Shown here: positions 1 through 64,000 of the stretch, in pieces | Position numbering within the stretch: position 1 is the stretch's first letter | How the letters are laid out: each line of letters opens with the position of its first letter | Assembly: GCA_903930675.1 (NCBI GenBank) | Contig: CAIYZJ010000007.1 | Span: forward strand, 9,589-73,588 | Reading direction: 5' to 3' | Length of the DNA: 64,000 nt | Origin: an uncultured Hyphomicrobiales bacterium | Lineage (GTDB): Bacteria; Pseudomonadota; Alphaproteobacteria; Rhizobiales; Beijerinckiaceae | Position numbers and translations under genes: made by a program | Notes under the pieces: model-generated | Seen by the model: the letters and a program-made list of their open reading frames with translations, nothing else | What the model was told of the DNA's origin: nothing | Database searches by the model: none

Positions 1-96
1 ACGATGGTCAGCAGAACGGATGGTTCACTTGTTCCGGATGCTGGCCGGGCCTGATGGGATGCGACAGGGAGGGTCACTCGAAATCTCTCCAGAAAT

Positions 97-134
97 ACAT
101 CAGAGACCGGACCGCGAAGTGCAGTCTCTGATGT
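97..134. repeat. 11-bp perfect inverted repeat ACATCAGAGAC-N16-GTCTCTGATGT about 130 nt upstream of the first CDS
   Basis: Read directly: 97-107 is the reverse complement of 124-134. No T-run follows, so it is not called a terminator. Confidence 0.5.
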
Positions 135-264
135 GATGTTATGCGGTGGTTCGGGTCTTTTGTCATCACCAAAGGCAAAAAACCCGTTCCATGCTGATCC
201 CACGGTTTTATATCGGGCAAGATGAACGGTTGTTGAATGAAAGCGGTTTCGGGTAAGATCGGTT

Positions 265-1146
265 ATGACCCTCATTCTGCCACATGCTCACCCATCCCCT
301 ACGACCGCACCGCTTTTGCTGATCGCCGATGATTTCGGTCTGACGCCGGCCATCAGTGCCAGCATCCTGACGCTGATCAAAGCCGGACGGCTGTCGGGCA
401 CCGGTGCGATGACGAATTGCCCCGATTGGGCGGTGAGCGCGCCCGCTCTGGCGGCTTTGCGGGACAGGGCCGATGCCGGATTGCATCTGAATTTGACGGC
501 TCTGGCGCCCTTGGGGCCGATGCCGCTGTTATGCCCTCACGGGCAGTTTCCCGAATTGGGGAAGGTCGCGCGGCTGGCTTTGTTGCATCAAGCGGTGCGC
601 TCGGAACTCAAACAGGAGATTATCCGCCAGATCGAGGCTTTCGCCCGCCATTACGGCGCTTTGCCTTTGTTTGTCGACGGGCACCGCCATGTGCATGTGC
701 TGCCGGGGGTGCGTGCCGCGCTGTTCGAGGCTTTGGCAACTTTCGGCGACAATTACCGCCCGATGCTGCGCGATACCTATGACCAGCCATGGAAAATTTT
801 TGCTCGCGGGATCGTGCCGCTTAAGGCTCTGGTGATTGCGTTTCTCGCTTTTGGCTTCGAGGCCGAGGCGACGCGGCGCGGCTATCCGACCAATCAGGGC
901 TTTGCCGGTGTCGGACCGTTCGATCCCAAGCGCGATTTCAGGGCGGATATGCGCCGTTTCATCCGCCACAAAAAGCCGCGCGGATTGGTGATGGTGCATC
1001 CGGGCCTGTCGCCCGATCCCGATCTGGTGGGCGTTGACGGGGTGATCGACACCCGCCCGATCGAGCACGAGGCATTGATGTCCGATCATTTTCTGGCCGA
1101 TCTGGCGCAAGCGGGCTTCCATCTGGGGCGGATCGAGAGCCTGTAA
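265..1146 (+). CDS. ChbG/HpnK (YdjC) family carbohydrate deacetylase
   Basis: 293-aa ORF. The N-terminus LLLIADDFGLTPAISASIL...GTGAM and the later HRHVH motif are typical of YdjC-like deacetylases. Confidence 0.75.
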   Translation: MTLILPHAHPSPTTAPLLLIADDFGLTPAISASILTLIKAGRLSGTGAMTNCPDWAVSAPALAALRDRADAGLHLNLTALAPLGPMPLLCPHGQFPELGKVARLALLHQAVRSELKQEIIRQIEAFARHYGALPLFVDGHRHVHVLPGVRAALFEALATFGDNYRPMLRDTYDQPWKIFARGIVPLKALVIAFLAFGFEAEATRRGYPTNQGFAGVGPFDPKRDFRADMRRFIRHKKPRGLVMVHPGLSPDPDLVGVDGVIDTRPIEHEALMSDHFLADLAQAGFHLGRIESL

Positions 1147-1150
1147 CAAA

Positions 1151-1174
1151 AAACGGAGCCCGAAGGCTCCGTTT
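1151..1174. terminator. Bidirectional rho-independent terminator between convergent deacetylase and sodB
   Basis: 10-bp stem AAACGGAGCC / GGCTCCGTTT with loop CGAA. It is flanked by an A-run on the plus strand, which gives a T-run for the minus-strand sodB transcript. Confidence 0.6.
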
Positions 1175-1197
1175 GATGGTGTGACTGATCAACAGTC

Positions 1198-1794
1198 TTA
1201 TTTGTGGGCCGCGGCGAACAGTTCGGCCACATATTCCCAATTGACCATGTGGTCGATAAAGGCCTTCAAATAGTCGGGGCGACGGTTGCGGTAGTCGATG
1301 TAGTAGGAGTGTTCCCAGACATCGCAGCCCAGAATCGGGGTCGCGCCATGCACCAGCGGGCTTTCGCCATTGGCTGTCTTGGTGGCGATGACCTTGCCGT
1401 CTTTCACAGCCAGCCATGACCAGCCCGAACCGAATTGGGTGACACCGGCCTGAATGAAGTCTTCCTTCATCTTGTCGACCGAACCGAAGCCGTCGACAAT
1501 CGCCTTTTCCAGCTCGCCCGGAATCGAGCCGCCGCCATTGGGCTTCATCCAGTGCCAGAAATGCAGATGGTTGTAGTGCTGGCCGGCATTGTTGAACAGG
1601 CCGGCATGTTTGCCGAAAGAGCCTTTGACAACGTCTTCGAGCGACTTGCCTTCCCACTCCGAGCCCTTCAGCAGGTTGTTGCCGTTGTTCACATAAGCGA
1701 GATGGTGCTTGTCATGGTGGAATTCGAGGGTTTCGGCAGACATATAGGGTGCAAGGGCGTCATAGGCATAAGGCAGTTCTGGCAATGAAAACAT
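1198..1794 (-). CDS. sodB: Fe/Mn superoxide dismutase
   Basis: MFSLPELPYAYDALAPYMSAETLEFHHDKHH...DVWEHSYYIDYRNRRPDY are hallmark SOD motifs. The start is set at the internal ATG (1794), not the 246-aa ORF start. Confidence 0.95.
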   Translation of the reverse strand: MFSLPELPYAYDALAPYMSAETLEFHHDKHHLAYVNNGNNLLKGSEWEGKSLEDVVKGSFGKHAGLFNNAGQHYNHLHFWHWMKPNGGGSIPGELEKAIVDGFGSVDKMKEDFIQAGVTQFGSGWSWLAVKDGKVIATKTANGESPLVHGATPILGCDVWEHSYYIDYRNRRPDYLKAFIDHMVNWEYVAELFAAAHK

Positions 1795-2046
1795 CTGTGC
1801 TCTCCTCCTGGGTGTGACTGTCGGGATGCAAACCGGAGATCGAGGGACCGGCTTGCAATCACTGGCGATTGGTCGGGCCATACTATCCCGACCGAACCGT
1901 TCAAATCTATACTTAAGGCGCAGAATGGTTCGGGGCAACCGGCTTCAATGCACTTGATGCAATTTCCCAACCATGCCAATCAATCTCTGCGATAATGACG
2001 AAGCGGCCCCCAGGCGGGCTGATTGATGCGAGGGAAGGGCCTGAAC

Positions 2047-2967
2047 ATGTTCAAAGCAGTGTTGGCACTGGCCACAGTGATGGTGGCAACAGGCGGCTTT
2101 GCCATTTTCAATGGCATGGGCATGATACTGAACGAGCGCGGCTGGACACAGGTGATCGGCGGTTCTGTCGTGTTGTCCACAGGCTTGCTGATCCTGTCGC
2201 TGGCTGCTTTGCTGGCCCATGCCCGCACGCTGTTTGCGGCTGGCGGGCAGGCGGTCGAACCACAAATCGCCCCCGAACAGCCCGTCCGGCCTGCCGATGC
2301 GGTGTTTGCTGAACCGTCTGACCACGGGCATCCGCAGGCTCATGACGCAGGTGTCCCTCATGCGGCAAGCCATCATGAGACAAGCCATCATGAGACAAGC
2401 CATCATGAGACAAGCCATCAAGAGGCAAGCCGGCTTGACCTGCCGCCCGCGGCGGTTGCCCATGCCGATCATGTCGCAGCACCCGAACCGATTGCCGCTT
2501 TTGCTGAAACTTTCGAACGCGATTATCCGGTTTCCGTGTCAGCCTTCAGACCTGCGCGTCATCACGATAGGCCGCAGGAGAGGTCGGCCCATGATCTCTT
2601 GAGCGATCTGGTGCCGCCGCCGGTACCGATGCCCGTGGCCAAGCCCGATGAATGGAGCCAGGCTGCTCCCTTGCGGCAAGACAATCCGCCTTTGCAACCA
2701 TCATTGCTCGACAGTCTGACCCAAGCTGCGCCCTATCATGCGCGCTACGAGCCTGTGCGGCCGACCATGCCGCCAGCCGATACGATCGAACGCGAATTGG
2801 TGGCGAGCTATACGGCGGGGGGTGTCGGCTATTTCATGTATTCCGACCAGACCATCGAAGCCGAAATGGCGATCGGCCGCTATCGCTTCGCCTCGATGGA
2901 TGAATTGCGCCACTTCGTCGAAACCAATGAAGGCGGCGTCAAAGTCGGTGAATCCACCCAGATCTGA
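2047..2967 (+). CDS. Hypothetical membrane protein with a histidine-rich SHHET repeat tract
   Basis: Two N-terminal hydrophobic segments. GGGAAGG sits upstream of ATG 2047. The internal tract is HHETSHHETSHHETSHQEAS. No family recognised. Confidence 0.6.
   Translation: MFKAVLALATVMVATGGFAIFNGMGMILNERGWTQVIGGSVVLSTGLLILSLAALLAHARTLFAAGGQAVEPQIAPEQPVRPADAVFAEPSDHGHPQAHDAGVPHAASHHETSHHETSHHETSHQEASRLDLPPAAVAHADHVAAPEPIAAFAETFERDYPVSVSAFRPARHHDRPQERSAHDLLSDLVPPPVPMPVAKPDEWSQAAPLRQDNPPLQPSLLDSLTQAAPYHARYEPVRPTMPPADTIERELVASYTAGGVGYFMYSDQTIEAEMAIGRYRFASMDELRHFVETNEGGVKVGESTQI
2366..2431 (+). repeat. In-frame 15-bp tandem repeat (CAAGCCATCATGAGA), about 4.4 copies
   Basis: Three perfect copies at 2366-2410, then one degenerate copy and one partial copy. 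It encodes the (S-H-H-E-T)n tract. Confidence 0.9.
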
Positions 2968-2972
2968 CGGTT

Positions 2973-3425
2973 TCAACCGCGCGGTTTGAAATCCAGCGCC
3001 ACCCCATTGGTGCAGTATCGCAAGCCGGTGGGGCGGGGGCCATCGGGGAAGACATGCCCGATATGGCTGTCGCAACGCCCGCAGCGGATTTCGACCCGAT
3101 GCATCCCGAAACTGCGATCCTCATGCTCGATGATCGCCCCGGGAGAGACAGGCTGGAAAAAACTCGGCCAGCCCGATCCTGTCTCGTATTTGGTGTCGGA
3201 GGTGAACAGCGGCTGGTCGCAGGCCACGCAATGAAACAGGCCCGTGCGTTTTTCATCGAGCCACGGGCCGGAAAAGGCCCGTTCCGTGCCATGCTGGCGG
3301 GTGACGCGGAATTGTTCGGGCGTCAGACGGGCCTGCCATTCCGCATCACTAAGGATGAGACGATCGGCCTTGTTGGCGGATTGCAATGATGCGTCGCTCG
3401 CGTGATCTTCTTCGTTATGGCTCAT
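2973..3425 (-). CDS. msrB: Peptide-methionine (R)-S-oxide reductase
   Basis: Motifs [11 protein letters not shown]...GWPSF...[17 protein letters not shown]...RYCTN (SelR/MsrB with the two CxxC zinc pairs). Start set at ATG 3425. Confidence 0.93.
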
Positions 3426-3750
3426 GGATACACCTATAAATTGTAAAAAATAACCACTGGCTGAATAAATGGTTCTTCGGAACAGAAATTCAACCAGATT
3501 CATGTTGTTTTTCGGATTATGACTTGTTGAAGCCGTATATTTTTCCTATCAAGAGAAATGATCTATTGAGATTATGCTTAGTTCGGCCTTTCGTTGATTA
3601 TATAATAAATTGTTTCAGCGTCGATTAGTTCATGGCCGGTCAGAGGCCGAGTTCTCTGGCACGTTTGTGTTGCACTGTAAACGCGTCTCGATCCTTTCGG
3701 AGCACGGCAAGCAAAACAATTCGACCGGCTTGCTTTTGGAGAATAATATT

Positions 3751-4164
3751 ATGACAGATCAACATCACCATCATCTTCAGACTATTGATATGACTGCCGA
3801 TATTGTGTCGGCTTATATTAGCAACAACAGTATTTCATGGCATGATTTGCCAGCTTTGATCAAAAGCGTCCACAGCGGCCTGCTGGCTTTGGGCAGTGAC
3901 GAGCCGCTCCTTGAAATCGAGAGCCAGAAGCCTGCGGTTCCGGTCAAGAAATCGGTGTTTCAGGACCATATCATCTGTCTGGAAGACGGCAAAAGCTTCA
4001 AGTCGCTCAAGCGTCATTTGCAGGCCCATTACGGCCTGACACCCGACCAGTACCGCCAGAAATGGGGTCTGCCCGACGATTATCCGATGGTGGCTCCCGA
4101 CTATACGCAAAAGCGTTCGATGCTGGCCAAAAAGATGGGCCTCGGCCGCAAGACCGGCGCATAA
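3751..4164 (+). CDS. mucR: MucR/Ros family zinc-finger transcriptional regulator
   Basis: TADIVSAYISNN...ICLEDGKSFKSLKRHLQAHYGLTPDQYRQKWGLPDDYPMVAPDY is the Ros/MucR signature. The ATG at 3751 follows a long AT-rich leader. Confidence 0.9.
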   Translation: MTDQHHHHLQTIDMTADIVSAYISNNSISWHDLPALIKSVHSGLLALGSDEPLLEIESQKPAVPVKKSVFQDHIICLEDGKSFKSLKRHLQAHYGLTPDQYRQKWGLPDDYPMVAPDYTQKRSMLAKKMGLGRKTGA

Positions 4165-4207
4165 GACGGTTGGCTCCCGGTCTTCCCTATCGCAGGCCAT
4201 GATCCAA

Positions 4208-4232
4208 AAGGGCAGCTTCGGCTGCCCTTTTT
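4208..4232 (+). terminator. Rho-independent terminator downstream of mucR
   Basis: Stem AAGGGCAGC / GCTGCCCTT, loop TTCG, followed by TTTG. Confidence 0.7.
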
Positions 4233-4247
4233 GTCAAGCAGGTGGGA

Positions 4248-4613
4248 TCAGCCTGCAGGTTCCTTTTTCATGCCGCGCCAGATTTGGCATTCGGCCCGCC
4301 ACGCCTGCAACAAGGCGATGTGACGATTGACATCATAGCCCGTCTGCTTGCGGCTCAACCCCGCCTGACGGGCCTTGCGCCTTTGGAGCTGCAAGGCCTT
4401 GCGCAGCCTGTCCAGAATACCGGCAGTCATGGCCGGTTCCTCTCCTTGCAGGTCTTTGGGCCAGAGCCGCAATAAAGGCGGCAGATGCTGCATCCGCGCA
4501 TAGCGTTTGACACCGGCCTCGATGGTGGCATCGACAGCCCGCCAAGCCTGTATCCGCATCACCTGATCAAGCGCGCCACGGATCATGCCGGAAGGGGTGG
4601 GAGCAAAGCTCAT
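4248..4613 (-). CDS. Conserved hypothetical protein (121 aa, basic C-terminal half)
   Basis: Single clean ORF, divergent from 4717..5613. No motif I can assign with confidence. Confidence 0.55.
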   Translation of the reverse strand: MSFAPTPSGMIRGALDQVMRIQAWRAVDATIEAGVKRYARMQHLPPLLRLWPKDLQGEEPAMTAGILDRLRKALQLQRRKARQAGLSRKQTGYDVNRHIALLQAWRAECQIWRGMKKEPAG

Positions 4614-4716
4614 AGGTTTTTTCTCCGAAAATCTATTGACAATATCCCTATTATACGAAAATAATCCTATTAATGCAAATGCGGTGCAGTTTCACCCTTT
4701 CCCAAAGGAGCCGATC

Positions 4717-5613
4717 ATGATGCCAACCTTGCCTGTTTTCTCGCCGATCCCAGTTGCCCAAGCGGGAGCGTTGCCTTCGTTGCATGACGATGGTTGTGGA
4801 CTGCCTGCGAGGGATTTAAGCGTGCAGGCGCAGCGTGTTTTGGCCCTGCTGGCTGCGCCAGATTGCTATGGCCGAACGGCATTGGTGGCGGGCAAGGTCA
4901 GTGTGATCGGCAAACGCGGTGGTGTTTCGCTGGTGGTGGGCCAAGTCGAGTTGACGCAGATTGATGCACTGGTGCAGTCGGGCCATGTCAGCCGCGAGGG
5001 GCAGGGGGAAGTGCTGACCTATCGCATGGCACGACAACCAAGGACCTCTGCCGCAAAGCCAGTCCAAATCTCACCGTCAAGCTTGGTACCCCCAAGGACA
5101 AGTCAGAACAAAGCGGTGCGGGTCGGACAGGAGAGTCCGTTGCAATGGCTGTCGCGCCGCAAGGATAAAACCGGACAACCGATGATTTCACCCGTGGCAC
5201 TGGCGGCAGGCGAGCGGTTGCAGCGGGACTTCATGCAGGCCGGCATGAGTCCGAAAATGAGTTCGGACTGGTCGGGTCTGCCTGCCAGTGGAACCGGACA
5301 GCACCGCGGGGCTTTGTTGCACAGCGAGCGCCAGATGGCAGCCCAACAACGCTTGCGGCGGGCGCTGGAGGCGTGCGGGGGTGATCTGGCGGGGGTGTTG
5401 CTGGATCTGTGCTGTTTTCTCAATCCGCTCGAGACGGTGGAGCAGGAGCGCGGTTGGCCCGCGCGTTCGGGCAAGGTGATCCTGAAGCTGGCTTTGTCGG
5501 CCCTGATGCGCCATTACGGGCTGTCGGAAAAGGCGCGCGGGCCGACCCGCACAGGCAAAATCCGGATCTGGCATGCGCCGGCAAATCAGGCTGGCCAGTC
5601 GCAGGACGAATAG
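4717..5613 (+). CDS. Conserved hypothetical protein, possibly DNA-binding
   Basis: AAGGAG lies 6 nt upstream of ATG 4717. The C-terminal segment AGERLQRDF...LLDLCCFLNPLETVEQERGWPARSGKVILKLAL resembles a widespread alphaproteobacterial domain of unknown function. The family name is not asserted. Confidence 0.6.
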   Translation: MMPTLPVFSPIPVAQAGALPSLHDDGCGLPARDLSVQAQRVLALLAAPDCYGRTALVAGKVSVIGKRGGVSLVVGQVELTQIDALVQSGHVSREGQGEVLTYRMARQPRTSAAKPVQISPSSLVPPRTSQNKAVRVGQESPLQWLSRRKDKTGQPMISPVALAAGERLQRDFMQAGMSPKMSSDWSGLPASGTGQHRGALLHSERQMAAQQRLRRALEACGGDLAGVLLDLCCFLNPLETVEQERGWPARSGKVILKLALSALMRHYGLSEKARGPTRTGKIRIWHAPANQAGQSQDE

Positions 5614-6045
5614 TTATTGGGCAGCCAAGGCCCCTGCGGCATCCCTGCGGATGCGTTCGACCATCGAGCGCACGCCGTTGGACCGTTGCGGGGTGAGGTG
5701 TTCGGACAGTTCCAGCTGTTTGAACAGTCCCATCACATCGCCGGAGAGCACCTCTTGCGGGGTTTTCTTGTCATAAAAGCTCAGCACCAAAGCCACCAGA
5801 CCCTTGACGATATGGGCATCGCTGTCGCCGCGGAAGGCCAGAAGCGGTGTGCCGTCGGGCGCATGGGTCAGTGTTGTGACCACCCAGACCTGACTGGCGC
5901 AACCGCGCACGCGGTTGTCCTCGTTGCGCTCGTCATCGCTGAGGGGGGCAAGCGAACGGCCCATCTCGATCAGATAGCGGTAACGGTCCTCCCATGCATC
6001 GAGCATGTCGAAGGTAGCAATCACATCGGCGATTTGAAGCGTCAT
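5614..6045 (-). CDS. sufE: Cysteine desulfuration protein SufE
   Basis: DRYRYLIEMGRSLAPL...RVRGCASQVWV...FRGDSDAHIVKGL...LTPQRSNG are SufE/CsdE family motifs. Confidence 0.9.
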   Translation of the reverse strand: MTLQIADVIATFDMLDAWEDRYRYLIEMGRSLAPLSDDERNEDNRVRGCASQVWVVTTLTHAPDGTPLLAFRGDSDAHIVKGLVALVLSFYDKKTPQEVLSGDVMGLFKQLELSEHLTPQRSNGVRSMVERIRRDAAGALAAQ

Positions 6046-6078
6046 CCGTCCGGCCCTTCACTGGCAGTTACAGCCTAT

Positions 6079-6657
6079 TTAGGGCTGTCGCTGCGCTTTG
6101 GCCACCATCTTCTCGGGAGAAGTCTTTGCTGCCGGCGTTGCCACCTTCTCGATCAATGCACCCAGCACATCGGGTTGGGCGGCGGGATGGCTGGTGGCGG
6201 GTTGCGGTTTGGCTTTGTCTCTGGGGGCTTGCGCAGGTTCGGCAGCAGCGGTTTTGGGCGTCACCGCATTGGCTGCCGAGGTCGCGGCAGAGCGGGCAAT
6301 TTCGGCACACAAAGCCGGATTGGCCAGACACAAATCCTTGCCGAGCGCGATCAGATCACCGATCTGGTCGGCATTGCCGGCCTTTGCGGGAGCGCCCGCT
6401 GAGGCATTGGCGGTTTGAACGGGGGCGGGTTGCGCTGTTTGCGGTTTGGCCGGACGCCCGCCCGTGACCATGGCATGGGCCGCAGCCTGACTGGCCTGAA
6501 TGGCCGAATAATCGAGTGCCGGCGTGGTCTTTTGGCTTGGGACGGTTTTCGTATTCGGGTGGCTTGAAGACGGCAGCGTGGTCGCATCCAGCCTGACAGG
6601 CGATAACGCGTAAATCGTGCCGATCACCAGAAGGGAGCGAAATATCGAGCCGAACAT
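6079..6657 (-). CDS. Hypothetical exported Ala/Pro-rich protein
   Basis: N-terminal signal-like MFGSIFRSLLVIGTIYALSP, then low-complexity A/P/T/Q-rich sequence. ATG at 6657 (the ORF track begins one codon earlier at TTG). Confidence 0.55.
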   Translation of the reverse strand: MFGSIFRSLLVIGTIYALSPVRLDATTLPSSSHPNTKTVPSQKTTPALDYSAIQASQAAAHAMVTGGRPAKPQTAQPAPVQTANASAGAPAKAGNADQIGDLIALGKDLCLANPALCAEIARSAATSAANAVTPKTAAAEPAQAPRDKAKPQPATSHPAAQPDVLGALIEKVATPAAKTSPEKMVAKAQRQP

Positions 6658-6949
6658 CAAAAGCCTTCAAATCCGGATCGTCCGGAGACGAGCGGCCAGC
6701 ACGGATCAGGGCTGGCACGGGGGTGAGAACTGAACGCGCGCGATGTTCAAGGCAGATATTCAAGACATCGGCACCTGTGTTGAACACCATATTGGCAGTG
6801 CTGGCGAGACCTTGATGCTTTGCATGGTTTACGATTGGTAACTGCCCGAAGGCATTTCCGGAGAACCAAACGGTTTTAACGATCTTTTCGGCTGGTGCTG
6901 TCGATTTGCCGCCAAATGATTTATGTTGGCGGCAAGGTAAGGGATCGTG

Positions 6950-7468
6950 ATGGCCAAGCAGGCAGACCAACAGCAAGAGCGTGTGGCGACCGACCCGCCA
7001 CAGCACGGATTTTTGCGCAGGCATCTGGTGCGGATGCTGCGGGCCGTGGTACGCCGTCCGGCCCGTCTGGTGATCGGGCTGGTGATCGGTGCGGCCTGTT
7101 TCGGATTTTTGTTCAATGCTCTGGTGCTGCAAGGCGGACGGCATCCCGCGCCTTTGTTCACCCAATGGGGCAAGGTGACCGATGATCCGCTGCCCGTGCC
7201 GCGTCCCGTGCCTTTGCCGCCGGCCGATCCGGTTGCCGCGTCGATCAAAGCGGCTCCGGCGGGCGAACCGGTGCGCGAGGTGTTGTTTGTCCAGCGCGCC
7301 TTGAACCGTCTCGGTTTCGGCCCTCTCCAGCCCGACGGGGTGATGGGGCTGGCGACGCAACAGGCGATCGACCGCTTTGCCGCGTCGCGCAAATGGGGCA
7401 GGCAGGAGGGGATCAGCCGCCGTTTGATTGCCGAATTGTCCGAGGCCACGGGGCTGAAACCCGAATGA
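6950..7468 (+). CDS. Membrane-anchored peptidoglycan-binding domain protein
   Basis: One TM segment (LVIGLVIGAACFGFLF). The C-terminal VQRALNRLGFGPLQPDGVMGLATQQAIDRF matches the PG_binding_1 repeat pattern. Confidence 0.75.
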   Translation: MAKQADQQQERVATDPPQHGFLRRHLVRMLRAVVRRPARLVIGLVIGAACFGFLFNALVLQGGRHPAPLFTQWGKVTDDPLPVPRPVPLPPADPVAASIKAAPAGEPVREVLFVQRALNRLGFGPLQPDGVMGLATQQAIDRFAASRKWGRQEGISRRLIAELSEATGLKPE

Positions 7469-7866
7469 GTGCCCTGACGCGGTTGCGCTCCGATATCTGG
7501 GTCGATGCCTATCGCCGCAGGGTCGAGATTGCGGGCGGCTATGTGACAATCCGCCAGCGCGGTGCAACCGAGGCGGGCGCAATTTTTATCATTGTGAGCA
7601 ATCGCGATGGCGGCTCGCGGCTCTATGGGCCTGCTCCGCAATCGCTCTATGACGAAGGCGCGACATCGCGCCGCTTTATCGCGCTCAACAGCGAGGATTG
7701 GGACGCCTTGCAGGTGATGGCCATGCTCGAAAAACAAAAGCGCTTCGATCCCGATCTGTGGCTGGTGGATGTGGACGACCGCGAGGGTCGCCATTTTTTT
7801 CTAGATGACGAGCAAAGCCCGACCACGTCCGACACCCCGCCTGCATCAGGCCTTTGGAGATCATGA
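7465..7866 (+). CDS. DUF1491-like conserved hypothetical protein
   Basis: [39 protein letters not shown] is the typical N-terminus of this alphaproteobacterial family. ATGA overlap with the upstream gene. Confidence 0.7.
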
Positions 7867-8339
7867 TGGCTTTCTGGAAAGAAAAAACGCTGGACGAGAT
7901 GACCCCGCAGGAATGGGAAAGCCTGTGCGATGGGTGCGGCCGCTGTTGTCTGGTCAAACTCGAAGACGAGGATACCGCCGAAATCTATGCCACCGATGTC
8001 AGCTGCACCTTGTTCAACCCGCTGACCTGCCAATGCAGGAATTACAGCCAGCGCGCCAGTTTGGTGCATGATTGCGTGACCCTGACGCCCGAGGATGTGC
8101 GCAGCTTGCCGTGGTTACCGCCCAGTTGCGGCTATCGGCTGGTCAATGAAGGCAAGGATTTGCCCGCCTGGCATCCACTGGTGTCGGGTTCCCCGCGCAC
8201 CGTGCACGAGGCCGGCGTGTCGGTTCAAGGCCGTGTCTTTGCCTCCGAGGACGAGGTGGCACTCGATGATCTGCCCGCGCGCATCAAGGACTGGCCGCTG
8301 CAATGGCCCGCCAAACCGGCCACCAAAAAATCCCGTTGA
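7863..8339 (+). CDS. ycgN: YcgN family (UPF0260) cysteine-cluster protein
   Basis: [21 protein letters not shown]...[18 protein letters not shown] is the YcgN signature. ATGA overlap with the upstream gene, and GGAGA as RBS. Confidence 0.85.
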
Positions 8340-8403
8340 CGGACTGCGCAATCATGGGGAGCAGGGATGGCCATTAGCCATAAAATGCAAATTATTCCTA
8401 TAT

Positions 8404-8422
8404 AGGACTATAGTCCTTGACA
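8404..8422 (+). promoter_or_regulatory. 14-bp perfect palindrome AGGACTATAGTCCT abutting/overlapping a TTGACA -35-like hexamer
   Basis: 8404-8417 is self-complementary. TTGACA lies at 8417-8422, and TATTTT lies 18 nt downstream as a weak -10. Confidence 0.35.
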
Positions 8423-8543
8423 GGGACAATGGTTTTGCCTTATTTTTGAAATGTCCAAAAGCCTGCAGGCCGGTACGGCAGGGAAGGATGGGGCCTGTCT
8501 CTTGTCACCGGGGTTGCAGGGTCATTTCAAGAGGCCCGAAGCC

Positions 8544-9044
8544 ATGACATTGATCAGTGAACAGTTTTTCAAACCCTATTCCCCATGTCACCTTGCCACT
8601 GCAAAGCCGTCGCGTGTGACGCCCGGGGCTTGCGCGTGCCAGAGCCCTGCCACCCGTCCGTTTCTGGCCGAAGGGCCGGACGGTGTGCGCAGGCGTCTGG
8701 GGTGTTTGCTCGACAAGGATATGGCCCAGCTCGAAAGCGGCAAAAGCATCACAAAACTGCTCAAACGCGGCAAGCTGATTGCCCGTTGGGCCCGAGCTGT
8801 CAAAGACATCACAACGCCCGCCTGTCGGGAGCAGACAAAGCCCGTATTGGCAGATGCCGCGCAAGCAGTGCCCCTTCAGACAGCCCCAAGGCAAGCCACA
8901 AGACAAGCCCCAAGACAAGCCCCAAGACAAGCCCCTCCACCATGGGAGCGGACCACGTCCGTGCCCTTGGGTGTGGAAGCCTTCCGGACCGCTGTGGCAA
9001 AGGAGCTGTCGTTGATCCGCGATAAAAAGGAAAATATTCCTTGA
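8544..9044 (+). CDS. Hypothetical protein with a (PRQA)n repeat; start uncertain (8451, 8544 or 8731)
   Basis: Open frame 8451..9044 with host-like third-position GC. No recognisable domain. Lies immediately upstream of the GTA cluster. Confidence 0.35.
   Translation: MTLISEQFFKPYSPCHLATAKPSRVTPGACACQSPATRPFLAEGPDGVRRRLGCLLDKDMAQLESGKSITKLLKRGKLIARWARAVKDITTPACREQTKPVLADAAQAVPLQTAPRQATRQAPRQAPRQAPPPWERTTSVPLGVEAFRTAVAKELSLIRDKKENIP
8887..8934 (+). repeat. In-frame 12-bp tandem repeat (CAAGACAAGCCC), 4 copies
   Basis: Copies at 8887-8898 (2 mismatches), 8899-8910, 8911-8922 and 8923-8934. It encodes the QATRQAPRQAPRQAP tract. Confidence 0.9.
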
Positions 9045-9127
9045 CATTGTGACGCTGCTCCGGTAGAGTTCATTCATCATCCGGTGTTGCGCTTTGTTCC
9101 GGTGACCCCATCCGTTTTATTCAATTC

Positions 9128-9158
9128 CGGGCATGGCAGCATTCTGCCGTGCCCTTTT
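9128..9158 (+). terminator. Canonical intrinsic terminator in the leader immediately upstream of GTA g1
   Basis: 11-bp stem GGGCATGGCAG / CTGCCGTGCCC (one G-U pair), loop CATT, then TTTTT. The g1 ATG at 9172 is 13 nt past the T-run. Confidence 0.65.
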
Positions 9159-9171
9159 TATTGGACCTGTC

Positions 9172-9717
9172 ATGACCCGAACTCTGGTGCAAATGATCGA
9201 GGCTCCGGTTGATGCTCCGCTTGATCGGGAGGAGCTGTGCCGTCTCTATCGCGACAGCGACGAGACGGTGGCCAGTCTGATGGCGCGGTCGGGATTGCGG
9301 CCCCCCGAATTCTATCAGCTGCTGCGTGATCAGGGTCTTGCGCTGAGGCGTCCGCGCCGCAATGGCCGCGTGGCGCATGATCCCGAAATGCCGCGCAAGC
9401 CGGTGCGCAGGGAGGATCTGATTGCGCGGTTGTGGGAGGCAGCGTCCGGCCATATGGCGCAAATCGAAACGCGGCTGGCGCGGCTTGATCGCGGGCAGGC
9501 CAGTGACACCCCGCCCGCCGGAACCGAAAGCGAGCTTCGCTTGATGGGCCTGATTGTCAAAACCCTGCGTGATCTGGCAGCTCTTGATGCGGATGTCGCA
9601 GGGGCGCGGAAGAAGGAGATGGTTCAAGATGACCTTGCCGCCGAACTGGCCACCTGCCCCGAAAGCATGCGCGCGGAACTGGCTCGACGTCTTGCTGGAT
9701 TGCGCGAAGGCCGGTGA
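9172..9717 (+). CDS. GTA g1-like protein (putative small terminase/DNA-packaging specificity subunit)
   Basis: Position directly upstream of and overlapping TerL, about 180 aa, Arg-rich helical protein. Assignment is by synteny. Start could also be ATG 9133. Confidence 0.6.
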   Translation: MTRTLVQMIEAPVDAPLDREELCRLYRDSDETVASLMARSGLRPPEFYQLLRDQGLALRRPRRNGRVAHDPEMPRKPVRREDLIARLWEAASGHMAQIETRLARLDRGQASDTPPAGTESELRLMGLIVKTLRDLAALDADVAGARKKEMVQDDLAAELATCPESMRAELARRLAGLREGR

Positions 9718-11026
9718 GGAAAAACGGGTCATTGCCTCGCTGAGCGAACGCGAGATCGAATTCATGCTGGCCGACTGGATGAGCTGGGCGCGGCCCGACC
9801 AGTGCCCGCCTGGTGTGTCGCAAGCCGGATTGCCGTGGACGGTCTGGCTGGTGCTGGGCGGGCGCGGAGCAGGAAAAACGCGGACAGGCGCGGAATGGGT
9901 GCGCGGCATGGCGCTCGGCCTGCCGCCCTTTGCCGACCGTCCTGCCGGACGCATTGCCTTGGTGGGCGAAACCCAAGCCGATGTGCGCGATGTGATGATC
10001 GAAGGCGTGTCGGGCCTGTTGTCGGTGCACCGGCGCGACGAACGGCCGGTCTGGCAGGCGTCCCGCCGCAGGCTGGAATGGCCCAATGGCACAATCGCGC
10101 AGGCCTTTTCGGCGGAAGATCCCGACAGTCTGCGCGGGCCGCAATTCGATGCCGCGTGGCTCGATGAACTGGGCAAATGGCGGCGCGCGGAAGAGACCTT
10201 CGACATGTTGCAATTCGGGTTGCGGCTGGGTGCGCAACCGCGCCAGACAGTGACGACAACGCCGCGGCCTGTGCCTTTGCTGAAACGGCTGATGGAAGAC
10301 CCTGCCACCGCCATTTCGCGGGCGGCCACCCGTGCCAATGCGTTTCATCTGGCACCGTCCTTTCTCGATGCCGTGGTCAAGCGTTATGCGGGCACGCGGC
10401 TGGGCAGGCAGGAGCTGGAAGGCGAGTGGCTGGACGAGCGCAACGATGCTTTGTGGTCGCGCGCCGCAATAGAAACCTGCCGGATCGGGGCGGGCGCAAT
10501 TCCGCCTTTGCAAAGGCTGGTGGTGGCGATCGACCCGCCGGCCAGCTCGAGCCGCAACTCGGATTCCTGCGGGCTGATTGTCGCGGGGATTGATGCCAAC
10601 CGCACGGTCCATGTGCTCGAGGATGCGACGCTGTCGCAAGCGCGTCCGCATGTCTGGGCCGGAAAGGCCGCTGCACTCTATCGGGACTACGAGGCCGATG
10701 CCGTGGTGATCGAAACCAATCAGGGCGGCGAGATGGCCGAGGCCGTGTTGCGGGAAGCCGATCCCGGCTTATCCGTGCTGCCGGTTCGCGCCACCAGAGG
10801 CAAGATGCTGAGGGCCGAACCTGTCGCACTTCTTTACGAACAAGGACGAGTGAAACATGCAGGACTTTTCCGTGAGCTTGAAGATGAAATGTGTGATTTC
10901 GGCCCTAACCAGGATGGTTGGGGCCTGTCGAACGGCCATTCGCCGGACCGGCTCGATGCTCTGGTCTGGGCTGTTACAGCTCTGGCACTGGGCCCGAAAG
11001 CAGCTCCGCGTGTGAGGCGGTTGTAA
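9629..11026 (+). CDS. Phage/GTA terminase large subunit (RcGTA g2 homologue)
   Basis: WARPDQ...VWLVLGGRGAGKTRTGAEWV (Walker A) ...AWLDELGKW (Walker B-like) ...VVAIDPPASS...CGLIVAG (nuclease). AAGGAG lies 10 nt upstream of ATG 9629. 89-nt overlap with g1. Confidence 0.92.
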   Translation: MTLPPNWPPAPKACARNWLDVLLDCAKAGEEKRVIASLSEREIEFMLADWMSWARPDQCPPGVSQAGLPWTVWLVLGGRGAGKTRTGAEWVRGMALGLPPFADRPAGRIALVGETQADVRDVMIEGVSGLLSVHRRDERPVWQASRRRLEWPNGTIAQAFSAEDPDSLRGPQFDAAWLDELGKWRRAEETFDMLQFGLRLGAQPRQTVTTTPRPVPLLKRLMEDPATAISRAATRANAFHLAPSFLDAVVKRYAGTRLGRQELEGEWLDERNDALWSRAAIETCRIGAGAIPPLQRLVVAIDPPASSSRNSDSCGLIVAGIDANRTVHVLEDATLSQARPHVWAGKAAALYRDYEADAVVIETNQGGEMAEAVLREADPGLSVLPVRATRGKMLRAEPVALLYEQGRVKHAGLFRELEDEMCDFGPNQDGWGLSNGHSPDRLDALVWAVTALALGPKAAPRVRRL

Positions 11027-11077
11027 GGGCCGCACGCCTTACGGCCTCCCGTAGTCTGACCCCGCAAGGATAACATC

Positions 11078-12274
11078 ATGAGCACTCTTTTCGACCGCTG
11101 GCTGCGGCGTGCTTTCGCACGTCCCGATCACAGCAAAACCTCCGCCACCGGCCCGATGATGGCACTATACCAGACGGGACGTCCGGTCTGGACGCCGCGC
11201 GATTATGCGAGCCTTGCCAAAGAGGGATTCCAGACCAATCCGATTGTCTATCGCGCCGTCCGCATGATTGCGGAAGCCGCCGCTTCGGTGCCTCTGCTGC
11301 TGTATGACGGCCGCAAGGAACTGGCCGATCATCCGCTGCTGCGGCTGATGGTTACACCCAATCCGCGCGATAGCGGCACGGTGTTGCGCGAAGCCCTGTT
11401 CGGCTATCTGCTGGTGTCGGGCAATGCCTATCTGGAAGCAGTGTCCGACAGCAAGCAGGTGCGCGAGCTCTATGCCCTGCGGCCCGACCGGATGCGGGTG
11501 GTGCCCGGCGCGGATGGCTGGCCTGCCGGTTACGCGTATCAGGTCGGCGGGCAATCGGTGCAGTTCGACCAGCATGCCGCCCCCGTGCCGCAGATCCTGC
11601 ATCTGACCCTGTTCCATCCGCTCAACGACCATTACGGCCTGTCGCCGATGGAAGCAGCGGCCGCCTCGATCGATATCCACAATGCGGCGGGGGGATGGAA
11701 CAAGGCGTTGCTCGACAATGCCGCACGACCCTCGGGGGCATTGGTCTATGCCGGACCTCCGGGTGCGACATTGGGGGCCGAACAATTCGAACGGTTGAAA
11801 AGCGAGCTGGAAGCCTCGTTTCAGGGTTCGGCCAATGCGGGGCGGCCCTTGTTGCTGGAAGGCGGGCTGGACTGGAAGCCGCTGTCGCTGACCCCGAAGG
11901 ACATGGACTTCATGGAAGCCAAAGCGGCAGCAGCGCGCGACATCGCGCTGGCCTTCGGCGTGCCGCCGATGCTGCTCGGCCTGCCCGGTGACAACACCTA
12001 CGCCAATTATGCCGAAGCCAACCGTATCTTCTGGCGGCAGACGGTGATCCCGCTCGCCAGCCGGATTGCCGACAGCATCGCGCATTGGCTGTCGCCGGTT
12101 TACGGGGCTGTGAAACTCCAGCCCGATCTCGACCGGATCGATGCCCTGTCGCAGGAGCGCGAGGCATTGTGGTCGCGCTTGGGCAAGGCCGATTTTCTCA
12201 GTGTCGACGAAAAGCGCGAGGCGGTCGGCTACGGCCCGTTGCATGGCGCATCGACCGGCAAGAACGAGCCATGA
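11078..12274 (+). CDS. HK97-family portal protein (RcGTA g3 homologue)
   Basis: 398 aa. NPIVYRAVRMIAEAAASVPLLLY...GNAYLEAV...MEAKAAAARDIALAFGVPPMLLGLPGDNTYANYAEANRIFW is typical of HK97 portals. Confidence 0.93.
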   Translation: MSTLFDRWLRRAFARPDHSKTSATGPMMALYQTGRPVWTPRDYASLAKEGFQTNPIVYRAVRMIAEAAASVPLLLYDGRKELADHPLLRLMVTPNPRDSGTVLREALFGYLLVSGNAYLEAVSDSKQVRELYALRPDRMRVVPGADGWPAGYAYQVGGQSVQFDQHAAPVPQILHLTLFHPLNDHYGLSPMEAAAASIDIHNAAGGWNKALLDNAARPSGALVYAGPPGATLGAEQFERLKSELEASFQGSANAGRPLLLEGGLDWKPLSLTPKDMDFMEAKAAAARDIALAFGVPPMLLGLPGDNTYANYAEANRIFWRQTVIPLASRIADSIAHWLSPVYGAVKLQPDLDRIDALSQEREALWSRLGKADFLSVDEKREAVGYGPLHGASTGKNEP

Positions 12275-12453
12275 GTCCGGGATTGGACATGATCATCGCA
12301 CGCGGGGATCTGGCCGATCTGGCCCTGTTCCTTTGGGCTTCGGGAGCCTCGACCGCGCTGGCTCTGGTGTTGCGCCAGCTCGGCGAGGCCAATCGCCGCT
12401 TCGATGAATTCATCCGGCAATTACACCACTTCAACAGCCATTGGGATGGCTGA
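12271..12453 (+). CDS. Small GTA protein at the g3.5 position (60 aa, one hydrophobic segment)
   Basis: ATGA overlap with the portal stop. Position equivalent to RcGTA g3.5. Confidence 0.55.
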   Translation: MSPGLDMIIARGDLADLALFLWASGASTALALVLRQLGEANRRFDEFIRQLHHFNSHWDG

Positions 12454-12460
12454 TTTTTTT
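12435..12460 (+). terminator. Intrinsic terminator-like hairpin plus T7 run inside the GTA cluster
   Basis: Stem CAGCCAT / ATGGCTG, loop TGGG, then A followed by TTTTTTT (12454-12460). It overlaps the g3.5 stop codon. Confidence 0.5.
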
Positions 12461-12483
12461 GTCTGCGATGGGAGACTTTTGCC

Positions 12484-12681
12484 ATGATTGACCGTTTGTC
12501 CGTCCGATTGCCGCGCCTTCCCGACACGCCCGATCATCCCGCTGTGACGGGAGAGGCCGAAAGGGTGCAAAGCCGTTTCTGGCAGCATCTGGTGCGTCTG
12601 ACTGCTCCGGCCCGCCGTGTCCGGCAAATCCGCAAAGGCTTTGCGTCCACGCGCGGCCTGTCGCTGGAGGGCGTGTTGTGA
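12484..12681 (+). CDS. Hypothetical 65-aa ORF between g3.5 and the prohead protease
   Basis: ATG start. Its stop overlaps the GTG start of the protease (GTGA). Third-position GC is host-like. No homologue recognised. Confidence 0.3.
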   Translation: MIDRLSVRLPRLPDTPDHPAVTGEAERVQSRFWQHLVRLTAPARRVRQIRKGFASTRGLSLEGVL

Positions 12682-13154
12682 GTGAACGGCACAGCGTGGG
12701 CACGGGCATGCCCGTGGGTGAATTCGACGGCTATGCCAGCCTGTTCGGCGTGCCCGATCTCGGCCGCGATGTGGTGGCCAGCGGGGCTTTCGGCGACAGC
12801 CTGCAGAGCCGCGGCGGTGCTGCGGGAATCCGTCTGTTGTGGCAGCACGACCCCGCCCAGCCCCTCGGTGTCTGGACCGATATCCGGCAGGACCAGCGCG
12901 GGCTGTATGTGCGCGGGGCTTTGAACCTGTCGGTGGCGCGCGGGCGCGAATTGTTCGCGCTGATGCAACAGGGCGCGGTGGCGGGCCTGTCGATTGGCTA
13001 CCGCACCCGGAAGGCCCATGCGGATGCCCGCCAACGGCTGCGGATTTTGACCCGCATCGACTTTTGGGAAGTGTCGCTTGTGACCTTCCCTCTACTGCCC
13101 TCGGCCCGTGTGATGCGGGTTGCGGGATCCCCCTCGAACCGGAGATACCCATGA
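12678..13154 (+). CDS. HK97-family prohead protease (RcGTA g4 homologue)
   Basis: EFDGYASLFGVPDLGRDVV..GAF...LLWQHD...PLGVW...GLSIGY...EVSLVTFP is the prohead protease signature. GTG start at 12678 (alternative ATG at 12708). Confidence 0.9.
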   Translation: MSERHSVGTGMPVGEFDGYASLFGVPDLGRDVVASGAFGDSLQSRGGAAGIRLLWQHDPAQPLGVWTDIRQDQRGLYVRGALNLSVARGRELFALMQQGAVAGLSIGYRTRKAHADARQRLRILTRIDFWEVSLVTFPLLPSARVMRVAGSPSNRRYP

Positions 13155-14440
13155 CACGATCCAATGTATCAGTGCAGCCTTCCCAGCTGCCTCCTGTTTT
13201 GCTGGCCCCGGAAGTCAAGGCTTTCGACGCCACGCCTGCCGATGCCCTCGACAGCGTCAACCGCCATTTCGAAGCCTTCAAGGACGAGAACGACACGCGC
13301 CAGTCGCTGGCCGAGAAAGGCCGTTCGGTCGATGTGCTGGTGGAAGAAAAACTCGCGCGCATTACGCAGGCGCTCGACGAGGCGCAGAGCCGTTTGGACA
13401 GCGCCTTGCGCCAGCAACGCCGCCCGATGCTCGACGGTGCGGAGCATGACGCGACCAGTCCGCAGCACCGCCAATACAAAAGCGCATTTCATGATTATAT
13501 GCGCTCGGGTGAAACCGCAGGGCTGAAAGCGCTCGAACTCAAGGCCCTGTCGGCAGGCAGTCCGACCGATGGCGGCTATCTGGTGACGCCGCCGGTCGAG
13601 CGCGAAATTCTCAAGCGCATGTCGGTGGCCTCGCCGATCCGCTCGATTGCTTCCGTCCAGCAGATTTCGACCGCGACCTATCGCAAGGCCTATTCGACCA
13701 CCGGACCGGGCTCGGGTTGGATCGGCGAAACCGTAACGCGTCCGCAAACCGCTTCGCAGGTGATTGCCGATCTGAGCTTTCCGACCATGGAACTCTATGC
13801 GATGCCTGCGGCCACGCAGACCCTGCTGGACGATGCGGCGGTCAATGTCGAACAATGGATTGCCGAGGAAGTGCAGGTGGTGTTTGCCGAGCAAGAAGGT
13901 GCGGCCTTCGTCAATGGCGACGGCGTGACCAAGCCGCTCGGCTTTATGACACCGCCCAAAATTGCGCAGGCGAATTGGATTTGGGGGCGTCTCGGCTATG
14001 TCGTCACCGGCCTGTCGGCAGGCTTCAACACCACCAACGGATCGGACGCTCTGATTGATCTGATCTATGAAGTGAAAGCGGGCTATCGCCAGAGCGGCAG
14101 TTTTGTGATGAACCGCAAAACACAGGCCGCGATCCGCAAGCTCAAGGCGACAACCGGCGAATATTTGTGGCAGCCTCCGGCCGTGCTGGGCCAGCCCGCC
14201 ACCTTGATGAATTTCCCGCTCGTCGAGGTCGAGGACATGCCCGATATTGCCGCGGACAGTTTCTCGGTCGCCTTCGGCAATTTCGCCCGCGCCTATCTGA
14301 TCGTCGACCGGATCGGCATTCGGGTGCTGCGTGATCCCTATTCCAACAAGCCCTATGTGATGTTCTACACCACCAAGCGCGTGGGCGGCGGCGTGCAGGA
14401 TTTCGACGCGATCAAACTGTTGAAATTCGGCACGGCCTGA
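13151..14440 (+). CDS. HK97-family major capsid protein (RcGTA g5 homologue)
   Basis: N-terminal coiled-coil delta domain (FEAFKDENDTRQSLAEKGRSVDVLVEEKL...), then GGYLVTPP...ELYAMPAAT...FVNGDGVTKP...YVMFYTTKRVGGGV. ATGA overlap with the protease stop, and GGAGA as RBS. Confidence 0.93.
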   Translation: MTRSNVSVQPSQLPPVLLAPEVKAFDATPADALDSVNRHFEAFKDENDTRQSLAEKGRSVDVLVEEKLARITQALDEAQSRLDSALRQQRRPMLDGAEHDATSPQHRQYKSAFHDYMRSGETAGLKALELKALSAGSPTDGGYLVTPPVEREILKRMSVASPIRSIASVQQISTATYRKAYSTTGPGSGWIGETVTRPQTASQVIADLSFPTMELYAMPAATQTLLDDAAVNVEQWIAEEVQVVFAEQEGAAFVNGDGVTKPLGFMTPPKIAQANWIWGRLGYVVTGLSAGFNTTNGSDALIDLIYEVKAGYRQSGSFVMNRKTQAAIRKLKATTGEYLWQPPAVLGQPATLMNFPLVEVEDMPDIAADSFSVAFGNFARAYLIVDRIGIRVLRDPYSNKPYVMFYTTKRVGGGVQDFDAIKLLKFGTA

Positions 14441-14449
14441 TGACGGGCC

Positions 14450-15196
14450 TCACCGTTTCAGGGTCTTGTCGATCCATGCACGGTGGGGTGCCAGCATGAT
14501 GCCCTGAGTCATCGTCCCGCAACGGGCCTGACCCTTGCCCTCGCTCCAGACCGTGATGGCTTGCAACACGCCGTCACGGTCAAAAATGCCGCCGCCGGAA
14601 TCGCCCGTGCAGGCACCCTGATTGGCTTGGCCCGAGAGCCAGAGCAACAGCTTGCCCTGTCCGTAGGGAGTGACCACGGGCAGTGTGATCTGCCGCAAAC
14701 TGCCGATGCTGTCGGGCTGTGACTCGTTAGACAATCCAAACCCCTGAATGGTCAGCCGCGTCTCTTTGGCCTGGGGCGGCTGGTTGGCAGGCGGCAATTG
14801 GCTTTGCGTGAATGTGTCGGGCAATGCGCGTTTGGTCTGGATGACGGCAAGATCGATCGAGCGGCTGCGTGCGGCAATGGCATCGCTGTGATAATCGGGA
14901 TGGATGGTGATGCGTTTGGGCTCTTCCATCACAGGCTTTCCGTCTGTCCCGCGCCAATGCAGCCGGTAGGCCGAACCGCCTGTCACGCAATGGGCGGCTG
15001 TCAGCACGGCATCGGGAGCAATCACCACGCCGGAACAGACCGTGCCGCGATCCGACAAGACCATCAGCATCGGGCTATCTCCGGCCGGCACGGTTTGTCC
15101 GCCGACAATCGCCCCTGCCGGTGGTGTGACCAGTAGCGTTGCGCCCAAGGCGAGCAGGATAACGGGCTTGCGGGGCCGGACATGGTTGTGGCGCAT
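14450..15196 (-). CDS. Secreted trypsin-like serine protease (peptidase S1 family)
   Basis: Signal peptide ending ...PPAGA, followed directly by IVGG. Catalytic motifs TAAHC, DLAVIQT and GDSGGG are present. It lies on the opposite strand inside the GTA cluster. Confidence 0.88.
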   Translation of the reverse strand: MRHNHVRPRKPVILLALGATLLVTPPAGAIVGGQTVPAGDSPMLMVLSDRGTVCSGVVIAPDAVLTAAHCVTGGSAYRLHWRGTDGKPVMEEPKRITIHPDYHSDAIAARSRSIDLAVIQTKRALPDTFTQSQLPPANQPPQAKETRLTIQGFGLSNESQPDSIGSLRQITLPVVTPYGQGKLLLWLSGQANQGACTGDSGGGIFDRDGVLQAITVWSEGKGQARCGTMTQGIMLAPHRAWIDKTLKR

Positions 15197-15259
15197 CACG
15201 GGTGAAGACCTGTTTCGGGATTGATTTTTTTTCTGATCCTCTCATCGGAGATTTTGCAG

Positions 15260-15820
15260 ATGTTGTCCATGCAATTGATCACGGAACCGGCCAGCGAGCC
15301 GGTGACGCTGGACGAGGCCAAGCTTTTTTTGCGCATCGACACCGCGGATGACGATGCCTTGCTGGCCACTCTGATCACGGCCAGCCGCCGTCTGGTCGAA
15401 CAGACCACCGGCAAATGTCTGTTGCTACAGACATGGCGGTTCGGGGTCGACCGCTGGCCTGTTTCCGCATTGCTGCGTTTGCCCTTGTCCCCCCTGTTGT
15501 CATTGTCGGCAGTGACGGTGATGGACGGAACGGGCAATCGGGTGGCGCAAACCCTCGCCAATTTCCCGATCAATGCGACCAGCGTGCCGCCGACAATCCA
15601 GGCCAAAACCGTGCCGTCTTCCGGTGCTGTTTGCGAAGGTGGAATCCAGCTTGATGCCGTGTTCGGTTATGGCACCACCGCTGCCTCTGTGCCGCAGCCT
15701 TTGCGGCTGGCGGTACTGATGGTGGCTGCCCAATTTTACGAGACGCGCGGGCAGGGTGAAACCATCCTGCCCGGGGCCGTCCGGACCCTGATTGCCCCGT
15801 TTGTCAGGAGAACCTTATGA
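15260..15820 (+). CDS. Head-tail connector/adaptor protein (RcGTA g6 homologue)
   Basis: EPVTLDEAKLFLRIDTADDDALLATLITASRRLVEQTTGKCLL.QTW is the gp6-like head-tail connector N-terminus. GGAG lies 9 nt upstream of ATG 15260. Confidence 0.8.
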   Translation: MLSMQLITEPASEPVTLDEAKLFLRIDTADDDALLATLITASRRLVEQTTGKCLLLQTWRFGVDRWPVSALLRLPLSPLLSLSAVTVMDGTGNRVAQTLANFPINATSVPPTIQAKTVPSSGAVCEGGIQLDAVFGYGTTAASVPQPLRLAVLMVAAQFYETRGQGETILPGAVRTLIAPFVRRTL

Positions 15821-16182
15821 GCACGCCCTTGCATGAAGCCGTTGTGCTGGCCCGCGATCCCGCACTGGCCGGACGTCTGCGTGACCGGCTGAGCGTGGAA
15901 ATCCCGATTGACGCGCCCGACGGTTATGGCGGGATGACCCGCAGCTATCAGGTCAGCACCAAGGTCTGGGGGGTGATCGTGCCCTTCCGGATCTGGACAG
16001 GACGCGGACCCGATCAGGACGGGCAGGTGATCAGCCAGTTGGTGGTGATGCGCTGGCGCAATGATATCGAAACCGGCATGCGCCTGCGCAAAGGCTCGCG
16101 CATCTTGCGGATCTGCCAGCTGGCCGATGCCGACGGGCGGCGCATGCGCATGGTGTGTCTGTGCGAGGAGGATCACGCATGA
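15817..16182 (+). CDS. Head-tail joining/stopper protein (RcGTA g7 homologue)
   Basis: 121 aa, ATGA-coupled to g6. Size, position and the pattern DGYGG....W..V..VWG.I.P are typical of head closure proteins. Confidence 0.7.
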   Translation: MSTPLHEAVVLARDPALAGRLRDRLSVEIPIDAPDGYGGMTRSYQVSTKVWGVIVPFRIWTGRGPDQDGQVISQLVVMRWRNDIETGMRLRKGSRILRICQLADADGRRMRMVCLCEEDHA

Positions 16183-16631
16183 GTGCGACAGTTCCGGTGA
16201 TTACAGGTCCGGTGCTCGCCTTGCGGGCGGGCCTGCGCAATTTCTGGTTGGCTGATCCGGTGCTGCCGGGTCTGCTGGGCGGGGAGAAAATTTATGACAC
16301 GGCCCCGCGCTCGGTGGTGCCGCCTTATGTCACCTTCGGCAGTGTCAGCGCCAGACAATGGCTGGCCAGCAGCTTGCGCGGGCATGAGCAGGCGGTGTCG
16401 GTCTCGGTCTGGTCCCGCCAGATGTCCGACCGCGAAAGTCTGGAGATTGCCAGCCGTTTGAGCCTGATCAGTGACGGGGCCGTGCCGGCAATAGCGGGCT
16501 ATCAGCTCTGGCCCTTGCAGGTGGTGATGCTGGATTGTCCGCAAGGCAATCTGCCGGACAATCCGCAAGGTTTACGACAGGTTGTGGTGACCCTGCGCGC
16601 ATTCAGTGCACCATTGAGCAGCTCTCAGTAA
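16179..16631 (+). CDS. DUF3168-type tail terminator protein (RcGTA g8 homologue)
   Basis: 150 aa, ATGA-coupled to g7. KIYDTAPRSVVPPYVTFGSVSAR fits the DUF3168 pattern. Confidence 0.7.
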   Translation: MSATVPVITGPVLALRAGLRNFWLADPVLPGLLGGEKIYDTAPRSVVPPYVTFGSVSARQWLASSLRGHEQAVSVSVWSRQMSDRESLEIASRLSLISDGAVPAIAGYQLWPLQVVMLDCPQGNLPDNPQGLRQVVVTLRAFSAPLSSSQ

Positions 16632-16963
16632 AGCGGAGTTTGGGCGAGCGCGGCACTGATTTCCTCGCGCGTCTGGCTGTGCTGGTTTTTCAGCATGGCC
16701 AGAAATTCAGCGCTGGCCGGTTCCACCCCTGATTCGATCGCACCGATATTGTGGCTGAGCGAGGTGTAATAGGCGACCAGTCTGCGGAAGGCCTGATCGC
16801 GATGTTTGAGCCGCGCAAAATCGGCGGAATGACCTGAAAATTCTTCTTCGACAGAGCGCAACGCGGGGGCAATCGCAAAGCCTGTGTCCTCGGCTTGAAT
16901 CTGCGGTTCTGTCCGGTCTGGATCGGGGACGTTCACAACAACACTCCTGATGGGCATGTCCAT
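16625..16963 (-). CDS. Orphan hypothetical protein (about 112 aa) occupying the position of the missing g9-g11 genes
   Basis: Minus-strand ORF with host-like codon usage. Its stop overlaps the g8 stop by 7 nt. Only the part that does not overlap g12 is kept. Start could be 16957, 16963 or 16966. Confidence 0.45.
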   Translation of the reverse strand: MDMPIRSVVVNVPDPDRTEPQIQAEDTGFAIAPALRSVEEEFSGHSADFARLKHRDQAFRRLVAYYTSLSHNIGAIESGVEPASAEFLAMLKNQHSQTREEISAALAQTPLY

Positions 16964-17041
16964 CATAAGGCCAAACCAGCCTGCCCGACAAGGAGACCCG
17001 GTTCGGCTGCAGCTGGTTTCAAACATGGATGGCGAGGATTT

Positions 17042-17701
17042 ATGAGCACGGATTTTCATGACGTGGTTTTTCCGCTGGCCTTGTCGATGCAGGCGCGCGG
17101 CGGGCCGCAACGGCGCACGGACATCATCACCACGGGGGCAGGACGCGAGAACAGGGTCAGCCGCTGGGCCTGTTCGCGCTATCATTATGACATCGGCTCG
17201 GGGATCAAAACCCGCGCCGATCTGGCCCTGTTGTTGAATTTTTTCGAGGAGCGGCGCGGCGCGTTTTACGGTTTCCGGTTTCGCGATCCGCTCGATCGTT
17301 CCAGCGCGGCGCCGGATGCGGCAGTGACCCCGTTCGATCAGGTGATCGGGCAGGGGGACGGCACGCGCATGGCGTTTCAACTGGTCAAAACCTATGGCGC
17401 ATTATTCGCGCCCTATGCACGCCCGATTTTCAAACCGGTGGCTGGCACCATCCGGATTGCGGTGGCGGGAGTGGAGGTTCTGTTGGGGCAGGATGCCGAT
17501 TGCGATCCGCGCACCGGTCTGGTGCGGTTTCGCGCAGGGCACTGTCCGGCGGCGGGACAACAGGTCACGGCAGGTTTCCGCTTCGATGTGCCCGTGCGTT
17601 TTGCCGAGGACCGGCTGGAGGTTGCGCTCGATGCCTTCGGCAGCGGCGAGATCGCCAAAATCAGTCTGATCGAATTGCTTTGCCAACCGGAAAAGGCATA
17701 G
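17042..17701 (+). CDS. DUF2460-type distal tail protein (RcGTA g12 homologue)
   Basis: FHDVVFPLALSMQARGGPQRRTDIITTGAGRENRVSRW..SRYHYDIG...FFEERRGAFYGFRFRDPLD is the DUF2460 signature. GAGGA as RBS. Confidence 0.88.
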   Translation: MSTDFHDVVFPLALSMQARGGPQRRTDIITTGAGRENRVSRWACSRYHYDIGSGIKTRADLALLLNFFEERRGAFYGFRFRDPLDRSSAAPDAAVTPFDQVIGQGDGTRMAFQLVKTYGALFAPYARPIFKPVAGTIRIAVAGVEVLLGQDADCDPRTGLVRFRAGHCPAAGQQVTAGFRFDVPVRFAEDRLEVALDAFGSGEIAKISLIELLCQPEKA

Positions 17702-17705
17702 GGCC

Positions 17706-18584
17706 ATGCGCAATATTCCTCCGAGTTTTACAGGTGATGCCGCCAGTCTTGCCCTGTGCTGGCGGATCATGCGGCGCGATGGCGCGGTGCTGGGATTTAC
17801 CCAGCATGATGCCGATCTGGTATTCGGCGGGATCACGCATCAGGCACGCAGCGGGCTGGATGTGGAGTCTGCCCAAATACAGGCAGGGCTTGCCGGAAGC
17901 GAGACCGTGCTGCTGGGCGTGCTGATGTCCGAGAGTGTCACTCTGGCCGATATTCTGGCCGGACTTTATGACCATGCCACCATCGAAACATGGCTGGTGG
18001 ACTGGAGCGATCCGACCCTTTGCGTCCTGCTTGATTGCGGCTCGATCGGACGGATCGAGGCATCCGATCACGGGTTCAAGGTCGAGGTGCGATCCGTCAT
18101 CGACCAGTTGATGCAACCGCAGGGGCGGCTGTTTCAGGCCCATTGCGCGGCCGATCTGGGCGATGCGCATTGCGGGATAGATTTGAGCGGTTCCGCCTAT
18201 CGGCTCGAGGGCGTGGTGCGTGCCACAGATGGCCGCAGCATGCTGGCACTGGATGCGGGCGGCTTTGCCGCCGATGCCTTCAGTCGCGGCCTGTTGCAGG
18301 TGCTCGATGGCGCCAATGCGGGTATGCGCGCGGATATCAAGATGCATGATGTCGCCTCCGGTCAGGCGCGGATCAGTCTGTGGCAGGCCTTGCCAAACGT
18401 GCTTGCCGCGGGGGATCGGGTGGTGGCGATTGCGGGTTGCGACAAGCTGGCTGCCACCTGCCAGACCCGCTTCGGCAACATCATAAATTTTCGCGGATTT
18501 CCGCGCATGCCGGGCAATGATCTGTTGATCCGTCGGGTCAATGACGGCGAAGCGGGCATGGATGGCGGGAGCCTGTTTCAATGA
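17706..18584 (+). CDS. DUF2163 / BR0599-type baseplate hub protein (RcGTA g13 homologue)
   Basis: ASLALCWRIMRRDGAVLGFTQHD.DLVFGG..H.A.SG...C-terminal CDKLAATCQTRFGNIINFRGFPRMPG is typical. Confidence 0.88.
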   Translation: MRNIPPSFTGDAASLALCWRIMRRDGAVLGFTQHDADLVFGGITHQARSGLDVESAQIQAGLAGSETVLLGVLMSESVTLADILAGLYDHATIETWLVDWSDPTLCVLLDCGSIGRIEASDHGFKVEVRSVIDQLMQPQGRLFQAHCAADLGDAHCGIDLSGSAYRLEGVVRATDGRSMLALDAGGFAADAFSRGLLQVLDGANAGMRADIKMHDVASGQARISLWQALPNVLAAGDRVVAIAGCDKLAATCQTRFGNIINFRGFPRMPGNDLLIRRVNDGEAGMDGGSLFQ

Positions 18585-19033
18585 GCGCGCCAACCGACAT
18601 GCTGGCCGCCCGCGTGGTGGAGGAAGCACGCCGCTGGATCGGCACGCCCTATCTGCATCAGGCTTCGTTGTGCGGGGTGGGATGCGACTGCCTTGGTCTG
18701 GTGCGCGGCATCTGGCGTTCTGTCTACGGGGAAGAGCCCGAAGCCGTTCCCCATTACAGCGCCGATTGGGCCGAGGCCTCGGGCATCGAACATTTGCTCA
18801 TGGCCGGACACCGGCATTTTCTGCCGGTGGATACGGACGATATGGCCGCCGGTGATGTGGTGCTGTTTCGCTGGCGTGCGCATTGGCCAGCCAAACATCT
18901 GGGTGTGGTGTCGGGCGAAGGCAGCATGATCCATGCCCATGCGGGGGCAGTGGTGGCCGAGGTGCATTTCGGCATCTGGGCACGGCGCATCGCACAGGTC
19001 TTTCGCTTTCCGCCACCAGCTGAACGGGGTTGA
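18581..19033 (+). CDS. NlpC/P60 family cell-wall peptidase (RcGTA g14 homologue)
   Basis: WIGTPYLHQASLCGVGCDCLGLVRGIW...KHLGVV....MIHA carries the Cys and His catalytic residues. ATGA-coupled to g13. Confidence 0.9.
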   Translation: MSAPTDMLAARVVEEARRWIGTPYLHQASLCGVGCDCLGLVRGIWRSVYGEEPEAVPHYSADWAEASGIEHLLMAGHRHFLPVDTDDMAAGDVVLFRWRAHWPAKHLGVVSGEGSMIHAHAGAVVAEVHFGIWARRIAQVFRFPPPAERG

Positions 19034-22000
19034 TGATGGGCACTTTGATCTTGAATGCCGCGCAGGGCTCGGTGCGGGCGACGGCGGGCGGATTGGCCGG
19101 TCATGCGGTCGGCTCGCTCTTGGGCGGCGGGCCGATCGGCACGATGTTCGGGCGTATCGCCGGTCAGGCTTTGTCGGGCGCGCTGTCGGACCACCGGACC
19201 CGCTTGCATGATGGTCCGCGCCTGCATGACATGCCGGTGATGGGGGCGACAGAGGGCGCGCCCGTTCCGAAAGTCTATGGCCGCGCGCGTATCGGTGGCA
19301 CCTTGATCTGGTCGACCCGTTTTGCCGAGGTGATCAGCCAGACCGAAACCGAAACCGGCTCGGGCGGTTCCTCCGGCGGGCTCGGTTTCAAGGGCGGTGG
19401 CGGCGGCAGTTCCACCATCAACCGGACCTATTCCTATTACGGCAATTTCGCGGTGGCGGTGTGCGAAGGACCGGTGGCTTTCATCCGGCGCATCTGGGCC
19501 GACGGGCAGTTGATCGACCAGCAATCGGTCAGTTTGCGCATCTATCGCGGCGATGAAAACCAGCAGCCCGATCCGCTGATTGTGGCCAAGGAAGGGGCAG
19601 CCAATACGCCTGCTTTTCGCGGCACCTGTTATGTGGTGTTCGAACGGATGCCGCTGGCCGCATTCGGCAACCGCCTGCCGCAATTGAGCTTCGAGGTGGT
19701 GCGTCCGGTCAACGGCGTCGGGCAGAAAATCCGCAGCATCAACCTGATCCCCGGCTCGGGCGAATTTGCCTATGGCGTCACCGCCGTCTCGCGCGATTTC
19801 GGGCAGGGCAACAGCCAGTCCGAAAACCGCCATGATCTGTCGGGTGCATCCGACTGGATGGTCTCGCTCGATGCCTTGCAGGCCCTTTGCCCCAATCTGC
19901 GCCATGTACAATTGGTGGTGAGCTGGTTCGGTGATGATTTGCGCTGCGACAGCTGCACAGTGGCTCCGCGTATCGATCTGGCCGACAAGGCGACCATCGG
20001 CGCGCAATGGATGGTGGCGGGATTGACGCGGGCCGGCGCGCGTCCAGTCAGTCAGGTCAACGGTCGCGCGGCCTATGGCGGCACGCCGTCCGATCAATCG
20101 GTGATGGAAGCGATTGCCGATCTGCGGCGGCGCGGTCTGGCGGTTACGCTTTACCCGTTTTTGATGATGGATATTCCCGCTGCCAATACGCTGCCCGATC
20201 CGTGGAGCGGGGCCGCAAGCCAGCCCGCTTTCCCGTGGCGCGGACGCATCACGTGCACTCCGGCGATCGGGCAACCGGGTTCTCCCGACGGCACTCTGGC
20301 TGCTGCCACGGCGGTACAAAAATTTTTCGGCACGGCCAGTGCCTCCCAGTTCAGCTATGGCAACGGCGTGGTTTTTTCGGGCGGAGCGGAATGGTCGTGG
20401 CGGCGCATGGTGCTGCATTGTGCCACGCTCGCCAAAGCGGCCGGAGGTGTGAACGGCTTCATCATCGGATCGGAATTTGTCACGCTCAACCATATCCGCA
20501 GCGGCATCGGGACCTTTCCGGCTCCCAATGCCTTTGCCGCTTTGGCCAACGAGGTGCAATCGGTTTTGGGGCCTTCGACCGTGCTGACCTATGCGGCCGA
20601 TTGGACCGAATATGGCGGCTATAGCCCGAAGGCGGGCGAATTGCGTTTTCCGCTCGATGTGCTGTGGTCGCATCCGGCTATCGGGGCGGTGGGGATTGAT
20701 GCCTATTGGCCTGTCTCGGACTGGCGCGACGGCAACCCGCATCTCGATCTGGGCCAGACCGACTCTCTTTACGATCCGGCCTATCTGGCGGCGGGCATGG
20801 TGTCTGGCGAAAATTTCGATTGGTATTATGCCAGCCCCGCCGACCGCCAAGCGCAGTTGCGCACGCCGATCAGCGACGGCAGCATCAACAAGCCGTGGGT
20901 GTGGCGGGCCAAGGATGTCAAAAGCTGGTGGTCCAATCCGCATGTCGAGCGATTGAACGGGGTTGAATACACTTCGCCGACGCCGTGGCAGCCTTGTTCG
21001 AAACCGGTCTGGCTGACAGAGATCGGTTGTCCGGCCGTCGACAAGGGGTCCAATGCGCCCAATGTGTTCCCCGATCCGAAATCATCGGAATCCGCTTTGC
21101 CGCCGTTCTCGCATGGCCAGCGCGACGATGTGATGCTGCTGCGCTTTGTCGAGGCCGCACTGCTGGCTTTCGATCCCTTTCAGGGGGCCGATAGCAGCCG
21201 CAATCCGGTGTCTCCTGTCTATGGCGGGCGGATGATCGACCCCGACCGCATCAGCTTCTGGACATGGGATGCGCGGCCCTTTCCGGCCTTTCCCTTGATG
21301 GGCGATGTCTGGGCCGATCACAGCAACTGGCAAACCGGCCATTGGCTGACCGGCCGGCTCGAAAGCATCCCGCTCGACGGATTGATGAAAGCCATGCTGG
21401 CGGATGCCGGTCTGGCCGTGCCATTGGCGGGCCGTGTCGACGAGGTCATTGACGGCTATGTCGTCGACCATCCGATGAGCGTCGCCGAGATGATTGCACC
21501 CCTGTGCGATCTGCTCGATATCGAAGTGGCGGCCTCGGGTTCGGGGTTGCGTCTGCTGTCGCCCCAACGCAAGCCGGTGGTGCAACTGGCACTCGACGAC
21601 TTCGTGCCCTTGCCGGACGGGGGCTTGTTCGATCACCACCGCACCCGCGACACGGCTCTGCCGAGTGAATTGGCTTTGGGGTTTACCGAGGCCGAGGCCG
21701 ATTATCGCCGCGCCGTTGTTTCATCGCGGCGGCTGGCCAGCGGCACCGGGCGCAAGAGCTTGGCCGAATTTGCGCTGATGACCCGCCGCAGCGAGGCCCA
21801 GCGCATGGCCGACACTTGGCTGCACCGCGTCTGGACGGGGCGGGACGAAGTGAGCTTTGCTCTGGCACCGCGCTGGATCGGGCTCGAAGTCGGCGATGTG
21901 GTGACGCTGCCTTTGAGTAATCCGGCGCGCAGCTTTGTGATCACCACGATCCGAGAACAGGGGATGCGCTTGATCACGGCGCGCGCGGTGGCCGATCCTG

Positions 22001-22998
22001 CGGGCAAGGCGCGGACCACTTCCATGCCTGCGCCATCGATGACTGCGCCGAAACTGGCCAGTCGTCCATGGGTGGCGATTTTCGATTTGCCGGTCACCAC
22101 GGGATCTCCCGTGGTGATGCAGGTGATTGCGGCCTTTGCCGATCCGTGGCCGTCCAGCCTGACGGTCTGGCGGTCCGCCGACGGGACTTCGTATGATCCG
22201 GTGCTGACGCTGGATGCGCCGGCCCGCATCGGCCGCTTGGTCAGTGATCTGCCTGCCGGTCATCTGTGGGTGTGGGACGAATCCTGCACGCTGACCATCG
22301 AGTTGCAAGGCGGGGTTTTGACCAGTCCGGGTGATCTCAACGGTTTGGGCGCATCGCCCGCGTTGGCTGTGGAGGGCGTGGACGGGACATGGGAAGTGAT
22401 CGGCTTTGCGCGGGCCGAACTGGTCGGGCCGAAGCAATGGCGGTTGAGCCGTCTCTTGCGCGGGCTCGGCGGTTCGGAACGTTCGGCACAACGCTTTGTT
22501 GCTTCGGGTGCGCGCTGTGTGGTGCTTGACGGGGCGGTCAAGCCGCTGCGGCAGGGCTTGGCGGCTTTGGGCGAAGTCTGGCACTGGCGGGTTGCGGCCT
22601 CGCATCTCGACCATGCTGATCCGATGGCGGTGGCGGTCGACTCGACCGTCAGCGGGGCGGCTCTGGTGCCTCTGTCTCCGGTGGGCCTGAGCGCCAGACG
22701 CACGAGCCAGGGCATTGTGTTGAACTGGATCAGGCGTGCGCGCTCGGATGCCGATGGTTGGGGCCTAACGGATATTCCGCTCGAGGAGGACAGCGAGACC
22801 TATCAGGTCGGCATTGTCAAAGCAGGCCAGACCATCCGGCAGATGGTGGTTGCGTCCTCCACCTGCCTCTATGCCGCCAGCGATGAATGGGCCGATTTCG
22901 GGCAGGCGCAAAGCACGCTGTCCGTCACCATCCGCCAGATCAGCGCGGCAGTCGGACCGGGGGCGGCTTTGAATGCGCAGGCGGTCATTCTCTCCTGA
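19033..22998 (+). CDS. GTA host-specificity/baseplate megatron protein (RcGTA g15 homologue)
   Basis: 1321 aa. N-terminal Gly-rich region. The central region (FIIGSEFVTLN...VWLTEIGCPAVDKGSNAPNVFPDPKSSE) resembles the GTA TIM-barrel-like domain. C-terminal phage-tail-like domain. Confidence 0.92.
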   Translation: MMGTLILNAAQGSVRATAGGLAGHAVGSLLGGGPIGTMFGRIAGQALSGALSDHRTRLHDGPRLHDMPVMGATEGAPVPKVYGRARIGGTLIWSTRFAEVISQTETETGSGGSSGGLGFKGGGGGSSTINRTYSYYGNFAVAVCEGPVAFIRRIWADGQLIDQQSVSLRIYRGDENQQPDPLIVAKEGAANTPAFRGTCYVVFERMPLAAFGNRLPQLSFEVVRPVNGVGQKIRSINLIPGSGEFAYGVTAVSRDFGQGNSQSENRHDLSGASDWMVSLDALQALCPNLRHVQLVVSWFGDDLRCDSCTVAPRIDLADKATIGAQWMVAGLTRAGARPVSQVNGRAAYGGTPSDQSVMEAIADLRRRGLAVTLYPFLMMDIPAANTLPDPWSGAASQPAFPWRGRITCTPAIGQPGSPDGTLAAATAVQKFFGTASASQFSYGNGVVFSGGAEWSWRRMVLHCATLAKAAGGVNGFIIGSEFVTLNHIRSGIGTFPAPNAFAALANEVQSVLGPSTVLTYAADWTEYGGYSPKAGELRFPLDVLWSHPAIGAVGIDAYWPVSDWRDGNPHLDLGQTDSLYDPAYLAAGMVSGENFDWYYASPADRQAQLRTPISDGSINKPWVWRAKDVKSWWSNPHVERLNGVEYTSPTPWQPCSKPVWLTEIGCPAVDKGSNAPNVFPDPKSSESALPPFSHGQRDDVMLLRFVEAALLAFDPFQGADSSRNPVSPVYGGRMIDPDRISFWTWDARPFPAFPLMGDVWADHSNWQTGHWLTGRLESIPLDGLMKAMLADAGLAVPLAGRVDEVIDGYVVDHPMSVAEMIAPLCDLLDIEVAASGSGLRLLSPQRKPVVQLALDDFVPLPDGGLFDHHRTRDTALPSELALGFTEAEADYRRAVVSSRRLASGTGRKSLAEFALMTRRSEAQRMADTWLHRVWTGRDEVSFALAPRWIGLEVGDVVTLPLSNPARSFVITTIREQGMRLITARAVADPAGKARTTSMPAPSMTAPKLASRPWVAIFDLPVTTGSPVVMQVIAAFADPWPSSLTVWRSADGTSYDPVLTLDAPARIGRLVSDLPAGHLWVWDESCTLTIELQGGVLTSPGDLNGLGASPALAVEGVDGTWEVIGFARAELVGPKQWRLSRLLRGLGGSERSAQRFVASGARCVVLDGAVKPLRQGLAALGEVWHWRVAASHLDHADPMAVAVDSTVSGAALVPLSPVGLSARRTSQGIVLNWIRRARSDADGWGLTDIPLEEDSETYQVGIVKAGQTIRQMVVASSTCLYAASDEWADFGQAQSTLSVTIRQISAAVGPGAALNAQAVILS

Positions 22999-23025
22999 AA
23001 CAATTCTTTTTTGAGGATCAATTCG

Positions 23026-24171
23026 ATGGCACAAACGGCACGGCTCGGTCTGGTTCTGATGGCAGCGGCGCAAGCGCAAAAGCATGTGACGCATAATGAT
23101 GCTTTGCTTTCAATCGACGCGCTGGTTCAGGCAGTGGTGGCCGAGACGGATCGTCTGGCTCCGCCCGCCGCCCCGCAAGAGGGCGATGCCTATCTGATCG
23201 GCACGGCCCCGACAGGCGCCTTTGCCGGACAGGCAGGGATGCTGGCGGCCTTCATCTCGGGAAGCTGGCGGTTCTTCCAGCCGCAGACCGGCTGGCTGGT
23301 GTTTGTCAAAAGCCGCAATGCTATGATGGTTCTTAGCGGCGGCAGCTGGCATGTGCTGGATGATCTGGCCCAAAGCTTTGCCAATCTCAAAAGCCTCGGA
23401 ATCGGCACCTCGGCTGATGCGGTCAACCGGCTGGCCGTCAAAACCAATGCGGCTTTGTTTGTGGCCACCAGTGCCGCCGAGGGTGGCAGCGGTGATTTGC
23501 GCGTGGCCTTCAACAAGCCGCTGGCCACCGGCACGGTCTCGCATCTGTTCCAGACCAATTGGTCGGGCCGCACCGAATTGGGCTTGACCGGCGATGACCA
23601 GTTCCACATCAAAGTCTCGCCCGATGGCAGCACATGGACCGAAGCTCTCGTGTGTTCTTCCACCACCGGCGCGGTGCGGATGGACCGGATGCTGACGGGG
23701 CGCGCCACCCCGCGTGTGATGGCCTGTTACGAGGCCGAATTTGCAGGCGCAAGCAAACAGGGCATCGCGCTCAATGACACAGGCACGGCGGCCTCCACTG
23801 CGATCAGCTTCAGTCGGGCGGGGGTGCTGATCGGCTCGGTCGGGCTGGCCAGTGCGGGGGTGAGTTTCAACACCACGTCCGATTATCGCCTGAAAACCGC
23901 GATCAAGCCGCTGTCATGTGCCACTGACCGGCTGAAACAACTCAAGCCCTTGCGCTATTCCTTTGTCTCGCATCAAAGTGGTGAGCTCGACGGGTTTCTG
24001 GCCCATGAGGTGGCTGCTGTCGTACCCGAAGCGGTGACGGGAGCCAAAGACGCGGTGGATCCGCACGGCCTTCCGGTGTGGCAGCAGTTGGACCAGACGC
24101 GGTTGATCCCCTTGTTGGTGGCTGCTTTGCAGGAAGCTCTGACGCGGATCGAGACGCTTGAGGCGCGGTAA
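23026..24171 (+). CDS. DUF2793-type tail fibre protein with a C-terminal S74-like intramolecular chaperone domain
   Basis: N-terminus TARLGLVLMAAAQAQKHVTHNDALLSIDALVQ..V and GDAYLIG (DUF2793). C-terminus TSDYRLKTAIKPL...LKQLKPLRYSF......DGFLAHEVAAVVPEAVTG..D...........QQLDQTRLIPLLVAALQE resembles the endosialidase-type auto-cleaving chaperone. Confidence 0.8.
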   Translation: MAQTARLGLVLMAAAQAQKHVTHNDALLSIDALVQAVVAETDRLAPPAAPQEGDAYLIGTAPTGAFAGQAGMLAAFISGSWRFFQPQTGWLVFVKSRNAMMVLSGGSWHVLDDLAQSFANLKSLGIGTSADAVNRLAVKTNAALFVATSAAEGGSGDLRVAFNKPLATGTVSHLFQTNWSGRTELGLTGDDQFHIKVSPDGSTWTEALVCSSTTGAVRMDRMLTGRATPRVMACYEAEFAGASKQGIALNDTGTAASTAISFSRAGVLIGSVGLASAGVSFNTTSDYRLKTAIKPLSCATDRLKQLKPLRYSFVSHQSGELDGFLAHEVAAVVPEAVTGAKDAVDPHGLPVWQQLDQTRLIPLLVAALQEALTRIETLEAR

Positions 24172-24221
24172 GATCCCGCTTGTTCATATCATGTTCAGCC
24201 ATCACGGTTTAAAAGGAGAGT

Positions 24222-24545
24222 ATGAAAACAATTTCCTCACCCACGATTGTTCTGGCCATGATGCTGGCATTTGCCGGCACGGGCGTCCATGCCGAGGGCG
24301 CGGTGGCATCGCGCAGTTGCCTGACGGCTCCCGAAGTGCGCGAACTGGTCGACAAGGCCGAGGTTGTGCCCGCCGCCCGCGCCATTCAAGCCGCCAGAAC
24401 AGCGCGGCCCGGTGAAGTCGTCAAGGTGCGTTTATGCAAGCAGGATGGATCATTGCTTTATCTGGTCACAATGCTGGCAAAAGACGGGAAAATCAGGATA
24501 TTGGAAGTCGATGGCCGTTCCGGCAATTTGATCGAGCGGCATTGA
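24222..24545 (+). CDS. PepSY domain-containing exported protein
   Basis: Signal peptide MKTISSPTIVLAMMLAFAGTGVHA. Small beta-rich domain ...GEVVKVRLCKQDGSLLYLVTMLAKDGKIRILEVDGRSG. Strong AAGGAG RBS. Confidence 0.7.
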   Translation: MKTISSPTIVLAMMLAFAGTGVHAEGAVASRSCLTAPEVRELVDKAEVVPAARAIQAARTARPGEVVKVRLCKQDGSLLYLVTMLAKDGKIRILEVDGRSGNLIERH

Positions 24546-24566
24546 GGACGGCGGGGAGAGATTTTG

Positions 24567-25235
24567 ATGCGTTTGCTGGTTGTCGAAGACGACAGGGATT
24601 TGAACCGCCAGATTGTGGCAGCTCTGGAGCAGGCCGGTTATGTTGTCGACAAGGCCTTTGACGGCGAGGAAGGGCAGTTTCTGGGCGAGACCGAGCCCTA
24701 TGATGCGGTGATCCTCGATCTCGGCCTGCCGGTGCGCGATGGCTCCTCCGTGCTCAAAGCATGGCGCGAGGCGGGCAAGACCATGCCGGTGCTGATCCTG
24801 ACCGCACGCGACCGCTGGAGCGACAAGGTCAATGCCTTCGATACGGGCGCCGATGATTATGTCACCAAGCCCTTCCATATCGAAGAAATTCTGGCCCGCG
24901 TCCGTGCTTTGCTGAGGCGGGCGACGGGCCATGCCAAAAGCGAGCTGGTGTGCGGTCCGGTAATCCTCGACACCAAAAACGGCCGCGTGACGGTGGATGG
25001 AAATCCCGTACGGCTGACCTCGCACGAATACCGGCTGATCGCCTATTTGATGCATCATCAGGGCCGGATCATTTCGCGCAGCGAAATCATCGAGCATCTC
25101 TATGATCAGGATTTCGACCGCGACTCCAACACCATCGAGGTGTTTGTCGGACGCATCCGGAAAAAGCTCGGGATAGACATTATCGAAACCGTCCGAGGTC
25201 TGGGCTACCGGCTCGAAGTGCCGCAGGCGGGTTGA
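24567..25235 (+). CDS. OmpR/PhoB-family response regulator
   Basis: LLVVEDD...DAVILDLGLP..DG...LILTARD....KV.AFD.GADDYV.KPF, plus a winged-helix C-terminus (LTSHEYRLIAYL...VFVGRIRKKLG...ETVRGLGYRL). Confidence 0.93.
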   Translation: MRLLVVEDDRDLNRQIVAALEQAGYVVDKAFDGEEGQFLGETEPYDAVILDLGLPVRDGSSVLKAWREAGKTMPVLILTARDRWSDKVNAFDTGADDYVTKPFHIEEILARVRALLRRATGHAKSELVCGPVILDTKNGRVTVDGNPVRLTSHEYRLIAYLMHHQGRIISRSEIIEHLYDQDFDRDSNTIEVFVGRIRKKLGIDIIETVRGLGYRLEVPQAG

Positions 25236-25237
25236 GC

Positions 25238-26623
25238 ATGATGCGGCTGGTCGCCAGAGCCTCTCTCTCGACACGGATGATTGTCGGCGCGTTGCTGAGC
25301 AGTCTGACCGTGCTGGTGGCGGCAGGCGTGATCCTGAGCCATATCCACAGGCAGGCCACCGAACAGGCGTTTGACGAACGCCTGAACGTCTATTTGCAGG
25401 CACTGACCGGCGGGCTGGCCTCGCCGACCGAAAGCGACCATTCCGATCCGGCCGATCTGGGCGACCCCAAATTCGATTTGCCGATGTCGGGGTGGTATTG
25501 GCAGATCGACAGCGGCGGCGACGGCAAGGGACAAACCATCGCTTCGCCCTCCTTGTTCGGATCGCGCCTGCCGCGAATGGTGACGCCGACCCTGCGCACC
25601 AGCAGTTCCGATATTCTGCAAGGCTATGTCAAAGGCCCCGACGACCGCAATCTGCGGGTGATGGAGCGCATGGTGCTGACCCCCGACGGGGTCTGGCACA
25701 GGTTGCGCGTGGCAGGCGATGCCGATGATATCGAACGGGCCGTACAGGCCTTCCGGTTTCCGTTGCTGGTGACATTCGGACTGCTGGGCGCGACCATCGT
25801 TTTTCTCACGGCCTTGCAGGTCTGGTTGGGCATGCGCCCCTTGGGGCTGTTGTCGACCGCGCTGTCGGACATCCGCACCGGACAGGCTGACAGGATCGAC
25901 GGGGATTATCCGCCCGATCTCGCGCCACTGGCACGCGAACTGAATTTGCTGATCGACTCCAACCGCGAGATCATGGAGCGGGCCCGCACGCAGGTGGGCA
26001 ATCTTGCCCATGCCCTGAAAACCCCGTTGAGTGTTATCGCCAACGAGGCCGCTGCCATAGACGGCGAGGTCGGCGAGAAAATCCGCGAGCAGTCAGCGGT
26101 GATCGGGACCCAGATGAACTGGTATCTGGAGCGCGCCAGAACGGCAGCGGCCAGCGTCGCGCTGGGTAGAGCCACCGAGCTTGCGCCGGTGATCGGCGGC
26201 TTGGCGCGGGTGTTTGCCAAATTGTGGCAAAGCCGCGCTGTCACGCTGGTCTATGATGTTCCGTCCGGCCTGTGCTTTCGCGGCGAGAAGCAGGATCTTG
26301 AGGAGATGCTGGGCAATCTGATCGACAATGCGGGCAAATGGGCCGCCTCGCAGGTATCCGTGACAGCCCGCCTCAACGAGGGACCGGATCTGTTTGTCGA
26401 TGTCATGATCGACGATGACGGTCCCGGTTTGGCGAAGGATTTGCGGGTCGAGGCCATGCGGCGCGGCCGCAGGCTTGATGAAACCCGCCCCGGCACGGGC
26501 CTCGGCTTGGCGATTGTGGCCGATCTGGCTAAACTCTATGGTGGACAGTTGATGCTCGAGGACAGTTCTCTGGGAGGATTGCGTGCCCGCTTGCGCTTGC
26601 CGGCCCTGCAATCGCCTTCATGA
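25238..26623 (+). CDS. Sensor histidine kinase (two TM segments, HAMP, HisKA, HATPase_c)
   Basis: H-box NLAHALKTPLS, N-box LGNLIDNAGKW, G-boxes DDDGPGL and GTGLGLAIV. Abuts the regulator gene. Confidence 0.9.
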   Translation: MMRLVARASLSTRMIVGALLSSLTVLVAAGVILSHIHRQATEQAFDERLNVYLQALTGGLASPTESDHSDPADLGDPKFDLPMSGWYWQIDSGGDGKGQTIASPSLFGSRLPRMVTPTLRTSSSDILQGYVKGPDDRNLRVMERMVLTPDGVWHRLRVAGDADDIERAVQAFRFPLLVTFGLLGATIVFLTALQVWLGMRPLGLLSTALSDIRTGQADRIDGDYPPDLAPLARELNLLIDSNREIMERARTQVGNLAHALKTPLSVIANEAAAIDGEVGEKIREQSAVIGTQMNWYLERARTAAASVALGRATELAPVIGGLARVFAKLWQSRAVTLVYDVPSGLCFRGEKQDLEEMLGNLIDNAGKWAASQVSVTARLNEGPDLFVDVMIDDDGPGLAKDLRVEAMRRGRRLDETRPGTGLGLAIVADLAKLYGGQLMLEDSSLGGLRARLRLPALQSPS

Positions 26624-26754
26624 GCGAATAACAGCCACTTTTGGGCGCATTGCCCGAATCTTGCCTATTTTGTATGAAATGCTTCTGTGGAGAATTGAGA
26701 ATGCGCCCTCCGGAATATCTCTGTGGATCGGGTCCATCATACAGGATCGGGAAG

Positions 26755-27231
26755 ATGATGAGTTTAAAAAAGCTGGTAAGTTGGGCTTTGGTTGGCGTGT
26801 TGGCGTTTAGTGCTGCTGGTTGTTCGCCATCGACCGGACCGAACCAGTCGGGCGGCACCGTGATCGGTGCGGTGGCCGGCGGGTTGATCGGCAGCCGCTT
26901 CGGAGGCGGCGGCGGCAAGGTTGCAGCAGTGATCGCAGGCACCATGCTGGGTGGTCTTCTGGGCTCGCAAATCGGCAAGAATATGGATGACGAGGCCCGC
27001 CAGCAGGCCTATAACGCCCAATATCAGGCGGTCTCGAGTGGCGATGCCTTTAGCTGGAAATCCAGTGGCACCAATGGCCCTCGCGGGTCGGTGGAGCCCG
27101 GCCCTGTCTATTCCGAAAGCGGCCGGGTCTGCCGTCAATATACCCATACCATCATCATCGACGGTCGTCAGGAACGTGGCGTCGGCACGGCATGCCGTGC
27201 ACCCGATGGCCGTTGGGATATTGTGAGCTGA
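26755..27231 (+). CDS. Glycine-zipper / 17-kDa surface antigen family lipoprotein
   Basis: Lipobox-like FSAAGC. Glycine zipper GAVAGGLIGSRFGGGGGKVAAVIAGTMLGGLLGSQIG. The C-terminal Cys-containing domain is typical of rickettsial/rhizobial surface antigens. Confidence 0.8.
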   Translation: MMSLKKLVSWALVGVLAFSAAGCSPSTGPNQSGGTVIGAVAGGLIGSRFGGGGGKVAAVIAGTMLGGLLGSQIGKNMDDEARQQAYNAQYQAVSSGDAFSWKSSGTNGPRGSVEPGPVYSESGRVCRQYTHTIIIDGRQERGVGTACRAPDGRWDIVS

Positions 27232-27250
27232 ATTTTAAACCACCGAAACC

Positions 27251-27272
27251 GGGCCGCCCAAGCGGCCCTTTT
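27251..27272 (+). terminator. Rho-independent terminator after the lipoprotein gene
   Basis: Stem GGGCCGC / GCGGCCC, loop CCAA, followed by TTTT. Confidence 0.6.
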
Positions 27273-27353
27273 CGATTTTGGCGGTTGTTTTAAGTTGTGA
27301 CGTGGCAGAGTTTGCGCGTGACAAGACAGGGTAATCGCCGTTAACAAGGCCCT

Positions 27354-28202
27354 ATGCAAGCACCTTTGATTGACGCGCTGATGTTTTCTCTCATGGTGGG
27401 CGGGGCCGTGATGGCCGTGCTGTGGCCTTTATCGCACGTCGCTGTTGCCCCCGTCTCCGGTCAACTCGATGTGGATTTCTATCGCCAGCGTCTGACCGAA
27501 ATCGACGAGGATCTGGCGCGCGGGTTGATCCGCGACAGCGAGGCAGAAGCGGCCCGCACCGAGGCCGCCCGACGTATTCTCGCGCTCCGGCCCGATGCAG
27601 AGGATGTTGCAGGCCAACCGAAATCCCATCGCGGAAAGGCCGCTTTGCTGGTCCTGATTGCCATTCCGCTGCTGAGTTTGGGCCTTTATGGCCTGTGGGG
27701 AAATCCCGACCAGCCCGACATGCCATTTGCCGGTCGTCCGGCGGTTCCGTCTGTCTCCAATGCTTCCGGCATGGCGGGTGTGATATCGAAAATAGAAACC
27801 CATCTGGCGACCCATCCCGATGACATGCAAGGCTGGGACCTGATCGCGCCGATCTATATGGCCACCGGACAATTTGACGATGCGGTCAAAGCCTATACCG
27901 CCTTGCTGCGCGGCACACCGCCAACTGCGGCGCGGTTCGAAGCCTTGGGTGAAGCACTTGTGGCGCAAGCCGATGGCGTGGTGACGACCGATGCCGCGGG
28001 TGTGTTTGCCAAAGCTCTTGCTCTTGACGGCACCGCACGTTCTGCCCGCTTTTATTCGGCACTTGCGCTGGAACAGGATGGCCGGACAGACGAGGCGGCA
28101 AAGGCCTATCGGGCCCTCTTGTCCGAATTGGAGGCCGGCAGCGAAGCCGCACAAACCGTGCAAGGGCGGATTGACGGTTTGGACAAGGGGCGAGGCAGAT
28201 GA
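27354..28202 (+). CDS. ccmI: c-type cytochrome biogenesis protein CcmI (CycH)
   Basis: N-terminal TM segment, [18 protein letters not shown] motif, second TM segment, then a TPR-like C-terminus. First gene of the ccmI-E-F-H run. Confidence 0.85.
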
Positions 28203-28666
28203 CCCGCAAATCCCGCCGCATGATGACCATTGCAGGGCTAGGCTCGATTTTGGCTGTGGCTGTCGGCTTGGTGCTTTATGCGCTGAATGATTCCATCGTT
28301 TTTTTCTATGGCCCGACCGAGGTGATCGAGAAAAAGATCCATGTCGGCGCGCGGTTGCGGGTCGGGGGTCTGGTCAAGGTTGGCTCGGTTGTCAGGCCCT
28401 CAGACCGCATGGTGGAATTCGTGATCGGTGACGGCAATAACGAAATCACTATCCATTACAATGGCCTGTTGCCGGACCTGTTCCGCGAGGGGCAGGGGAT
28501 TGTGGCCGAAGGCAGGCTGGAAGCCGGACAACGCTTTGCCGCAGACACTGTGCTGGCCAAGCATGACGAGAATTACATGCCGCGCGAAGTAGCCGATTCC
28601 CTGAAAAAACAGGGCCATTGGCAAGGGGAAGGCAAGCCTGACGCCAAAGCGGGAAGCAAGCCATGA
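28199..28666 (+). CDS. ccmE: Cytochrome c maturation heme chaperone CcmE (CycJ)
   Basis: VFFYGPTEV...[11 protein letters not shown]......V.F.I.D....I...[17 protein letters not shown]......[13 protein letters not shown] contains the heme-binding His motif. Confidence 0.95.
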
Positions 28667-28679
28667 GAGATGTCCTGTC

Positions 28680-30653
28680 ATGACCGTCGAATGGGGACAT
28701 TTTGCGCTGATCCTTGCGCTGGTTTTGTCACTCTGTCAGGTCGCGCTGCCTTTATGGGGGCTTGCCGGTCGTGATCATGCTTTGATGCAGACAGCCCGCG
28801 GCACGGCCATCGGCGCATTCCTATTCACTCTGTTGGCCTTTGCAGCCCTGACCTATGCCTATGTGCAATCGGATTTCTCGGTCATCAATGTGGCCATGAA
28901 CTCCCATTCGACCAAGCCGCTCGCTTATAAAATATCGGGCTTATGGTCGAACCATGAAGGCTCCATGCTGTTGTGGGTTTTGATCCTGACCCTGTTTGGT
29001 GCTCTGGTGGCGATGGCGCGACAGGCAATCCCGCTGCCTTTGCTGGCGGCCGTGCTGATGGTGCAAGGTGGGGTTTCGAGCGCCTTTTTTGCATTCATCC
29101 TGATGACCTCCAACCCGTTTCTTCGTGCCTTGGAAGTGCCTGCCGAGGGGCGGGGGTTAAACCCCATTTTGCAGGATCCGGGTTTGGCGATCCATCCGCC
29201 GTTGCTCTATATCGGCTATGTCGGGTTTTCGATTGCCTTTTCCCTCGCAATCGGCGCGCTGATCCATGGCCGGATTGACGCAGTCTGGGCGCGCTTTGTG
29301 CGTCCATGGACTTTGCTGGCATGGTCCTTTCTGACACTCGGAATCGCGATGGGGTCTTACTGGGCCTATTATGAGTTGGGCTGGGGTGGTTTCTGGTTCT
29401 GGGATCCGGTGGAAAATGCCTCGCTGATGCCGTGGCTGGCAGGCACGGCTTTGCTGCATTCCACCGTCGTCATGGAAAAGCGCGATGCGCTGAAAGTCTG
29501 GACCATCCTGTTGTCGATCCTGACCTTCTCCCTGTCGCTGATCGGCACATTTCTGGTGCGCTCGGGAGTGCTGACCTCGGTGCACACTTTTGCGTCCGAT
29601 CCGTCACGCGGCAAATTCATTCTGGGAATTCTCGTGTTCTTTATCGGCGGCGGTCTTACCTTGTTTGCATGGCGGGCGCATGCCTTGCGGCAGGGCGGAT
29701 TGTTTGCCCCGATCTCGCGCGAGGCCGGATTGGTGCTCAACAATCTGATGCTGGCGACCATGGCGGCGACAGTCCTGATCGGCACGCTGTATCCTTTGGT
29801 GCTGGAAGGGATCAGCGGTGACAAGATTTCGGTTGGCGCACCGTTTTTCGAGGCGACGATGTTGCCGCTGTTTTTGCCGCTGGCCCTGCTGCAGCCTTTG
29901 GGCACGGCCTTGTCATGGAAGCGGGCTGATTTATGGGCAGCCATGCAGCGTCTCTCGTGGGCCTTCGGGTTTTCAGTGCTGGTCTTGTGCATCGTGCTTT
30001 ATGTTACTCGTGGCGGTTCAGTGCTTGCGCCGGTCGGTGCTGGGATCGGCTTGTGGCTGGTGCTGGGCTCACTGGCTGATGTATGGTTGCGGGTCTGGCG
30101 AGCCAAAGCAGGCTGGGTGGTCAACCTGTCACGACTTGCGGGCCTGCCGCGTTCGGCTTGGGGCACTGCGCTGGCCCATGCGGGCCTTGGCATCTCGCTG
30201 ATCGGCATAGCCGCGACAGGCTGGGGCACGGAAGTGATTTCAACGGTCGGCAAAGGTGCCGAAGTGCCCGCAGGCCCCTATCGGCTGGTGCTCGAACAGG
30301 TCATCACCCGCAATGGTCCCGATTACCGCGAAACCATCGGACGGTTTCAGGTTTATTCGGATCAGCAGAAACTCGGCGTGATCGAACCGGGCAAACGCAT
30401 TTTCATCGGTCAGACCATGCCGAAAACCGAAGCCGGATTGATGACCATCGGCCTCGGCCAAATCTATGCCAGCCTCGGCGATTTTCAGGCGGACGGCACA
30501 GTCTCATTGCGGCTCTACTGGAAGCCTCTGGTGGTGCTGATCTGGGGCGGGGCTCTGGTGATGGCGTTTGGCGGATTTCTGTCGCTGCTGGACCGCCGCT
30601 CGCGCATTGCCGCGCCCCGCAAGGCCCGACAGCTGCATGGGGATGCGGCATGA
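28680..30653 (+). CDS. ccmF: Heme lyase CcmF (CycK)
   Basis: 657-aa polytopic protein with the WGGFWFWDPVENASLMPWL tryptophan-rich motif. Confidence 0.95.
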   Translation: MTVEWGHFALILALVLSLCQVALPLWGLAGRDHALMQTARGTAIGAFLFTLLAFAALTYAYVQSDFSVINVAMNSHSTKPLAYKISGLWSNHEGSMLLWVLILTLFGALVAMARQAIPLPLLAAVLMVQGGVSSAFFAFILMTSNPFLRALEVPAEGRGLNPILQDPGLAIHPPLLYIGYVGFSIAFSLAIGALIHGRIDAVWARFVRPWTLLAWSFLTLGIAMGSYWAYYELGWGGFWFWDPVENASLMPWLAGTALLHSTVVMEKRDALKVWTILLSILTFSLSLIGTFLVRSGVLTSVHTFASDPSRGKFILGILVFFIGGGLTLFAWRAHALRQGGLFAPISREAGLVLNNLMLATMAATVLIGTLYPLVLEGISGDKISVGAPFFEATMLPLFLPLALLQPLGTALSWKRADLWAAMQRLSWAFGFSVLVLCIVLYVTRGGSVLAPVGAGIGLWLVLGSLADVWLRVWRAKAGWVVNLSRLAGLPRSAWGTALAHAGLGISLIGIAATGWGTEVISTVGKGAEVPAGPYRLVLEQVITRNGPDYRETIGRFQVYSDQQKLGVIEPGKRIFIGQTMPKTEAGLMTIGLGQIYASLGDFQADGTVSLRLYWKPLVVLIWGGALVMAFGGFLSLLDRRSRIAAPRKARQLHGDAA

Positions 30654-31171
30654 CGGAGAGGCGTGCACGACACCTTTCATTCATTCTCCTTTTCGTCATG
30701 CTGGCTTTGGCAGCTCTGACGCCGCTTCATGCTGTCGAGCCGGACGAGCGTCTGGCCGATCCCGCGCAGGAGACGCGTGCGCGGGCTCTGTCCAGCGGCT
30801 TGCGTTGTCTGGTGTGTCAGAACCAGTCGATTGACGATTCCAATGCGCCGCTGGCGCGCGACCTGCGGATTTTGCTGCGCGAGCGGATTGCGGCGGGTGA
30901 CGATGACGCCACCATCACACGCGATCTGGTGTCGCGCTATGGCGATTTCATCCTGCTGCAACCCCCGTTCAACCCGCGCACGCTGGTCTTGTGGAGTGCG
31001 CCTTTTGTTTTGCTTGCCGCAGGAGGATGGGTCTTGTTCCGGCGTTCGCGCCGCATGCCTCAGCTTGAAAAACCCCAACCACTGACCGAGCAGGAACGCG
31101 AGAATTTACGCCGGTTGCTCGCCACGGACCGGATCGATCCACCCGCTGGTTCTCCCCGCCAAGGAAGCTGA
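30650..31171 (+). CDS. ccmH: Cytochrome c-type biogenesis protein CcmH (CycL)
   Basis: LRCLVCQNQSIDDSNAPLA.DLR carries the CxxC motif. ATGA-coupled to ccmF. Confidence 0.92.
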   Translation: MTERRARHLSFILLFVMLALAALTPLHAVEPDERLADPAQETRARALSSGLRCLVCQNQSIDDSNAPLARDLRILLRERIAAGDDDATITRDLVSRYGDFILLQPPFNPRTLVLWSAPFVLLAAGGWVLFRRSRRMPQLEKPQPLTEQERENLRRLLATDRIDPPAGSPRQGS

Positions 31172-31263
31172 GCGCGGTTGAACCGCTGGACCTTGCCCTG
31201 ATTCCATGCAGACTTAGACTTTGCATCAAAAAACGGCATAACAGGTGTTGAAGGGCTCTTTGG

Positions 31264-34245
31264 ATGACAGACGGCACCATCGGGGCGGGCGCTTTGGAAC
31301 ATCTGGCAACATTGTCCGACCAACTCGCTTGCACCATCAAGCTCGTGGCAGGCAAACAGGCTCGCCGGATTGTATCCCTCTCGCTCGACGATGCACGCGG
31401 GGAGGGTGTGGACTTCACATCACTCATCAATGACCATCCGGCAATCGGTACTATGCTGGCCGGACTGGCGGATCATGCCCCTTATCTCTGGCGTTTGGTC
31501 CGGCATGATTGGCCGCGCAGTTTCGCTTTGTTTACCCAGCCACCCGACCGGGCCCTGGAGAGGATTTTAACGGCCACCGATCAGGCGTGGCGGCATGATG
31601 TCCTGTCGTGTGATCCGGCATCCGAGGCAGAGGTGATGCGTCGTCTGCGCCGGTTGAAACAGGACATCGCTTTGCTGGTCGCCTTGTGCGATCTGGGTGG
31701 TATCTGGAGTGTCGAGCAGGTGACTGCGGCGCTCAGTGATTTTGCCGACCGTTCACTCAATGCCTCTTTGCGCTGCTTGCTGGCCCAGGCGGCCGGCGCG
31801 GGCCGGATCAGCCTGCCCGATGCCAATGATCCGACCATCGGGTCCGGACTGGTCGTGCTGGCTTTGGGGAAGCACGGCGCGCGAGAATTGAATTATTCCT
31901 CCGATATTGATGTGGTGGTGCTTTATGAACCGTCGCGCGTTCCGTTGGCCGAGCGGGTCGAGCCGGGTCCTTTTTTTGTGCGCCTGACCCAAGGGCTAGT
32001 GCGCCTGATGCAGGAGCGGACAGCGGACGGCTATGTGTTCCGCACCGATCTGCGGCTGCGCCCCGATCCGGCCTCGACCCCCATCGCGATCTCTCTTGAT
32101 TCCGCCTATGCCTATTATGAAAGTGTCGGTCAGAATTGGGAGCGCGCTGCCCTGATCAAGGCACGGCCTGTGGCGGGTGATCTGGCTTTGGGTTTCGATT
32201 TCATCGCCGCGCTGAAACCGTTCATCTGGCGCAAATATTTCGACTTCGCTGCCATTGCCGATATCCATGCAATGAAACGGCAGATCCATGCGGTGCGCGG
32301 GCATGAGACAATTGCGGTTATCGGGCATGACATCAAGCTCGGGCGCGGCGGGATTCGTGAAATCGAGTTTTTCGTTCAAACCCAGCAGCTCGTCTTCGGT
32401 GGAAGGCGGCCGCAATTGCGTGGTCAACGGACGCTCGACATGCTGGTGGCCTTGCGTGATGACGGATGGATTCTGGATTCCGCCGTTGCCGATCTGACGC
32501 ATGCCTATCGCTTCCTGCGGATGATCGAGCATCGGCTGCAAATGCGCGAGGACGAGCAGACCCAGCGCTTGCCCGCCGACGAGGAGCGGATGCTGGTCTT
32601 TGCCAAATTCTGCGGCTATGGCTCGGTCGCGGCCTTCGGCAAAGCCCTGACCGGACACGCCCTCAAAGTCGAGCGGCATTATGCCCGATTGTTCGAGGAA
32701 GGCGGCGAGTTGGCGACGTCTGACGGCAGTCTGGTGTTTACCGGTACCAGTGATGACCCCGATACCCTGCAGACTTTGAGGAGGATGGGCTTTGCACAGC
32801 CTTCTGAGGTGGCAGAGACGGTGCGTGGCTGGCATTTCGGCCGTCGGCAAGCGGTAACCAGCCCGAGGGCGCGCGAGGTGTTGACGGAGCTTGTGCCGGC
32901 TTTGCTGACAGCTTTCGGCCAGACGGCCGATCCCGATGCCGCGCTGCTCAGTTTCGACAAAGCACTTGGCGGAATGCCCGCGGCGGTCGAGCTGTTTTCC
33001 ATTCTCAAATCCAATGCCAATGTGTTGCGGCTGTTTGCCGATGTGTTGGGGTCGGCACCCCGGCTGGCTGATATGGTGGCGCAGCGTCCGCATGTGCTGG
33101 ATGCGGTGATCGATCCGGCCTTTGTCGCCCCGATGCCGAGCGTCGAGACACTCAAGAGCCGGATCCGAGAGGGCCTTGCGGGGCTTGACCAGTTCGAGGA
33201 TGTGCTCGACCGTTTGCGTGAAATGACGCATCACGAGATGTTCGTGATCGGTGCGCGGTTGCTCTCGGGCGTGCTGTCTCCGGCGCAAACGGGTGAGAGC
33301 TATGCGGCGTTGGCCGATGCGGTTGTTGCGTGCACGCTTGACGAAGTGCGCGCGCGCTTCGAGGCCGAATACGGGGTAATCGAGGGCGGGCAGTTGGCGG
33401 TGGTCGGACTTGGCCGGTTGGGGTCCCAAGAGATGACAGCGACCTCCGATCTCGATCTGGTCCTGCTGTATGATTTTGATCCCGATGCGGTGGAAAGTTC
33501 CGGTCCGCGCATGTTGCCGCCGACAACCTATTTCGGCCGTCTGACGCAACGGCTGATCAGCGCCCTGACGGTACCGACACGGCGCGGCACGCTCTATTCC
33601 GTCGATATGCGTTTGCGACCCACCGGCAATAAAGGGCCTGCCGCAACCCAGTTCAAAGGCTTTGTCGACTATCAGGCGACCGAGGCTGAAACATGGGAGC
33701 AAATGGCACTTGTGCGTGCCCGCGTGCTGGCTGGTGATCAGGCGCTGGTCGGCAAAGTCGAGCATGCGATCCGAACGGTTTTGCAAACACGGCGGGATGC
33801 AAAAAAGATCAAAGCCGATGCCTTGGCGATGCGCGCGATGATTGCCGGCGAGAAGGGCGATGATCAGCCATGGGATCTCAAAAACGCTGCCGGCGGTTTG
33901 ACCGATCTGGAATTTCTGACCCAGACGCTGGTTTTGGTTCATGCCGTCGATTATCCCGATCTGATGCAACGCGAGACCCATGCCGTGATCGGGGCCGCGA
34001 TGCAGGCAGGGTTGATCGGGGCCAACGAGGCGGACCAGTTGATGACGGCGCATGCGGTGATGCGCGATCTGTTCCAGTGGGTGCGGCTGACGCTGGGGGA
34101 TGGCCATGCCGTCACATCGGCCAGCAAGGGGTTGAAACACCAATTGGCAGTAACCGCAGGGCTGCCCGATTTCAATGTGCTGTCGGGCCATTTGCGCGAG
34201 ACGCAAAAACTGGTGCGCCAATTGTTCAACCGGCTGATGGACTGA
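31264..34245 (+). CDS. glnE: Bifunctional glutamine synthetase adenylyltransferase/adenylyl-removing enzyme
   Basis: 993 aa with two nucleotidyltransferase halves (GKHGARELNYSSDIDVVVLY and LGRLGSQEMTATSDLDLVLLY) and GlnE repeats (DLRLRPDPASTP / DMRLRPTGNKGP). Confidence 0.93.
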   Translation: MTDGTIGAGALEHLATLSDQLACTIKLVAGKQARRIVSLSLDDARGEGVDFTSLINDHPAIGTMLAGLADHAPYLWRLVRHDWPRSFALFTQPPDRALERILTATDQAWRHDVLSCDPASEAEVMRRLRRLKQDIALLVALCDLGGIWSVEQVTAALSDFADRSLNASLRCLLAQAAGAGRISLPDANDPTIGSGLVVLALGKHGARELNYSSDIDVVVLYEPSRVPLAERVEPGPFFVRLTQGLVRLMQERTADGYVFRTDLRLRPDPASTPIAISLDSAYAYYESVGQNWERAALIKARPVAGDLALGFDFIAALKPFIWRKYFDFAAIADIHAMKRQIHAVRGHETIAVIGHDIKLGRGGIREIEFFVQTQQLVFGGRRPQLRGQRTLDMLVALRDDGWILDSAVADLTHAYRFLRMIEHRLQMREDEQTQRLPADEERMLVFAKFCGYGSVAAFGKALTGHALKVERHYARLFEEGGELATSDGSLVFTGTSDDPDTLQTLRRMGFAQPSEVAETVRGWHFGRRQAVTSPRAREVLTELVPALLTAFGQTADPDAALLSFDKALGGMPAAVELFSILKSNANVLRLFADVLGSAPRLADMVAQRPHVLDAVIDPAFVAPMPSVETLKSRIREGLAGLDQFEDVLDRLREMTHHEMFVIGARLLSGVLSPAQTGESYAALADAVVACTLDEVRARFEAEYGVIEGGQLAVVGLGRLGSQEMTATSDLDLVLLYDFDPDAVESSGPRMLPPTTYFGRLTQRLISALTVPTRRGTLYSVDMRLRPTGNKGPAATQFKGFVDYQATEAETWEQMALVRARVLAGDQALVGKVEHAIRTVLQTRRDAKKIKADALAMRAMIAGEKGDDQPWDLKNAAGGLTDLEFLTQTLVLVHAVDYPDLMQRETHAVIGAAMQAGLIGANEADQLMTAHAVMRDLFQWVRLTLGDGHAVTSASKGLKHQLAVTAGLPDFNVLSGHLRETQKLVRQLFNRLMD

Positions 34246-34250
34246 GCGGT

Positions 34251-36587
34251 TCAGGCTGCGATGCGATTGGGGGCATCCCGCAAGGGCAAATGCACCAGCA
34301 CATTGGTGCCCAGGCCTTCATTGGATCGGATATGCAATCCGCCACCGTGCAATTCGGTAAAGGAGCGGGCGATGGCCAGGCCAAGGCCCGATCCTTCGCT
34401 CGGTTTTGTTGAATCAAGATCGACCCATGTGAAGGGCTTGGCCAGTTTGGGTAGAGCGTCGCGGGGAATGCCCACGCCGGTATCATCCACATAGATATTC
34501 AACGCCCCTGATACGATGCGCGAGCTCATTGTCACACGCCCGCCCGCAGGGGTAAATTTGACGGCGTTTTTTAACAAATGCCCGAGAATACGGTTGATGG
34601 CACGCGGGTCGGCATAGAGAGTGCCCGATGCTGTCATGTCGTCCACCAACACGACGCCCTTCAAATCGGCCTCCTTTCGGATGGCGGCAAAAGCATCATG
34701 CAATGTCTTGTCAATCGGCAGTGTCTGGCGTTCGATCTTGACTTTGCCCGCTTCCAGTTCCGCCATATCGAGAATATCGGCGATCACGGCCAGCAGACTC
34801 TGTCCGCTTTTGGAAATGTCATTGCAATAATCATGATATTTCTCGTGGCCGAGCGGGCCGAACATTTCCTTTTCCATGATTTCCGAGAAGCCGAGAATCG
34901 CGTTCAGCGGCGTGCGCAGATCATGGCTCATTTTGGCGAGGAATTCGGATTTTGCGCGGTTGGCGCCTTCGGCTTCGGCCTTTTGTTCCAGATAGCGTTG
35001 GGCCAGGTCGTTGAGCTGTGCGGTCTGTTTTTCCAACGCCTGACGCGAGCGTTTGAGATCGGAAATCATCTGGGTCTGGCGGCGTTCGGCATCTTTCAAC
35101 TGGGTGATGTCGGTGCCGACCGAGACATAGCCGCCATCGCGGGTGCGGCGTTCGTTCAATTGCAGCCAGCGATTGTCGGGCATCTGCACGATATAGTTGC
35201 CCGACTGGATCTCCGTTTCGCTGGTGAGCTCCGCTGCACTGTGATGGGTGGGCGTGGTCAGATAGGGTGCGATCTCCTGATAGGGTGTTCCGGCCTGCAC
35301 CTGTGACAAGGCCAGCTTGTGCAGTTTCTGGAAACGCGAATTGCACATCACCAGACGGTTGTCGGCATCCCACAACACGAAAGATTCCCCGAAGGCTTCG
35401 ATGGCTTCGCGCAGACGCAAATTGGCGGTCAGATTTTCGGCTTCCAGCCTGCGCTGGTCGGACATATCGACCGCGATACCGACCAGATGCAAACGGTTCT
35501 CGTTCTGGTCGAGGATGAGTTCGGCGCGCGCGCGCACCCAGACCCACTCTCCATTCGCGCTGCGGATACGGAAGGAATGATCCACAGCCGTTTCCTGATG
35601 GTCAGCCAGGCGTTGGGCCAGCACATAGAGGTTTTCGTCGTCGGGGTGGATCAGATCGTTGATCTCGCCGAATGCCAGAAATTCACTGACCCGCTGATAG
35701 CCGAGCATCTCGTACATCGAGTCCGACCAATAAAGCGAGCCTCGCGCAATATCCCAATCCCACAAGCCGCAGCGTCCGCGCGACAAAGCGGTATCGATCC
35801 GCTCGCGGACCTTCTGGACGGCGTCATCGGCTTTTTTGACGCGCCAGGATTGCCAGAAAAAGGCAATCGCCAAACCAGCCATTACGAGTGCCGTGGCGGC
35901 GAACAGGGTAATCGCTGCGGCCGTTCTGTCTTTCCAGCGTTGCAGGGCTTGGGTGACCGGTTGGACGACAATTGCCAGTGCGCCTTTGTTGCCGATGTTG
36001 CGCGCCATGGCGATCGCTTTGCTGCCATCGGGCAGGGTAATGGCAACGACACCGGCATTCTCGGCCAGCACGGTAATCGGCTGGCTTTGGCCGAGACGGC
36101 TGGAAATCGTACCGGAAATACCGAGTTTGGCGGGCGCGGTCGCGACAATCGTGCTTTGCTCGTCCGCGATATAAACCTGTGCGCCGTGACGCAGATGCTG
36201 TTCGGGGAGAATGCGGCCCAGCGTCGCCACGATATTGGTCACGCTTTTCGGACTGTCGAGCTTTTGGCCCGCCAAAGAAGCTGTGAGTTCCGAGGTGACA
36301 TAGGCGGAAATCAACTCGATCTCGCCCGCAGAATCGGTCAGTGTTTCGTTGCGGATGGTGATGGATTGCAGTGTGAAGGCGATGCCGATCACGACAACGA
36401 ACACCAGCGCAAGCGAAGGCACAAGACGGCGGAGCATCGGCTCGGCTGCCTTGAGTCGCTCGCTGAATGTCTGCGGCGAGGCTTGCGAGCCTCTCGCCAT
36501 GCCCGCCAAAGTCGGCGGCACGGGTGCGCAGGATTCTGCTATGGCTGCGGGATTGCGCGCCATCTTTTCCTCGTTGATTGCCATCAT
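34251..36587 (-). CDS. PAS-domain sensor histidine kinase, PleC/PdhS-like
   Basis: Two N-terminal TM segments flank a periplasmic region, then PAS repeats. H-box KSEFLAKMSHDLRTPLNAILGFSE, then GHEKYHDYCNDISKSGQSLLAVIADILDMAELEAG (a pattern typical of the PleC/DivJ group), then GSGLGLAI. No receiver domain. Confidence 0.85.
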   Translation of the reverse strand: MMAINEEKMARNPAAIAESCAPVPPTLAGMARGSQASPQTFSERLKAAEPMLRRLVPSLALVFVVVIGIAFTLQSITIRNETLTDSAGEIELISAYVTSELTASLAGQKLDSPKSVTNIVATLGRILPEQHLRHGAQVYIADEQSTIVATAPAKLGISGTISSRLGQSQPITVLAENAGVVAITLPDGSKAIAMARNIGNKGALAIVVQPVTQALQRWKDRTAAAITLFAATALVMAGLAIAFFWQSWRVKKADDAVQKVRERIDTALSRGRCGLWDWDIARGSLYWSDSMYEMLGYQRVSEFLAFGEINDLIHPDDENLYVLAQRLADHQETAVDHSFRIRSANGEWVWVRARAELILDQNENRLHLVGIAVDMSDQRRLEAENLTANLRLREAIEAFGESFVLWDADNRLVMCNSRFQKLHKLALSQVQAGTPYQEIAPYLTTPTHHSAAELTSETEIQSGNYIVQMPDNRWLQLNERRTRDGGYVSVGTDITQLKDAERRQTQMISDLKRSRQALEKQTAQLNDLAQRYLEQKAEAEGANRAKSEFLAKMSHDLRTPLNAILGFSEIMEKEMFGPLGHEKYHDYCNDISKSGQSLLAVIADILDMAELEAGKVKIERQTLPIDKTLHDAFAAIRKEADLKGVVLVDDMTASGTLYADPRAINRILGHLLKNAVKFTPAGGRVTMSSRIVSGALNIYVDDTGVGIPRDALPKLAKPFTWVDLDSTKPSEGSGLGLAIARSFTELHGGGLHIRSNEGLGTNVLVHLPLRDAPNRIAA

Positions 36588-36724
36588 TGCCGGTGGTGGC
36601 CTGTGAAGGCTTTCACCGAATCAGACGCATCTGAATCGTCTCGTGCTGATTTGTCCAGACGTTAATGAAAAGTTTCAGAAATTAATTTTTATCCAATGAA
36701 TCAAAGGCTCTGCGCAAAAAATCC

Positions 36725-36798
36725 GTTAACCATAATTTATGAGTCGGATCATGACGTTAGCCGTTCGGGGGCTTTTCGGGCCCGCTGAAATGGTTAAC
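36725..36798. promoter_or_regulatory. Pair of inverted CtrA-type half-site motifs GTTAACCAT ... ATGGTTAAC upstream of the PleC-like kinase
   Basis: 36725-36733 is the reverse complement of 36790-36798. TTAACCAT is the reported CtrA 8-mer. The motifs lie in the AT-rich 212-nt region between the kinase start and the pepN stop. Confidence 0.35.
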
Positions 36799-36799
36799 G

Positions 36800-39409
36800 T
36801 CAGGCCAGCGAGCGCACCACAATATCGGCGACATCGGCCGACAGGCTGCTGGCATCGGAGATGCGGCGCAACACCTCGCCTGCCTGCGTCCGGCGGTTGC
36901 TTTCGAAGGATCGCCATGTCCGGAATGCGCTCAACATACGGGCGGCCACTTGCGGGTTGGTCTTGTCGAGCATCAACACGATATCGGCAAGGAAGTGATA
37001 ACCCGCCCCGTCGATCCTGTTGAACTGGGTCGGGTTGGACATGCAAAACGCGCCGATGAGCGAGCGCACGCGGTTCGGATTCGTCATCGAAAATCCGGGG
37101 TGCGCCATCAGCGATTTGACGCGGTCCAAAGTGCCGTGCTCGGCCAGACAGGCTTGCAGCGCAAACCATTTGTCCAGAGCCAGCGCTTCATGGGCAAAGC
37201 GTTCGGCAAAATGCGACAAAGCGGTCTCGCGCGTTTCACCGGGATATTGCGCCAGCACTGCCAGCGCACCGATCCGGTCGGTCATATTGTCGGCCTGCCG
37301 GTAGCATTGATGAGACAGTGGCAATCCTGCGTCCGGATCCCCCACCACGATCAGATCCAGTACGGTGTTGCGTAAGGCGCGCTGTCCGGCTGATTTGGCA
37401 TCGGGGCTGTAGGCATGGGCCGAGCCCAAACGGTGATGGGCACGGCGCAGATCATCGCCGATACCGAGCCCGATGGCTTGGCGCAGCCCTTTGCGGGCGA
37501 GATAGATGGCATCGGGGTCGATGTCGGATTTGATCTCGCGGGCGATGTCGTTTTCGCTCGGCATTGAAAAGACCTGCGCGACAAAAGCATGGTCGTCATT
37601 GTCGTTGAGCAGATGCGCGAGTGTTTGCGCATAGGCCGGATCGAAATGCGGCGTCTCGCCGCGCCTGATCGCACCCACGGCATCGACCAAGATGGTCATT
37701 GCGAGGCTTTGGGCGGCCTGCCAGCAGTTGAAGGGATCGCTGTCATGGCGGAACAATGTCAGCAGATCGGTGCTGGTCAAATCGGTCTCAAGCCGCACGG
37801 GGGCCGAAAAGCCGCGCAGCACGGATGGCACGGGTTGTCGGGCCAATCCGTCGAACACCAGCTGCCCTTCGGCCTTATCAAGCACGTAGACACCATCGTG
37901 CCCATTGCTTCCATCGGGCATCACCAGACCGTAGGCGATAGGAATTTGAAGCGGGTTTTTATCGGGCTGGGACGGGGTTGGGCCGGTGTTTTGTGTAAAG
38001 TGCAGGGTCAGGCGTTTTTGCTCTTCGTCCCATTCTCTGCGCAACTCGATGACGGGGGTGCCGGCCTGCACATACCACTGGAAAAAATGCTTCAGATCGC
38101 GGCCCGAGACCTCCGCGAAACAGTCGATGAATTCTTCGACCGTGGCGGCAGTGCCGTCGCAACGCTGCAGGTACAGGTCCATGCCCTTGCGGAACGCGTC
38201 CGCGCCCAGCAGGATTTTCAGCATGCGGATGATTTCCGCGCCTTTTTCATAAATGGTTGCGGTGTAGAAATTGTTGATCTCTCGATAGGCGGCAGGCCGC
38301 ACCGGATGGGCCAGCGGGCCGGAATCCTCGGCAAATTGCGAGGCGCGCAGATTGCGGACATCGACGATCCGTTTGACGGGGCGCGAGCGTTCATCTGCCG
38401 TGAATTCCTGATCGCGGAAAACCGTCAACCCTTCCTTCAGGCACAGCTGGAACCAGTCGCGGCAGGTGATGCGGTTGCCGGTCCAGTTGTGGAAATATTC
38501 GTGGGCAATCACAGTCTCGATGCCGCCGTAATCGGTATCGGTGGCTGTGTCCGAGCTGGCCAGCACATATTTATCGTTGAAAATATTGAGGCCCTTGTTC
38601 TCCATCGCGCCCATGTTGAAATCGGACACGGCGACAATGTTGAACACGTCGAGATCATACTCGCAGCCGAAGGTTTTTTCGTCCCACACCATCGAGCGCA
38701 CAAGCGCATCCATCGCATAGCGCGCGCGCTCGGCTTTGCCCGGTTCGACATAGATCCCCAAACCGACCTTGCGGCCCGAACGGGTGATGAAATCCTGCTC
38801 CAGCACATCCAGCCTGCCGCCGACCAGCGCAAACAGATAAGCGGGTTTGGTATGGGGATCATGCCAGACCGTAAAATGGAAACCATCGGCCAGCGTGCCT
38901 TCGGATTGTTTGTTGCCATTGCCCAACAACACCGGTGCTTCGCTCTTGCGGGCCTCGATCCTGGTTGTGAACACCGCCATGACATCGGGGCGATCGGCGA
39001 AATAGGTAATCCGGCGGAACCCCTCGGCTTCGCACTGGGTGCAATAGGTGCCGGACGAGCGGTAGAGACCCATCAACTTGGTATTGCTGTCGGGATCAAG
39101 CTGCGTCTCGATGGTCAGGGTGAAGGGCTGGGGAGGGGGATTGTCGATGGTCAGGGATTGCGGGTCGGCCTGATAGCGGCCGGCTTCGAGCGGTTCGCCG
39201 TTGACCGAGACCGCCAGCAGGACCAATTCGTCTCCATCGAGATGCAACGGTGCGCCCGTTTCGCCCAGCGGATTGGCACGGATGGACAGGGTAGCCAATA
39301 CGCGGGTCTTGGGCCCGTCCAGTCTGATATCGAGATCGACACGATCAATCAGATGGTCCGGCGAAGAATAATCGGACAACCGTGTCACGGTTGCGGTATC
39401 GGTGCGCAT
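36800..39409 (-). CDS. pepN: Aminopeptidase N
   Basis: GAMENKGLNIF and HEYFHNWTGNRITCRDWFQLCLKEGLT (HExxH-18-E gluzincin motif). Length about 870 aa. ATG at 39409 preceded by GGGAG. Confidence 0.95.
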   Translation of the reverse strand: MRTDTATVTRLSDYSSPDHLIDRVDLDIRLDGPKTRVLATLSIRANPLGETGAPLHLDGDELVLLAVSVNGEPLEAGRYQADPQSLTIDNPPPQPFTLTIETQLDPDSNTKLMGLYRSSGTYCTQCEAEGFRRITYFADRPDVMAVFTTRIEARKSEAPVLLGNGNKQSEGTLADGFHFTVWHDPHTKPAYLFALVGGRLDVLEQDFITRSGRKVGLGIYVEPGKAERARYAMDALVRSMVWDEKTFGCEYDLDVFNIVAVSDFNMGAMENKGLNIFNDKYVLASSDTATDTDYGGIETVIAHEYFHNWTGNRITCRDWFQLCLKEGLTVFRDQEFTADERSRPVKRIVDVRNLRASQFAEDSGPLAHPVRPAAYREINNFYTATIYEKGAEIIRMLKILLGADAFRKGMDLYLQRCDGTAATVEEFIDCFAEVSGRDLKHFFQWYVQAGTPVIELRREWDEEQKRLTLHFTQNTGPTPSQPDKNPLQIPIAYGLVMPDGSNGHDGVYVLDKAEGQLVFDGLARQPVPSVLRGFSAPVRLETDLTSTDLLTLFRHDSDPFNCWQAAQSLAMTILVDAVGAIRRGETPHFDPAYAQTLAHLLNDNDDHAFVAQVFSMPSENDIAREIKSDIDPDAIYLARKGLRQAIGLGIGDDLRRAHHRLGSAHAYSPDAKSAGQRALRNTVLDLIVVGDPDAGLPLSHQCYRQADNMTDRIGALAVLAQYPGETRETALSHFAERFAHEALALDKWFALQACLAEHGTLDRVKSLMAHPGFSMTNPNRVRSLIGAFCMSNPTQFNRIDGAGYHFLADIVLMLDKTNPQVAARMLSAFRTWRSFESNRRTQAGEVLRRISDASSLSADVADIVVRSLA

Positions 39410-39504
39410 AGCCACTCCCAGCAGCGGAACCTATTCACATCAGGTCAAAGATTGATTTGATGACAAGGCATTGTGAGGCTTAGAACGGCTTTTGCAAGCT
39501 ATTG

Positions 39505-40896
39505 TTAAATCGGACTTTTGGCGGGGGACCGCAATGGCTCGGTATGGCTGACGATGCGGGCGATATCGGGGCGTTGCTGGCGCACGTCCTGCTCAAGCCG
39601 GTCAATGGCGGTATGGACGGTGGCGACATCCAGCGCGGGGTCGAACCGGCAATGGTAATTGACCATCAAGCCGTGCTCGTTGTGGCGCACGCGGACATTG
39701 TGGATATCCTCGATCTGGCCGATCAGCGTGGCTTGGGACATCAGCAGAGCGGCCATGGCGGCCCGCGTCGGCTCGTCGCAATCGGCCCCGCTGAGATGGC
39801 TGACGGTGAGCGGTTCGATATGGGTGTCAACCTCGGTCGCATCGCCGAATTCGGTGCGAAGGGCAGCTTCGAGTTTGCTGGCTATGCCATGGGCAGCACC
39901 CAGACTCATCCGCGCATCGATTTCGAGATCGAGGCTGATCGAGAGTTGCTCTCCGATTGTCTGGACAGTGACATGATGGACAGGGACCCGCCGTTTGGCG
40001 GCAATCAGCAATACCCGTTCCAGCACGGTTTCCTTGTCCAGTGCCAATGGATAGGTTGTGACGGTGACAATCAGTTCGGGGAATAGCGTTGTTGCGCTTT
40101 TGATGACGCTTTCTTTGATCAAGGCGACGCGGTCCAGCGAGGCGGTGCGGGCTACACCGATCCCGACTTCCGCAAAGGTTTGGGCCCCTGCGGGACGGAC
40201 GCGGATATGGTCGATTTTGACCACTCCGGCAATCTCGCCGAGGACCTCGTGCAGGCTTTGGCTGACCCCGCTGGGGGCTGCATCCGTCAACGTGTCGATG
40301 GTGCGCCGTCCCAATTCGTAACCGGCAATCGCGATGAACAATGACACGCCGAGAGCTGCGACAGCATCGCCTTGCGGATAGCCGTAAAGGGTGGCGACCA
40401 GTCCGAGCATAACCAGTATCGAGGAGACCAGATCGGAGGAAAAATGCAAAGCATCGGCGGCCAGCGCATCGCTGCGGGTTTCCTTGGCGATGCGGCTCAA
40501 CTGCCGCCAGCGGGTGAGGTCGACGATGATCGACACCAGCAGCACGCCGAACACCCAGGGCGAGGCCTCGATATGCGGGGCGGGGGCCAGAAGCCGCTGC
40601 ACGCCCTCATAGGCCACCACGCCCGCCAGACCCATCAACAGGCTGGTTTCGATCAATGCGGCCATCGCCTCGATCTTGCCATGGCCGAAGTGATGCTCGT
40701 CATCGGCGGGCTTGTCGGCGGCTTTGATGGCAAAATAGGTCAGAATGGTCGCGCCCGTATCGAGCAGCGCGTGTCCCGCCTCCGAGATCAGCGCGAGCGA
40801 ACCCGACATCAAACCTGCGGCTAATTTGCCGATTGTCAGGCTTGCACTGGCGATAATGGACCAAAAAGCGGCCTGTTCTTTAATCTCTTGGCTCAT
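39505..40896 (-). CDS. Cation diffusion facilitator (CDF) family transporter with an extended C-terminus
   Basis: SLALISEAGHALLDTGA...DDEHHFGHGKIE...ADALHFSSDL are CDF TM-domain motifs. About 260 aa follow the TM domain. AGGAGT as RBS. Confidence 0.88.
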   Translation of the reverse strand: MSQEIKEQAAFWSIIASASLTIGKLAAGLMSGSLALISEAGHALLDTGATILTYFAIKAADKPADDEHHFGHGKIEAMAALIETSLLMGLAGVVAYEGVQRLLAPAPHIEASPWVFGVLLVSIIVDLTRWRQLSRIAKETRSDALAADALHFSSDLVSSILVMLGLVATLYGYPQGDAVAALGVSLFIAIAGYELGRRTIDTLTDAAPSGVSQSLHEVLGEIAGVVKIDHIRVRPAGAQTFAEVGIGVARTASLDRVALIKESVIKSATTLFPELIVTVTTYPLALDKETVLERVLLIAAKRRVPVHHVTVQTIGEQLSISLDLEIDARMSLGAAHGIASKLEAALRTEFGDATEVDTHIEPLTVSHLSGADCDEPTRAAMAALLMSQATLIGQIEDIHNVRVRHNEHGLMVNYHCRFDPALDVATVHTAIDRLEQDVRQQRPDIARIVSHTEPLRSPAKSPI

Positions 40897-41074
40897 GAAA
40901 ACTCCTAAGATCCGAAATCTAGCATGTTTTCGGGTCCTTTTCATGATCTATGACAAAGGCGACAGAATTATTTCACCCCGCCAGATCCCTTCTCCGGCTA
41001 TAGAGGACTTGAAGAGTGGCGCGAACCAAGCCACTCTGGCGCATCAACCAAGTGGAATGTCGGGAGTAGGAATT

Positions 41075-41515
41075 ATGGAATATCTGCATACGATGGTGCG
41101 TGTCAGCAATGTCGAGGACTCGCTCGATTTTTATTGCAATAAAATGGGCATGACCGAAATCCGCCGCGTCGATAACGAGCAGGGCCGGTTTACCCTGATT
41201 TTTCTGGCGTCTTCCGATGATCTGGACAAGGCCAAGAAGGACCGCTCTCCCACGCTGGAACTGACCTATAACTGGGATGAGCACGGCTATGACAGCGGCC
41301 GCAATTTCGGGCATCTGGCCTATCAGGTCGACAATATCTATGACCTGTGCGCCAGCCTGATGGCCAAGGGCGTCACCATCAACCGCCCGCCGCGTGAAGG
41401 CCGCATGGCCTTTGTGCGCTCTCCCGACGGCATTTCGATCGAATTGTTGCAAAAGGGCGATGCCCTGCCGCCCGCCGAGCCTTGGGTCTCGATGCCCAAT
41501 ACCGGCAAATGGTAA
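41075..41515 (+). CDS. gloA: Lactoylglutathione lyase (glyoxalase I)
   Basis: LHTMVRVSNVEDSLDFYCNKMGM...LELTYNW......G..FGHLAYQVDNIY..C..L...GV.I.R.PR.G.MAF...PDG..IELL is the GloA signature. Confidence 0.9.
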   Translation: MEYLHTMVRVSNVEDSLDFYCNKMGMTEIRRVDNEQGRFTLIFLASSDDLDKAKKDRSPTLELTYNWDEHGYDSGRNFGHLAYQVDNIYDLCASLMAKGVTINRPPREGRMAFVRSPDGISIELLQKGDALPPAEPWVSMPNTGKW

Positions 41516-41568
41516 GCAGGCCTGTCCTGTAAAGTAAGATTATCTTAGGCTCTTTGGGCCATGATCGG

Positions 41569-41601
41569 GATTGGCCGTGCTTTTTTGTGGTGCGGCCAAT
41601 C
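41569..41601. promoter_or_regulatory. 9-bp inverted repeat GATTGGCCG-N15-CGGCCAATC upstream of uraH
   Basis: Read directly. The right arm ends 21 nt upstream of the uraH ATG. The spacer contains TTTTTT. Confidence 0.3.
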
Positions 41602-41622
41602 CTGCCAGACGGAGGTTTTGCC

Positions 41623-41964
41623 ATGTCCCTGAGTACGCATGTTCTTGATACGGCGCATGGATGTCCGGCGGCGGGCATGGCCATATCGCTTTACCGCCTG
41701 TCCGACGGCGTCAAATTGCGCGATGTCGTGACCAATCATGACGGCCGCGTCGATGGCGGTTTGCTGGGTGCCGATGATTGCCTGCCCGGCCAGTATGAAT
41801 TGCGGTTTCAGGTAGCGGCCTATTTTCGCGCACGCGGCGTAACCCTGTCCGAACCGGCCTTTCTGGATGAAGTGCCCCTGCGTTTCGGCATCAGCGGTGC
41901 GGGCCATTACCATGTGCCATTGCTGGTGTCGCCCTATAGCTACTCCACCTATCGCGGGAGTTGA
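41623..41964 (+). CDS. uraH: 5-hydroxyisourate hydrolase (transthyretin-like)
   Basis: [17 protein letters not shown]...[19 protein letters not shown] carries the diagnostic C-terminal YRGS tetrapeptide. Confidence 0.92.
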
Positions 41965-41968
41965 CGGG

Positions 41969-43447
41969 ATGGCGATGCGGCCTTTGCGGTTTCTCAGACG
42001 CGGACGGTTGGTCGAAATCGAGAGCTTTCATCCGCGCATGACGCTGCTTGAATGGCTGCGCCTCGAGGAACGCTCGACCGGCACCAAGGAAGGTTGCGCG
42101 GAAGGCGACTGCGGAGCCTGTACCGTGGTTCTGGCGCGGCTGCGGCGCGGGCAGGTGGTCTATCAGCCGGTCAATGCCTGTATCCTGCTGCTTGGGCAGG
42201 TCGACGGGGCCGAGGTGATCACGGTCGAAGATCTGGCCGAGGGCGGGAACCTGCATCCTGTGCAGGCGGCAATGGTCGGGCATCACGGCTCGCAATGCGG
42301 CTTTTGCACACCCGGCATTGTCATGAGCCTGTTTGCCTTGAGCCACAGCGGCAAAGCGGTGGATCGTGGTTCTGTGACCCAGGCACTGGCGGGCAATCTG
42401 TGCCGCTGCACCGGTTACCGCCCGATTGTCGAGGCGGCATTGAACGCGTGTCAGGGGCCGGTCGAGGACCGCTTCACCGCGACCATGCAGGCCAGCGCGC
42501 AGGTGCTTGGCGCATTGGATGACGACACCAATATGTTTTCCGGAACCGATGCGGTGTTTTTTGCCGCCCCGCGAAGCGAGGCCTTTCTGGCGGCTTTGAT
42601 CGAGCGCTATCCCGCTGCAACCTTGCTGGGCGGCGGCACCGATGTCGGGCTGTGGATCACCAAAGACCTGCGCGATCTGACACAGATCATCTGGCTGGGG
42701 CGCGTCAACAGCCTGCAACAGATCGAGGTGCAGCAGGATCGTTTGTTGCTCGGCGCGGGCGTCACGCTGGCCGAAGCGCTGCCCTGTCTGGCGGCCATCG
42801 ATCCCGATCTCGAAACCCTGATGCAACGGTTCGGTTCGACCCAGATCCGCAGTTCGGGCACAGTTGGCGGCAATATTGCCAATGGCTCGCCGATCGGCGA
42901 TCTGGCGCCCGCGTTGATCGCGCTCGGTGCGGTGCTCGAATTGGGCCGCTCGGGCCAAACCCGTGCCATTCCCTTGCAGGATTTCTTTCTGGCCTATCGC
43001 CGGCAGGACCGCCGTCCGGGCGAATATGTGCGGGCCTTGCATATTCCGTTGCTGTCGCAAGGCACGCATTTCCGCGCGCTCAAAATTTCCAAACGTTACG
43101 AGGAGGATATTTCCTCGGTGCTCGCGGCTTTGCGCGTGACCCTGCTTGACGGGCATATTGTCGATGTCCGCATCGCCTATGGCGGCATGGCCGGCACGCC
43201 GCGCAGGGCGACGCATGCCGAACAGGTGTTGCTCGGCCAGCCGATTGCCTCGGCCACGACATGGAAAAATGCGGGCGAGGCGCTGCCCGAAGATTTTGTG
43301 CCGCTGGATGACCATCGCGCCTCTGCCAAATACCGGATGCAGGTGGCCCGTGCGACACTGATCAAGGCGCTGGCGGAGATTGCCGGATTGCCGACCGAGA
43401 ACACCCGTATCCATCCGCGCCGCGAACGGGAGGCCGCCCATGGATGA
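41969..43447 (+). CDS. xdhA: Xanthine dehydrogenase small subunit (2Fe-2S and FAD-binding)
   Basis: GTKEGCAEGDCGACTV and GSQCGFCTPGIVMS...NLCRCTGYRPI are the [2Fe-2S] motifs. An FAD-binding domain follows (LLGGGTDVGLW). Confidence 0.92.
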   Translation: MAMRPLRFLRRGRLVEIESFHPRMTLLEWLRLEERSTGTKEGCAEGDCGACTVVLARLRRGQVVYQPVNACILLLGQVDGAEVITVEDLAEGGNLHPVQAAMVGHHGSQCGFCTPGIVMSLFALSHSGKAVDRGSVTQALAGNLCRCTGYRPIVEAALNACQGPVEDRFTATMQASAQVLGALDDDTNMFSGTDAVFFAAPRSEAFLAALIERYPAATLLGGGTDVGLWITKDLRDLTQIIWLGRVNSLQQIEVQQDRLLLGAGVTLAEALPCLAAIDPDLETLMQRFGSTQIRSSGTVGGNIANGSPIGDLAPALIALGAVLELGRSGQTRAIPLQDFFLAYRRQDRRPGEYVRALHIPLLSQGTHFRALKISKRYEEDISSVLAALRVTLLDGHIVDVRIAYGGMAGTPRRATHAEQVLLGQPIASATTWKNAGEALPEDFVPLDDHRASAKYRMQVARATLIKALAEIAGLPTENTRIHPRREREAAHG

Positions 43448-45788
43448 GGCTACTCTGTCCGCCGTTGCTCCTGCAGCAACCATGCCGCTGGTCAACCAGC
43501 CTTTGCCGCATGATGCCGCGATCCGGCATGTGACGGGGGCGGCACCCTATCTCGATGATCTGGACGAGCCGCACGGCATGCTGCATCTGGCGGTCGGCGG
43601 CTCGCCCAAAGCGCGCGGGCGGCTCACGCGGCTTGATCTGCGCGAGGTGATGACCGCCGCTGGCGTTGTTGCCGTGCTCACTTGCGACGATGTACCGGGC
43701 CGCAACGACATTGCGCCCGCTTTTGCCGACGAGCCCTTGCTGGCCACCCAATCCGTGCTGTTTTTCGGCCAGCCATTGTTTCTGGTGATTGCCAAAACCC
43801 GCGATCTGGCCCGCCGCGCGGCGCGGTTGGCTATCATCGAGATCGGGGATGAGACACCGGTTGTCACGGTCGAGCAGGCCTTGGCCCATGACAGCACCGT
43901 CTTGCCCGATTATGCCTTCGGCATTGCCGATGCCTCGGCCCCTTTGGCTTTGGCCGAACAACGGCTGAGCGGCCAGCAGCGCATAGGCGGGCAGGAGCAT
44001 TTCTATCTCGAGGGCCAGATTGCCATAGCCAATCCGCTCGAGGGCGGCGAGATGCATGTGCACAGTTCCACCCAGCATCCGAGCGAGGTGCAACATACTG
44101 TCGCCCGTGTTCTGGGTTTGAGCGAGGCGCAAGTGGTATGCGAGGTGCGCCGCATGGGCGGCGGTTTCGGCGGCAAGGAAAGTCAGGCCACCCAATGGGC
44201 GGCGCTGGCGGCACTGGCGGCCTATCACACCAAACGGCCTTGCAAGATCAGGCTGGACCGCGACGAGGATTTCGTGCTGACCGGCAAGCGTCACGATGCC
44301 CGCGTCGACTGGACCGTCGGCTTTACCCAGGCTGGCCAGCTGACCGCACTCGATATCGCCTTTCTGGCGCGTTGCGGCTGTTCGGCCGATTTGTCGCAAG
44401 GCGTGGTCGACCGCATGATGTTTCATGCCGACAATGCCTATTTCATCCCGTCCGCCAAAATCGCCTCGCGCCGGTTGCGTACCGATACGGTATCGAACAC
44501 CGCCTTTCGCGGCTTTGGCGGCCCCAAGGGGGTACTGGCGATTGAATGTGTGATGTCGGCGGTGGCGGCCAGGCTTGGCATGGATCCGCTCGATATCCGC
44601 AAAGCCAATCTCTATGGACAGCACGGATCTGTCACGCCTTATGGCATGAGTGTGGACTCGTCGGCCACGGGACGCACGGTGATCGAAACGCTGGAGCGCA
44701 CCGCCGATTATCGCGCCCGCCGCGCTGATATTGCGGCCTTCAATGCGCGGTCCTCGATCCTGCGCAAAGGGCTGGCACTGACCCCGATCAAATTCGGGAT
44801 TGCCTTTACCATCAGCCACCTCAATCAGGCGGGTGCGCTGGTCCATGTCTATACCGATGGTTCGGTGCATCTCAACCATGGCGGCACCGAAATGGGGCAG
44901 GGCCTGTTCATCAAAGTCGCGCAGGTGGTGGCCGATGAATTCGGCCTGCCGATCACGGCGGTCAAGGTATCATCCACCCGCACCGACAAAGTGCCCAACA
45001 CTGCACCCACAGCCGCCTCTGCGGGATCGGATTTGAACGGCATGGCGGCGCGCAATGCCGCGCTTTCGATCAAGACGCGGCTGGCCACATTCATGGCGCA
45101 ACAGGCCGGATGCCTGCCCGAGGATGTGGTGTTTGCGGGCGGGCTTGTTCAAGCCAAAACCAAAGACGGCGAAGCCACCCATATGACTTTTGCCGAACTG
45201 TCCAAAGCGGCCTATCTGGCGAGAATTTCGCTGTCAGCGACCGGACATTACAAAACACCCAAGCTGAATTGGGATCGCGCGCGCGGCACCGGCCGGCCGT
45301 TCCATTATTTCGTGTGGGGGGCGGCGTGTTCCGAAGTGCTTATCGATACCATGACGGGCGAGATGCGGGTGGTGCGTGTCGATATTTTGCACGATGTCGG
45401 CCATTCGCTGAATCCGGCGATTGACCGCGGCCAGATCGAGGGCGGCTTTGTGCAGGGCATGGGCTGGCTGACCAGCGAGGAACTGGTTTACGACAGCCAT
45501 GGCCGCCTGCGCACCCATGCACCCTCCACCTATAAAATTCCGGTAGCGTCCGATGTCCCCGAAGATTTCCGCGTCAACCTCTATCAGGAGCCGAACGAGG
45601 AACAGACCATCTATCGCTCCAAAGCGGTGGGCGAGCCGCCTTTGATGCTGGCGAGCTCCGTCTTCTGTGCGATTGTCGACGCCATCCAGTCGCTGGCACC
45701 GCGCCAACAAGTGGTGCTGGATGCGCCCGCCACGCCCGAAGCCATTTTGCGATCCATCGAACAATTGACCGGCGGAGCTGGCCTATGA
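43440..45788 (+). CDS. xdhB: Xanthine dehydrogenase molybdopterin-binding subunit
   Basis: 782 aa. GQEHFYLEGQ, VRRMGGGFGGKE, AFRGFGGPKG and GTEMGQGL motifs of molybdo-hydroxylases. 8-nt overlap with xdhA. Confidence 0.93.
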   Translation: MDEATLSAVAPAATMPLVNQPLPHDAAIRHVTGAAPYLDDLDEPHGMLHLAVGGSPKARGRLTRLDLREVMTAAGVVAVLTCDDVPGRNDIAPAFADEPLLATQSVLFFGQPLFLVIAKTRDLARRAARLAIIEIGDETPVVTVEQALAHDSTVLPDYAFGIADASAPLALAEQRLSGQQRIGGQEHFYLEGQIAIANPLEGGEMHVHSSTQHPSEVQHTVARVLGLSEAQVVCEVRRMGGGFGGKESQATQWAALAALAAYHTKRPCKIRLDRDEDFVLTGKRHDARVDWTVGFTQAGQLTALDIAFLARCGCSADLSQGVVDRMMFHADNAYFIPSAKIASRRLRTDTVSNTAFRGFGGPKGVLAIECVMSAVAARLGMDPLDIRKANLYGQHGSVTPYGMSVDSSATGRTVIETLERTADYRARRADIAAFNARSSILRKGLALTPIKFGIAFTISHLNQAGALVHVYTDGSVHLNHGGTEMGQGLFIKVAQVVADEFGLPITAVKVSSTRTDKVPNTAPTAASAGSDLNGMAARNAALSIKTRLATFMAQQAGCLPEDVVFAGGLVQAKTKDGEATHMTFAELSKAAYLARISLSATGHYKTPKLNWDRARGTGRPFHYFVWGAACSEVLIDTMTGEMRVVRVDILHDVGHSLNPAIDRGQIEGGFVQGMGWLTSEELVYDSHGRLRTHAPSTYKIPVASDVPEDFRVNLYQEPNEEQTIYRSKAVGEPPLMLASSVFCAIVDAIQSLAPRQQVVLDAPATPEAILRSIEQLTGGAGL

Positions 45789-46270
45789 ACTCCATATCCG
45801 AGGATGACAACCGCGCCTTGCAGCGCGCCGTGCAGCTGTCGCAGGAGCGGATGCAGGCCAATCTCGGCGGGCCGTTCGGCGCGGTGATCATGCGCGATGG
45901 CGTGGTGCTGGCCGAGGGCTGGAACGAGGTCACCTCCAGCAATGATCCGACCGCCCATGCCGAGGTGACGGCGATCCGGCGGGCTTGCCTGGCGGTCAAT
46001 GATTTCAGCCTGCAAGGGGCCACGCTTTATACCAGTTGCGAGCCGTGCCCGATGTGTCTGGCCTCGGCCTATTGGGCGCGGATTTCGCGAATCGTCTATG
46101 CCAATACCCGTGACGAGGCGGCCAGCATCGGGTTTGACGATGCTTTTATCTATGATGAAATGCCCAAAGCCCCGCACGAGCGTCAGATTTCGATGGAGCA
46201 CCAGCCGCGCGCCGATGCCAAGGCGGCCTTTGCGGCTTGGGCCGCCAAAACCGACAAAATCGCCTATTGA
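45785..46270 (+). CDS. guaD: Nucleoside/guanine deaminase (CMP/dCMP-type zinc deaminase fold)
   Basis: HAEV and CEPCPMC zinc-binding motifs. About 160 aa, as in GuaD-type guanine deaminases. ATGA-coupled to xdhB. Substrate is inferred from context. Confidence 0.75.
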   Translation: MNSISEDDNRALQRAVQLSQERMQANLGGPFGAVIMRDGVVLAEGWNEVTSSNDPTAHAEVTAIRRACLAVNDFSLQGATLYTSCEPCPMCLASAYWARISRIVYANTRDEAASIGFDDAFIYDEMPKAPHERQISMEHQPRADAKAAFAAWAAKTDKIAY

Positions 46271-46348
46271 GCGGGACGGGGTTTTAAATCCTGACGACAA
46301 GCCGCACAAGTTGTGGCAGGATTTACAAAACAATTTCGGGATGATGCG

Positions 46349-47533
46349 ATGTCGGCCTTTGTTATTGACTGGTTTAACCTCTTTTTGCGCTGGTTCCATC
46401 TGATTGTCGGCATTGCGTGGATCGGTGCGAGTTTCCACTTTGTCTGGCTCGATTTTTCGTTCCGCAAACGCGAGACCATGAATCCGGGTGTCTATGGCAC
46501 CTCATGGCTGGTGCATGGCGGCGGCTTCTATCATGTCGAGAAATATCAGGTCGCCCCGCCGAGCCTGCCCGATGATCTGCACTGGTTCAAATGGGAAGCC
46601 TATCTGACCTTCCTGTCGGGCTTCCTGCTGATGGTGGCGCAATATTACGTCAACGCCTCGTCCTTTCTGGTCGATCCGCAAATTCTGGTGATGACCGGAC
46701 CCGAAGCCGTGGTGATCTCGCTGTTCCTGCTGTTTTCGGGCTGGGTCGGTTATGATTTCCTGTGCCGCTCGGCGATCGGGCGGCATACCGGCTGGCTGGC
46801 GATTTCGGTCTTTGCGCTGATCGTGCTGGAAGGCGTGTTGTTTACCCATGTGTTTTCGGGCCGCGGGGCCTTCATCCATACCGGCGCGATGATCGGCACG
46901 ATGATGACGGCCAATGTGTTTCGGGTGATCATTCCCAACCAGCGTCTCGTGACACGCGATTTGCTGGCCGGCCGCGATCCCGATGCCGAATTGCTGCGGA
47001 TCGGCAAGCAGCGGTCTTTGCACAATAATTACCTGACCCTGCCGGTTTTGCTGTTCATGGTATCCAACCATTACGGCTTTCTCTACAACCATCCGCAGGC
47101 TTGGGCGGTGATTGCGCTGATCGTGCTGGCGGGCGGGCTGATCCGCCATTTCATCAATCGGGTCGATGCGGGTGCTACACCCTCCAGCGTATTCTGGACC
47201 CTGCCGCTGGCAGCCTGCGGCCTGATGGCCACCATCATCATCACCGCGCCGCAATCCGGCTCGTCGGGTCATCGGGATGTGACGGATGCCGAGATGATGG
47301 CGATTGTCGGCACCCATTGTTCGAGCTGCCATGCCCCCAAACCGCGCCATGAAGCCTTCCGTGATTCCGGCCCGCCCAAAGGCGTCTTGCTCGATACGGT
47401 CGCCCATGTGCGGCAGAACCGACAGGGCGTGATGACGCAGTCCGTACAGGGGCGGATCATGCCGCTTGGCAATGAAAGCAAGATGACCGACGAAGAGCGT
47501 GCCACGCTGGGCGCATGGCTGGCGGCACGATGA
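46349..47533 (+). CDS. puuD: Membrane-bound urate hydroxylase PuuD (cytochrome c-containing)
   Basis: LRWFHLIVGIAWIGASFHFVWLD...SWLVHGGGFYHVEKY and multiple TM segments. The C-terminal CSSCH heme c motif matches the PuuD architecture. Confidence 0.85.
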   Translation: MSAFVIDWFNLFLRWFHLIVGIAWIGASFHFVWLDFSFRKRETMNPGVYGTSWLVHGGGFYHVEKYQVAPPSLPDDLHWFKWEAYLTFLSGFLLMVAQYYVNASSFLVDPQILVMTGPEAVVISLFLLFSGWVGYDFLCRSAIGRHTGWLAISVFALIVLEGVLFTHVFSGRGAFIHTGAMIGTMMTANVFRVIIPNQRLVTRDLLAGRDPDAELLRIGKQRSLHNNYLTLPVLLFMVSNHYGFLYNHPQAWAVIALIVLAGGLIRHFINRVDAGATPSSVFWTLPLAACGLMATIIITAPQSGSSGHRDVTDAEMMAIVGTHCSSCHAPKPRHEAFRDSGPPKGVLLDTVAHVRQNRQGVMTQSVQGRIMPLGNESKMTDEERATLGAWLAAR

Positions 47534-48042
47534 CACTGGATGCGATCAATCACCTGTCGCCCGCCGATTTCATCGCCCAATTCGGCGAGATTGCCGAACA
47601 TGCGCCATGGGTGGCCGAACAGGCCGCCAGCCAGCGTCCCTTTGCGGATGCCGATGCGATGGTTGCGGCGTTTCAATCGGCGGTGCTGGCGGCTGACGAG
47701 ACCCGCCAGCTCGAACTGCTGCGCGCCCATCCCGATCTGGCGGGCAAGGCGGCTCTGGCGGGGGAATTGACGGATGATTCCAGACGCGAACAGGCCGGAG
47801 CGGGCCTTGGCAGTTTGACGCCTGCCGAATATGCCGGTTTCCACGCGATGAATGACCGCTATCGGGCGCGCTTCGGCATCCCGTTTATTCTTGCGGTCAA
47901 AGGGGCGGGCAAGCAGCAGATTCTCGACAGCTTTGCCTCGCGGGTCAACGGTACCCAACGCGAGGAACATCTGACCGCACTGGCGCAGGTGTTGCGGATT
48001 ATCCGCTTCAGACTGGAAGCGCGGATCGGGGAGAGCCTATGA
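47530..48042 (+). CDS. uraD: 2-oxo-4-hydroxy-4-carboxy-5-ureidoimidazoline (OHCU) decarboxylase
   Basis: FGEIAEHAPWVAE...LLRAHPDLAGK...S..EQAGAGL....Y..RFGIPFILAVKG is the UraD signature. ATGA-coupled to puuD. Confidence 0.9.
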   Translation: MTLDAINHLSPADFIAQFGEIAEHAPWVAEQAASQRPFADADAMVAAFQSAVLAADETRQLELLRAHPDLAGKAALAGELTDDSRREQAGAGLGSLTPAEYAGFHAMNDRYRARFGIPFILAVKGAGKQQILDSFASRVNGTQREEHLTALAQVLRIIRFRLEARIGESL

Positions 48043-48680
48043 GCAGCGACGCCAAACAGCGCGAGGAAATCTGCCAGATCGGCAAAAGCCTGTTCGACCG
48101 CGGTTTTTGCGTCGGCAGTGCCGGCAATATATCGGTGCGCCTCGAAGATGGCTTTCTGATCACGCCGACCGATGCCTGTCTGGGGCGGCTTGATCCGGCG
48201 CGTCTGTCGAGACTGGACGCTTCGGGCCAGCAAATTTCAGGAGACCGTGCCTCCAAAACCATTGTGCTGCACCGGACAATTTACGAGGCCGGCCCGCATC
48301 TCAATGCGGTGGTCCATACCCATGCCACCCATCTGGTCGGTCTGTCGATACTGGCACAAGGCCCGATGGACAATTTAATTCCGCCGCTGACCGCCTATCA
48401 TGTGATGAAAGCTGGACGCGTGCCGCTTTTGCCCTATCATCGCCCCGGTGATCCGGTTACGGCCGATCTGGTGCGGCCCTTGGTCAACCATTGCCACGGG
48501 GTCATGCTGCCGCGGATCGGCCCGACTTTCTGGCACAAGACCCTATCGGAAGCTTCCGCCGCGCTCGAGGAAGCCGAAGAAACCGCCAAACTTGTTTTTC
48601 TGACACGCGGGCAGTCAGCCCATCCGCTCGATGCGGCGCAATTGTCCGAACTTGAAACCGCCTTTGGCGTGACATGGTGA
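48039..48680 (+). CDS. Class II aldolase/adducin-family protein (3-oxo-tetronate 4-phosphate decarboxylase OtnC-like)
   Basis: GSAGNISVRL.DGFLITPT and VVHTHATH are class II aldolase motifs. It pairs with the four-carbon acid sugar kinase downstream. ATGA-coupled to uraD. Confidence 0.75.
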   Translation: MSSDAKQREEICQIGKSLFDRGFCVGSAGNISVRLEDGFLITPTDACLGRLDPARLSRLDASGQQISGDRASKTIVLHRTIYEAGPHLNAVVHTHATHLVGLSILAQGPMDNLIPPLTAYHVMKAGRVPLLPYHRPGDPVTADLVRPLVNHCHGVMLPRIGPTFWHKTLSEASAALEEAEETAKLVFLTRGQSAHPLDAAQLSELETAFGVTW

Positions 48681-48687
48681 AATAACA

Positions 48688-49962
48688 ATGCTGTTGGGTG
48701 TGATTGCAGACGATCTGACCGGAGCCACCGATGTGGCTTTGATGCTGGCGCGCGAGGGCATGCGGGTGGTGCAAACCGTCGGTGTGCCGCAACATGGCGT
48801 CGCCCTGCCCAAGGCCGATGCGGTGGTGGTGTCGATGAAATCGCGCACCAACCCTGCCGGGGAGGCCGTAGCGTGGTCATTGCAGGCCTGCGATGCCTTG
48901 CGTCATGCCGGAGCGCGGCAAATCCTGTTCAAATATTGCTCGACCTTCGATTCGACCGATCAGGGCAATATCGGCCCTGTGACCGAAGCGCTGATGCGCC
49001 ATCTCGGCGTGGCGTGGACGGTGGCCTGTCCGGCTTTTCCCGAAAATGGCCGCTCGGTCTATCAGGGGCATCTGTTTGTCGGTGACACTCTTTTGTCCGA
49101 CAGTCCGATGAAGGACCATCCGCTGACCCCGATGCGCGATTCCAATCTGGTGCGGGTCTTGGCGCGGCAAACCTCGGTTCCGGTCGGTCTGGTGCCCTAT
49201 CAAACCGTTTCCAAAGGCGCGGCAGCGACCAGGGCGGCTTTCGAGGCTTTGGCACATACAGGGCGCGCCATCGGTGTGGCCGATGCAATCAGCAATCAGG
49301 ATTTGCGGGTGCTGGGCGAGGCGTTTGACGGCCAATTGCTGTTGACCGGTGGTTCGGGCATTGCCTTGGGCCTGCCGGACAATTTCCGGCGGGCCGGCCT
49401 GTTGCCTGCAAGCCGGCAGGCGCATCCGTTTCATGCTCCCGAAGGCCATACGGCTGTGCTCGCGGGAAGCTGTTCGGCGGCGACACGCGGACAGGTGGCG
49501 CATGCCATCGCCCATGGGGTCGAAGCTTTCGCGCTTGATCCGCTGTCGATTGCCAGTGGCGAACAAACGGCGCAAGCCGTGCTGGATTGGGCCAAGCCGC
49601 GGTTGGGGGCCAAGCCCGTTCTGGTCTATTCGACCGCCGAACCCGATGCGGTGCGCGCGGTGCAGGAGCAATTCGGTCGTGACCATTCCGGCCAGATGAT
49701 CGAAGCCTTGCTGGGTGCTGTTGCCATCGGTCTGCACGAGGCGGGTGTCAGCCGTCTGGTGGTGGCGGGTGGCGAAACCTCTGGTGCGGTGGTCACCGCT
49801 CTGGGCGTGTCGATGCTGGAAATCGGCCCCGAAATCGATCCCGGCGTGCCGTGGACCCTGGCCGCCGACGGCAAATCAATCTCCTTGGCGTTGAAATCGG
49901 GCAATTTCGGTACCGTCGATTTCTTCACCAAGGCTTTGACGATGCTTGAGATTGTTCAATAG
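48688..49962 (+). CDS. Four-carbon acid sugar kinase family protein (OtnK-like, former DUF1537)
   Basis: The N-terminus LGVIADDLTGATDVALML is diagnostic of the family. 424 aa. Confidence 0.8.
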   Translation: MLLGVIADDLTGATDVALMLAREGMRVVQTVGVPQHGVALPKADAVVVSMKSRTNPAGEAVAWSLQACDALRHAGARQILFKYCSTFDSTDQGNIGPVTEALMRHLGVAWTVACPAFPENGRSVYQGHLFVGDTLLSDSPMKDHPLTPMRDSNLVRVLARQTSVPVGLVPYQTVSKGAAATRAAFEALAHTGRAIGVADAISNQDLRVLGEAFDGQLLLTGGSGIALGLPDNFRRAGLLPASRQAHPFHAPEGHTAVLAGSCSAATRGQVAHAIAHGVEAFALDPLSIASGEQTAQAVLDWAKPRLGAKPVLVYSTAEPDAVRAVQEQFGRDHSGQMIEALLGAVAIGLHEAGVSRLVVAGGETSGAVVTALGVSMLEIGPEIDPGVPWTLAADGKSISLALKSGNFGTVDFFTKALTMLEIVQ

Positions 49963-50864
49963 GTTTTGGCCCCGCGCACCTGCAGATAGCAGGCATAAAG
50001 CGAGGTGGTGCCGCAAATGAACAGGCGGTTGCGGTAGAATTCGCCGAAGCAGACATTGGCGACCGCTTCGGGCACTTTGATCTTGCCGATCAGCGTGCCA
50101 TCGGGGTGGTAGCAATGCACGCCATCGCCCGCCGAGGTCCACAAATGCCCGCGCTCGTCGAAGCGGAACCCGTCGAACAGGCCATGGGTGCAGGTGGCAA
50201 ACACCGCGCCGCCTGTCAGGCTTTTGCCGTCGACCACATCAAACACGCGGATATGGCGCGGCCCGTCGGGCACATGGGAGGCGCCTGTGTCGACGATATA
50301 GAGTTTGGTTTCGTCGGGTGAAAAGGCCAGCCCGTTCGGCTTGACGAAATCATTGCAGACTACGCCGACCTCGCCCGATTGCGGATCGATCCGGTAGACA
50401 TACGATGCGCCGATTTCGCTTTCGGCCATTTCGCCTTCATAATCGGCGTCAATGCCATAGGTCGGATCGGTGAACCATATGGACCCATCGGATTTGACCA
50501 CGACATCATTGGGCGAATTGAAACGTTTGCCCTGATAGCGGTCGGCCAGCACGGTGATGCTGCCGTCATGCTCGGTGCGGGTGATGCGGCGGCCCAGATG
50601 TTCGGCGCTCAACAGGCGCCCCTGCCGGTCGACCGTATTGCCATTGGCATTGTTGGCGGGCTGGCGGAACACCGAGACATGCCCGTCGGTGCTGTCATAG
50701 CGCATCAGGCGGTTGTTGGGGATGTCGGACCAGACCAGATAGCGCCCGCCCTGAAAATAGGCCGGACCTTCTGCCCAGCGGCAGCCGGAATAGAGCTGCT
50801 CGAGATGCACCGAGCCGTTGATCAGCGGTTGAAAGCGCGGGTCGAGAATCTCGAAAGGCAGCAT
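49956..50864 (-). CDS. SMP-30/gluconolactonase/LRE-family lactonase
   Basis: AEGPAY......LVWSDIPNNR..R.......V.....NNANGNTVD.QGRLL..EH..RRITRTE.DG....LAD.Y.GKRFNSPNDVVV..DGSIWFTDP is the six-bladed propeller lactonase pattern. 7-nt convergent overlap with the kinase gene. Confidence 0.85.
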   Translation of the reverse strand: MLPFEILDPRFQPLINGSVHLEQLYSGCRWAEGPAYFQGGRYLVWSDIPNNRLMRYDSTDGHVSVFRQPANNANGNTVDRQGRLLSAEHLGRRITRTEHDGSITVLADRYQGKRFNSPNDVVVKSDGSIWFTDPTYGIDADYEGEMAESEIGASYVYRIDPQSGEVGVVCNDFVKPNGLAFSPDETKLYIVDTGASHVPDGPRHIRVFDVVDGKSLTGGAVFATCTHGLFDGFRFDERGHLWTSAGDGVHCYHPDGTLIGKIKVPEAVANVCFGEFYRNRLFICGTTSLYACYLQVRGAKTY

Positions 50865-50945
50865 GGGCGTGTCTCCGCAATGGATTGTTGTTATCGGAGA
50901 AGTCTAGCAAAGTGATGTGTAAAGATCATCCCCCCGTTGAACGGG

Positions 50946-52397
50946 TCAGACGGCGGGTCGATGCGGGGTCTTGTTCCAGCCTGCGGGGCAGGTGATGAAT
51001 TCATAGACCGCCATCCAGCCCGCCGCACTCACCAGCAGGAAATAGCAAGGCAGCAACACCAGATCACGCCATTCGGGATCAAGCCCGCGTCTGGTCCCCG
51101 CCATCAGCATCGGCACAAGTATGGCCGGAATGGTGACACCAACCGGCAACAGCACGAACAACCACAGCGGGGCCGCAAACGGCCCCTCGATCACCAGCCA
51201 AGGCAGGGCCATCAGCGTCAGCGGCCAGAACAACACCGACAGCACAAGGCCGAGGCTTTGGATGGCAATCAGCAGGGTTTGCACCACGCCGATCTGGCGC
51301 GCCATGCGCAAGGGTTCGCCCAGATGCACAATGGCGGTGACCAGCCAGCCCTTGAGCCAGCGGCGGCGTTGCATGAACCAGTCGCGCAGGCAATCGGGCG
51401 CGTCTTCCAGCGTGTCGGATGCGAGGTGGCGCACATGCAATCCCAAACGCGCAAACCGGATGCCCAGATCGGCATCTTCGGTGACATTCCACGCATCCCA
51501 ACCGCCCGCCTGTTCGAGGCAGGAGCGGCGGAAATGGTTGGAGCTTCCCCCCAAAGTCACCGGCCATGCGGATAAGCCAAGGCGCGGGATCAGCGCATCG
51601 AATTGCAAGGCATATTCAAACGCGAATACCCGCGCCAGCCAATGTGCCTTGGCGTTGGTGACAACCAGATGGGCTTGCAGACAGGCGAGCCGTTCGCCAG
51701 CCTTTTCAAATTCACAGGCGGCTCGGCGCAACTGGCCGGGGTCGGGCCGGTCTTCGGCATCAAAAACCACAATCAGCGTGCCGCGGGCCTGACCGAGCCC
51801 GTAATTGAGGGCGCGCGGTTTGGTGCGCGGTTGGCCTTCGGGCACCATGACCAAACGGAAGCCGTGCGGCAATGCATGGGCCAGCAAAGCATGGCGGGTC
51901 AATGCATCATCGGCTTCCAGCAAAAACAGGATTTCGAGTCTGTCGGCGGGATAGTCGAGTGTCCCGAGTTTTTCCAGCAACTGGCCGATAATTTCGGGCT
52001 CCCGATAGAGCGGCACCAGCACCGTATAGACGGGAAGACTGTTTTCATTCGTTTCCATTGCGCCATCCTGCTCGGGCAACGGAACCGCCAGCACGCAGAG
52101 ACGGAACACCAGCACCGGCAGGATCATCAGGGACAGGCCGATGCTGACCGACAGATCGAACAACCAGCACAGCCCGCACAATCCGGCAAAAGGTGCCAAT
52201 CCCGCAAGCCGTCGCCACAGCGAGCGCGCCAGCGGCTCTGCCGACCATGGCAGGGTCAGTTTCGGTGCCGTATCCCCGCGATGGAGCGGGGCGGCAATGG
52301 CCAGCAGATCATCATAATCAAACGCGGTGCGCGCCTCCTCCAAGCCGCGCGAAGGGGTGACCCTGTTGTCCTGAGAGCGCGAGGAGTGAGATGACAT
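50946..52397 (-). CDS. Family 2 glycosyltransferase, processive (membrane-embedded) type
   Basis: VLVPLYRE, FDAEDRP, TEDADLG and QRRRWLKGW (QxxRW) motifs, with TM segments at both ends. Confidence 0.85.
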   Translation of the reverse strand: MSSHSSRSQDNRVTPSRGLEEARTAFDYDDLLAIAAPLHRGDTAPKLTLPWSAEPLARSLWRRLAGLAPFAGLCGLCWLFDLSVSIGLSLMILPVLVFRLCVLAVPLPEQDGAMETNENSLPVYTVLVPLYREPEIIGQLLEKLGTLDYPADRLEILFLLEADDALTRHALLAHALPHGFRLVMVPEGQPRTKPRALNYGLGQARGTLIVVFDAEDRPDPGQLRRAACEFEKAGERLACLQAHLVVTNAKAHWLARVFAFEYALQFDALIPRLGLSAWPVTLGGSSNHFRRSCLEQAGGWDAWNVTEDADLGIRFARLGLHVRHLASDTLEDAPDCLRDWFMQRRRWLKGWLVTAIVHLGEPLRMARQIGVVQTLLIAIQSLGLVLSVLFWPLTLMALPWLVIEGPFAAPLWLFVLLPVGVTIPAILVPMLMAGTRRGLDPEWRDLVLLPCYFLLVSAAGWMAVYEFITCPAGWNKTPHRPAV

Positions 52398-52492
52398 CAG
52401 GTATTCCGGTCCCGCAGAAAGAGACAGATTAAATGATGAAAAGACACAATCCACCTGTCGAAAATCGCAGGGCCATGGGGTATAAGGCCCCC

Positions 52493-53518
52493 ATGCAGAA
52501 TATTTCACCTCCCCTTGCGACCGACGTCTGGCGGTTCAGCGTGGCTCCGATGATGGATTGGACCGACCGTCATTGTCGGGCCTTCCACCGCGTCCTGTCG
52601 CGGCGGGCGCGACTTTACAGCGAGATGGTCACGACAGGGGCGATCATCCATGGCGACCGCCAGCGCCTGTTGGGATTTGATGCCAGCGAACATCCGATTG
52701 CCCTGCAACTCGGCGGCTCGGACCCGCACGCCTTGGCCGGGGCGGCACGGATCGGCGTCGATTTCGGCTATGACGAGATCAATCTCAATGTCGGCTGTCC
52801 GTCCGACCGCGTGCAGGATGGCCGCTTCGGGGCCTGTCTGATGCGCGAGCCGCAATTGGTGGGTGATTGTGTGGCGGCGATCAAAGCGGTGGTCGAGGTG
52901 CCTGTCACCGTCAAATGCCGGATCGGGGTTGACGAGCAGGATATCGAAGAGGCTCTGGACACACTGGCCGATCGGGTGATTGCGGCGGGCTGTGACCATC
53001 TGGTGGTGCATGCCCGCAAGGCGTGGCTGAAAGGCCTGTCGCCCAAAGAGAACCGCGATATTCCGCCGCTCGATTATTCGCGCGTCTATCGGTTGAAGCA
53101 ACGGCTCGGTACCTATCCGGTTGCGATCAATGGCGGCATCCGCACGATGGATGAGTGTCAGGCCCATGTCGCCGAGCTGGACGGCGTGATGGTAGGGCGC
53201 GAGGCCTATCACAATCCCGAATTGTTGCTTGGCGTCGATCCGTTGCTGTTCGGGCAAGAGGCTCCGGTCAGCTCGGGCTTTGAAGCGGTTGAAGCCTATG
53301 AGCCCTATATGGCCCGGCAGCTTGAATCCGGCGGGCATTTGCACTCGATGGTGCGCCATATGCTCGGCCTGTTTCAGGGACGCCCCGGCGCGCGCGCCTT
53401 CCGCCGCCATCTGTCCACCCACGCCGTCAAACGCGATGCGCCGTTATCGGTGCTGCGCGATGCGGTGGCTTTGGTGTCGCGGGACTGGACGCCGGAACCA
53501 CCGGTAGTCAAAGCCTGA
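52493..53518 (+). CDS. dusA: tRNA dihydrouridine(20/20a) synthase DusA
   Basis: FSVAPMMDWTDRHCR.FHR.....LYSEMVTT.AI......LQLGGSDP...EINLNVGCPSDRV..G.FGACLM is the DusA signature. Start could be 52475. Confidence 0.92.
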   Translation: MQNISPPLATDVWRFSVAPMMDWTDRHCRAFHRVLSRRARLYSEMVTTGAIIHGDRQRLLGFDASEHPIALQLGGSDPHALAGAARIGVDFGYDEINLNVGCPSDRVQDGRFGACLMREPQLVGDCVAAIKAVVEVPVTVKCRIGVDEQDIEEALDTLADRVIAAGCDHLVVHARKAWLKGLSPKENRDIPPLDYSRVYRLKQRLGTYPVAINGGIRTMDECQAHVAELDGVMVGREAYHNPELLLGVDPLLFGQEAPVSSGFEAVEAYEPYMARQLESGGHLHSMVRHMLGLFQGRPGARAFRRHLSTHAVKRDAPLSVLRDAVALVSRDWTPEPPVVKA

Positions 53519-53532
53519 TCCGCTGGATTGAT

Positions 53533-53778
53533 TTACTGGTTGGGCTTGCCCGCGCAACGGCTGGCAGGGCGGCTCCACAGGGCTTTGCGCTCGGGCAATT
53601 GCGCCATGATGGTGATGCGTTCGGCCTCGTTCATCGCGCCCCATTGCATCACCTCTTGCAAGGTGCGGCCACAGCCCTCGCACAGGCCGGTGAGGCGGTC
53701 GATCACGCACAGTTTGATGCAAGGACTGGAAGCTGCCGGACTGGAAGCTGCCGGACTGGAGGTGTTCAAGGTGGTCAT
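53533..53778 (-). CDS. DUF1289-type small cysteine-rich protein
   Basis: SPCIKLCVIDRLTGLCEGCGRTLQEV..W is the DUF1289 pattern. Its ATG overlaps the cobS stop (ATGA). Confidence 0.7.
   Translation of the reverse strand: MTTLNTSSPAASSPAASSPCIKLCVIDRLTGLCEGCGRTLQEVMQWGAMNEAERITIMAQLPERKALWSRPASRCAGKPNQ
53723..53762 (-). repeat. In-frame 15-bp tandem repeat (GGACTGGAAGCTGCC), about 2.7 copies
   Basis: Copies at 53723-53737 and 53738-53752, with a partial copy at 53753-53762. It encodes SSPAASSPAASSP at the N-terminus of the DUF1289 protein. Confidence 0.9.
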
Positions 53779-54563
53779 GATGTCCAATTCGCACAAGCAG
53801 ACAGAGTGAGCAGAAAAGCCATTTCGGCGATTTGCTGGGCCGCGCCCGCCACATCACCGGTCTGGCCGCCGATCAGCCGTCGCGCCATCAGCAATAAAGG
53901 CATAACCGCAATAAAGCCGATGGGCCAGACAAGCAATACGGTTTCAACTTCGCAACCCGCCCACCATAGCAGAGCGCCCGACAGCAGCAAGGCGACGGCA
54001 AGGGTGGCGAGATAGGTGGTCCCGTCAGGCCGTCCTACAGCAGCCGCCTTGCCGTCGGGCTTGGCATTGGCCAAGAGCATCAGCGGTAAAAGTCCGGCCA
54101 TGCGTGACAAAGGCGCGATCGCCAGCACCAGCAAAGCGGTTTCGGTGGCGCCCAGAGCATCGATCAGATCGGCCAGCACAGTGATCCGGAGCAGAAACGA
54201 CAGCACCAGCGCTGCCCCGCCATAGGTTCCGATGCGGCTGTCGGTCATGATCTCCAGACGTCTGGCCACCGTCTGGCCGCCGCCAAGCCCGTCGGCGACA
54301 TCCGCCAAGCCGTCCTCGTGAAAGGCTCCCGTGCTCAAAACCGACATGGTCAGGGTCAGGCTGGCTGTGACCAGCGGTGACCAGAACCAGTCCGCCAACA
54401 CGATCACAACAGCAGCGGGCAGGGTGATGATCAGGCTGGCAAGCGGCAGCATCCGCACGATATGCGGAAAGTGGGGCAGGCCGTGCGGGTCTTTTTCAAA
54501 AGCAAAAACCGGCACCGGCAGGCGCGAGTAGAAACGGATGCAATCAATCAAGGCGCACAGCAT
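53775..54563 (-). CDS. cobS: Adenosylcobinamide-GDP ribazoletransferase (cobalamin synthase)
   Basis: RFYSRLPVP...TGAFHEDGLADVADGLGGG...R.LEIM.DSRIGTYG is the CobS signature. Start set at ATG 54563, giving about 262 aa. Confidence 0.9.
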   Translation of the reverse strand: MLCALIDCIRFYSRLPVPVFAFEKDPHGLPHFPHIVRMLPLASLIITLPAAVVIVLADWFWSPLVTASLTLTMSVLSTGAFHEDGLADVADGLGGGQTVARRLEIMTDSRIGTYGGAALVLSFLLRITVLADLIDALGATETALLVLAIAPLSRMAGLLPLMLLANAKPDGKAAAVGRPDGTTYLATLAVALLLSGALLWWAGCEVETVLLVWPIGFIAVMPLLLMARRLIGGQTGDVAGAAQQIAEMAFLLTLSACANWTS

Positions 54564-54700
54564 GGCGGGTTCCGCGGCAAAACATAAATCTGTCGAAAGA
54601 GGCACAGAGAGGGTTATAAGCAGAAATCGAATGAGTCTGTCAGTGCCACTTGCAATGATAGCAACAGGTTTGGACGGCAACAGGGTTGGGGTTGATTGAT

Positions 54701-55726
54701 ATGGTGTCTCCATTTGATGATATTCGGGCGTTGATAGCGTCTTTTCCAGATGCCGACGAGCGCGCCGCCGAGGTCGTGCGCGCCCGTGACAGCCAATTGG
54801 CCAAGCCGCCGGGCAGTCTCGGACGGCTCGAGCAGCTGGCGGTCTGGATGGCGGCATGGCAGGCCGATGACAAGCCGCATGTCACGCGTCCGCTGGTCTG
54901 CGTGTTTGCGGGCAATCACGGTGTGGTGGCGCAAGGCGTTTCGGCTTTTCCTGCCGATGTGACGCGGTTGATGCTCGATGCTTTCGGGGCAGGGGGCGGC
55001 ACGATCAACCAGATCTGCGCCAGCTTCGATTTCGGCTTCAAGGCCTTCGATCTGGCCCTGGATCTGCCAACCGCCGATATGACAGAACAGCCGGCGATGG
55101 ACGAGAAATCCTGCGTCGCCACCATGGCCTTCGGCATGGAGGCTTTGGCCGGTGGCGTCGATTTGCTCGGTTTGGGTGAAATGGGCATCGGCAATACCAC
55201 GGCGGCTGCCGCCATATATGCCGCCCTTTATGGCGGTGATCCCGACCGTTTTGTCGGCCACGGGGCGGGTGCGGACGAGGCGCAGATGCAGCGCAAGCGC
55301 GCGGCAGTGCGCAAGGCACTGGCATTGCATCAAGAAGCCTTGTCCGATCCGCTCGAGATTTTGCGCCGTTTGGGCGGGCGTGAAATCGCGGCCATGGCCG
55401 GTGCGATCATGGCCGCGCGTCTGCAACGCGTGCCCGTGGTGCTGGACGGCTATGTCGTGACCGCCGCCGCCGCCGTTTTGCATGCGATGGATCCGCACAG
55501 CATCGATCATTGCGTCGCCGGTCATCTGTCTGCCGAGGGCGCGCATGCGGAAGTGCTGGCGCATCTGGGCCTTGAGCCGATCCTGTCTTTGGGCATGCGC
55601 TTGGGCGAAGCCTCGGGAGCGGCTTTGGCGATGGTGATGATCAAAGCCGCGGTGGCTTGCCACAACGGCACCCACACCTTGGCTCAGGTCGGCATCGGTG
55701 CCGATCCTGCCATCAGCAAACACTGA
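54701..55726 (+). CDS. cobT: Nicotinate-nucleotide--dimethylbenzimidazole phosphoribosyltransferase
   Basis: LAKPPGSLGRLE.LAVW.A.WQ......V.VFAGNHGV...GVSAFP..VT..M...F..GG..IN and GEMGIGNTT are CobT motifs. Confidence 0.93.
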   Translation: MVSPFDDIRALIASFPDADERAAEVVRARDSQLAKPPGSLGRLEQLAVWMAAWQADDKPHVTRPLVCVFAGNHGVVAQGVSAFPADVTRLMLDAFGAGGGTINQICASFDFGFKAFDLALDLPTADMTEQPAMDEKSCVATMAFGMEALAGGVDLLGLGEMGIGNTTAAAAIYAALYGGDPDRFVGHGAGADEAQMQRKRAAVRKALALHQEALSDPLEILRRLGGREIAAMAGAIMAARLQRVPVVLDGYVVTAAAAVLHAMDPHSIDHCVAGHLSAEGAHAEVLAHLGLEPILSLGMRLGEASGAALAMVMIKAAVACHNGTHTLAQVGIGADPAISKH

Positions 55727-55739
55727 GGCCTACAGCAAA

Positions 55740-55769
55740 AAGCCCCTGCGAAGTGCTCCGCAGGGGCTT
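55740..55769. terminator. Bidirectional rho-independent terminator between convergent cobT and the dehydrogenase gene
   Basis: 11-bp stem AAGCCCCTGCG / CGCAGGGGCTT, 8-nt loop, with an A-run upstream and TGTTTTG downstream. Confidence 0.7.
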
Positions 55770-55799
55770 TGTTTTGATTGTCTGGCGTAAAGCCGGATC

Positions 55800-56669
55800 T
55801 TATTTGATCAGGCGGGCCAGCAGGCTCGACGTATCCCAACGGCCGCCGCCCATTTCCTGCACGTCGCCATAGAACTGATCAACCAGTGCCGTCATCGGCA
55901 GATGCGCGCCGTTGCGGCGGGATTCTTCCAGACAAATGCCCAGATCCTTGCGCATCCAGTCGACGGCGAAGCCGAAGGTGTAGGTGTTTGTGTTCATGGT
56001 CTTGTAGCGGTTTTCCATCTGCCAGGATTGGGCCGCACCCTTCGAGATGGCTTCGATCACCGCTTCCGCATCAAGACCGGAGCGCTTGGCAAAGGCAATG
56101 CCTTCGGCCAGACCCTGCACCACACCGGCGATGCAGATCTGGTTGACCATCTTGGTCAACTGGCCCGCACCCGATGGACCCAGCAATTTCACGGCCTTGG
56201 CAAAGGCGGTGATGACGGGCTCTGCTTTGGCGTAAATCTCGGCATCGCCGCCGCACATCACGGTCAGAGCACCGTTTTCGGCACCGGCCTGTCCGCCCGA
56301 GACGGGAGCATCGATGAAATGCACACCATGCTCATGCGCCTTGGCATAAAGCTCGCGGGCCACTTCGGCCGACGCGGTGGTGTTGTCGACGAAAATCGCA
56401 CCCTTTTTCATGCCGGCAAAGGCACCGTCCGGACCCAGCACCACCGAGCGCAGATCATCGTCATTGCCGACGCGGGCAAACACGAAATCGCAATCCTGTG
56501 CCGCTTCGCGCGGGGTTTTGGCGGCGTGTCCACCATGCTGCTTGGCCCAGCCTTCGGCCTTGGCGAAAGTGCGGTTGTAGACGGTCACATCATGGCCGCC
56601 TTTGGCCTTCAGATGGCCTGCCATTGGATAGCCCATAACACCCAGTCCCAGAAATGCCACTTTGGCCAT
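55800..56669 (-). CDS. NAD(P)-dependent oxidoreductase, 3-hydroxyisobutyrate dehydrogenase (HIBADH) family
   Basis: VAFLGLGVMGYPMAGHL (Rossmann fold), DAPVSGG..GA..G.L..M.GG, and GAGQ..K..NQ are family motifs. Confidence 0.88.
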   Translation of the reverse strand: MAKVAFLGLGVMGYPMAGHLKAKGGHDVTVYNRTFAKAEGWAKQHGGHAAKTPREAAQDCDFVFARVGNDDDLRSVVLGPDGAFAGMKKGAIFVDNTTASAEVARELYAKAHEHGVHFIDAPVSGGQAGAENGALTVMCGGDAEIYAKAEPVITAFAKAVKLLGPSGAGQLTKMVNQICIAGVVQGLAEGIAFAKRSGLDAEAVIEAISKGAAQSWQMENRYKTMNTNTYTFGFAVDWMRKDLGICLEESRRNGAHLPMTALVDQFYGDVQEMGGGRWDTSSLLARLIK

Positions 56670-56888
56670 GTGATGTCTCCCTCAAAATTTTGATGACGGC
56701 GGCGGGTGCTGCCCGTTGCTGCTCCTCACATAGCGCAGCACAGGGAAGAGTGACAGTCTCGATATTCAAAAAAATGCGCGGGGCGGGCTTTGCGCGACAG
56801 AAAATGCCGGTCGGGCGCGATCTTGTCTCGCTTCGTGCGGCGGGCTCGGGTAAAAGTCATGACGAATCCGGTTTGGGAGATGGGTCAC

Positions 56889-57995
56889 ATGGTCACGGAA
56901 CAGCATATTCGTCAGGCTCTGGCTAAAATTGCCGCCCCAGATGGCTCGGCCTCTCTGGCTGTGTCGCCGATGTTGCAGGGCGTTTCGGTGCAGGGCGACA
57001 AGGCTTATGTGACATTGCAATGCCCTGCCGATCAGGTCAAAACCTTCGAGCCTTTGCGTTTGCAGGCCGAAGCGGCGGTCAAAGCCGTTGCGGGCCTGTC
57101 TGGCGCTTTGGTGATGCTGACGTCCGAGCGGTCAGGCGATGCCAAATCCACCGCCGCCCAACCCGGCCCGCGTGCTGCGGCGGGGACGGCACGCAAGCTG
57201 GTGCCGGGTGTCAAACACATTATCGCGGTGGCATCGGGCAAAGGCGGCGTCGGCAAATCCACCACCTCGGTCAATCTGGCTTTGGGCTTGCAGGCTTTGG
57301 GCCTGAAAGTCGGCATGCTGGATGCCGATATTTACGGCCCCTCGCTGCCGCGCCTCTTGGCCTTGTCGGGCAAACCGGTGGTCAGCGAAGGGCGGATTCT
57401 GGAGCCGATGGAGGCCTATGGTCTCAAAGTCATGTCGATGGGCTTTCTGGTCGAGGAAGATGCCGCGATGATCTGGCGCAGGCCCATGGTGATGTCGGCC
57501 CTGCAGCAGATGTTGCGCGAGGTCAATTGGGGCGATCTCGACGTGCTGGTTGTCGATATGCCGCCCGGTACGGGCGACGCCCAACTCACCATGGCGCAAT
57601 CGGTGCCACTGGCGGGCGCGGTGATTGTCTCGACACCGCAGGATCTGGCCTTGATCGATGCGCGGCGCGGCATCGCGATGTTCCAGCGCGTTGATGTGCC
57701 TATTTTGGGTTTGGTCGAGAATATGAGTTATTTCCTGTGCCCGTCCTGCGGGTCGCGTTCGGATATTTTCGGCCATGGCGGGGCGATGCACGAGGCCGAA
57801 AAGCACGGCGTCGCCTATCTCGGCGGCGTGCCGCTGGAGCTGGAAATCAGGGAACGCTCCGACTCCGGCCGTCCGGTAGTGGCAACCTTGCCCGATGGTG
57901 CCCATTCCAGAATTTACAAAGCGATGGCGCAAAAGCTTTGGGACATCGTCAACGGCACGCCTGTGCGCAAAACGCCGAAAATCGTGATTGATTAA
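56889..57995 (+). CDS. apbC: Mrp/ApbC-family iron-sulfur cluster carrier ATPase
   Basis: IAVASGKGGVGKSTTSVNLA (deviant Walker A), DADIYGPS, VVDMPPGTGD, and the ENMSYFLCPSCG CxxC motif. Start uncertain (56859, 56880 or 56889). Confidence 0.92.
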   Translation: MVTEQHIRQALAKIAAPDGSASLAVSPMLQGVSVQGDKAYVTLQCPADQVKTFEPLRLQAEAAVKAVAGLSGALVMLTSERSGDAKSTAAQPGPRAAAGTARKLVPGVKHIIAVASGKGGVGKSTTSVNLALGLQALGLKVGMLDADIYGPSLPRLLALSGKPVVSEGRILEPMEAYGLKVMSMGFLVEEDAAMIWRRPMVMSALQQMLREVNWGDLDVLVVDMPPGTGDAQLTMAQSVPLAGAVIVSTPQDLALIDARRGIAMFQRVDVPILGLVENMSYFLCPSCGSRSDIFGHGGAMHEAEKHGVAYLGGVPLELEIRERSDSGRPVVATLPDGAHSRIYKAMAQKLWDIVNGTPVRKTPKIVID

Positions 57996-58080
57996 GTCAC
58001 CACAAGTCTGCCGACAGCAGATGTTTGACCGGGCTTGCTGCTCATTGCAGTCGATTTGACGAGATAAGGACAAGTCTTCC

Positions 58081-59193
58081 ATGGCCGAAAGCCAACCCGA
58101 CAACCTATCCGATGCTCCTGCAGCCCCCGATGCGCCTGCCAAGCCAAATCCGGCAACGCGTGGCAAGTCCTTGAAAAAGCTGATCCTGATCGGGATCGCT
58201 GCTTTGTTCGGCCTCTACGGGCTGTGGGCTTTGTTCGGCTATCTGGTCGAAGGGCGTTTTATGGTGTCCACCGACGATGCCTATGTGCGCGCCGACATGG
58301 CGGTGATTGCCGCAAAGGTGCCCGGTTATGTGGTGTCGGTTCCGGTGACTGACAACCAGATGGTCAAAGCGGGTGATGTGCTGGCTTTGATCGACGAGGG
58401 TGATTATCGCCTTGCTTTGCAATCCGCAGAAGCCCGTCTGGCGACGCAGGAAGCGACGATCAGCCGCATCGGCAACCAGATGCAGGCCCAGCAGGCGATG
58501 ATCTCGCAGGCCGAAGCCCAGATGCGGGCCGCCGAAGGCGAAGTGCTGCGCAGCGCGGCCGATCTGGAACGCGCCCAGAAACTGGTTGCCAGTGATTATG
58601 GCTCGCGCCAGCGTGTTGATCTGGCCCAGGCCGATGATACCCGTGCGCGCGCCAATCTGGCAGGGGCACGCGCCGGATTCCAAGGGGCTATTGCCACCCT
58701 TGATGTCCTCAAAGCCGGGCGGGCCGAAGCCCAAGCCTCGCTGAAAGAGGTTGAGTCCGGTGTGGCCAAAGCCCGCCGAGATTTGATGTTCGCGCAGGTC
58801 AAGGCGCCGTTTGACGGGGCGATCGGCAATCGGGCCGCACAACCGGGCCAATATGTCCAGCCCGGCAGCCGTTTGATGGCTCTGGTGCCGCTTGGCAGTG
58901 TCTATGTCGAGGCCAATTTCAAGGAAACGCAACTGGCGCGGATCAAAATCGGTCAAACCGCCCGATTGACGGTGGATGCCGCACCGGACCGGAGGATCGA
59001 AGGGCGTGTGGTGGGCATTGCACCCGCCTCCGGCGCGTTGTTCTCGCTGTTGCCGCCCGAAAATGCCACCGGCAATTTCACCAAAATTGTCCAGCGTTTT
59101 CCGGTGCGGATTTCCATCGAGCGGGCGCAGATTGATGAGGGCTTCTTGCGGGCCGGCATGTCGGTGGTCACCACTATTGATACACGGCCATAA
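58081..59193 (+). CDS. HlyD/EmrA-family membrane fusion protein of an MFS efflux pump
   Basis: TM anchor, TDDAYVRAD...V.V.DNQ.VKAGDVL..ID, long coiled coil, and C-terminal GNFTKIVQR.PVRI is typical of EmrA. Confidence 0.9.
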   Translation: MAESQPDNLSDAPAAPDAPAKPNPATRGKSLKKLILIGIAALFGLYGLWALFGYLVEGRFMVSTDDAYVRADMAVIAAKVPGYVVSVPVTDNQMVKAGDVLALIDEGDYRLALQSAEARLATQEATISRIGNQMQAQQAMISQAEAQMRAAEGEVLRSAADLERAQKLVASDYGSRQRVDLAQADDTRARANLAGARAGFQGAIATLDVLKAGRAEAQASLKEVESGVAKARRDLMFAQVKAPFDGAIGNRAAQPGQYVQPGSRLMALVPLGSVYVEANFKETQLARIKIGQTARLTVDAAPDRRIEGRVVGIAPASGALFSLLPPENATGNFTKIVQRFPVRISIERAQIDEGFLRAGMSVVTTIDTRP

Positions 59194-59226
59194 GATGGGC
59201 ACGAGCAGTCAAGCGGGGCGCGGATA

Positions 59227-60822
59227 ATGGCCGAAGCCAAGCCGAAAGCAGCCAAGCCGGCTGCCACGGTCCATCCTGCACCGCTGCCGCTGACCCCGCA
59301 ACGGATCATCGGTTTCATGGCGATGGTGTTCGGCATGTTCATGGCGATTCTGGACATCCAGATCGTCTCGGCCTCCTTGTCCGAAATTCAGGCGGGTCTG
59401 TCGGCCAGTGCCGATGAAATCCCGTGGGTGCAGACCAGCTATCTGATCGCCGAAGTGATCATGATCCCGCTGTCGGGCTATCTGTCGCGCGCTTTTTCCA
59501 CCCGCTATCTGTTCGCGGCTTCGGCGGCGGGCTTTACGCTGATGAGCGTGATGTGCTCGACCGCCAGTTCTATCCCCGAAATGATCGTCTGGCGGTGTTT
59601 GCAGGGCTTCATCGGCGGCGGCATGATCCCGACGGTGTTTGCGGCGGCCTATACGATCTTCCCGCGCGAGAAGCAGCCGATCATCGCCCCGATCATCGGC
59701 CTTGTCGCCACGCTGGCCCCTACCATCGGGCCGACCATCGGCGGCTATCTGACCGATCTGTTTTCGTGGCACTGGCTGTTTCTGGTCAATGTGATCCCGG
59801 GCATCATCGTCTCGGTCACGGTCTGGACGCTGGTCGATTTCGACGAGCCTGATTTGTCGCTGCTGGAGCGGTTCGATTGGGCGGGTCTGTTCTCGATGGC
59901 TCTGTTTCTCGGCACGCTCGAATATTTTCTGGAAGAGGGCTCGGCCAAGAACTGGTTCAGTGATGATACGATTGTGCTGTGCGCTTTGGTGTCGCTGGCC
60001 AGTTCGCTGGTTTTTTTCTGGCGATGTTTTACAGCCTCCCGACCGATTGTCGATCTGACCGCTTTCAATGACCGCAATTTCTGGACAGGTTCCCTGATGT
60101 CGGTGGCGATGGGCATCGGGCTTTATGGCCTGACCTATCTCTATCCGGTCTATCTGGCGCGGGTGCGCGGCTATTCGGCTCTGATGATCGGCGAGACCAT
60201 GTTTGTCACCGGCATCTCGATGTTCATTGCCGCGCCGATTGTCGGCAAATTGTCGGCCAAGGTCGATTTGCGGGCGATGATTGCCACCGGCTTTGCCGGT
60301 TTTGCCTTGGGCACATGGATGGTGGTCGATCTGACCAAGGATTGGGATTTCAACGAATTGCTGATCCCGCAAATCCTGCGCGGGTTCTGCATGATGATGT
60401 GCATGGTGCCGATCAACAATCTGGCCTTGGGGACCTTGCCGCCGCACCGGCTTAAAAATGCATCGGGCATTTACAATCTCACCCGCAATCTCGGCGGAGC
60501 GGTTGGCCTTGCCCTGATCAACACCATGCTGAACGACCGCACCGATCTGCATATCCTGCGCCTGCGCGAGTCGATCAGTTGGGGGCACCAACGCGCCGAG
60601 GAGGTGATGGCCAGTCTGACCATGCTGTTTTCCGACGATGCGGTGCAAGGAGCCTTGATGGCAACCAGACAGCTGTCACTGATGGTGCGGCGCGAGGCGA
60701 TGGTGATGGGCATGGCCGATGTGTTTTTCGCCCTGACACTGATTTTTATAGGTTTGATCGCGCTTGTCCCCTTGATGCGGGCCCCGCCGCGCAGCCAGAG
60801 TGCCCCTTCGGAAGCCCATTGA
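59227..60822 (+). CDS. DHA2-family (EmrB/QacA, 14-TM) MFS efflux transporter
   Basis: 531 aa. FMAILDIQIV..SL..IQ..L........WV.TSYL and WHWLFLVNV.PG are EmrB-type motifs. Directly follows the MFP gene. Confidence 0.9.
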   Translation: MAEAKPKAAKPAATVHPAPLPLTPQRIIGFMAMVFGMFMAILDIQIVSASLSEIQAGLSASADEIPWVQTSYLIAEVIMIPLSGYLSRAFSTRYLFAASAAGFTLMSVMCSTASSIPEMIVWRCLQGFIGGGMIPTVFAAAYTIFPREKQPIIAPIIGLVATLAPTIGPTIGGYLTDLFSWHWLFLVNVIPGIIVSVTVWTLVDFDEPDLSLLERFDWAGLFSMALFLGTLEYFLEEGSAKNWFSDDTIVLCALVSLASSLVFFWRCFTASRPIVDLTAFNDRNFWTGSLMSVAMGIGLYGLTYLYPVYLARVRGYSALMIGETMFVTGISMFIAAPIVGKLSAKVDLRAMIATGFAGFALGTWMVVDLTKDWDFNELLIPQILRGFCMMMCMVPINNLALGTLPPHRLKNASGIYNLTRNLGGAVGLALINTMLNDRTDLHILRLRESISWGHQRAEEVMASLTMLFSDDAVQGALMATRQLSLMVRREAMVMGMADVFFALTLIFIGLIALVPLMRAPPRSQSAPSEAH

Positions 60823-60892
60823 TCAAAATGCGCAAAGCACTATGATAGAGTTACGGATGATCTTAAAAAACTTGGATATCCAGAACAGTTAA

Positions 60893-61999
<1,107 letters not shown>

Positions 62000-62017
62000 T
62001 CAGGCTCACTCCAAAAG

Positions 62018-62052
62018 AAAGCCCCGGACCATTGCTGGTCCGGGGCTTTTTT
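62018..62052. terminator. Bidirectional rho-independent terminator between convergent TRAP SBP and permease genes
   Basis: 13-bp stem AAAGCCCCGGACC / GGTCCGGGGCTTT, loop ATTGCT, T-run 62047-62052. Confidence 0.75.
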
Positions 62053-62068
62053 GTGTCTGCTTGCCTGC

Positions 62069-63751
62069 TTACTTCTTCGGAACGCCCGGCAGTCCCGGCA
62101 TGGTATTGAAATCCATCATCGGCATCGGGGCCCCCAGACCGGGCAGGTTTTGCAACTGTTCCATCGCCTTTTTCTGGTCAACAACCACTCCGGTCGATTT
62201 GTAATGCATGACCATTTGCGGGAAAGCGATCACAAGCCCGACCATGATCATCTGGATCACCACGAAAGGCACAGCACCCCAATAGATCTGTCCGGTGGTC
62301 ACAGGATCCATCATCTTGCCGGTGACGCGGTCCTTGTAAGGCTCTTTGGCGGCAACCGACCGCAGATAGAACAGTGCGAAGCCGAAAGGCGGGTGCATGA
62401 AGGAAGTCTGCATATTGACCCCCAAAATCACGCCGAACCAGATCAGGTCGATGCCGAGCTTTTCCGCCGCAGGGCCGATCAGTGGCACGGCGATAAAGGC
62501 CAGTTCGAAGAAATCGAGGAAGAAGGCCAGTACGAAAATCAGCAGATTGACGATGATCAAAAAGCCGACCGTGCCGCCGGGCAGCGAGACCAGCAATTCT
62601 TCCACCCATTTATGCCCGTCTACGCCGTAAAAGGTCAGCGAGAACACGCGCGCGCCCACCAGAATGAACATGACAAAGGCCGACAGTTTGGCCGTCGATT
62701 CCGTGGCCTGGCGCAACAGATCGAACGACAGACGCTTTTTCATCAGTGCCAGAATAATCGCCCCCGCAGCACCCATGGCACCGCCCTCGGTCGGGGTGGC
62801 GACGCCGATAAAGATCGTACCCAGCACCAGAAAGATGAGGGCCAGCGGCGGCACCATCACGAAAATCACGGTTTCGGTCATCACTGACAGCAGCTTGAGG
62901 CCGAGCAGCTTGTTGATCACGGCCAGCACAAAAGAGACACCGACAGCGACCGACATGGTCAGCACCACGAAATCCGCACCCGCCTTTTGTCCTGTGCGCT
63001 GGATGACCAGATAGCCGATCAGACCAGACAGGATGGTGACCACGAGCAAAGACAGGCGGCGGCTTTTGCCATCGGGATCATTGAGGACCTGTGCATCTGC
63101 CGGCAGGCCAGGTGCAGCTGCCGGTGCAACCAATGTGACCAGAAACACATAGAGCGCATACAAAGCCGAAAGCACGAGCCCGGGGATAAACGCGCCTTCA
63201 TACATATCACCGACCGACTTGCCGAGCTGGTCGGCCATCACAATCAAAACCAGCGAGGGTGGGATAATTTGGGCCAGCGTGCCGGATGCAGCAATGACGC
63301 CGGCCGCCAACCGCCGGTCATACCCATAGCGCAACATGATCGGCAGCGAGATCAGACCCATCGAAATGACAGACGCCGCCACAACACCTGTCGTTGCTGC
63401 CAGCAAGGCGCCGACAAAAATGACCGCATAGGCCAAGCCGCCACGGATCGGGCCGAACAACTGCCCGATGGTGTCGAGCAGGTCTTCGGCCATGCCCGAT
63501 CGCTCCAGCACAAGCCCCATAAAGGTAAAGAACGGAATGGCCAGCAGCGTATCATTGTTCATGACCCCGAACACGCGTTCGGGGAGCGCCTGAATGAAGT
63601 CGGGACGGAACAGGCCGAGCTCGATCCCGATCAGGGCGAAAATCAAGCCGTTGGCAGCCAGCGCAAACGCAACCGGATAGCCCAGCAGCAAAAAAGCCAC
63701 CAGCGCGGCAAACATGATGGGGGCCATGTTGTGGATGATAAAGGCGGTCAT
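62069..63751 (-). CDS. TRAP transporter large permease subunit (DctM family, long form)
   Basis: 560-aa polytopic protein with DctM-like segments (FTFMG..LERSG.AEDL; GGLA.A.I......AAT.GVV.AS). Confidence 0.9.
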   Translation of the reverse strand: MTAFIIHNMAPIMFAALVAFLLLGYPVAFALAANGLIFALIGIELGLFRPDFIQALPERVFGVMNNDTLLAIPFFTFMGLVLERSGMAEDLLDTIGQLFGPIRGGLAYAVIFVGALLAATTGVVAASVISMGLISLPIMLRYGYDRRLAAGVIAASGTLAQIIPPSLVLIVMADQLGKSVGDMYEGAFIPGLVLSALYALYVFLVTLVAPAAAPGLPADAQVLNDPDGKSRRLSLLVVTILSGLIGYLVIQRTGQKAGADFVVLTMSVAVGVSFVLAVINKLLGLKLLSVMTETVIFVMVPPLALIFLVLGTIFIGVATPTEGGAMGAAGAIILALMKKRLSFDLLRQATESTAKLSAFVMFILVGARVFSLTFYGVDGHKWVEELLVSLPGGTVGFLIIVNLLIFVLAFFLDFFELAFIAVPLIGPAAEKLGIDLIWFGVILGVNMQTSFMHPPFGFALFYLRSVAAKEPYKDRVTGKMMDPVTTGQIYWGAVPFVVIQMIMVGLVIAFPQMVMHYKSTGVVVDQKKAMEQLQNLPGLGAPMPMMDFNTMPGLPGVPKK

Positions 63752-63794
63752 GGGCGGTTATCCTTTGCCGGAACAGGGCGGCAGAACGTGTGGC

Positions 63795-64000
63795 TCAACG
63801 GGCTTCATCGACCTGCGCCAGCAGGCGGGCGGCTTCGGCTTCGGCGGCGGCATGATGCCCGCCTCCCGAGGTCGTATCCTCCAGCGCGCCGCGCATGATG
63901 GCGATCCGCTTGATCAGCTCGGACACACCTTGGAAAAAAAGCATCAGAAATCCGATAGGGATCAGCAATTTGGCTGGCCATTGCGGCAAGCCGCCGGCAT
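63795..64000 (-). CDS. TRAP transporter small permease subunit (DctQ family), 3-prime part only; continues beyond the window
   Basis: WPAKLLIPIGFLMLFFQGVSELIKRIA resembles a DctQ C-terminus. The frame stays open to the window edge. Confidence 0.6.
   Translation of the reverse strand, partial: AGGLPQWPAKLLIPIGFLMLFFQGVSELIKRIAIMRGALEDTTSGGGHHAAAEAEAARLLAQVDEAR

Follow-up and report, generated by a model that had tools for sequence, protein, structure and literature searches.

An antisense S1A protease gene between the capsid and connector genes of a GTA cluster is probably a passenger that serves the cell

Among the systems described so far, it is RcGTA of Rhodobacter capsulatus and the RcGTA-like large clusters (Shakya et al. 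2017, PMC5721377) whose gene families and gene order match the locus studied here, which lies in a stretch of 64,000 nucleotides from an uncultured Hyphomicrobiales bacterium (the window, in what follows). The RcGTA-like clusters of 39 other alphaproteobacterial families, unlike that of the window, have no S1 protease gene (hereafter S1) at the junction between g5 and g6. A trypsin-like peptidase has been linked to GTAs in one published case, LypABC of Caulobacter, a CARD-NLR-like system that triggers lysis for GTA release (PMC13236601). LypA and LypC resemble the product of S1 in being trypsin-superfamily serine peptidases with a link to a GTA, but they are cytoplasmic multi-domain proteins (CARD-like, peptidase and ATPase domains in the former, peptidase and endonuclease domains in the latter) encoded outside the GTA cluster (PMC13236601), whereas S1 encodes a single Trypsin domain of 248 aa behind a signal peptide and persists in genomes without any GTA; the two cases are not comparable. 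The part of the literature that is openly searchable, including the main comparative GTA papers, yielded no description of an S1/trypsin gene in GTA clusters, and the antisense arrangement reported here appears to be undescribed so far. While S1 belongs to a well-known enzyme family, its placement within the GTA cluster is a handle on the architecture of the GTA operon.

The cluster of the window contains, in this order, the families TerL, portal, S78 protease, HK97 capsid, connector, head completion, tail completion, DUF2460, BR0599-like, NlpC/P60, GTA_TIM megaprotein and DUF2793 fibre; in the window genus g9-g11 are missing from the cluster, and the gap from g8 to g12 is 263 nt. A gene with a CxxCxxCC domain (YcgN-like) precedes the GTA in 12 of the mapped clusters, from 10 genera, and downstream of the GTA locus there are a PepSY-like gene, a response regulator, a histidine kinase and ccmI/E/F. 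The features to which we refer are the following.

7854 to 8339, plus strand: CxxCxxCC-domain (YcgN-like) gene, conserved left landmark of the GTA locus (PF03692)
13151 to 14440, plus strand: GTA g5, HK97-type major capsid, left neighbour of S1 (PF05065, 6.5e-86; TIGR01554, 1.9e-114)
14441 to 14449, no strand: 9-nt spacer between the convergent stops of g5 and S1 (sequence, terminator scan)
14450 to 15196, minus strand: S1 protease gene, S1A (chymotrypsin-fold), 248 aa, g6-proximal copy A (open reading frame and translation, PF00089)
14597 to 14599, minus strand: codon of the catalytic Ser200 (GDSGGG), invariant in homologs; codon position read from the sequence
14852 to 14854, minus strand: codon of the catalytic Asp115 (IDLAV), invariant in homologs
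14990 to 14992, minus strand: codon of the catalytic His69 (TAAHC), kept in all checked full-length family homologs and in 46 database homologs
15110 to 15196, minus strand: part coding for the putative signal peptide, residues 1-29, with predicted cleavage between AGA and IVGG (n-region, core and AxA-like c-region)
15197 to 15259, no strand: 63-nt spacer between the divergent starts of S1 and g6, with the g6 ribosome-binding block GGAG (sequence)
15260 to 15820, plus strand: GTA g6, gp6/gp8-type head-tail connector, right neighbour of S1 (TIGR02215, 5.4e-47; PF05135)
24567 to 26605, plus strand: OmpR-type response regulator and histidine kinase, conserved right landmark (Pfam; ccm genes next)

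A preliminary description of this DNA had placed a minus-strand protein of 248 aa between g5 and g6, 9 nt from the convergent and 63 nt from the divergent neighbour; its coordinates are exact in open reading frame and translation, and both spacings can be read directly from the sequence. The S1 start codon is the ATG at 15194-15196, with an in-frame GTG one codon 5' of it at 15199, and the stop codon (tca on the forward strand) is at 14450-14452. On the two sides, g5 starts at the ATG at 13151, with GGAG at 13141, and ends with the TGA at 14438-14440, and the ATG of g6 is at 15260. The base composition of S1 equals that of the neighbouring genes (GC 0.627, GC3 0.73).

The S1 protein matches the Pfam Trypsin family PF00089 with E = 8.7e-27 and 94.8 bits (cut-off 20.6) over profile positions 1-209 of 220, and more weakly also Trypsin_2. 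The AlphaFold2 model, computed from 46 homologs, has a pLDDT of 90.5 and a pTM of 0.85, residues 1-29 being its sole poorly defined part (pLDDT <60). In a Foldseek comparison with the PDB it shows the double beta-barrel fold of chymotrypsin (1347 matches at E<=0.001), the best matches, with TM 0.70-0.81, being Fusarium and Saccharopolyspora trypsins, chymotrypsin, elastase and granzymes. The His/Asp/Ser triad noticed earlier is intact (H69, D115 and S200 in TAAHC, IDLAV and GDSGGG); no full-length family homolog that was checked lacks the triad or any of the four cysteines, and the triad is found also in the 46 database homologs. The cysteines occupy the equivalents of C42-C58 and C191-C220 of chymotrypsin and would form two disulfide pairs, as fits a periplasmic or extracellular enzyme.

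The N-terminus of the protein consists of MRHNHVRPRKPVILLALGATLLVTPPAGA followed by IVGG, with a basic n-region, a hydrophobic core that reaches a Kyte-Doolittle value of 2.6, and an AxA-like c-region. The signal peptide directly before IVGG that had been proposed is also what we predict from the layout of the sequence and the low pLDDT. In the alignment from a sequence search against the PDB, IVGG corresponds to residue 1 of mature trypsins, and in nearly all homologs whose start codon could be placed an N-terminus resembling a signal peptide is followed by an IVGG-like motif. In the chymotrypsin fold an Ile16-type N-terminus is the activating feature; a signal-peptidase cut between AGA and IVGG would expose such an N-terminus directly, and since cleavage itself would yield the activating end, no propeptide would be needed. 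The product of S1 is probably a Sec-exported, single-domain S1A endopeptidase that becomes active upon this predicted cleavage. Residue 189 is Gly rather than Asp (GAC[TQ]GDSGG), and the enzyme is therefore not expected to be trypsin-specific. With secreted microbial S1A proteases, such as Fusarium oxysporum trypsin (PDB 1try/1fn8), Saccharopolyspora erythraea trypsin (4m7g) and Vibrio cholerae VesC (6bqm), it shares the fold, the triad, the cysteine pairs C42-C58 and C191-C220, the IVGG-type mature end and the single catalytic domain behind a secretion signal, at an identity of 22-24% over the aligned structures; it differs from the secreted microbial trypsins in having Gly189 instead of Asp, in lacking a predicted propeptide, and in the position of its gene inside a GTA cluster.

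The survey of the g5/g6 junction in related genomes that the preliminary description had suggested was carried out with two samples. In the first, comprising 30 loci of relatives from about 30 genera, S1 is present antisense between g5 and g6 in 26 loci. The second sampled the Hyphomicrobiales family to which the window belongs (including Methylobacterium and Microvirga) with 121 genomes in 53 genera: S1 was found in 46 of the 53 genera and a GTA-type capsid in 37, and S1 adjoins g5 in 33 genera and 68 genomes, which are all of the 68 cases with both genes on one contig. It is antisense in all clusters inspected, frequently in two tandem copies. The complete GTA clusters of two cultured species, Microvirga flavescens and Methylobacterium organophilum (NCBI family Methylobacteriaceae), have a tandem of two antisense Trypsin genes flanked by Phage_capsid and Phage_connect_1, and in trees the sequences of these species pair with genomes of the window's family.

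Outside the family the picture is a different one. Twenty other families of the Alphaproteobacteria with a GTA-type capsid have no S1 within 1.5 kb of g5, and in 10 of them g6 directly follows g5; in the same order, 20 other families with GTA capsids were sampled, of which 19 lack S1 and one (G058) has a pair at the junction. This makes a total of 39 alphaproteobacterial families with GTA-type capsids and no S1, against one with it, and the statement that canonical GTA clusters have no such gene holds for 39 of the 40 other families sampled. A search of the class with the PF00089 profile is not discriminating, as it also matches open frames of ~450-570 aa in nearly every genome, a length usual for DegP/HtrA-type proteases. 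The idea of an insertion at the level of the strain, or of a recent one, has to be given up: S1 adjoins g5 in 33 genera and is an old, family-wide, vertically inherited fixture of the g5/g6 slot.

In the maximum-likelihood tree of S1 the g6-proximal copies (A) form a clade (support 97/99, later 96/83), and the g5-proximal copies (B) form a basal grade; the separation of the two indicates that the tandem pair is old and that the window genus has lost B. The S1 tree and the tree of g2+g3+g5, the latter from a quick search, have in common the groups {G000, G001, G005, G008}, {G010, G033, G022}, {G035, Methylobacterium}, {G032, Microvirga} and {G006, G012, G023}, and this agreement on the main clades points to vertical co-inheritance. 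Between the window genome (G000) and its sister species (G001) the dN/dS of S1 is 0.14 at a dS of 0.66, within the range of 0.05-0.21 that the GTA genes show in the same comparison (pairs of copy A with copy B, or with mismatched HSPs, were left out as artefacts). S1 is under purifying selection. The probable history is that a tandem pair of A and B entered the g5/g6 junction of an RcGTA-like cluster in the ancestor of the family and would from then on have been inherited vertically with the cluster, antisense throughout the clusters inspected, with the window genus keeping copy A alone.

These results bear also on the notion that S1 is a neutral or decaying insertion, or else a moron acquired recently and horizontally by this strain. 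The g5/g6 junction is indeed a hot spot for inserts, as extra segments of 1.2-2.7 kb between S1 and g5 occur in seven genomes (G010, G033, G035, G245, G255, G259 and G292). Against such an origin of S1 stand its dN/dS of 0.14, the triad and four cysteines in all checked full-length homologs, the presence in 46 of 53 genera, the congruence of its tree with that of the GTA and a base composition no different from that of its neighbours; they refute this explanation, which we find scarcely credible.

If S1 is old and selected, what remains to be considered is whether it is selected as a part of the GTA, and here the genomes in which only one of the two is found are the most informative. Complete clusters (g2-g15) without S1 are present in six genomes, three species each of two genera labelled g7 and g9, and in them g6 follows g5 after 72-98 nt. 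In the quick GTA tree G011 (genus g7) and G013 (genus g9) are sisters (100), nested within an S1-bearing clade (also 100), and being one nested clade they suggest one secondary excision of S1. The preliminary description had held that absence from otherwise identical clusters of sister strains, together with expression uncorrelated with that of the GTA genes, would mark S1 as a neutral insertion: the absence is found in these two genera, but the neutrality is contradicted by the dN/dS of 0.14 and by the conserved triad.

In the opposite direction, at least eight genera have an intact S1 without GTA genes at the same chromosomal address. Six genomes (G014, G222, G226, G229, G256 and G267) have the arrangement YcgN-like gene, one or two S1 copies, response regulator, histidine kinase and ccm genes, collinear with the window minus all GTA genes, and where the copies are paired their order is S1B-S1A. 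In G019 and G243 the YcgN gene adjoins S1, and G036 has the order S1, PepSY, response regulator. The YcgN-like landmark is found near S1 in GTA-less genomes, and the response regulator and kinase directly beside it in G036 as well as in the six genomes just named. The S1 genes of GTA-less genomes keep the triad and nest among the GTA-linked copies, and at least seven changes of GTA state can be counted among the A copies of the S1 tree. Partial losses also occur: G271 has lost its head module except for 129 nt of g5, a stub that still abuts S1, and retains g6-g15, and in G031 g6 and S1 are kept beside non-GTA DNA. Several lineages, for example G007/G232 and G027/G251, have lost S1 together with the GTA (in G027 the YcgN gene is followed by 3.9 kb and then by the regulator, kinase and ccm genes), and this shows that S1 is not indispensable.

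Some apparent cases were set aside. Contig breaks lie behind some of the draft calls of S1 alone or GTA alone (G002, G034, G224, G264 and G295). Two sister species, G002 and G003, seemed to have neither GTA nor S1; the contig of G002 ends inside gene g7, and G003 is 85% complete. The GTA_TIM matches seen in G014 and G007 are part of a distant module with another gene order and 25-33% identity, not of a cluster of the RcGTA type.

Since S1 and the GTA are separable in both directions, the protease appears to be kept for its own sake, and, as it has repeatedly outlasted the GTA genes around it, its role most likely lies in the cell and not in the particle. Our preferred reading, to which we assign a probability of roughly 0.7, is that S1 is a cell-serving passenger gene of the GTA cluster that encodes an exported protease and is not a component of the GTA; a proteolytic role in the cell envelope or outside the cell would suit its predicted export. 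Of the three options offered in the preliminary description (a moron-like cargo gene, a factor for maturation, release or envelope remodelling, and an unrelated insertion tolerated by the cluster), the third is the best fit, given the separability in both directions. In the GTAs that have been studied the GTA transcript is expressed in only a small subpopulation of cells. The antisense placement would keep S1 out of that transcript, and a gene outside a transcript so limited could be expressed independently by all cells. Unlike a core GTA gene, S1 is neither class-wide nor co-oriented with the cluster, does not share its fate, and has no phage homologs: no match was obtained in the PHROG families at E<=0.01 or by tblastn in 50,697 phage records, which argues that S1 is not phage-derived.

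The constancy of the slot does leave room for closer ties between the two. Its retention across 33 genera could reflect a functional link with the cluster, one that only certain backgrounds can do without. S1 might, in particular, be a lineage-specific accessory of the GTA, a protease secreted beforehand or released at lysis that acts in particle release, in the trimming of fibre or attachment proteins, or in remodelling of the recipient envelope. The identical slot and orientation in 33 genera, the co-inheritance with the cluster, a purifying selection similar to that on the GTA genes, and the precedent of the trypsin-like peptidases LypA and LypC in GTA lysis in Caulobacter (PMC13236601) would all agree with this; the precedent, however, concerns cytoplasmic multi-domain proteins encoded outside the cluster, and the predicted Sec export would separate S1 from the assembly of particles in the cytoplasm. 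Complete clusters persist without S1 in genera g7 and g9, at least eight genera that have lost every GTA gene still have an intact S1, and no phage homologs exist among the records searched. We consider an accessory function unlikely, and the role in particle maturation or release that had been suggested earlier is disfavoured by the same two-way separation.

The passenger reading brings S1 close to the phage morons, which are independent host-benefit genes embedded in the late operons of prophages. Like these, S1 is located between structural genes, is dispensable for the structural module (complete g2-g15 clusters exist without it in 6 genomes of 2 genera), is conserved for its own sake and presumably has its own transcription. 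It is unlike them in having no promoter or terminator of its own that consensus scans recognise, and spacers too short to hold them; in a base composition that is not atypical; in being antisense rather than co-oriented; and in having been inherited vertically for the age of a bacterial family within a non-mobile element that it can outlive. A passenger gene can thus persist after the domesticated virus that housed it has disappeared, and a lone S1 gene between a YcgN-like gene and a regulator-kinase-ccm block is the mark of a former GTA locus. For annotation, programs that call GTAs or prophages should not list S1 among the particle proteins, nor should they divide the cluster at its position.

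In at least 33 genera a non-GTA gene occupies the interior of the operon on the opposite strand, and this makes the locus a natural experiment for GTA biology: the GTA operon must either tolerate being read through a gene of opposite orientation or restart internally. The preliminary description had stated that there is no terminator between the capsid and protease stops, and our scan of positions 13800-15900 agrees: the convergent junction has nothing resembling a terminator, and a weak 5-bp hairpin within g5 is the single match in this region, fewer than in shuffled sequence. For S1 itself the consensus scan gives neither a promoter nor a terminator above chance. No sigma-70-like site was recognised by consensus in the 63-nt spacer between S1 and g6; there is no CtrA box (TTAA-N7-TTAA) near S1, such matches being fewer than in shuffles; and an Rfam search of 8000-25000 gave no match. 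The 63-nt spacer is 58% identical to that of the sister species, except for the block CTCATCGGAGATTTTGCAGATG. Short spacers are common among the relatives, with stop-to-stop gaps between S1 and g5 of 0-36 nt in 17 of 27 related clusters and start-to-start gaps between S1 and g6 of ~0-30 nt in several genera. Gaps of this size have no room for a terminator or for two promoters, and the simplest reading is that the GTA transcript reads through the antisense S1 gene; the earlier view that S1 breaks the operon and re-wires the cluster is, by the same measurements, unproven. Under read-through the S1 promoter would lie within g6 and the 3' end of the S1 transcript within g5, S1 being probably transcribed independently of the GTA genes.

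The same short junctions invite the speculation that it is the transcription of S1 which counts for the GTA, as a brake on a leaky and lethal GTA operon in non-producing cells, through convergence into g5 and occupancy of the g6 start, while the S1 protein has a separate cellular job. Junctions as tight as 0-36 nt stop to stop in 17 of 27 clusters, and down to ~0 nt start to start, with no terminator, would imply that S1 transcripts end inside g5 and that the S1 promoter is in or beside g6; the deletion of the head genes in G271 likewise stopped 129 nt inside g5 and left a stub beside S1. No stubs of g5 or g6, however, are found beside S1 in the fully GTA-less genomes, G271 alone having a g5 stub, and in genera g7 and g9 GTA clusters exist without S1. 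The sliding nucleotide identity between G000 and G001 is raised at the 3' end of g5 (0.92-0.93), which we had to discard as a transcription signal because constraint on the capsid protein explains it equally well. A brake of this kind seems to us very unlikely, and a regulatory effect of S1 transcription on the GTA operon as a by-product is quite improbable too. Also quite unlikely is a two-way transcriptional interlock, in which constitutive transcription of S1 would collide with leaky GTA transcription at the head-tail junction and damp it, and induction of the GTA would in turn silence S1. If it were true, GTA induction in producer cells would shut off an exported protease that could damage the released particles, and a host gene and a domesticated virus would have been tied to each other for the age of a bacterial family.

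Within the genome of the window S1, which we regard as a passenger of the cluster, is the sole gene of the S1A type; two other PF00089 matches fall in longer open frames (481 and 524 aa), with a length typical of DegP/HtrA-type proteases. When genome contigs were searched with the single S1 protein, the matches were one close relative, from a Hyphomicrobiales MAG, and distant proteases of Lentzea.

In the family of the window genome, the RcGTA-like gene-transfer-agent (GTA) cluster lies at a conserved chromosomal address, as can be seen both in the window (7854-8339 and 24222-30593) and in the extracted loci L079, L110, L117-L120, L124 and L125. The genes that define this address are the following.

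Flanks of the GTA cluster in the window
7854-8339, upstream flank: CxxCxxCC/YcgN-like gene
24222-30593, downstream flank: PepSY-like gene, OmpR-type regulator, histidine kinase and ccmI/E/F genes

Loss of the GTA leaves the address (YcgN-like gene on one side, PepSY-regulator-kinase-ccm on the other) in place, and therefore former GTA loci can still be recognized. In a GTA-less species (G286; L122 9496-10098), S1, the gene for a probably exported chymotrypsin-type protease that lies antisense between g5 and g6 in the window, shares its strand with the regulator and the kinase. It is inverted with respect to the ancestral orientation. Losses can also be partial. One species of genus g2 (G271) has lost g1 through most of g5, of which a 43-codon 3' stub, 93% identical to the corresponding sequence of a congener, adjoins the S1 stop (L121 9000-9128), while g6-g15 and the fibre gene are still present. 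The genome G019 carries a g12-g15 module (L112, on contig C13, 12930-19989) on a different contig from that of its YcgN|S1 locus, and head genes were not detected in this genome: the module is the remnant of a tail/baseplate region, headless and relocated.

The g5|g6 junction is a hot spot for insertions: in several genera an additional 1.2-2.7 kb of lineage-specific DNA is found between S1 and g5. Three examples are listed below; such DNA is present also in G245, G255, G259 and G292.

Extra DNA between S1 and g5
L086 (G010), 6933-8126: extra DNA
L087 (G033), 6325-7563: extra DNA including small opposite-strand ORFs
L088 (G035), 7010-8821: extra DNA including a 367-aa ORF

Outside the family, antisense S1 genes occur as a pair between g5 and g6 in one genome (G058; L085 8840-10245), which belongs to another family in this order. 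Both form long branches at the base of the clade of copy A (the g6-proximal S1) in the S1 tree, and the pair may reflect shared ancestry or transfer of the cluster.

The cluster itself also varies in content. In the window genome the spacer between g8 and g12 is just 263 nt long (16631-16895), as is the case in the sister species G001; this distance is ~530 nt in G005 and 1.4-2.8 kb in other genera. Genes for the tail tube, the chaperone and the tape measure are absent from the short interval. The gene that follows g15 in the window (23011-24171) encodes a DUF2793 protein with a C-terminal Peptidase_S74 (endosialidase chaperone) domain. The S1-less cluster of G013 (L084 863-5048) is complete in other respects but has a ~1.8 kb insert between g2 and g3 and an additional g3 fragment (residues 293-364) downstream of g3.

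Finally, two genomes without an RcGTA-type cluster carry a distant GTA_TIM-containing module (25-33% identity), with gene order g15-like, g12, g13, g14.

Second GTA_TIM module
L113 (G014), 2510-9852
L115 (G007), 11393-15451

Follow-up and report, generated by a model that had tools for sequence, protein, structure and literature searches.

What becomes of an RcGTA-type cluster that keeps its head, neck and baseplate genes and loses the genes between neck and baseplate? Many RcGTA-like clusters of Alphaproteobacteria seem to lack genes, and it is an open question whether they still function, are split or have died (PMC5721377), for which a split genome, replaced components and another function have been raised as options (Shakya, Soucy, Zhaxybayeva 2017, PMC5721377). 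The 64-kb stretch of Hyphomicrobiales DNA analyzed here (the window) carries, like those clusters, a large cluster minus part of its gene set. What sets it apart from them is that precisely the tube-assembly unit is gone, that the ancestral layout and the breakpoints could be identified, and that long-term purifying selection after the loss has been measured. The case is unusually clean: a single functional unit was lost, the loss is old and clade-wide, and the remainder is as constrained as in complete clusters.

Pfam matches place an RcGTA-type head-tail cluster on the plus strand at ∼9.6 to 24.2 kb of the window. The head module comprises the large terminase (g2, 9629–11026; Terminase_6N and Terminase_6C), the portal (g3, 11078–12274; Phage_portal, E = 7.5e-90), the prohead protease (g4, 12678–13154; Peptidase_S78) and the major capsid protein (g5, 13151–14440; Phage_capsid, E = 6.5e-86), the start of which lies over the protease stop as ATGA. 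Between the capsid gene and g6, on the minus strand, is a trypsin-like serine protease gene (14450–15199; Trypsin and Trypsin_2), and matches to the same families are found in all related contigs. The neck genes follow on the plus strand, namely the head-tail adaptor (g6, 15260–15820; Phage_connect_1), the stopper or head completion protein (g7, 15817–16182; Phage_HCP) and the tail terminator (g8, 16179–16631; Tail_completion_gp17, 150 aa). Beyond a gap, also on the plus strand, lie the distal tail protein (g12, 17042–17701; DUF2460, E = 2.5e-76), the baseplate hub (g13, 17706–18584; Phage_phiJL001_Gp84_N and Phage_BR0599), the cell-wall peptidase (g14, 18581–19033; NLPC_P60), the megatron (g15, 19033–22998; GTA_TIM, Phage-tail_3 and Rcc01698_C) and a fibre-like protein (23026–24171; DUF2793 and Peptidase_S74).

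The window thus contains the head module, the neck g6 to g8 and the baseplate g12 to g15 of an RcGTA-like cluster, and lacks g9, g10, g10.1 and g11 (Phage_tail_2, Phage_TAC_11, Phage_TAC_6 and RcGTA_tape) between g8 and g12. With RcGTA of Rhodobacter capsulatus and the RcGTA-like large clusters it shares gene families and order from terminase through g8, from g12 to g15 and in the DUF2793 fibre. Its chromosomal position is also conserved, with a CxxCxxCC gene upstream in the window and in the related contigs L092 and L185. Compared with RcGTA, the window is without g9, g10, g10.1 and g11, its g8 has a longer C terminus, and it harbors two opposite-strand residents, the trypsin-like protease gene and a DUF465 gene. 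The translational coupling of RcGTA-like clusters is kept: ATGA or GTGA junctions are seen at portal/g3x, g3.5/protease, protease/capsid, g6/g7, g7/g8 and g13/g14, and g14 and g15 overlap as well. Every start/stop overlap listed in an earlier note on this DNA is present in the sequence, and its statement that the remaining head, neck and baseplate genes are full length is supported.

The g8 gene ends at 16631 and g12 starts at 17042, and the sequence and the Pfam gene order both confirm that the 410 nt between them hold no plus-strand gene. The same note had reported tail tube, chaperones and tape measure missing from the whole 64 kb, and on this the profile and tblastn searches agree. Profiles of g9, g10, g10.1 and g11 built from 58 to 82 relatives had no match in a six-frame search of the window and 13 related contigs; as positive controls, profiles made the same way recovered the window g6 at E = 1e-20 and g8 at E = 3e-6. 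Likewise, tblastn with g9 to g11 of a close relative, L092, gave no match in the window at E ≤ 1e-3, and these queries match ∼160 other loci at 40 to 70% identity. A tblastn search with Sphingomonas g9 to g11 also returned nothing in the window, but as the same approach missed the window g6 and g7, it is too insensitive to weigh.

That the junction is an assembly artefact, or that the gap consists of frameshifted g9 to g11 remnants, both of which the earlier note had named as grounds for refutation, is vanishingly improbable. The same g8/DUF465/g12 junction is present in dozens of independent assemblies and therefore is not an artefact; ENA, JGI, NCBI and Logan assemblies together contribute at least 17 contigs that encode the exact window g12 protein, flanked by identical neighbours. 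In one MAG, the g12 and g8 proteins (NBS03001.1 and NBS03003.1) have GenBank accession numbers two apart, leaving room for one gene between them. As to remnants, a gene of 312 nt and a promoter spacer of 105 nt take up the whole gap, and the six-frame searches described above found no trace of the missing genes.

The layout before the loss can be read from tail-bearing relatives. Outside the clade, the g8 homolog nearest to that of the window (P0019, 51% identity) leads to contigs L092 and L093. Their clusters begin with terminase, portal, protease, capsid, trypsin-like protease (minus strand), g6, g7 and g8 and continue with g9, g10, g10.1, a DUF4258 and HTH gene pair, g11, a DUF465 gene (minus strand) and g12 to g15. 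In L092, g9, g10 and g10.1 match Phage_tail_2, Phage_TAC_11 and Phage_TAC_6, respectively, g11 encodes 191 aa and matches the NCBIfam model RcGTA_tape at E = 2e-36, and the minus-strand DUF465 gene encodes 80 aa. The order g11, DUF465 (minus), g12 is also found in L121, in L175 (GCA_027489535.1) and in two further lineages, L178–L192 and L181–L184. The g9 to g11 unit occupies 1.6 kb in L185 (10001–11576) and, with the inserted gene pair, 2.5 kb in L092 (10413–12904).

This layout bears directly on the minus-strand gene that now fills the gap. The earlier note had drawn it as an ORF of about 112 aa at 16625–16963; the stop (16625–16627) and its 7-nt overlap with the g8 stop stand, whereas the start does not. 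A GTG at 16936 is conserved across a spacer alignment of four lineages (window, L005, L008 and L012), as is a ribosome-binding site, AGGAG (16944–16948, minus strand), 7 nt before it. The ATG at 16963 falls within a predicted −10 box and shows no conservation, and gene callers in other assemblies choose a 103-aa form, with a 113-aa start also in use. We therefore assign the gene to 16625–16936 on the minus strand, encoding 103 aa from a GTG start. An exact look-up of the 112-aa ORF found no match because gene callers take the 103-aa GTG or the 113-aa start.

The protein is of the DUF465 type, and its gene is the ortholog of the g11–g12 intergenic gene of tail-bearing clusters. The window ORF aligns with the L092 DUF465 protein over 69 residues at 39% identity (BLASTP, E = 2e-14), and a profile–profile comparison of the deletion-clade and tail-bearing groups gives an hhalign probability of 97.7% at E = 1.6e-12. 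Homology by both methods thus extends over the whole domain, and the score of the window protein against Pfam DUF465 (PF04325), 22.8 bits, lies below the 25-bit gathering threshold. P0004 and P0005 score 19.8 and 20.3 bits, compared with 60 to 66 bits for the orthologs in tail-bearing clusters, and a profile search returned ∼30 small proteins of ∼80 aa. The deletion-clade gene is 27 to 36% identical to its tail-bearing orthologs, which are 50 to 72% identical among themselves. In the structure model of the window protein, residues 43–77 and 85–107 form helices with pLDDT >85, so that its C-terminal 70 residues would correspond to the helical hairpin of the DUF465/YdcH family, of which HP1242 (PDB 1ZHC) is a solved relative; HP1242 matches the L092 ortholog by sequence at E = 3.6e-5. 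Relative to that family, the window protein is sub-threshold and has a variable N-terminal extension of ∼25 to 35 residues, predicted to be disordered, and a C-terminal PLY tail. Foldseek with the model gave no significant match (best E = 3, generic helical matches only), and a literature search on DUF465 yielded nothing specific.

The earlier note had considered that this opposite-strand ORF might be an accessory gene newly recruited to where the tail genes had been. The ORF does occupy the gap, it is under purifying selection (dN/dS 0.11 to 0.21 within the deletion clade), and its present form is confined to that clade: among 5.8 billion proteins, its close homologs fall into no more than eight clusters at 90% identity, and those examined all sit at the g8/g12 junction. 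But in tail-bearing relatives a homologous DUF465 gene already stands in this position and orientation, adjoining g11 on one side and g12 on the other, with the BLASTP and hhalign support given above. The gene was therefore present before the tail genes were lost, and recruitment is highly improbable; judged by homology and position, the ORF is evidently an older resident of the cluster and not a replacement of tail genes. As a correction to the host-like codon usage given in the earlier note, GC3 of the ORF is 0.62, somewhat under the 0.69 to 0.79 of GTA and host genes.

With the resident gene identified, the site of the loss can be placed at the overlap of the g8 and DUF465 stops (16625–16631), where relatives hold 1.6 to 2.5 kb with g9, g10, g10.1 and g11. 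In tail-bearing clusters g8 encodes 135 to 136 aa and ends in a conserved ALTE-x-I motif. In the deletion clade it encodes 139 to 150 aa, this motif is lost or extended, and in an alignment of ten g8 proteins ∼5 to 6 residues run past the ALTE-x-I end, reading through sequence antisense to the DUF465 3′ end. Thus the g8 stop was lost at the left breakpoint, and the DUF465 stop was spared, the right breakpoint lying just past it. The window, L005, L008/L012 and L193–L195 all share this overlap together with the extended DUF465 type. Because L193–L195 are distant from the window (74% identity in capsid, 81% in terminase), this shared scar indicates a single, old event. The loss of g9 to g11, of at least 1.6 kb, is thus old, clean and common to at least five sub-lineages, members of which are annotated as Beijerinckiaceae or Hyphomicrobiales MAGs. 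A second, distinct loss is seen in the Hyphomicrobiales MAG L013, in which g7 to g11 are absent and g6 abuts g12 with no DUF465 gene. As L092 bears the tail genes and is nearer than L013 to the window by its head genes, the L013 loss is independent.

Collectively, these data show the following history, to which we assign a probability of roughly 0.9. The ancestor of this uncultured freshwater Hyphomicrobiales/Beijerinckiaceae-like clade had a standard RcGTA-type cluster with two residents on the opposite strand, the DUF465 gene, which lay between g11 and g12, and the trypsin-like protease gene, which lay between capsid and g6. A single deletion then took out exactly the tube-assembly unit, g9, g10, g10.1 and g11. 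Its left end consumed the g8 stop codon, making g8 a few codons longer, and its right end fell just past the DUF465 stop; the DUF465 gene was kept, with its own predicted promoter and ribosome-binding site. The descendants have retained intact head, neck and baseplate genes under purifying selection.

The substitution rates address this last step. Among the window, L005 and L008, which are separated by dS of 0.5 to 0.8, dN/dS is 0.05 to 0.20 for 14 cluster genes, from 0.05 for terminase to 0.20 for g6, with 0.09 for g12 and 0.16 for g8; the trypsin-like protease gene also has 0.16. The same genes in three tail-bearing groups at similar dS have dN/dS of 0.08 to 0.36. As the values are no higher than in tail-bearing clusters, plain decay is an unlikely description of the locus, and the earlier note's argument against it is borne out in these 14 genes. 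By this measure, the remnant cluster today is at least as constrained as complete clusters.

The neck and baseplate proteins have nonetheless diverged more than the head proteins. Between two deletion sub-clades with a mean head identity of ∼0.76, identity is 0.31 to 0.34 for g7, 0.36 to 0.43 for g8, 0.53 to 0.55 for g12 and 0.48 to 0.53 for g13; in tail-bearing pairs with a head identity of 0.70 to 0.72, it is 0.50 to 0.60 for g8 and 0.64 to 0.77 for g12. At a head identity of ∼0.76, the corresponding figures for tail-bearing pairs are ∼0.6 for g8 and 0.70 to 0.77 for g12. Relative-rate tests with 11 to 19 outgroups give branch ratios of 1.4 to 1.7 for g7, g8, g12 and g13. The head genes terminase, portal and protease have ratios of 1.1 to 1.2, from which capsid departs with 1.5. 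We read this pattern as suggesting that constraint on neck and baseplate changed after the deletion and that strong constraint then set in again. Alternatively, the excess divergence could stem from a period of relaxed selection or from adaptation to a foreign tube.

The faster evolution of these proteins also lends some weight to the notion that the cluster no longer yields a DNA-delivering particle at all, being in slow decay or put to another use, for instance to make only heads or a device derived from the baseplate. The independent loss of g7 to g11 in L013, the capsid gene of which is in two frames, and the truncation of the capsid gene next to a Zeta-toxin gene in L193 (7 similar contigs) point the same way, and show that some lineages do lose particle function. 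For the clade as a whole we regard such a loss as unlikely. The 14 genes are intact in at least five sub-lineages that lie dS ∼0.7 or more apart, their dN/dS is not above that of tail-bearing clusters, translational coupling is retained, and within the sub-lineage to which L193 belongs, both L194 and L195 are intact.

What, then, could such a cluster build? The single most likely mechanism, which we advance tentatively and at somewhat less than even odds, is that the deletion clade now makes a tube-less, very short-tailed particle. In such a particle the terminator ring (g8) would dock straight onto the distal-tail ring (g12), whose fold is the tube-ring fold. The g15 iris would hold the DNA, and g14 and g15 would open the outer layers to let DNA into the periplasm, as in RcGTA. 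Rapid neck and baseplate divergence would then represent the re-fitting of a new g8–g12 joint. Several lines of evidence lead us to favor this mechanism. The deleted genes are precisely those that serve tube assembly and nothing else. In RcGTA, a single fold is common to the stopper, terminator, tube and distal-tail proteins, which stack as rings, with equivalent ring interfaces in the terminator, tube and distal-tail proteins (PMC7296036). The RcGTA tail has five tube discs only, and DNA is delivered, and needed, only in the periplasm (PMC7296036). The baseplate iris of RcGTA helps hold DNA, and g15 and g14, both retained here, have been assigned the tasks of penetrating the outer membrane and digesting the wall (PMC7296036). 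In addition, the excess divergence hits exactly the ring and baseplate proteins.

Other observations argue against a tube-less particle. A tape measure is generally required for siphovirus tail assembly to start, and we know of no element of siphovirus type that functions when tube and tape measure are absent. The tape measure of RcGTA blocks the channel and is expelled together with the DNA (PMC7296036), a role that, by analogy, would count against a particle lacking it. The mobility of tail genes in relatives, such as the tape measure located upstream of the portal in L199, counts against it as well. That a siphovirus-derived GTA has turned tube-less, still delivers DNA to the periplasm and has been selected in this state across a freshwater clade is a possibility we hold with considerable doubt.

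The mobility of tail genes is also part of the case for a split GTA genome, in which tube, chaperone and tape-measure genes stand at another locus, as a relocated copy or as a compatible module of a second element, and are supplied in trans to give a normal tail. In L199 an RcGTA-type tape-measure ORF lies directly upstream of the portal and none lies between g10.1 and g12; in L104, g11 to g13 are inverted; and L126 and L177 have tail halves without head genes upstream. Further, RcGTA itself spans five loci, a split genome has been proposed for incomplete clusters (PMC5721377), and strong purifying selection on the remaining genes is what a tail supplied in trans would also produce. On the other side, neither the 64-kb window nor any contig of the clade has g9 to g11, and no stand-alone g9 to g11 module is present among the 160 g9-bearing loci listed by scans with a g9 alignment (at least 80 from JGI metagenomes and at least 80 from IMG/VR); among these, g9 adjoins g8 or g10 in a cluster wherever the flanks allow judgement. 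This is weak evidence against tube genes elsewhere.

A protein search with the L092 g9 points in the same direction. It gives 7245 matches at 65 to 73% identity, the best at 73%, values too conserved to single out one organism. Among the best 120 of these 7245 homologs, the abundant clusters examined are intact clusters of other organisms, and none is the clade's own g9. As candidates for the latter, P0057, P0052, P0066, P0090 and P0080 were rejected because all lie within clusters of other organisms. P0090 shares a sample, ERZ27277814, with the window lineage and sits in a locus flanked by its own CxxCxxCC gene; that locus therefore belongs to another genome and is not a second cluster of the window lineage. 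Moreover, an orthologous tube acting in trans leaves the excess divergence of g8, g12 and g13 unexplained. A tail module in trans accounts for the selection on the remaining genes equally well, and for the changed constraint only if the tube is foreign. We consider a split genome possible, with the balance of evidence leaning against it.

Particles with little tail have a partial precedent. The Caulobacter crescentus GTA is reported to form particles of ∼40 nm without a visible tail (Gozzi et al. 2022, PMC9632790), which makes a GTA with little or no tube conceivable. Caulobacter still encodes a tail tube gene (PMC9632790), whereas the deletion-clade cluster has none. A literature search found nothing specific on GTA clusters that are split or tailless. 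Neither this clade nor a clean deletion of the tube unit kept under selection turned up in any report, and no mention was found of resident DUF465 and trypsin-like genes in GTA clusters. If the tube-less reading is true, a long-tailed machine can be shortened in one step, its rings being paralogous, and the scoring of incomplete GTA clusters in surveys would change. If instead the tail genes are elsewhere, this clade would be the earliest documented case in which the core head-tail genes of an RcGTA-type GTA are split. Independently of which particle is made, the comparison shows that the trypsin-like protease gene and the DUF465 gene are stable opposite-strand residents of Hyphomicrobiales GTA clusters.

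The spacer between the DUF465 gene and g12 bears signs of how this resident gene is expressed. A consensus scan predicts a sigma-70-like promoter for it on the minus strand (16962–16991), with TTGTCG and TATGAT separated by 18 nt; the −35 box TTGTCG is identical, and the −10 box TATGAT nearly so, in the four aligned lineages. The inverted repeat that the earlier note had pointed out in this divergent spacer was verified as an exact 8-nt match, AAACCAGC/GCTGGTTT, at 16973–16980 and 17012–17019, flanking the −35 box. An RNA hairpin or terminator was considered for the repeat and rejected, as the consensus fold is weak (−7.6 kcal/mol) and a terminator scan gave no more sites than shuffled sequence does. 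The conserved blocks of the spacer thus appear to fit a promoter better than a hairpin or terminator. The repeat is partly kept in L005 and L008, with changes on both arms, and represents a possible operator.

Comparison of window positions 7393-9717 with L005, a contig from another sub-lineage of the deletion clade, gives a dS of only ~0.04 for the genes located 5′ of the terminase gene (DUF1491, the conserved CxxCxxCC neighbor and two ORFs), and from the terminase onward dS rises to ~0.5. This jump suggests that a recombination breakpoint lies where the cluster begins. Also upstream of the cluster, a 197-aa ORF (window 8451-9044) gave no family match, and its dN/dS is high, at 0.4-0.7; all or part of this ORF may be spurious.

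Within the window cluster, a trypsin-like serine protease gene (14450-15199, minus strand) is encoded opposite to its neighbors, with the capsid gene on one side and g6 on the other, and has a dN/dS of 0.16. The trypsin-like gene is retained between capsid and g6 in most of the Hyphomicrobiales-type GTA clusters examined, and some clusters (on contigs L100, L103, L109 and L111) harbor more than one copy. In the literature, we found no mention of a trypsin-like protease gene between the GTA capsid gene and g6. In one deletion-clade sub-lineage, represented by L193 (10436-12285), the capsid gene is reduced to its last 26 codons, which adjoin the gene for the trypsin-like protease, and a Zeta_toxin gene comes next. 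There are seven contigs similar to L193; L194 and L195, from the same lineage, contain the full head module.

In L013 (MAG Umea2_bin-2525, 4736-7942), g12 directly follows g6 and g7-g11 are absent, which is an independent loss; the capsid gene of this contig is split over two reading frames, by a frameshift or through faulty assembly. Two further contigs carry tail halves whose upstream flanks contain no head genes, L126 (1-8000) with g6-g15 and L177 (1-1640) with g6-g11, the latter flanked instead by a PG_binding_1 gene. Both loci are possible examples of clusters that are split or that lack a head module.

L199 (IMG/VR UViG_3300013093_004959) contains a clear RcGTA-type tape-measure ORF (354-857) immediately 5′ of the portal gene and none in its g10.1-g12 interval; here a tail gene has changed place inside its cluster. 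In L094, L196 and L201, g12 directly follows g10.1, and the tape-measure gene is missing there. Additional gene pairs lie among the tail genes: in L201 (1134-1826), g9 is separated from g10 by a ParD/ParE-like pair, and the otherwise complete cluster of the tail-bearing close relative L092 has an insertion (11460-12245) between g10.1 and g11 consisting of a DUF4258 plus HTH pair that resembles a toxin-antitoxin module. In Sphingomonadales clusters, as exemplified by L035 (Sphingomonas flavalba, 8312-10000), a 563-aa gene with NCTSP_N and TIM-barrel_NCTSP (non-contractile tail sheath) domains resides between g11 and g12. Finally, within one tail-bearing lineage, the g15 megatron is called as two ORFs (603 and 677 aa) in L186, L189 and L190 and as a single 1282-aa ORF in L185, L187, L188 and L191.
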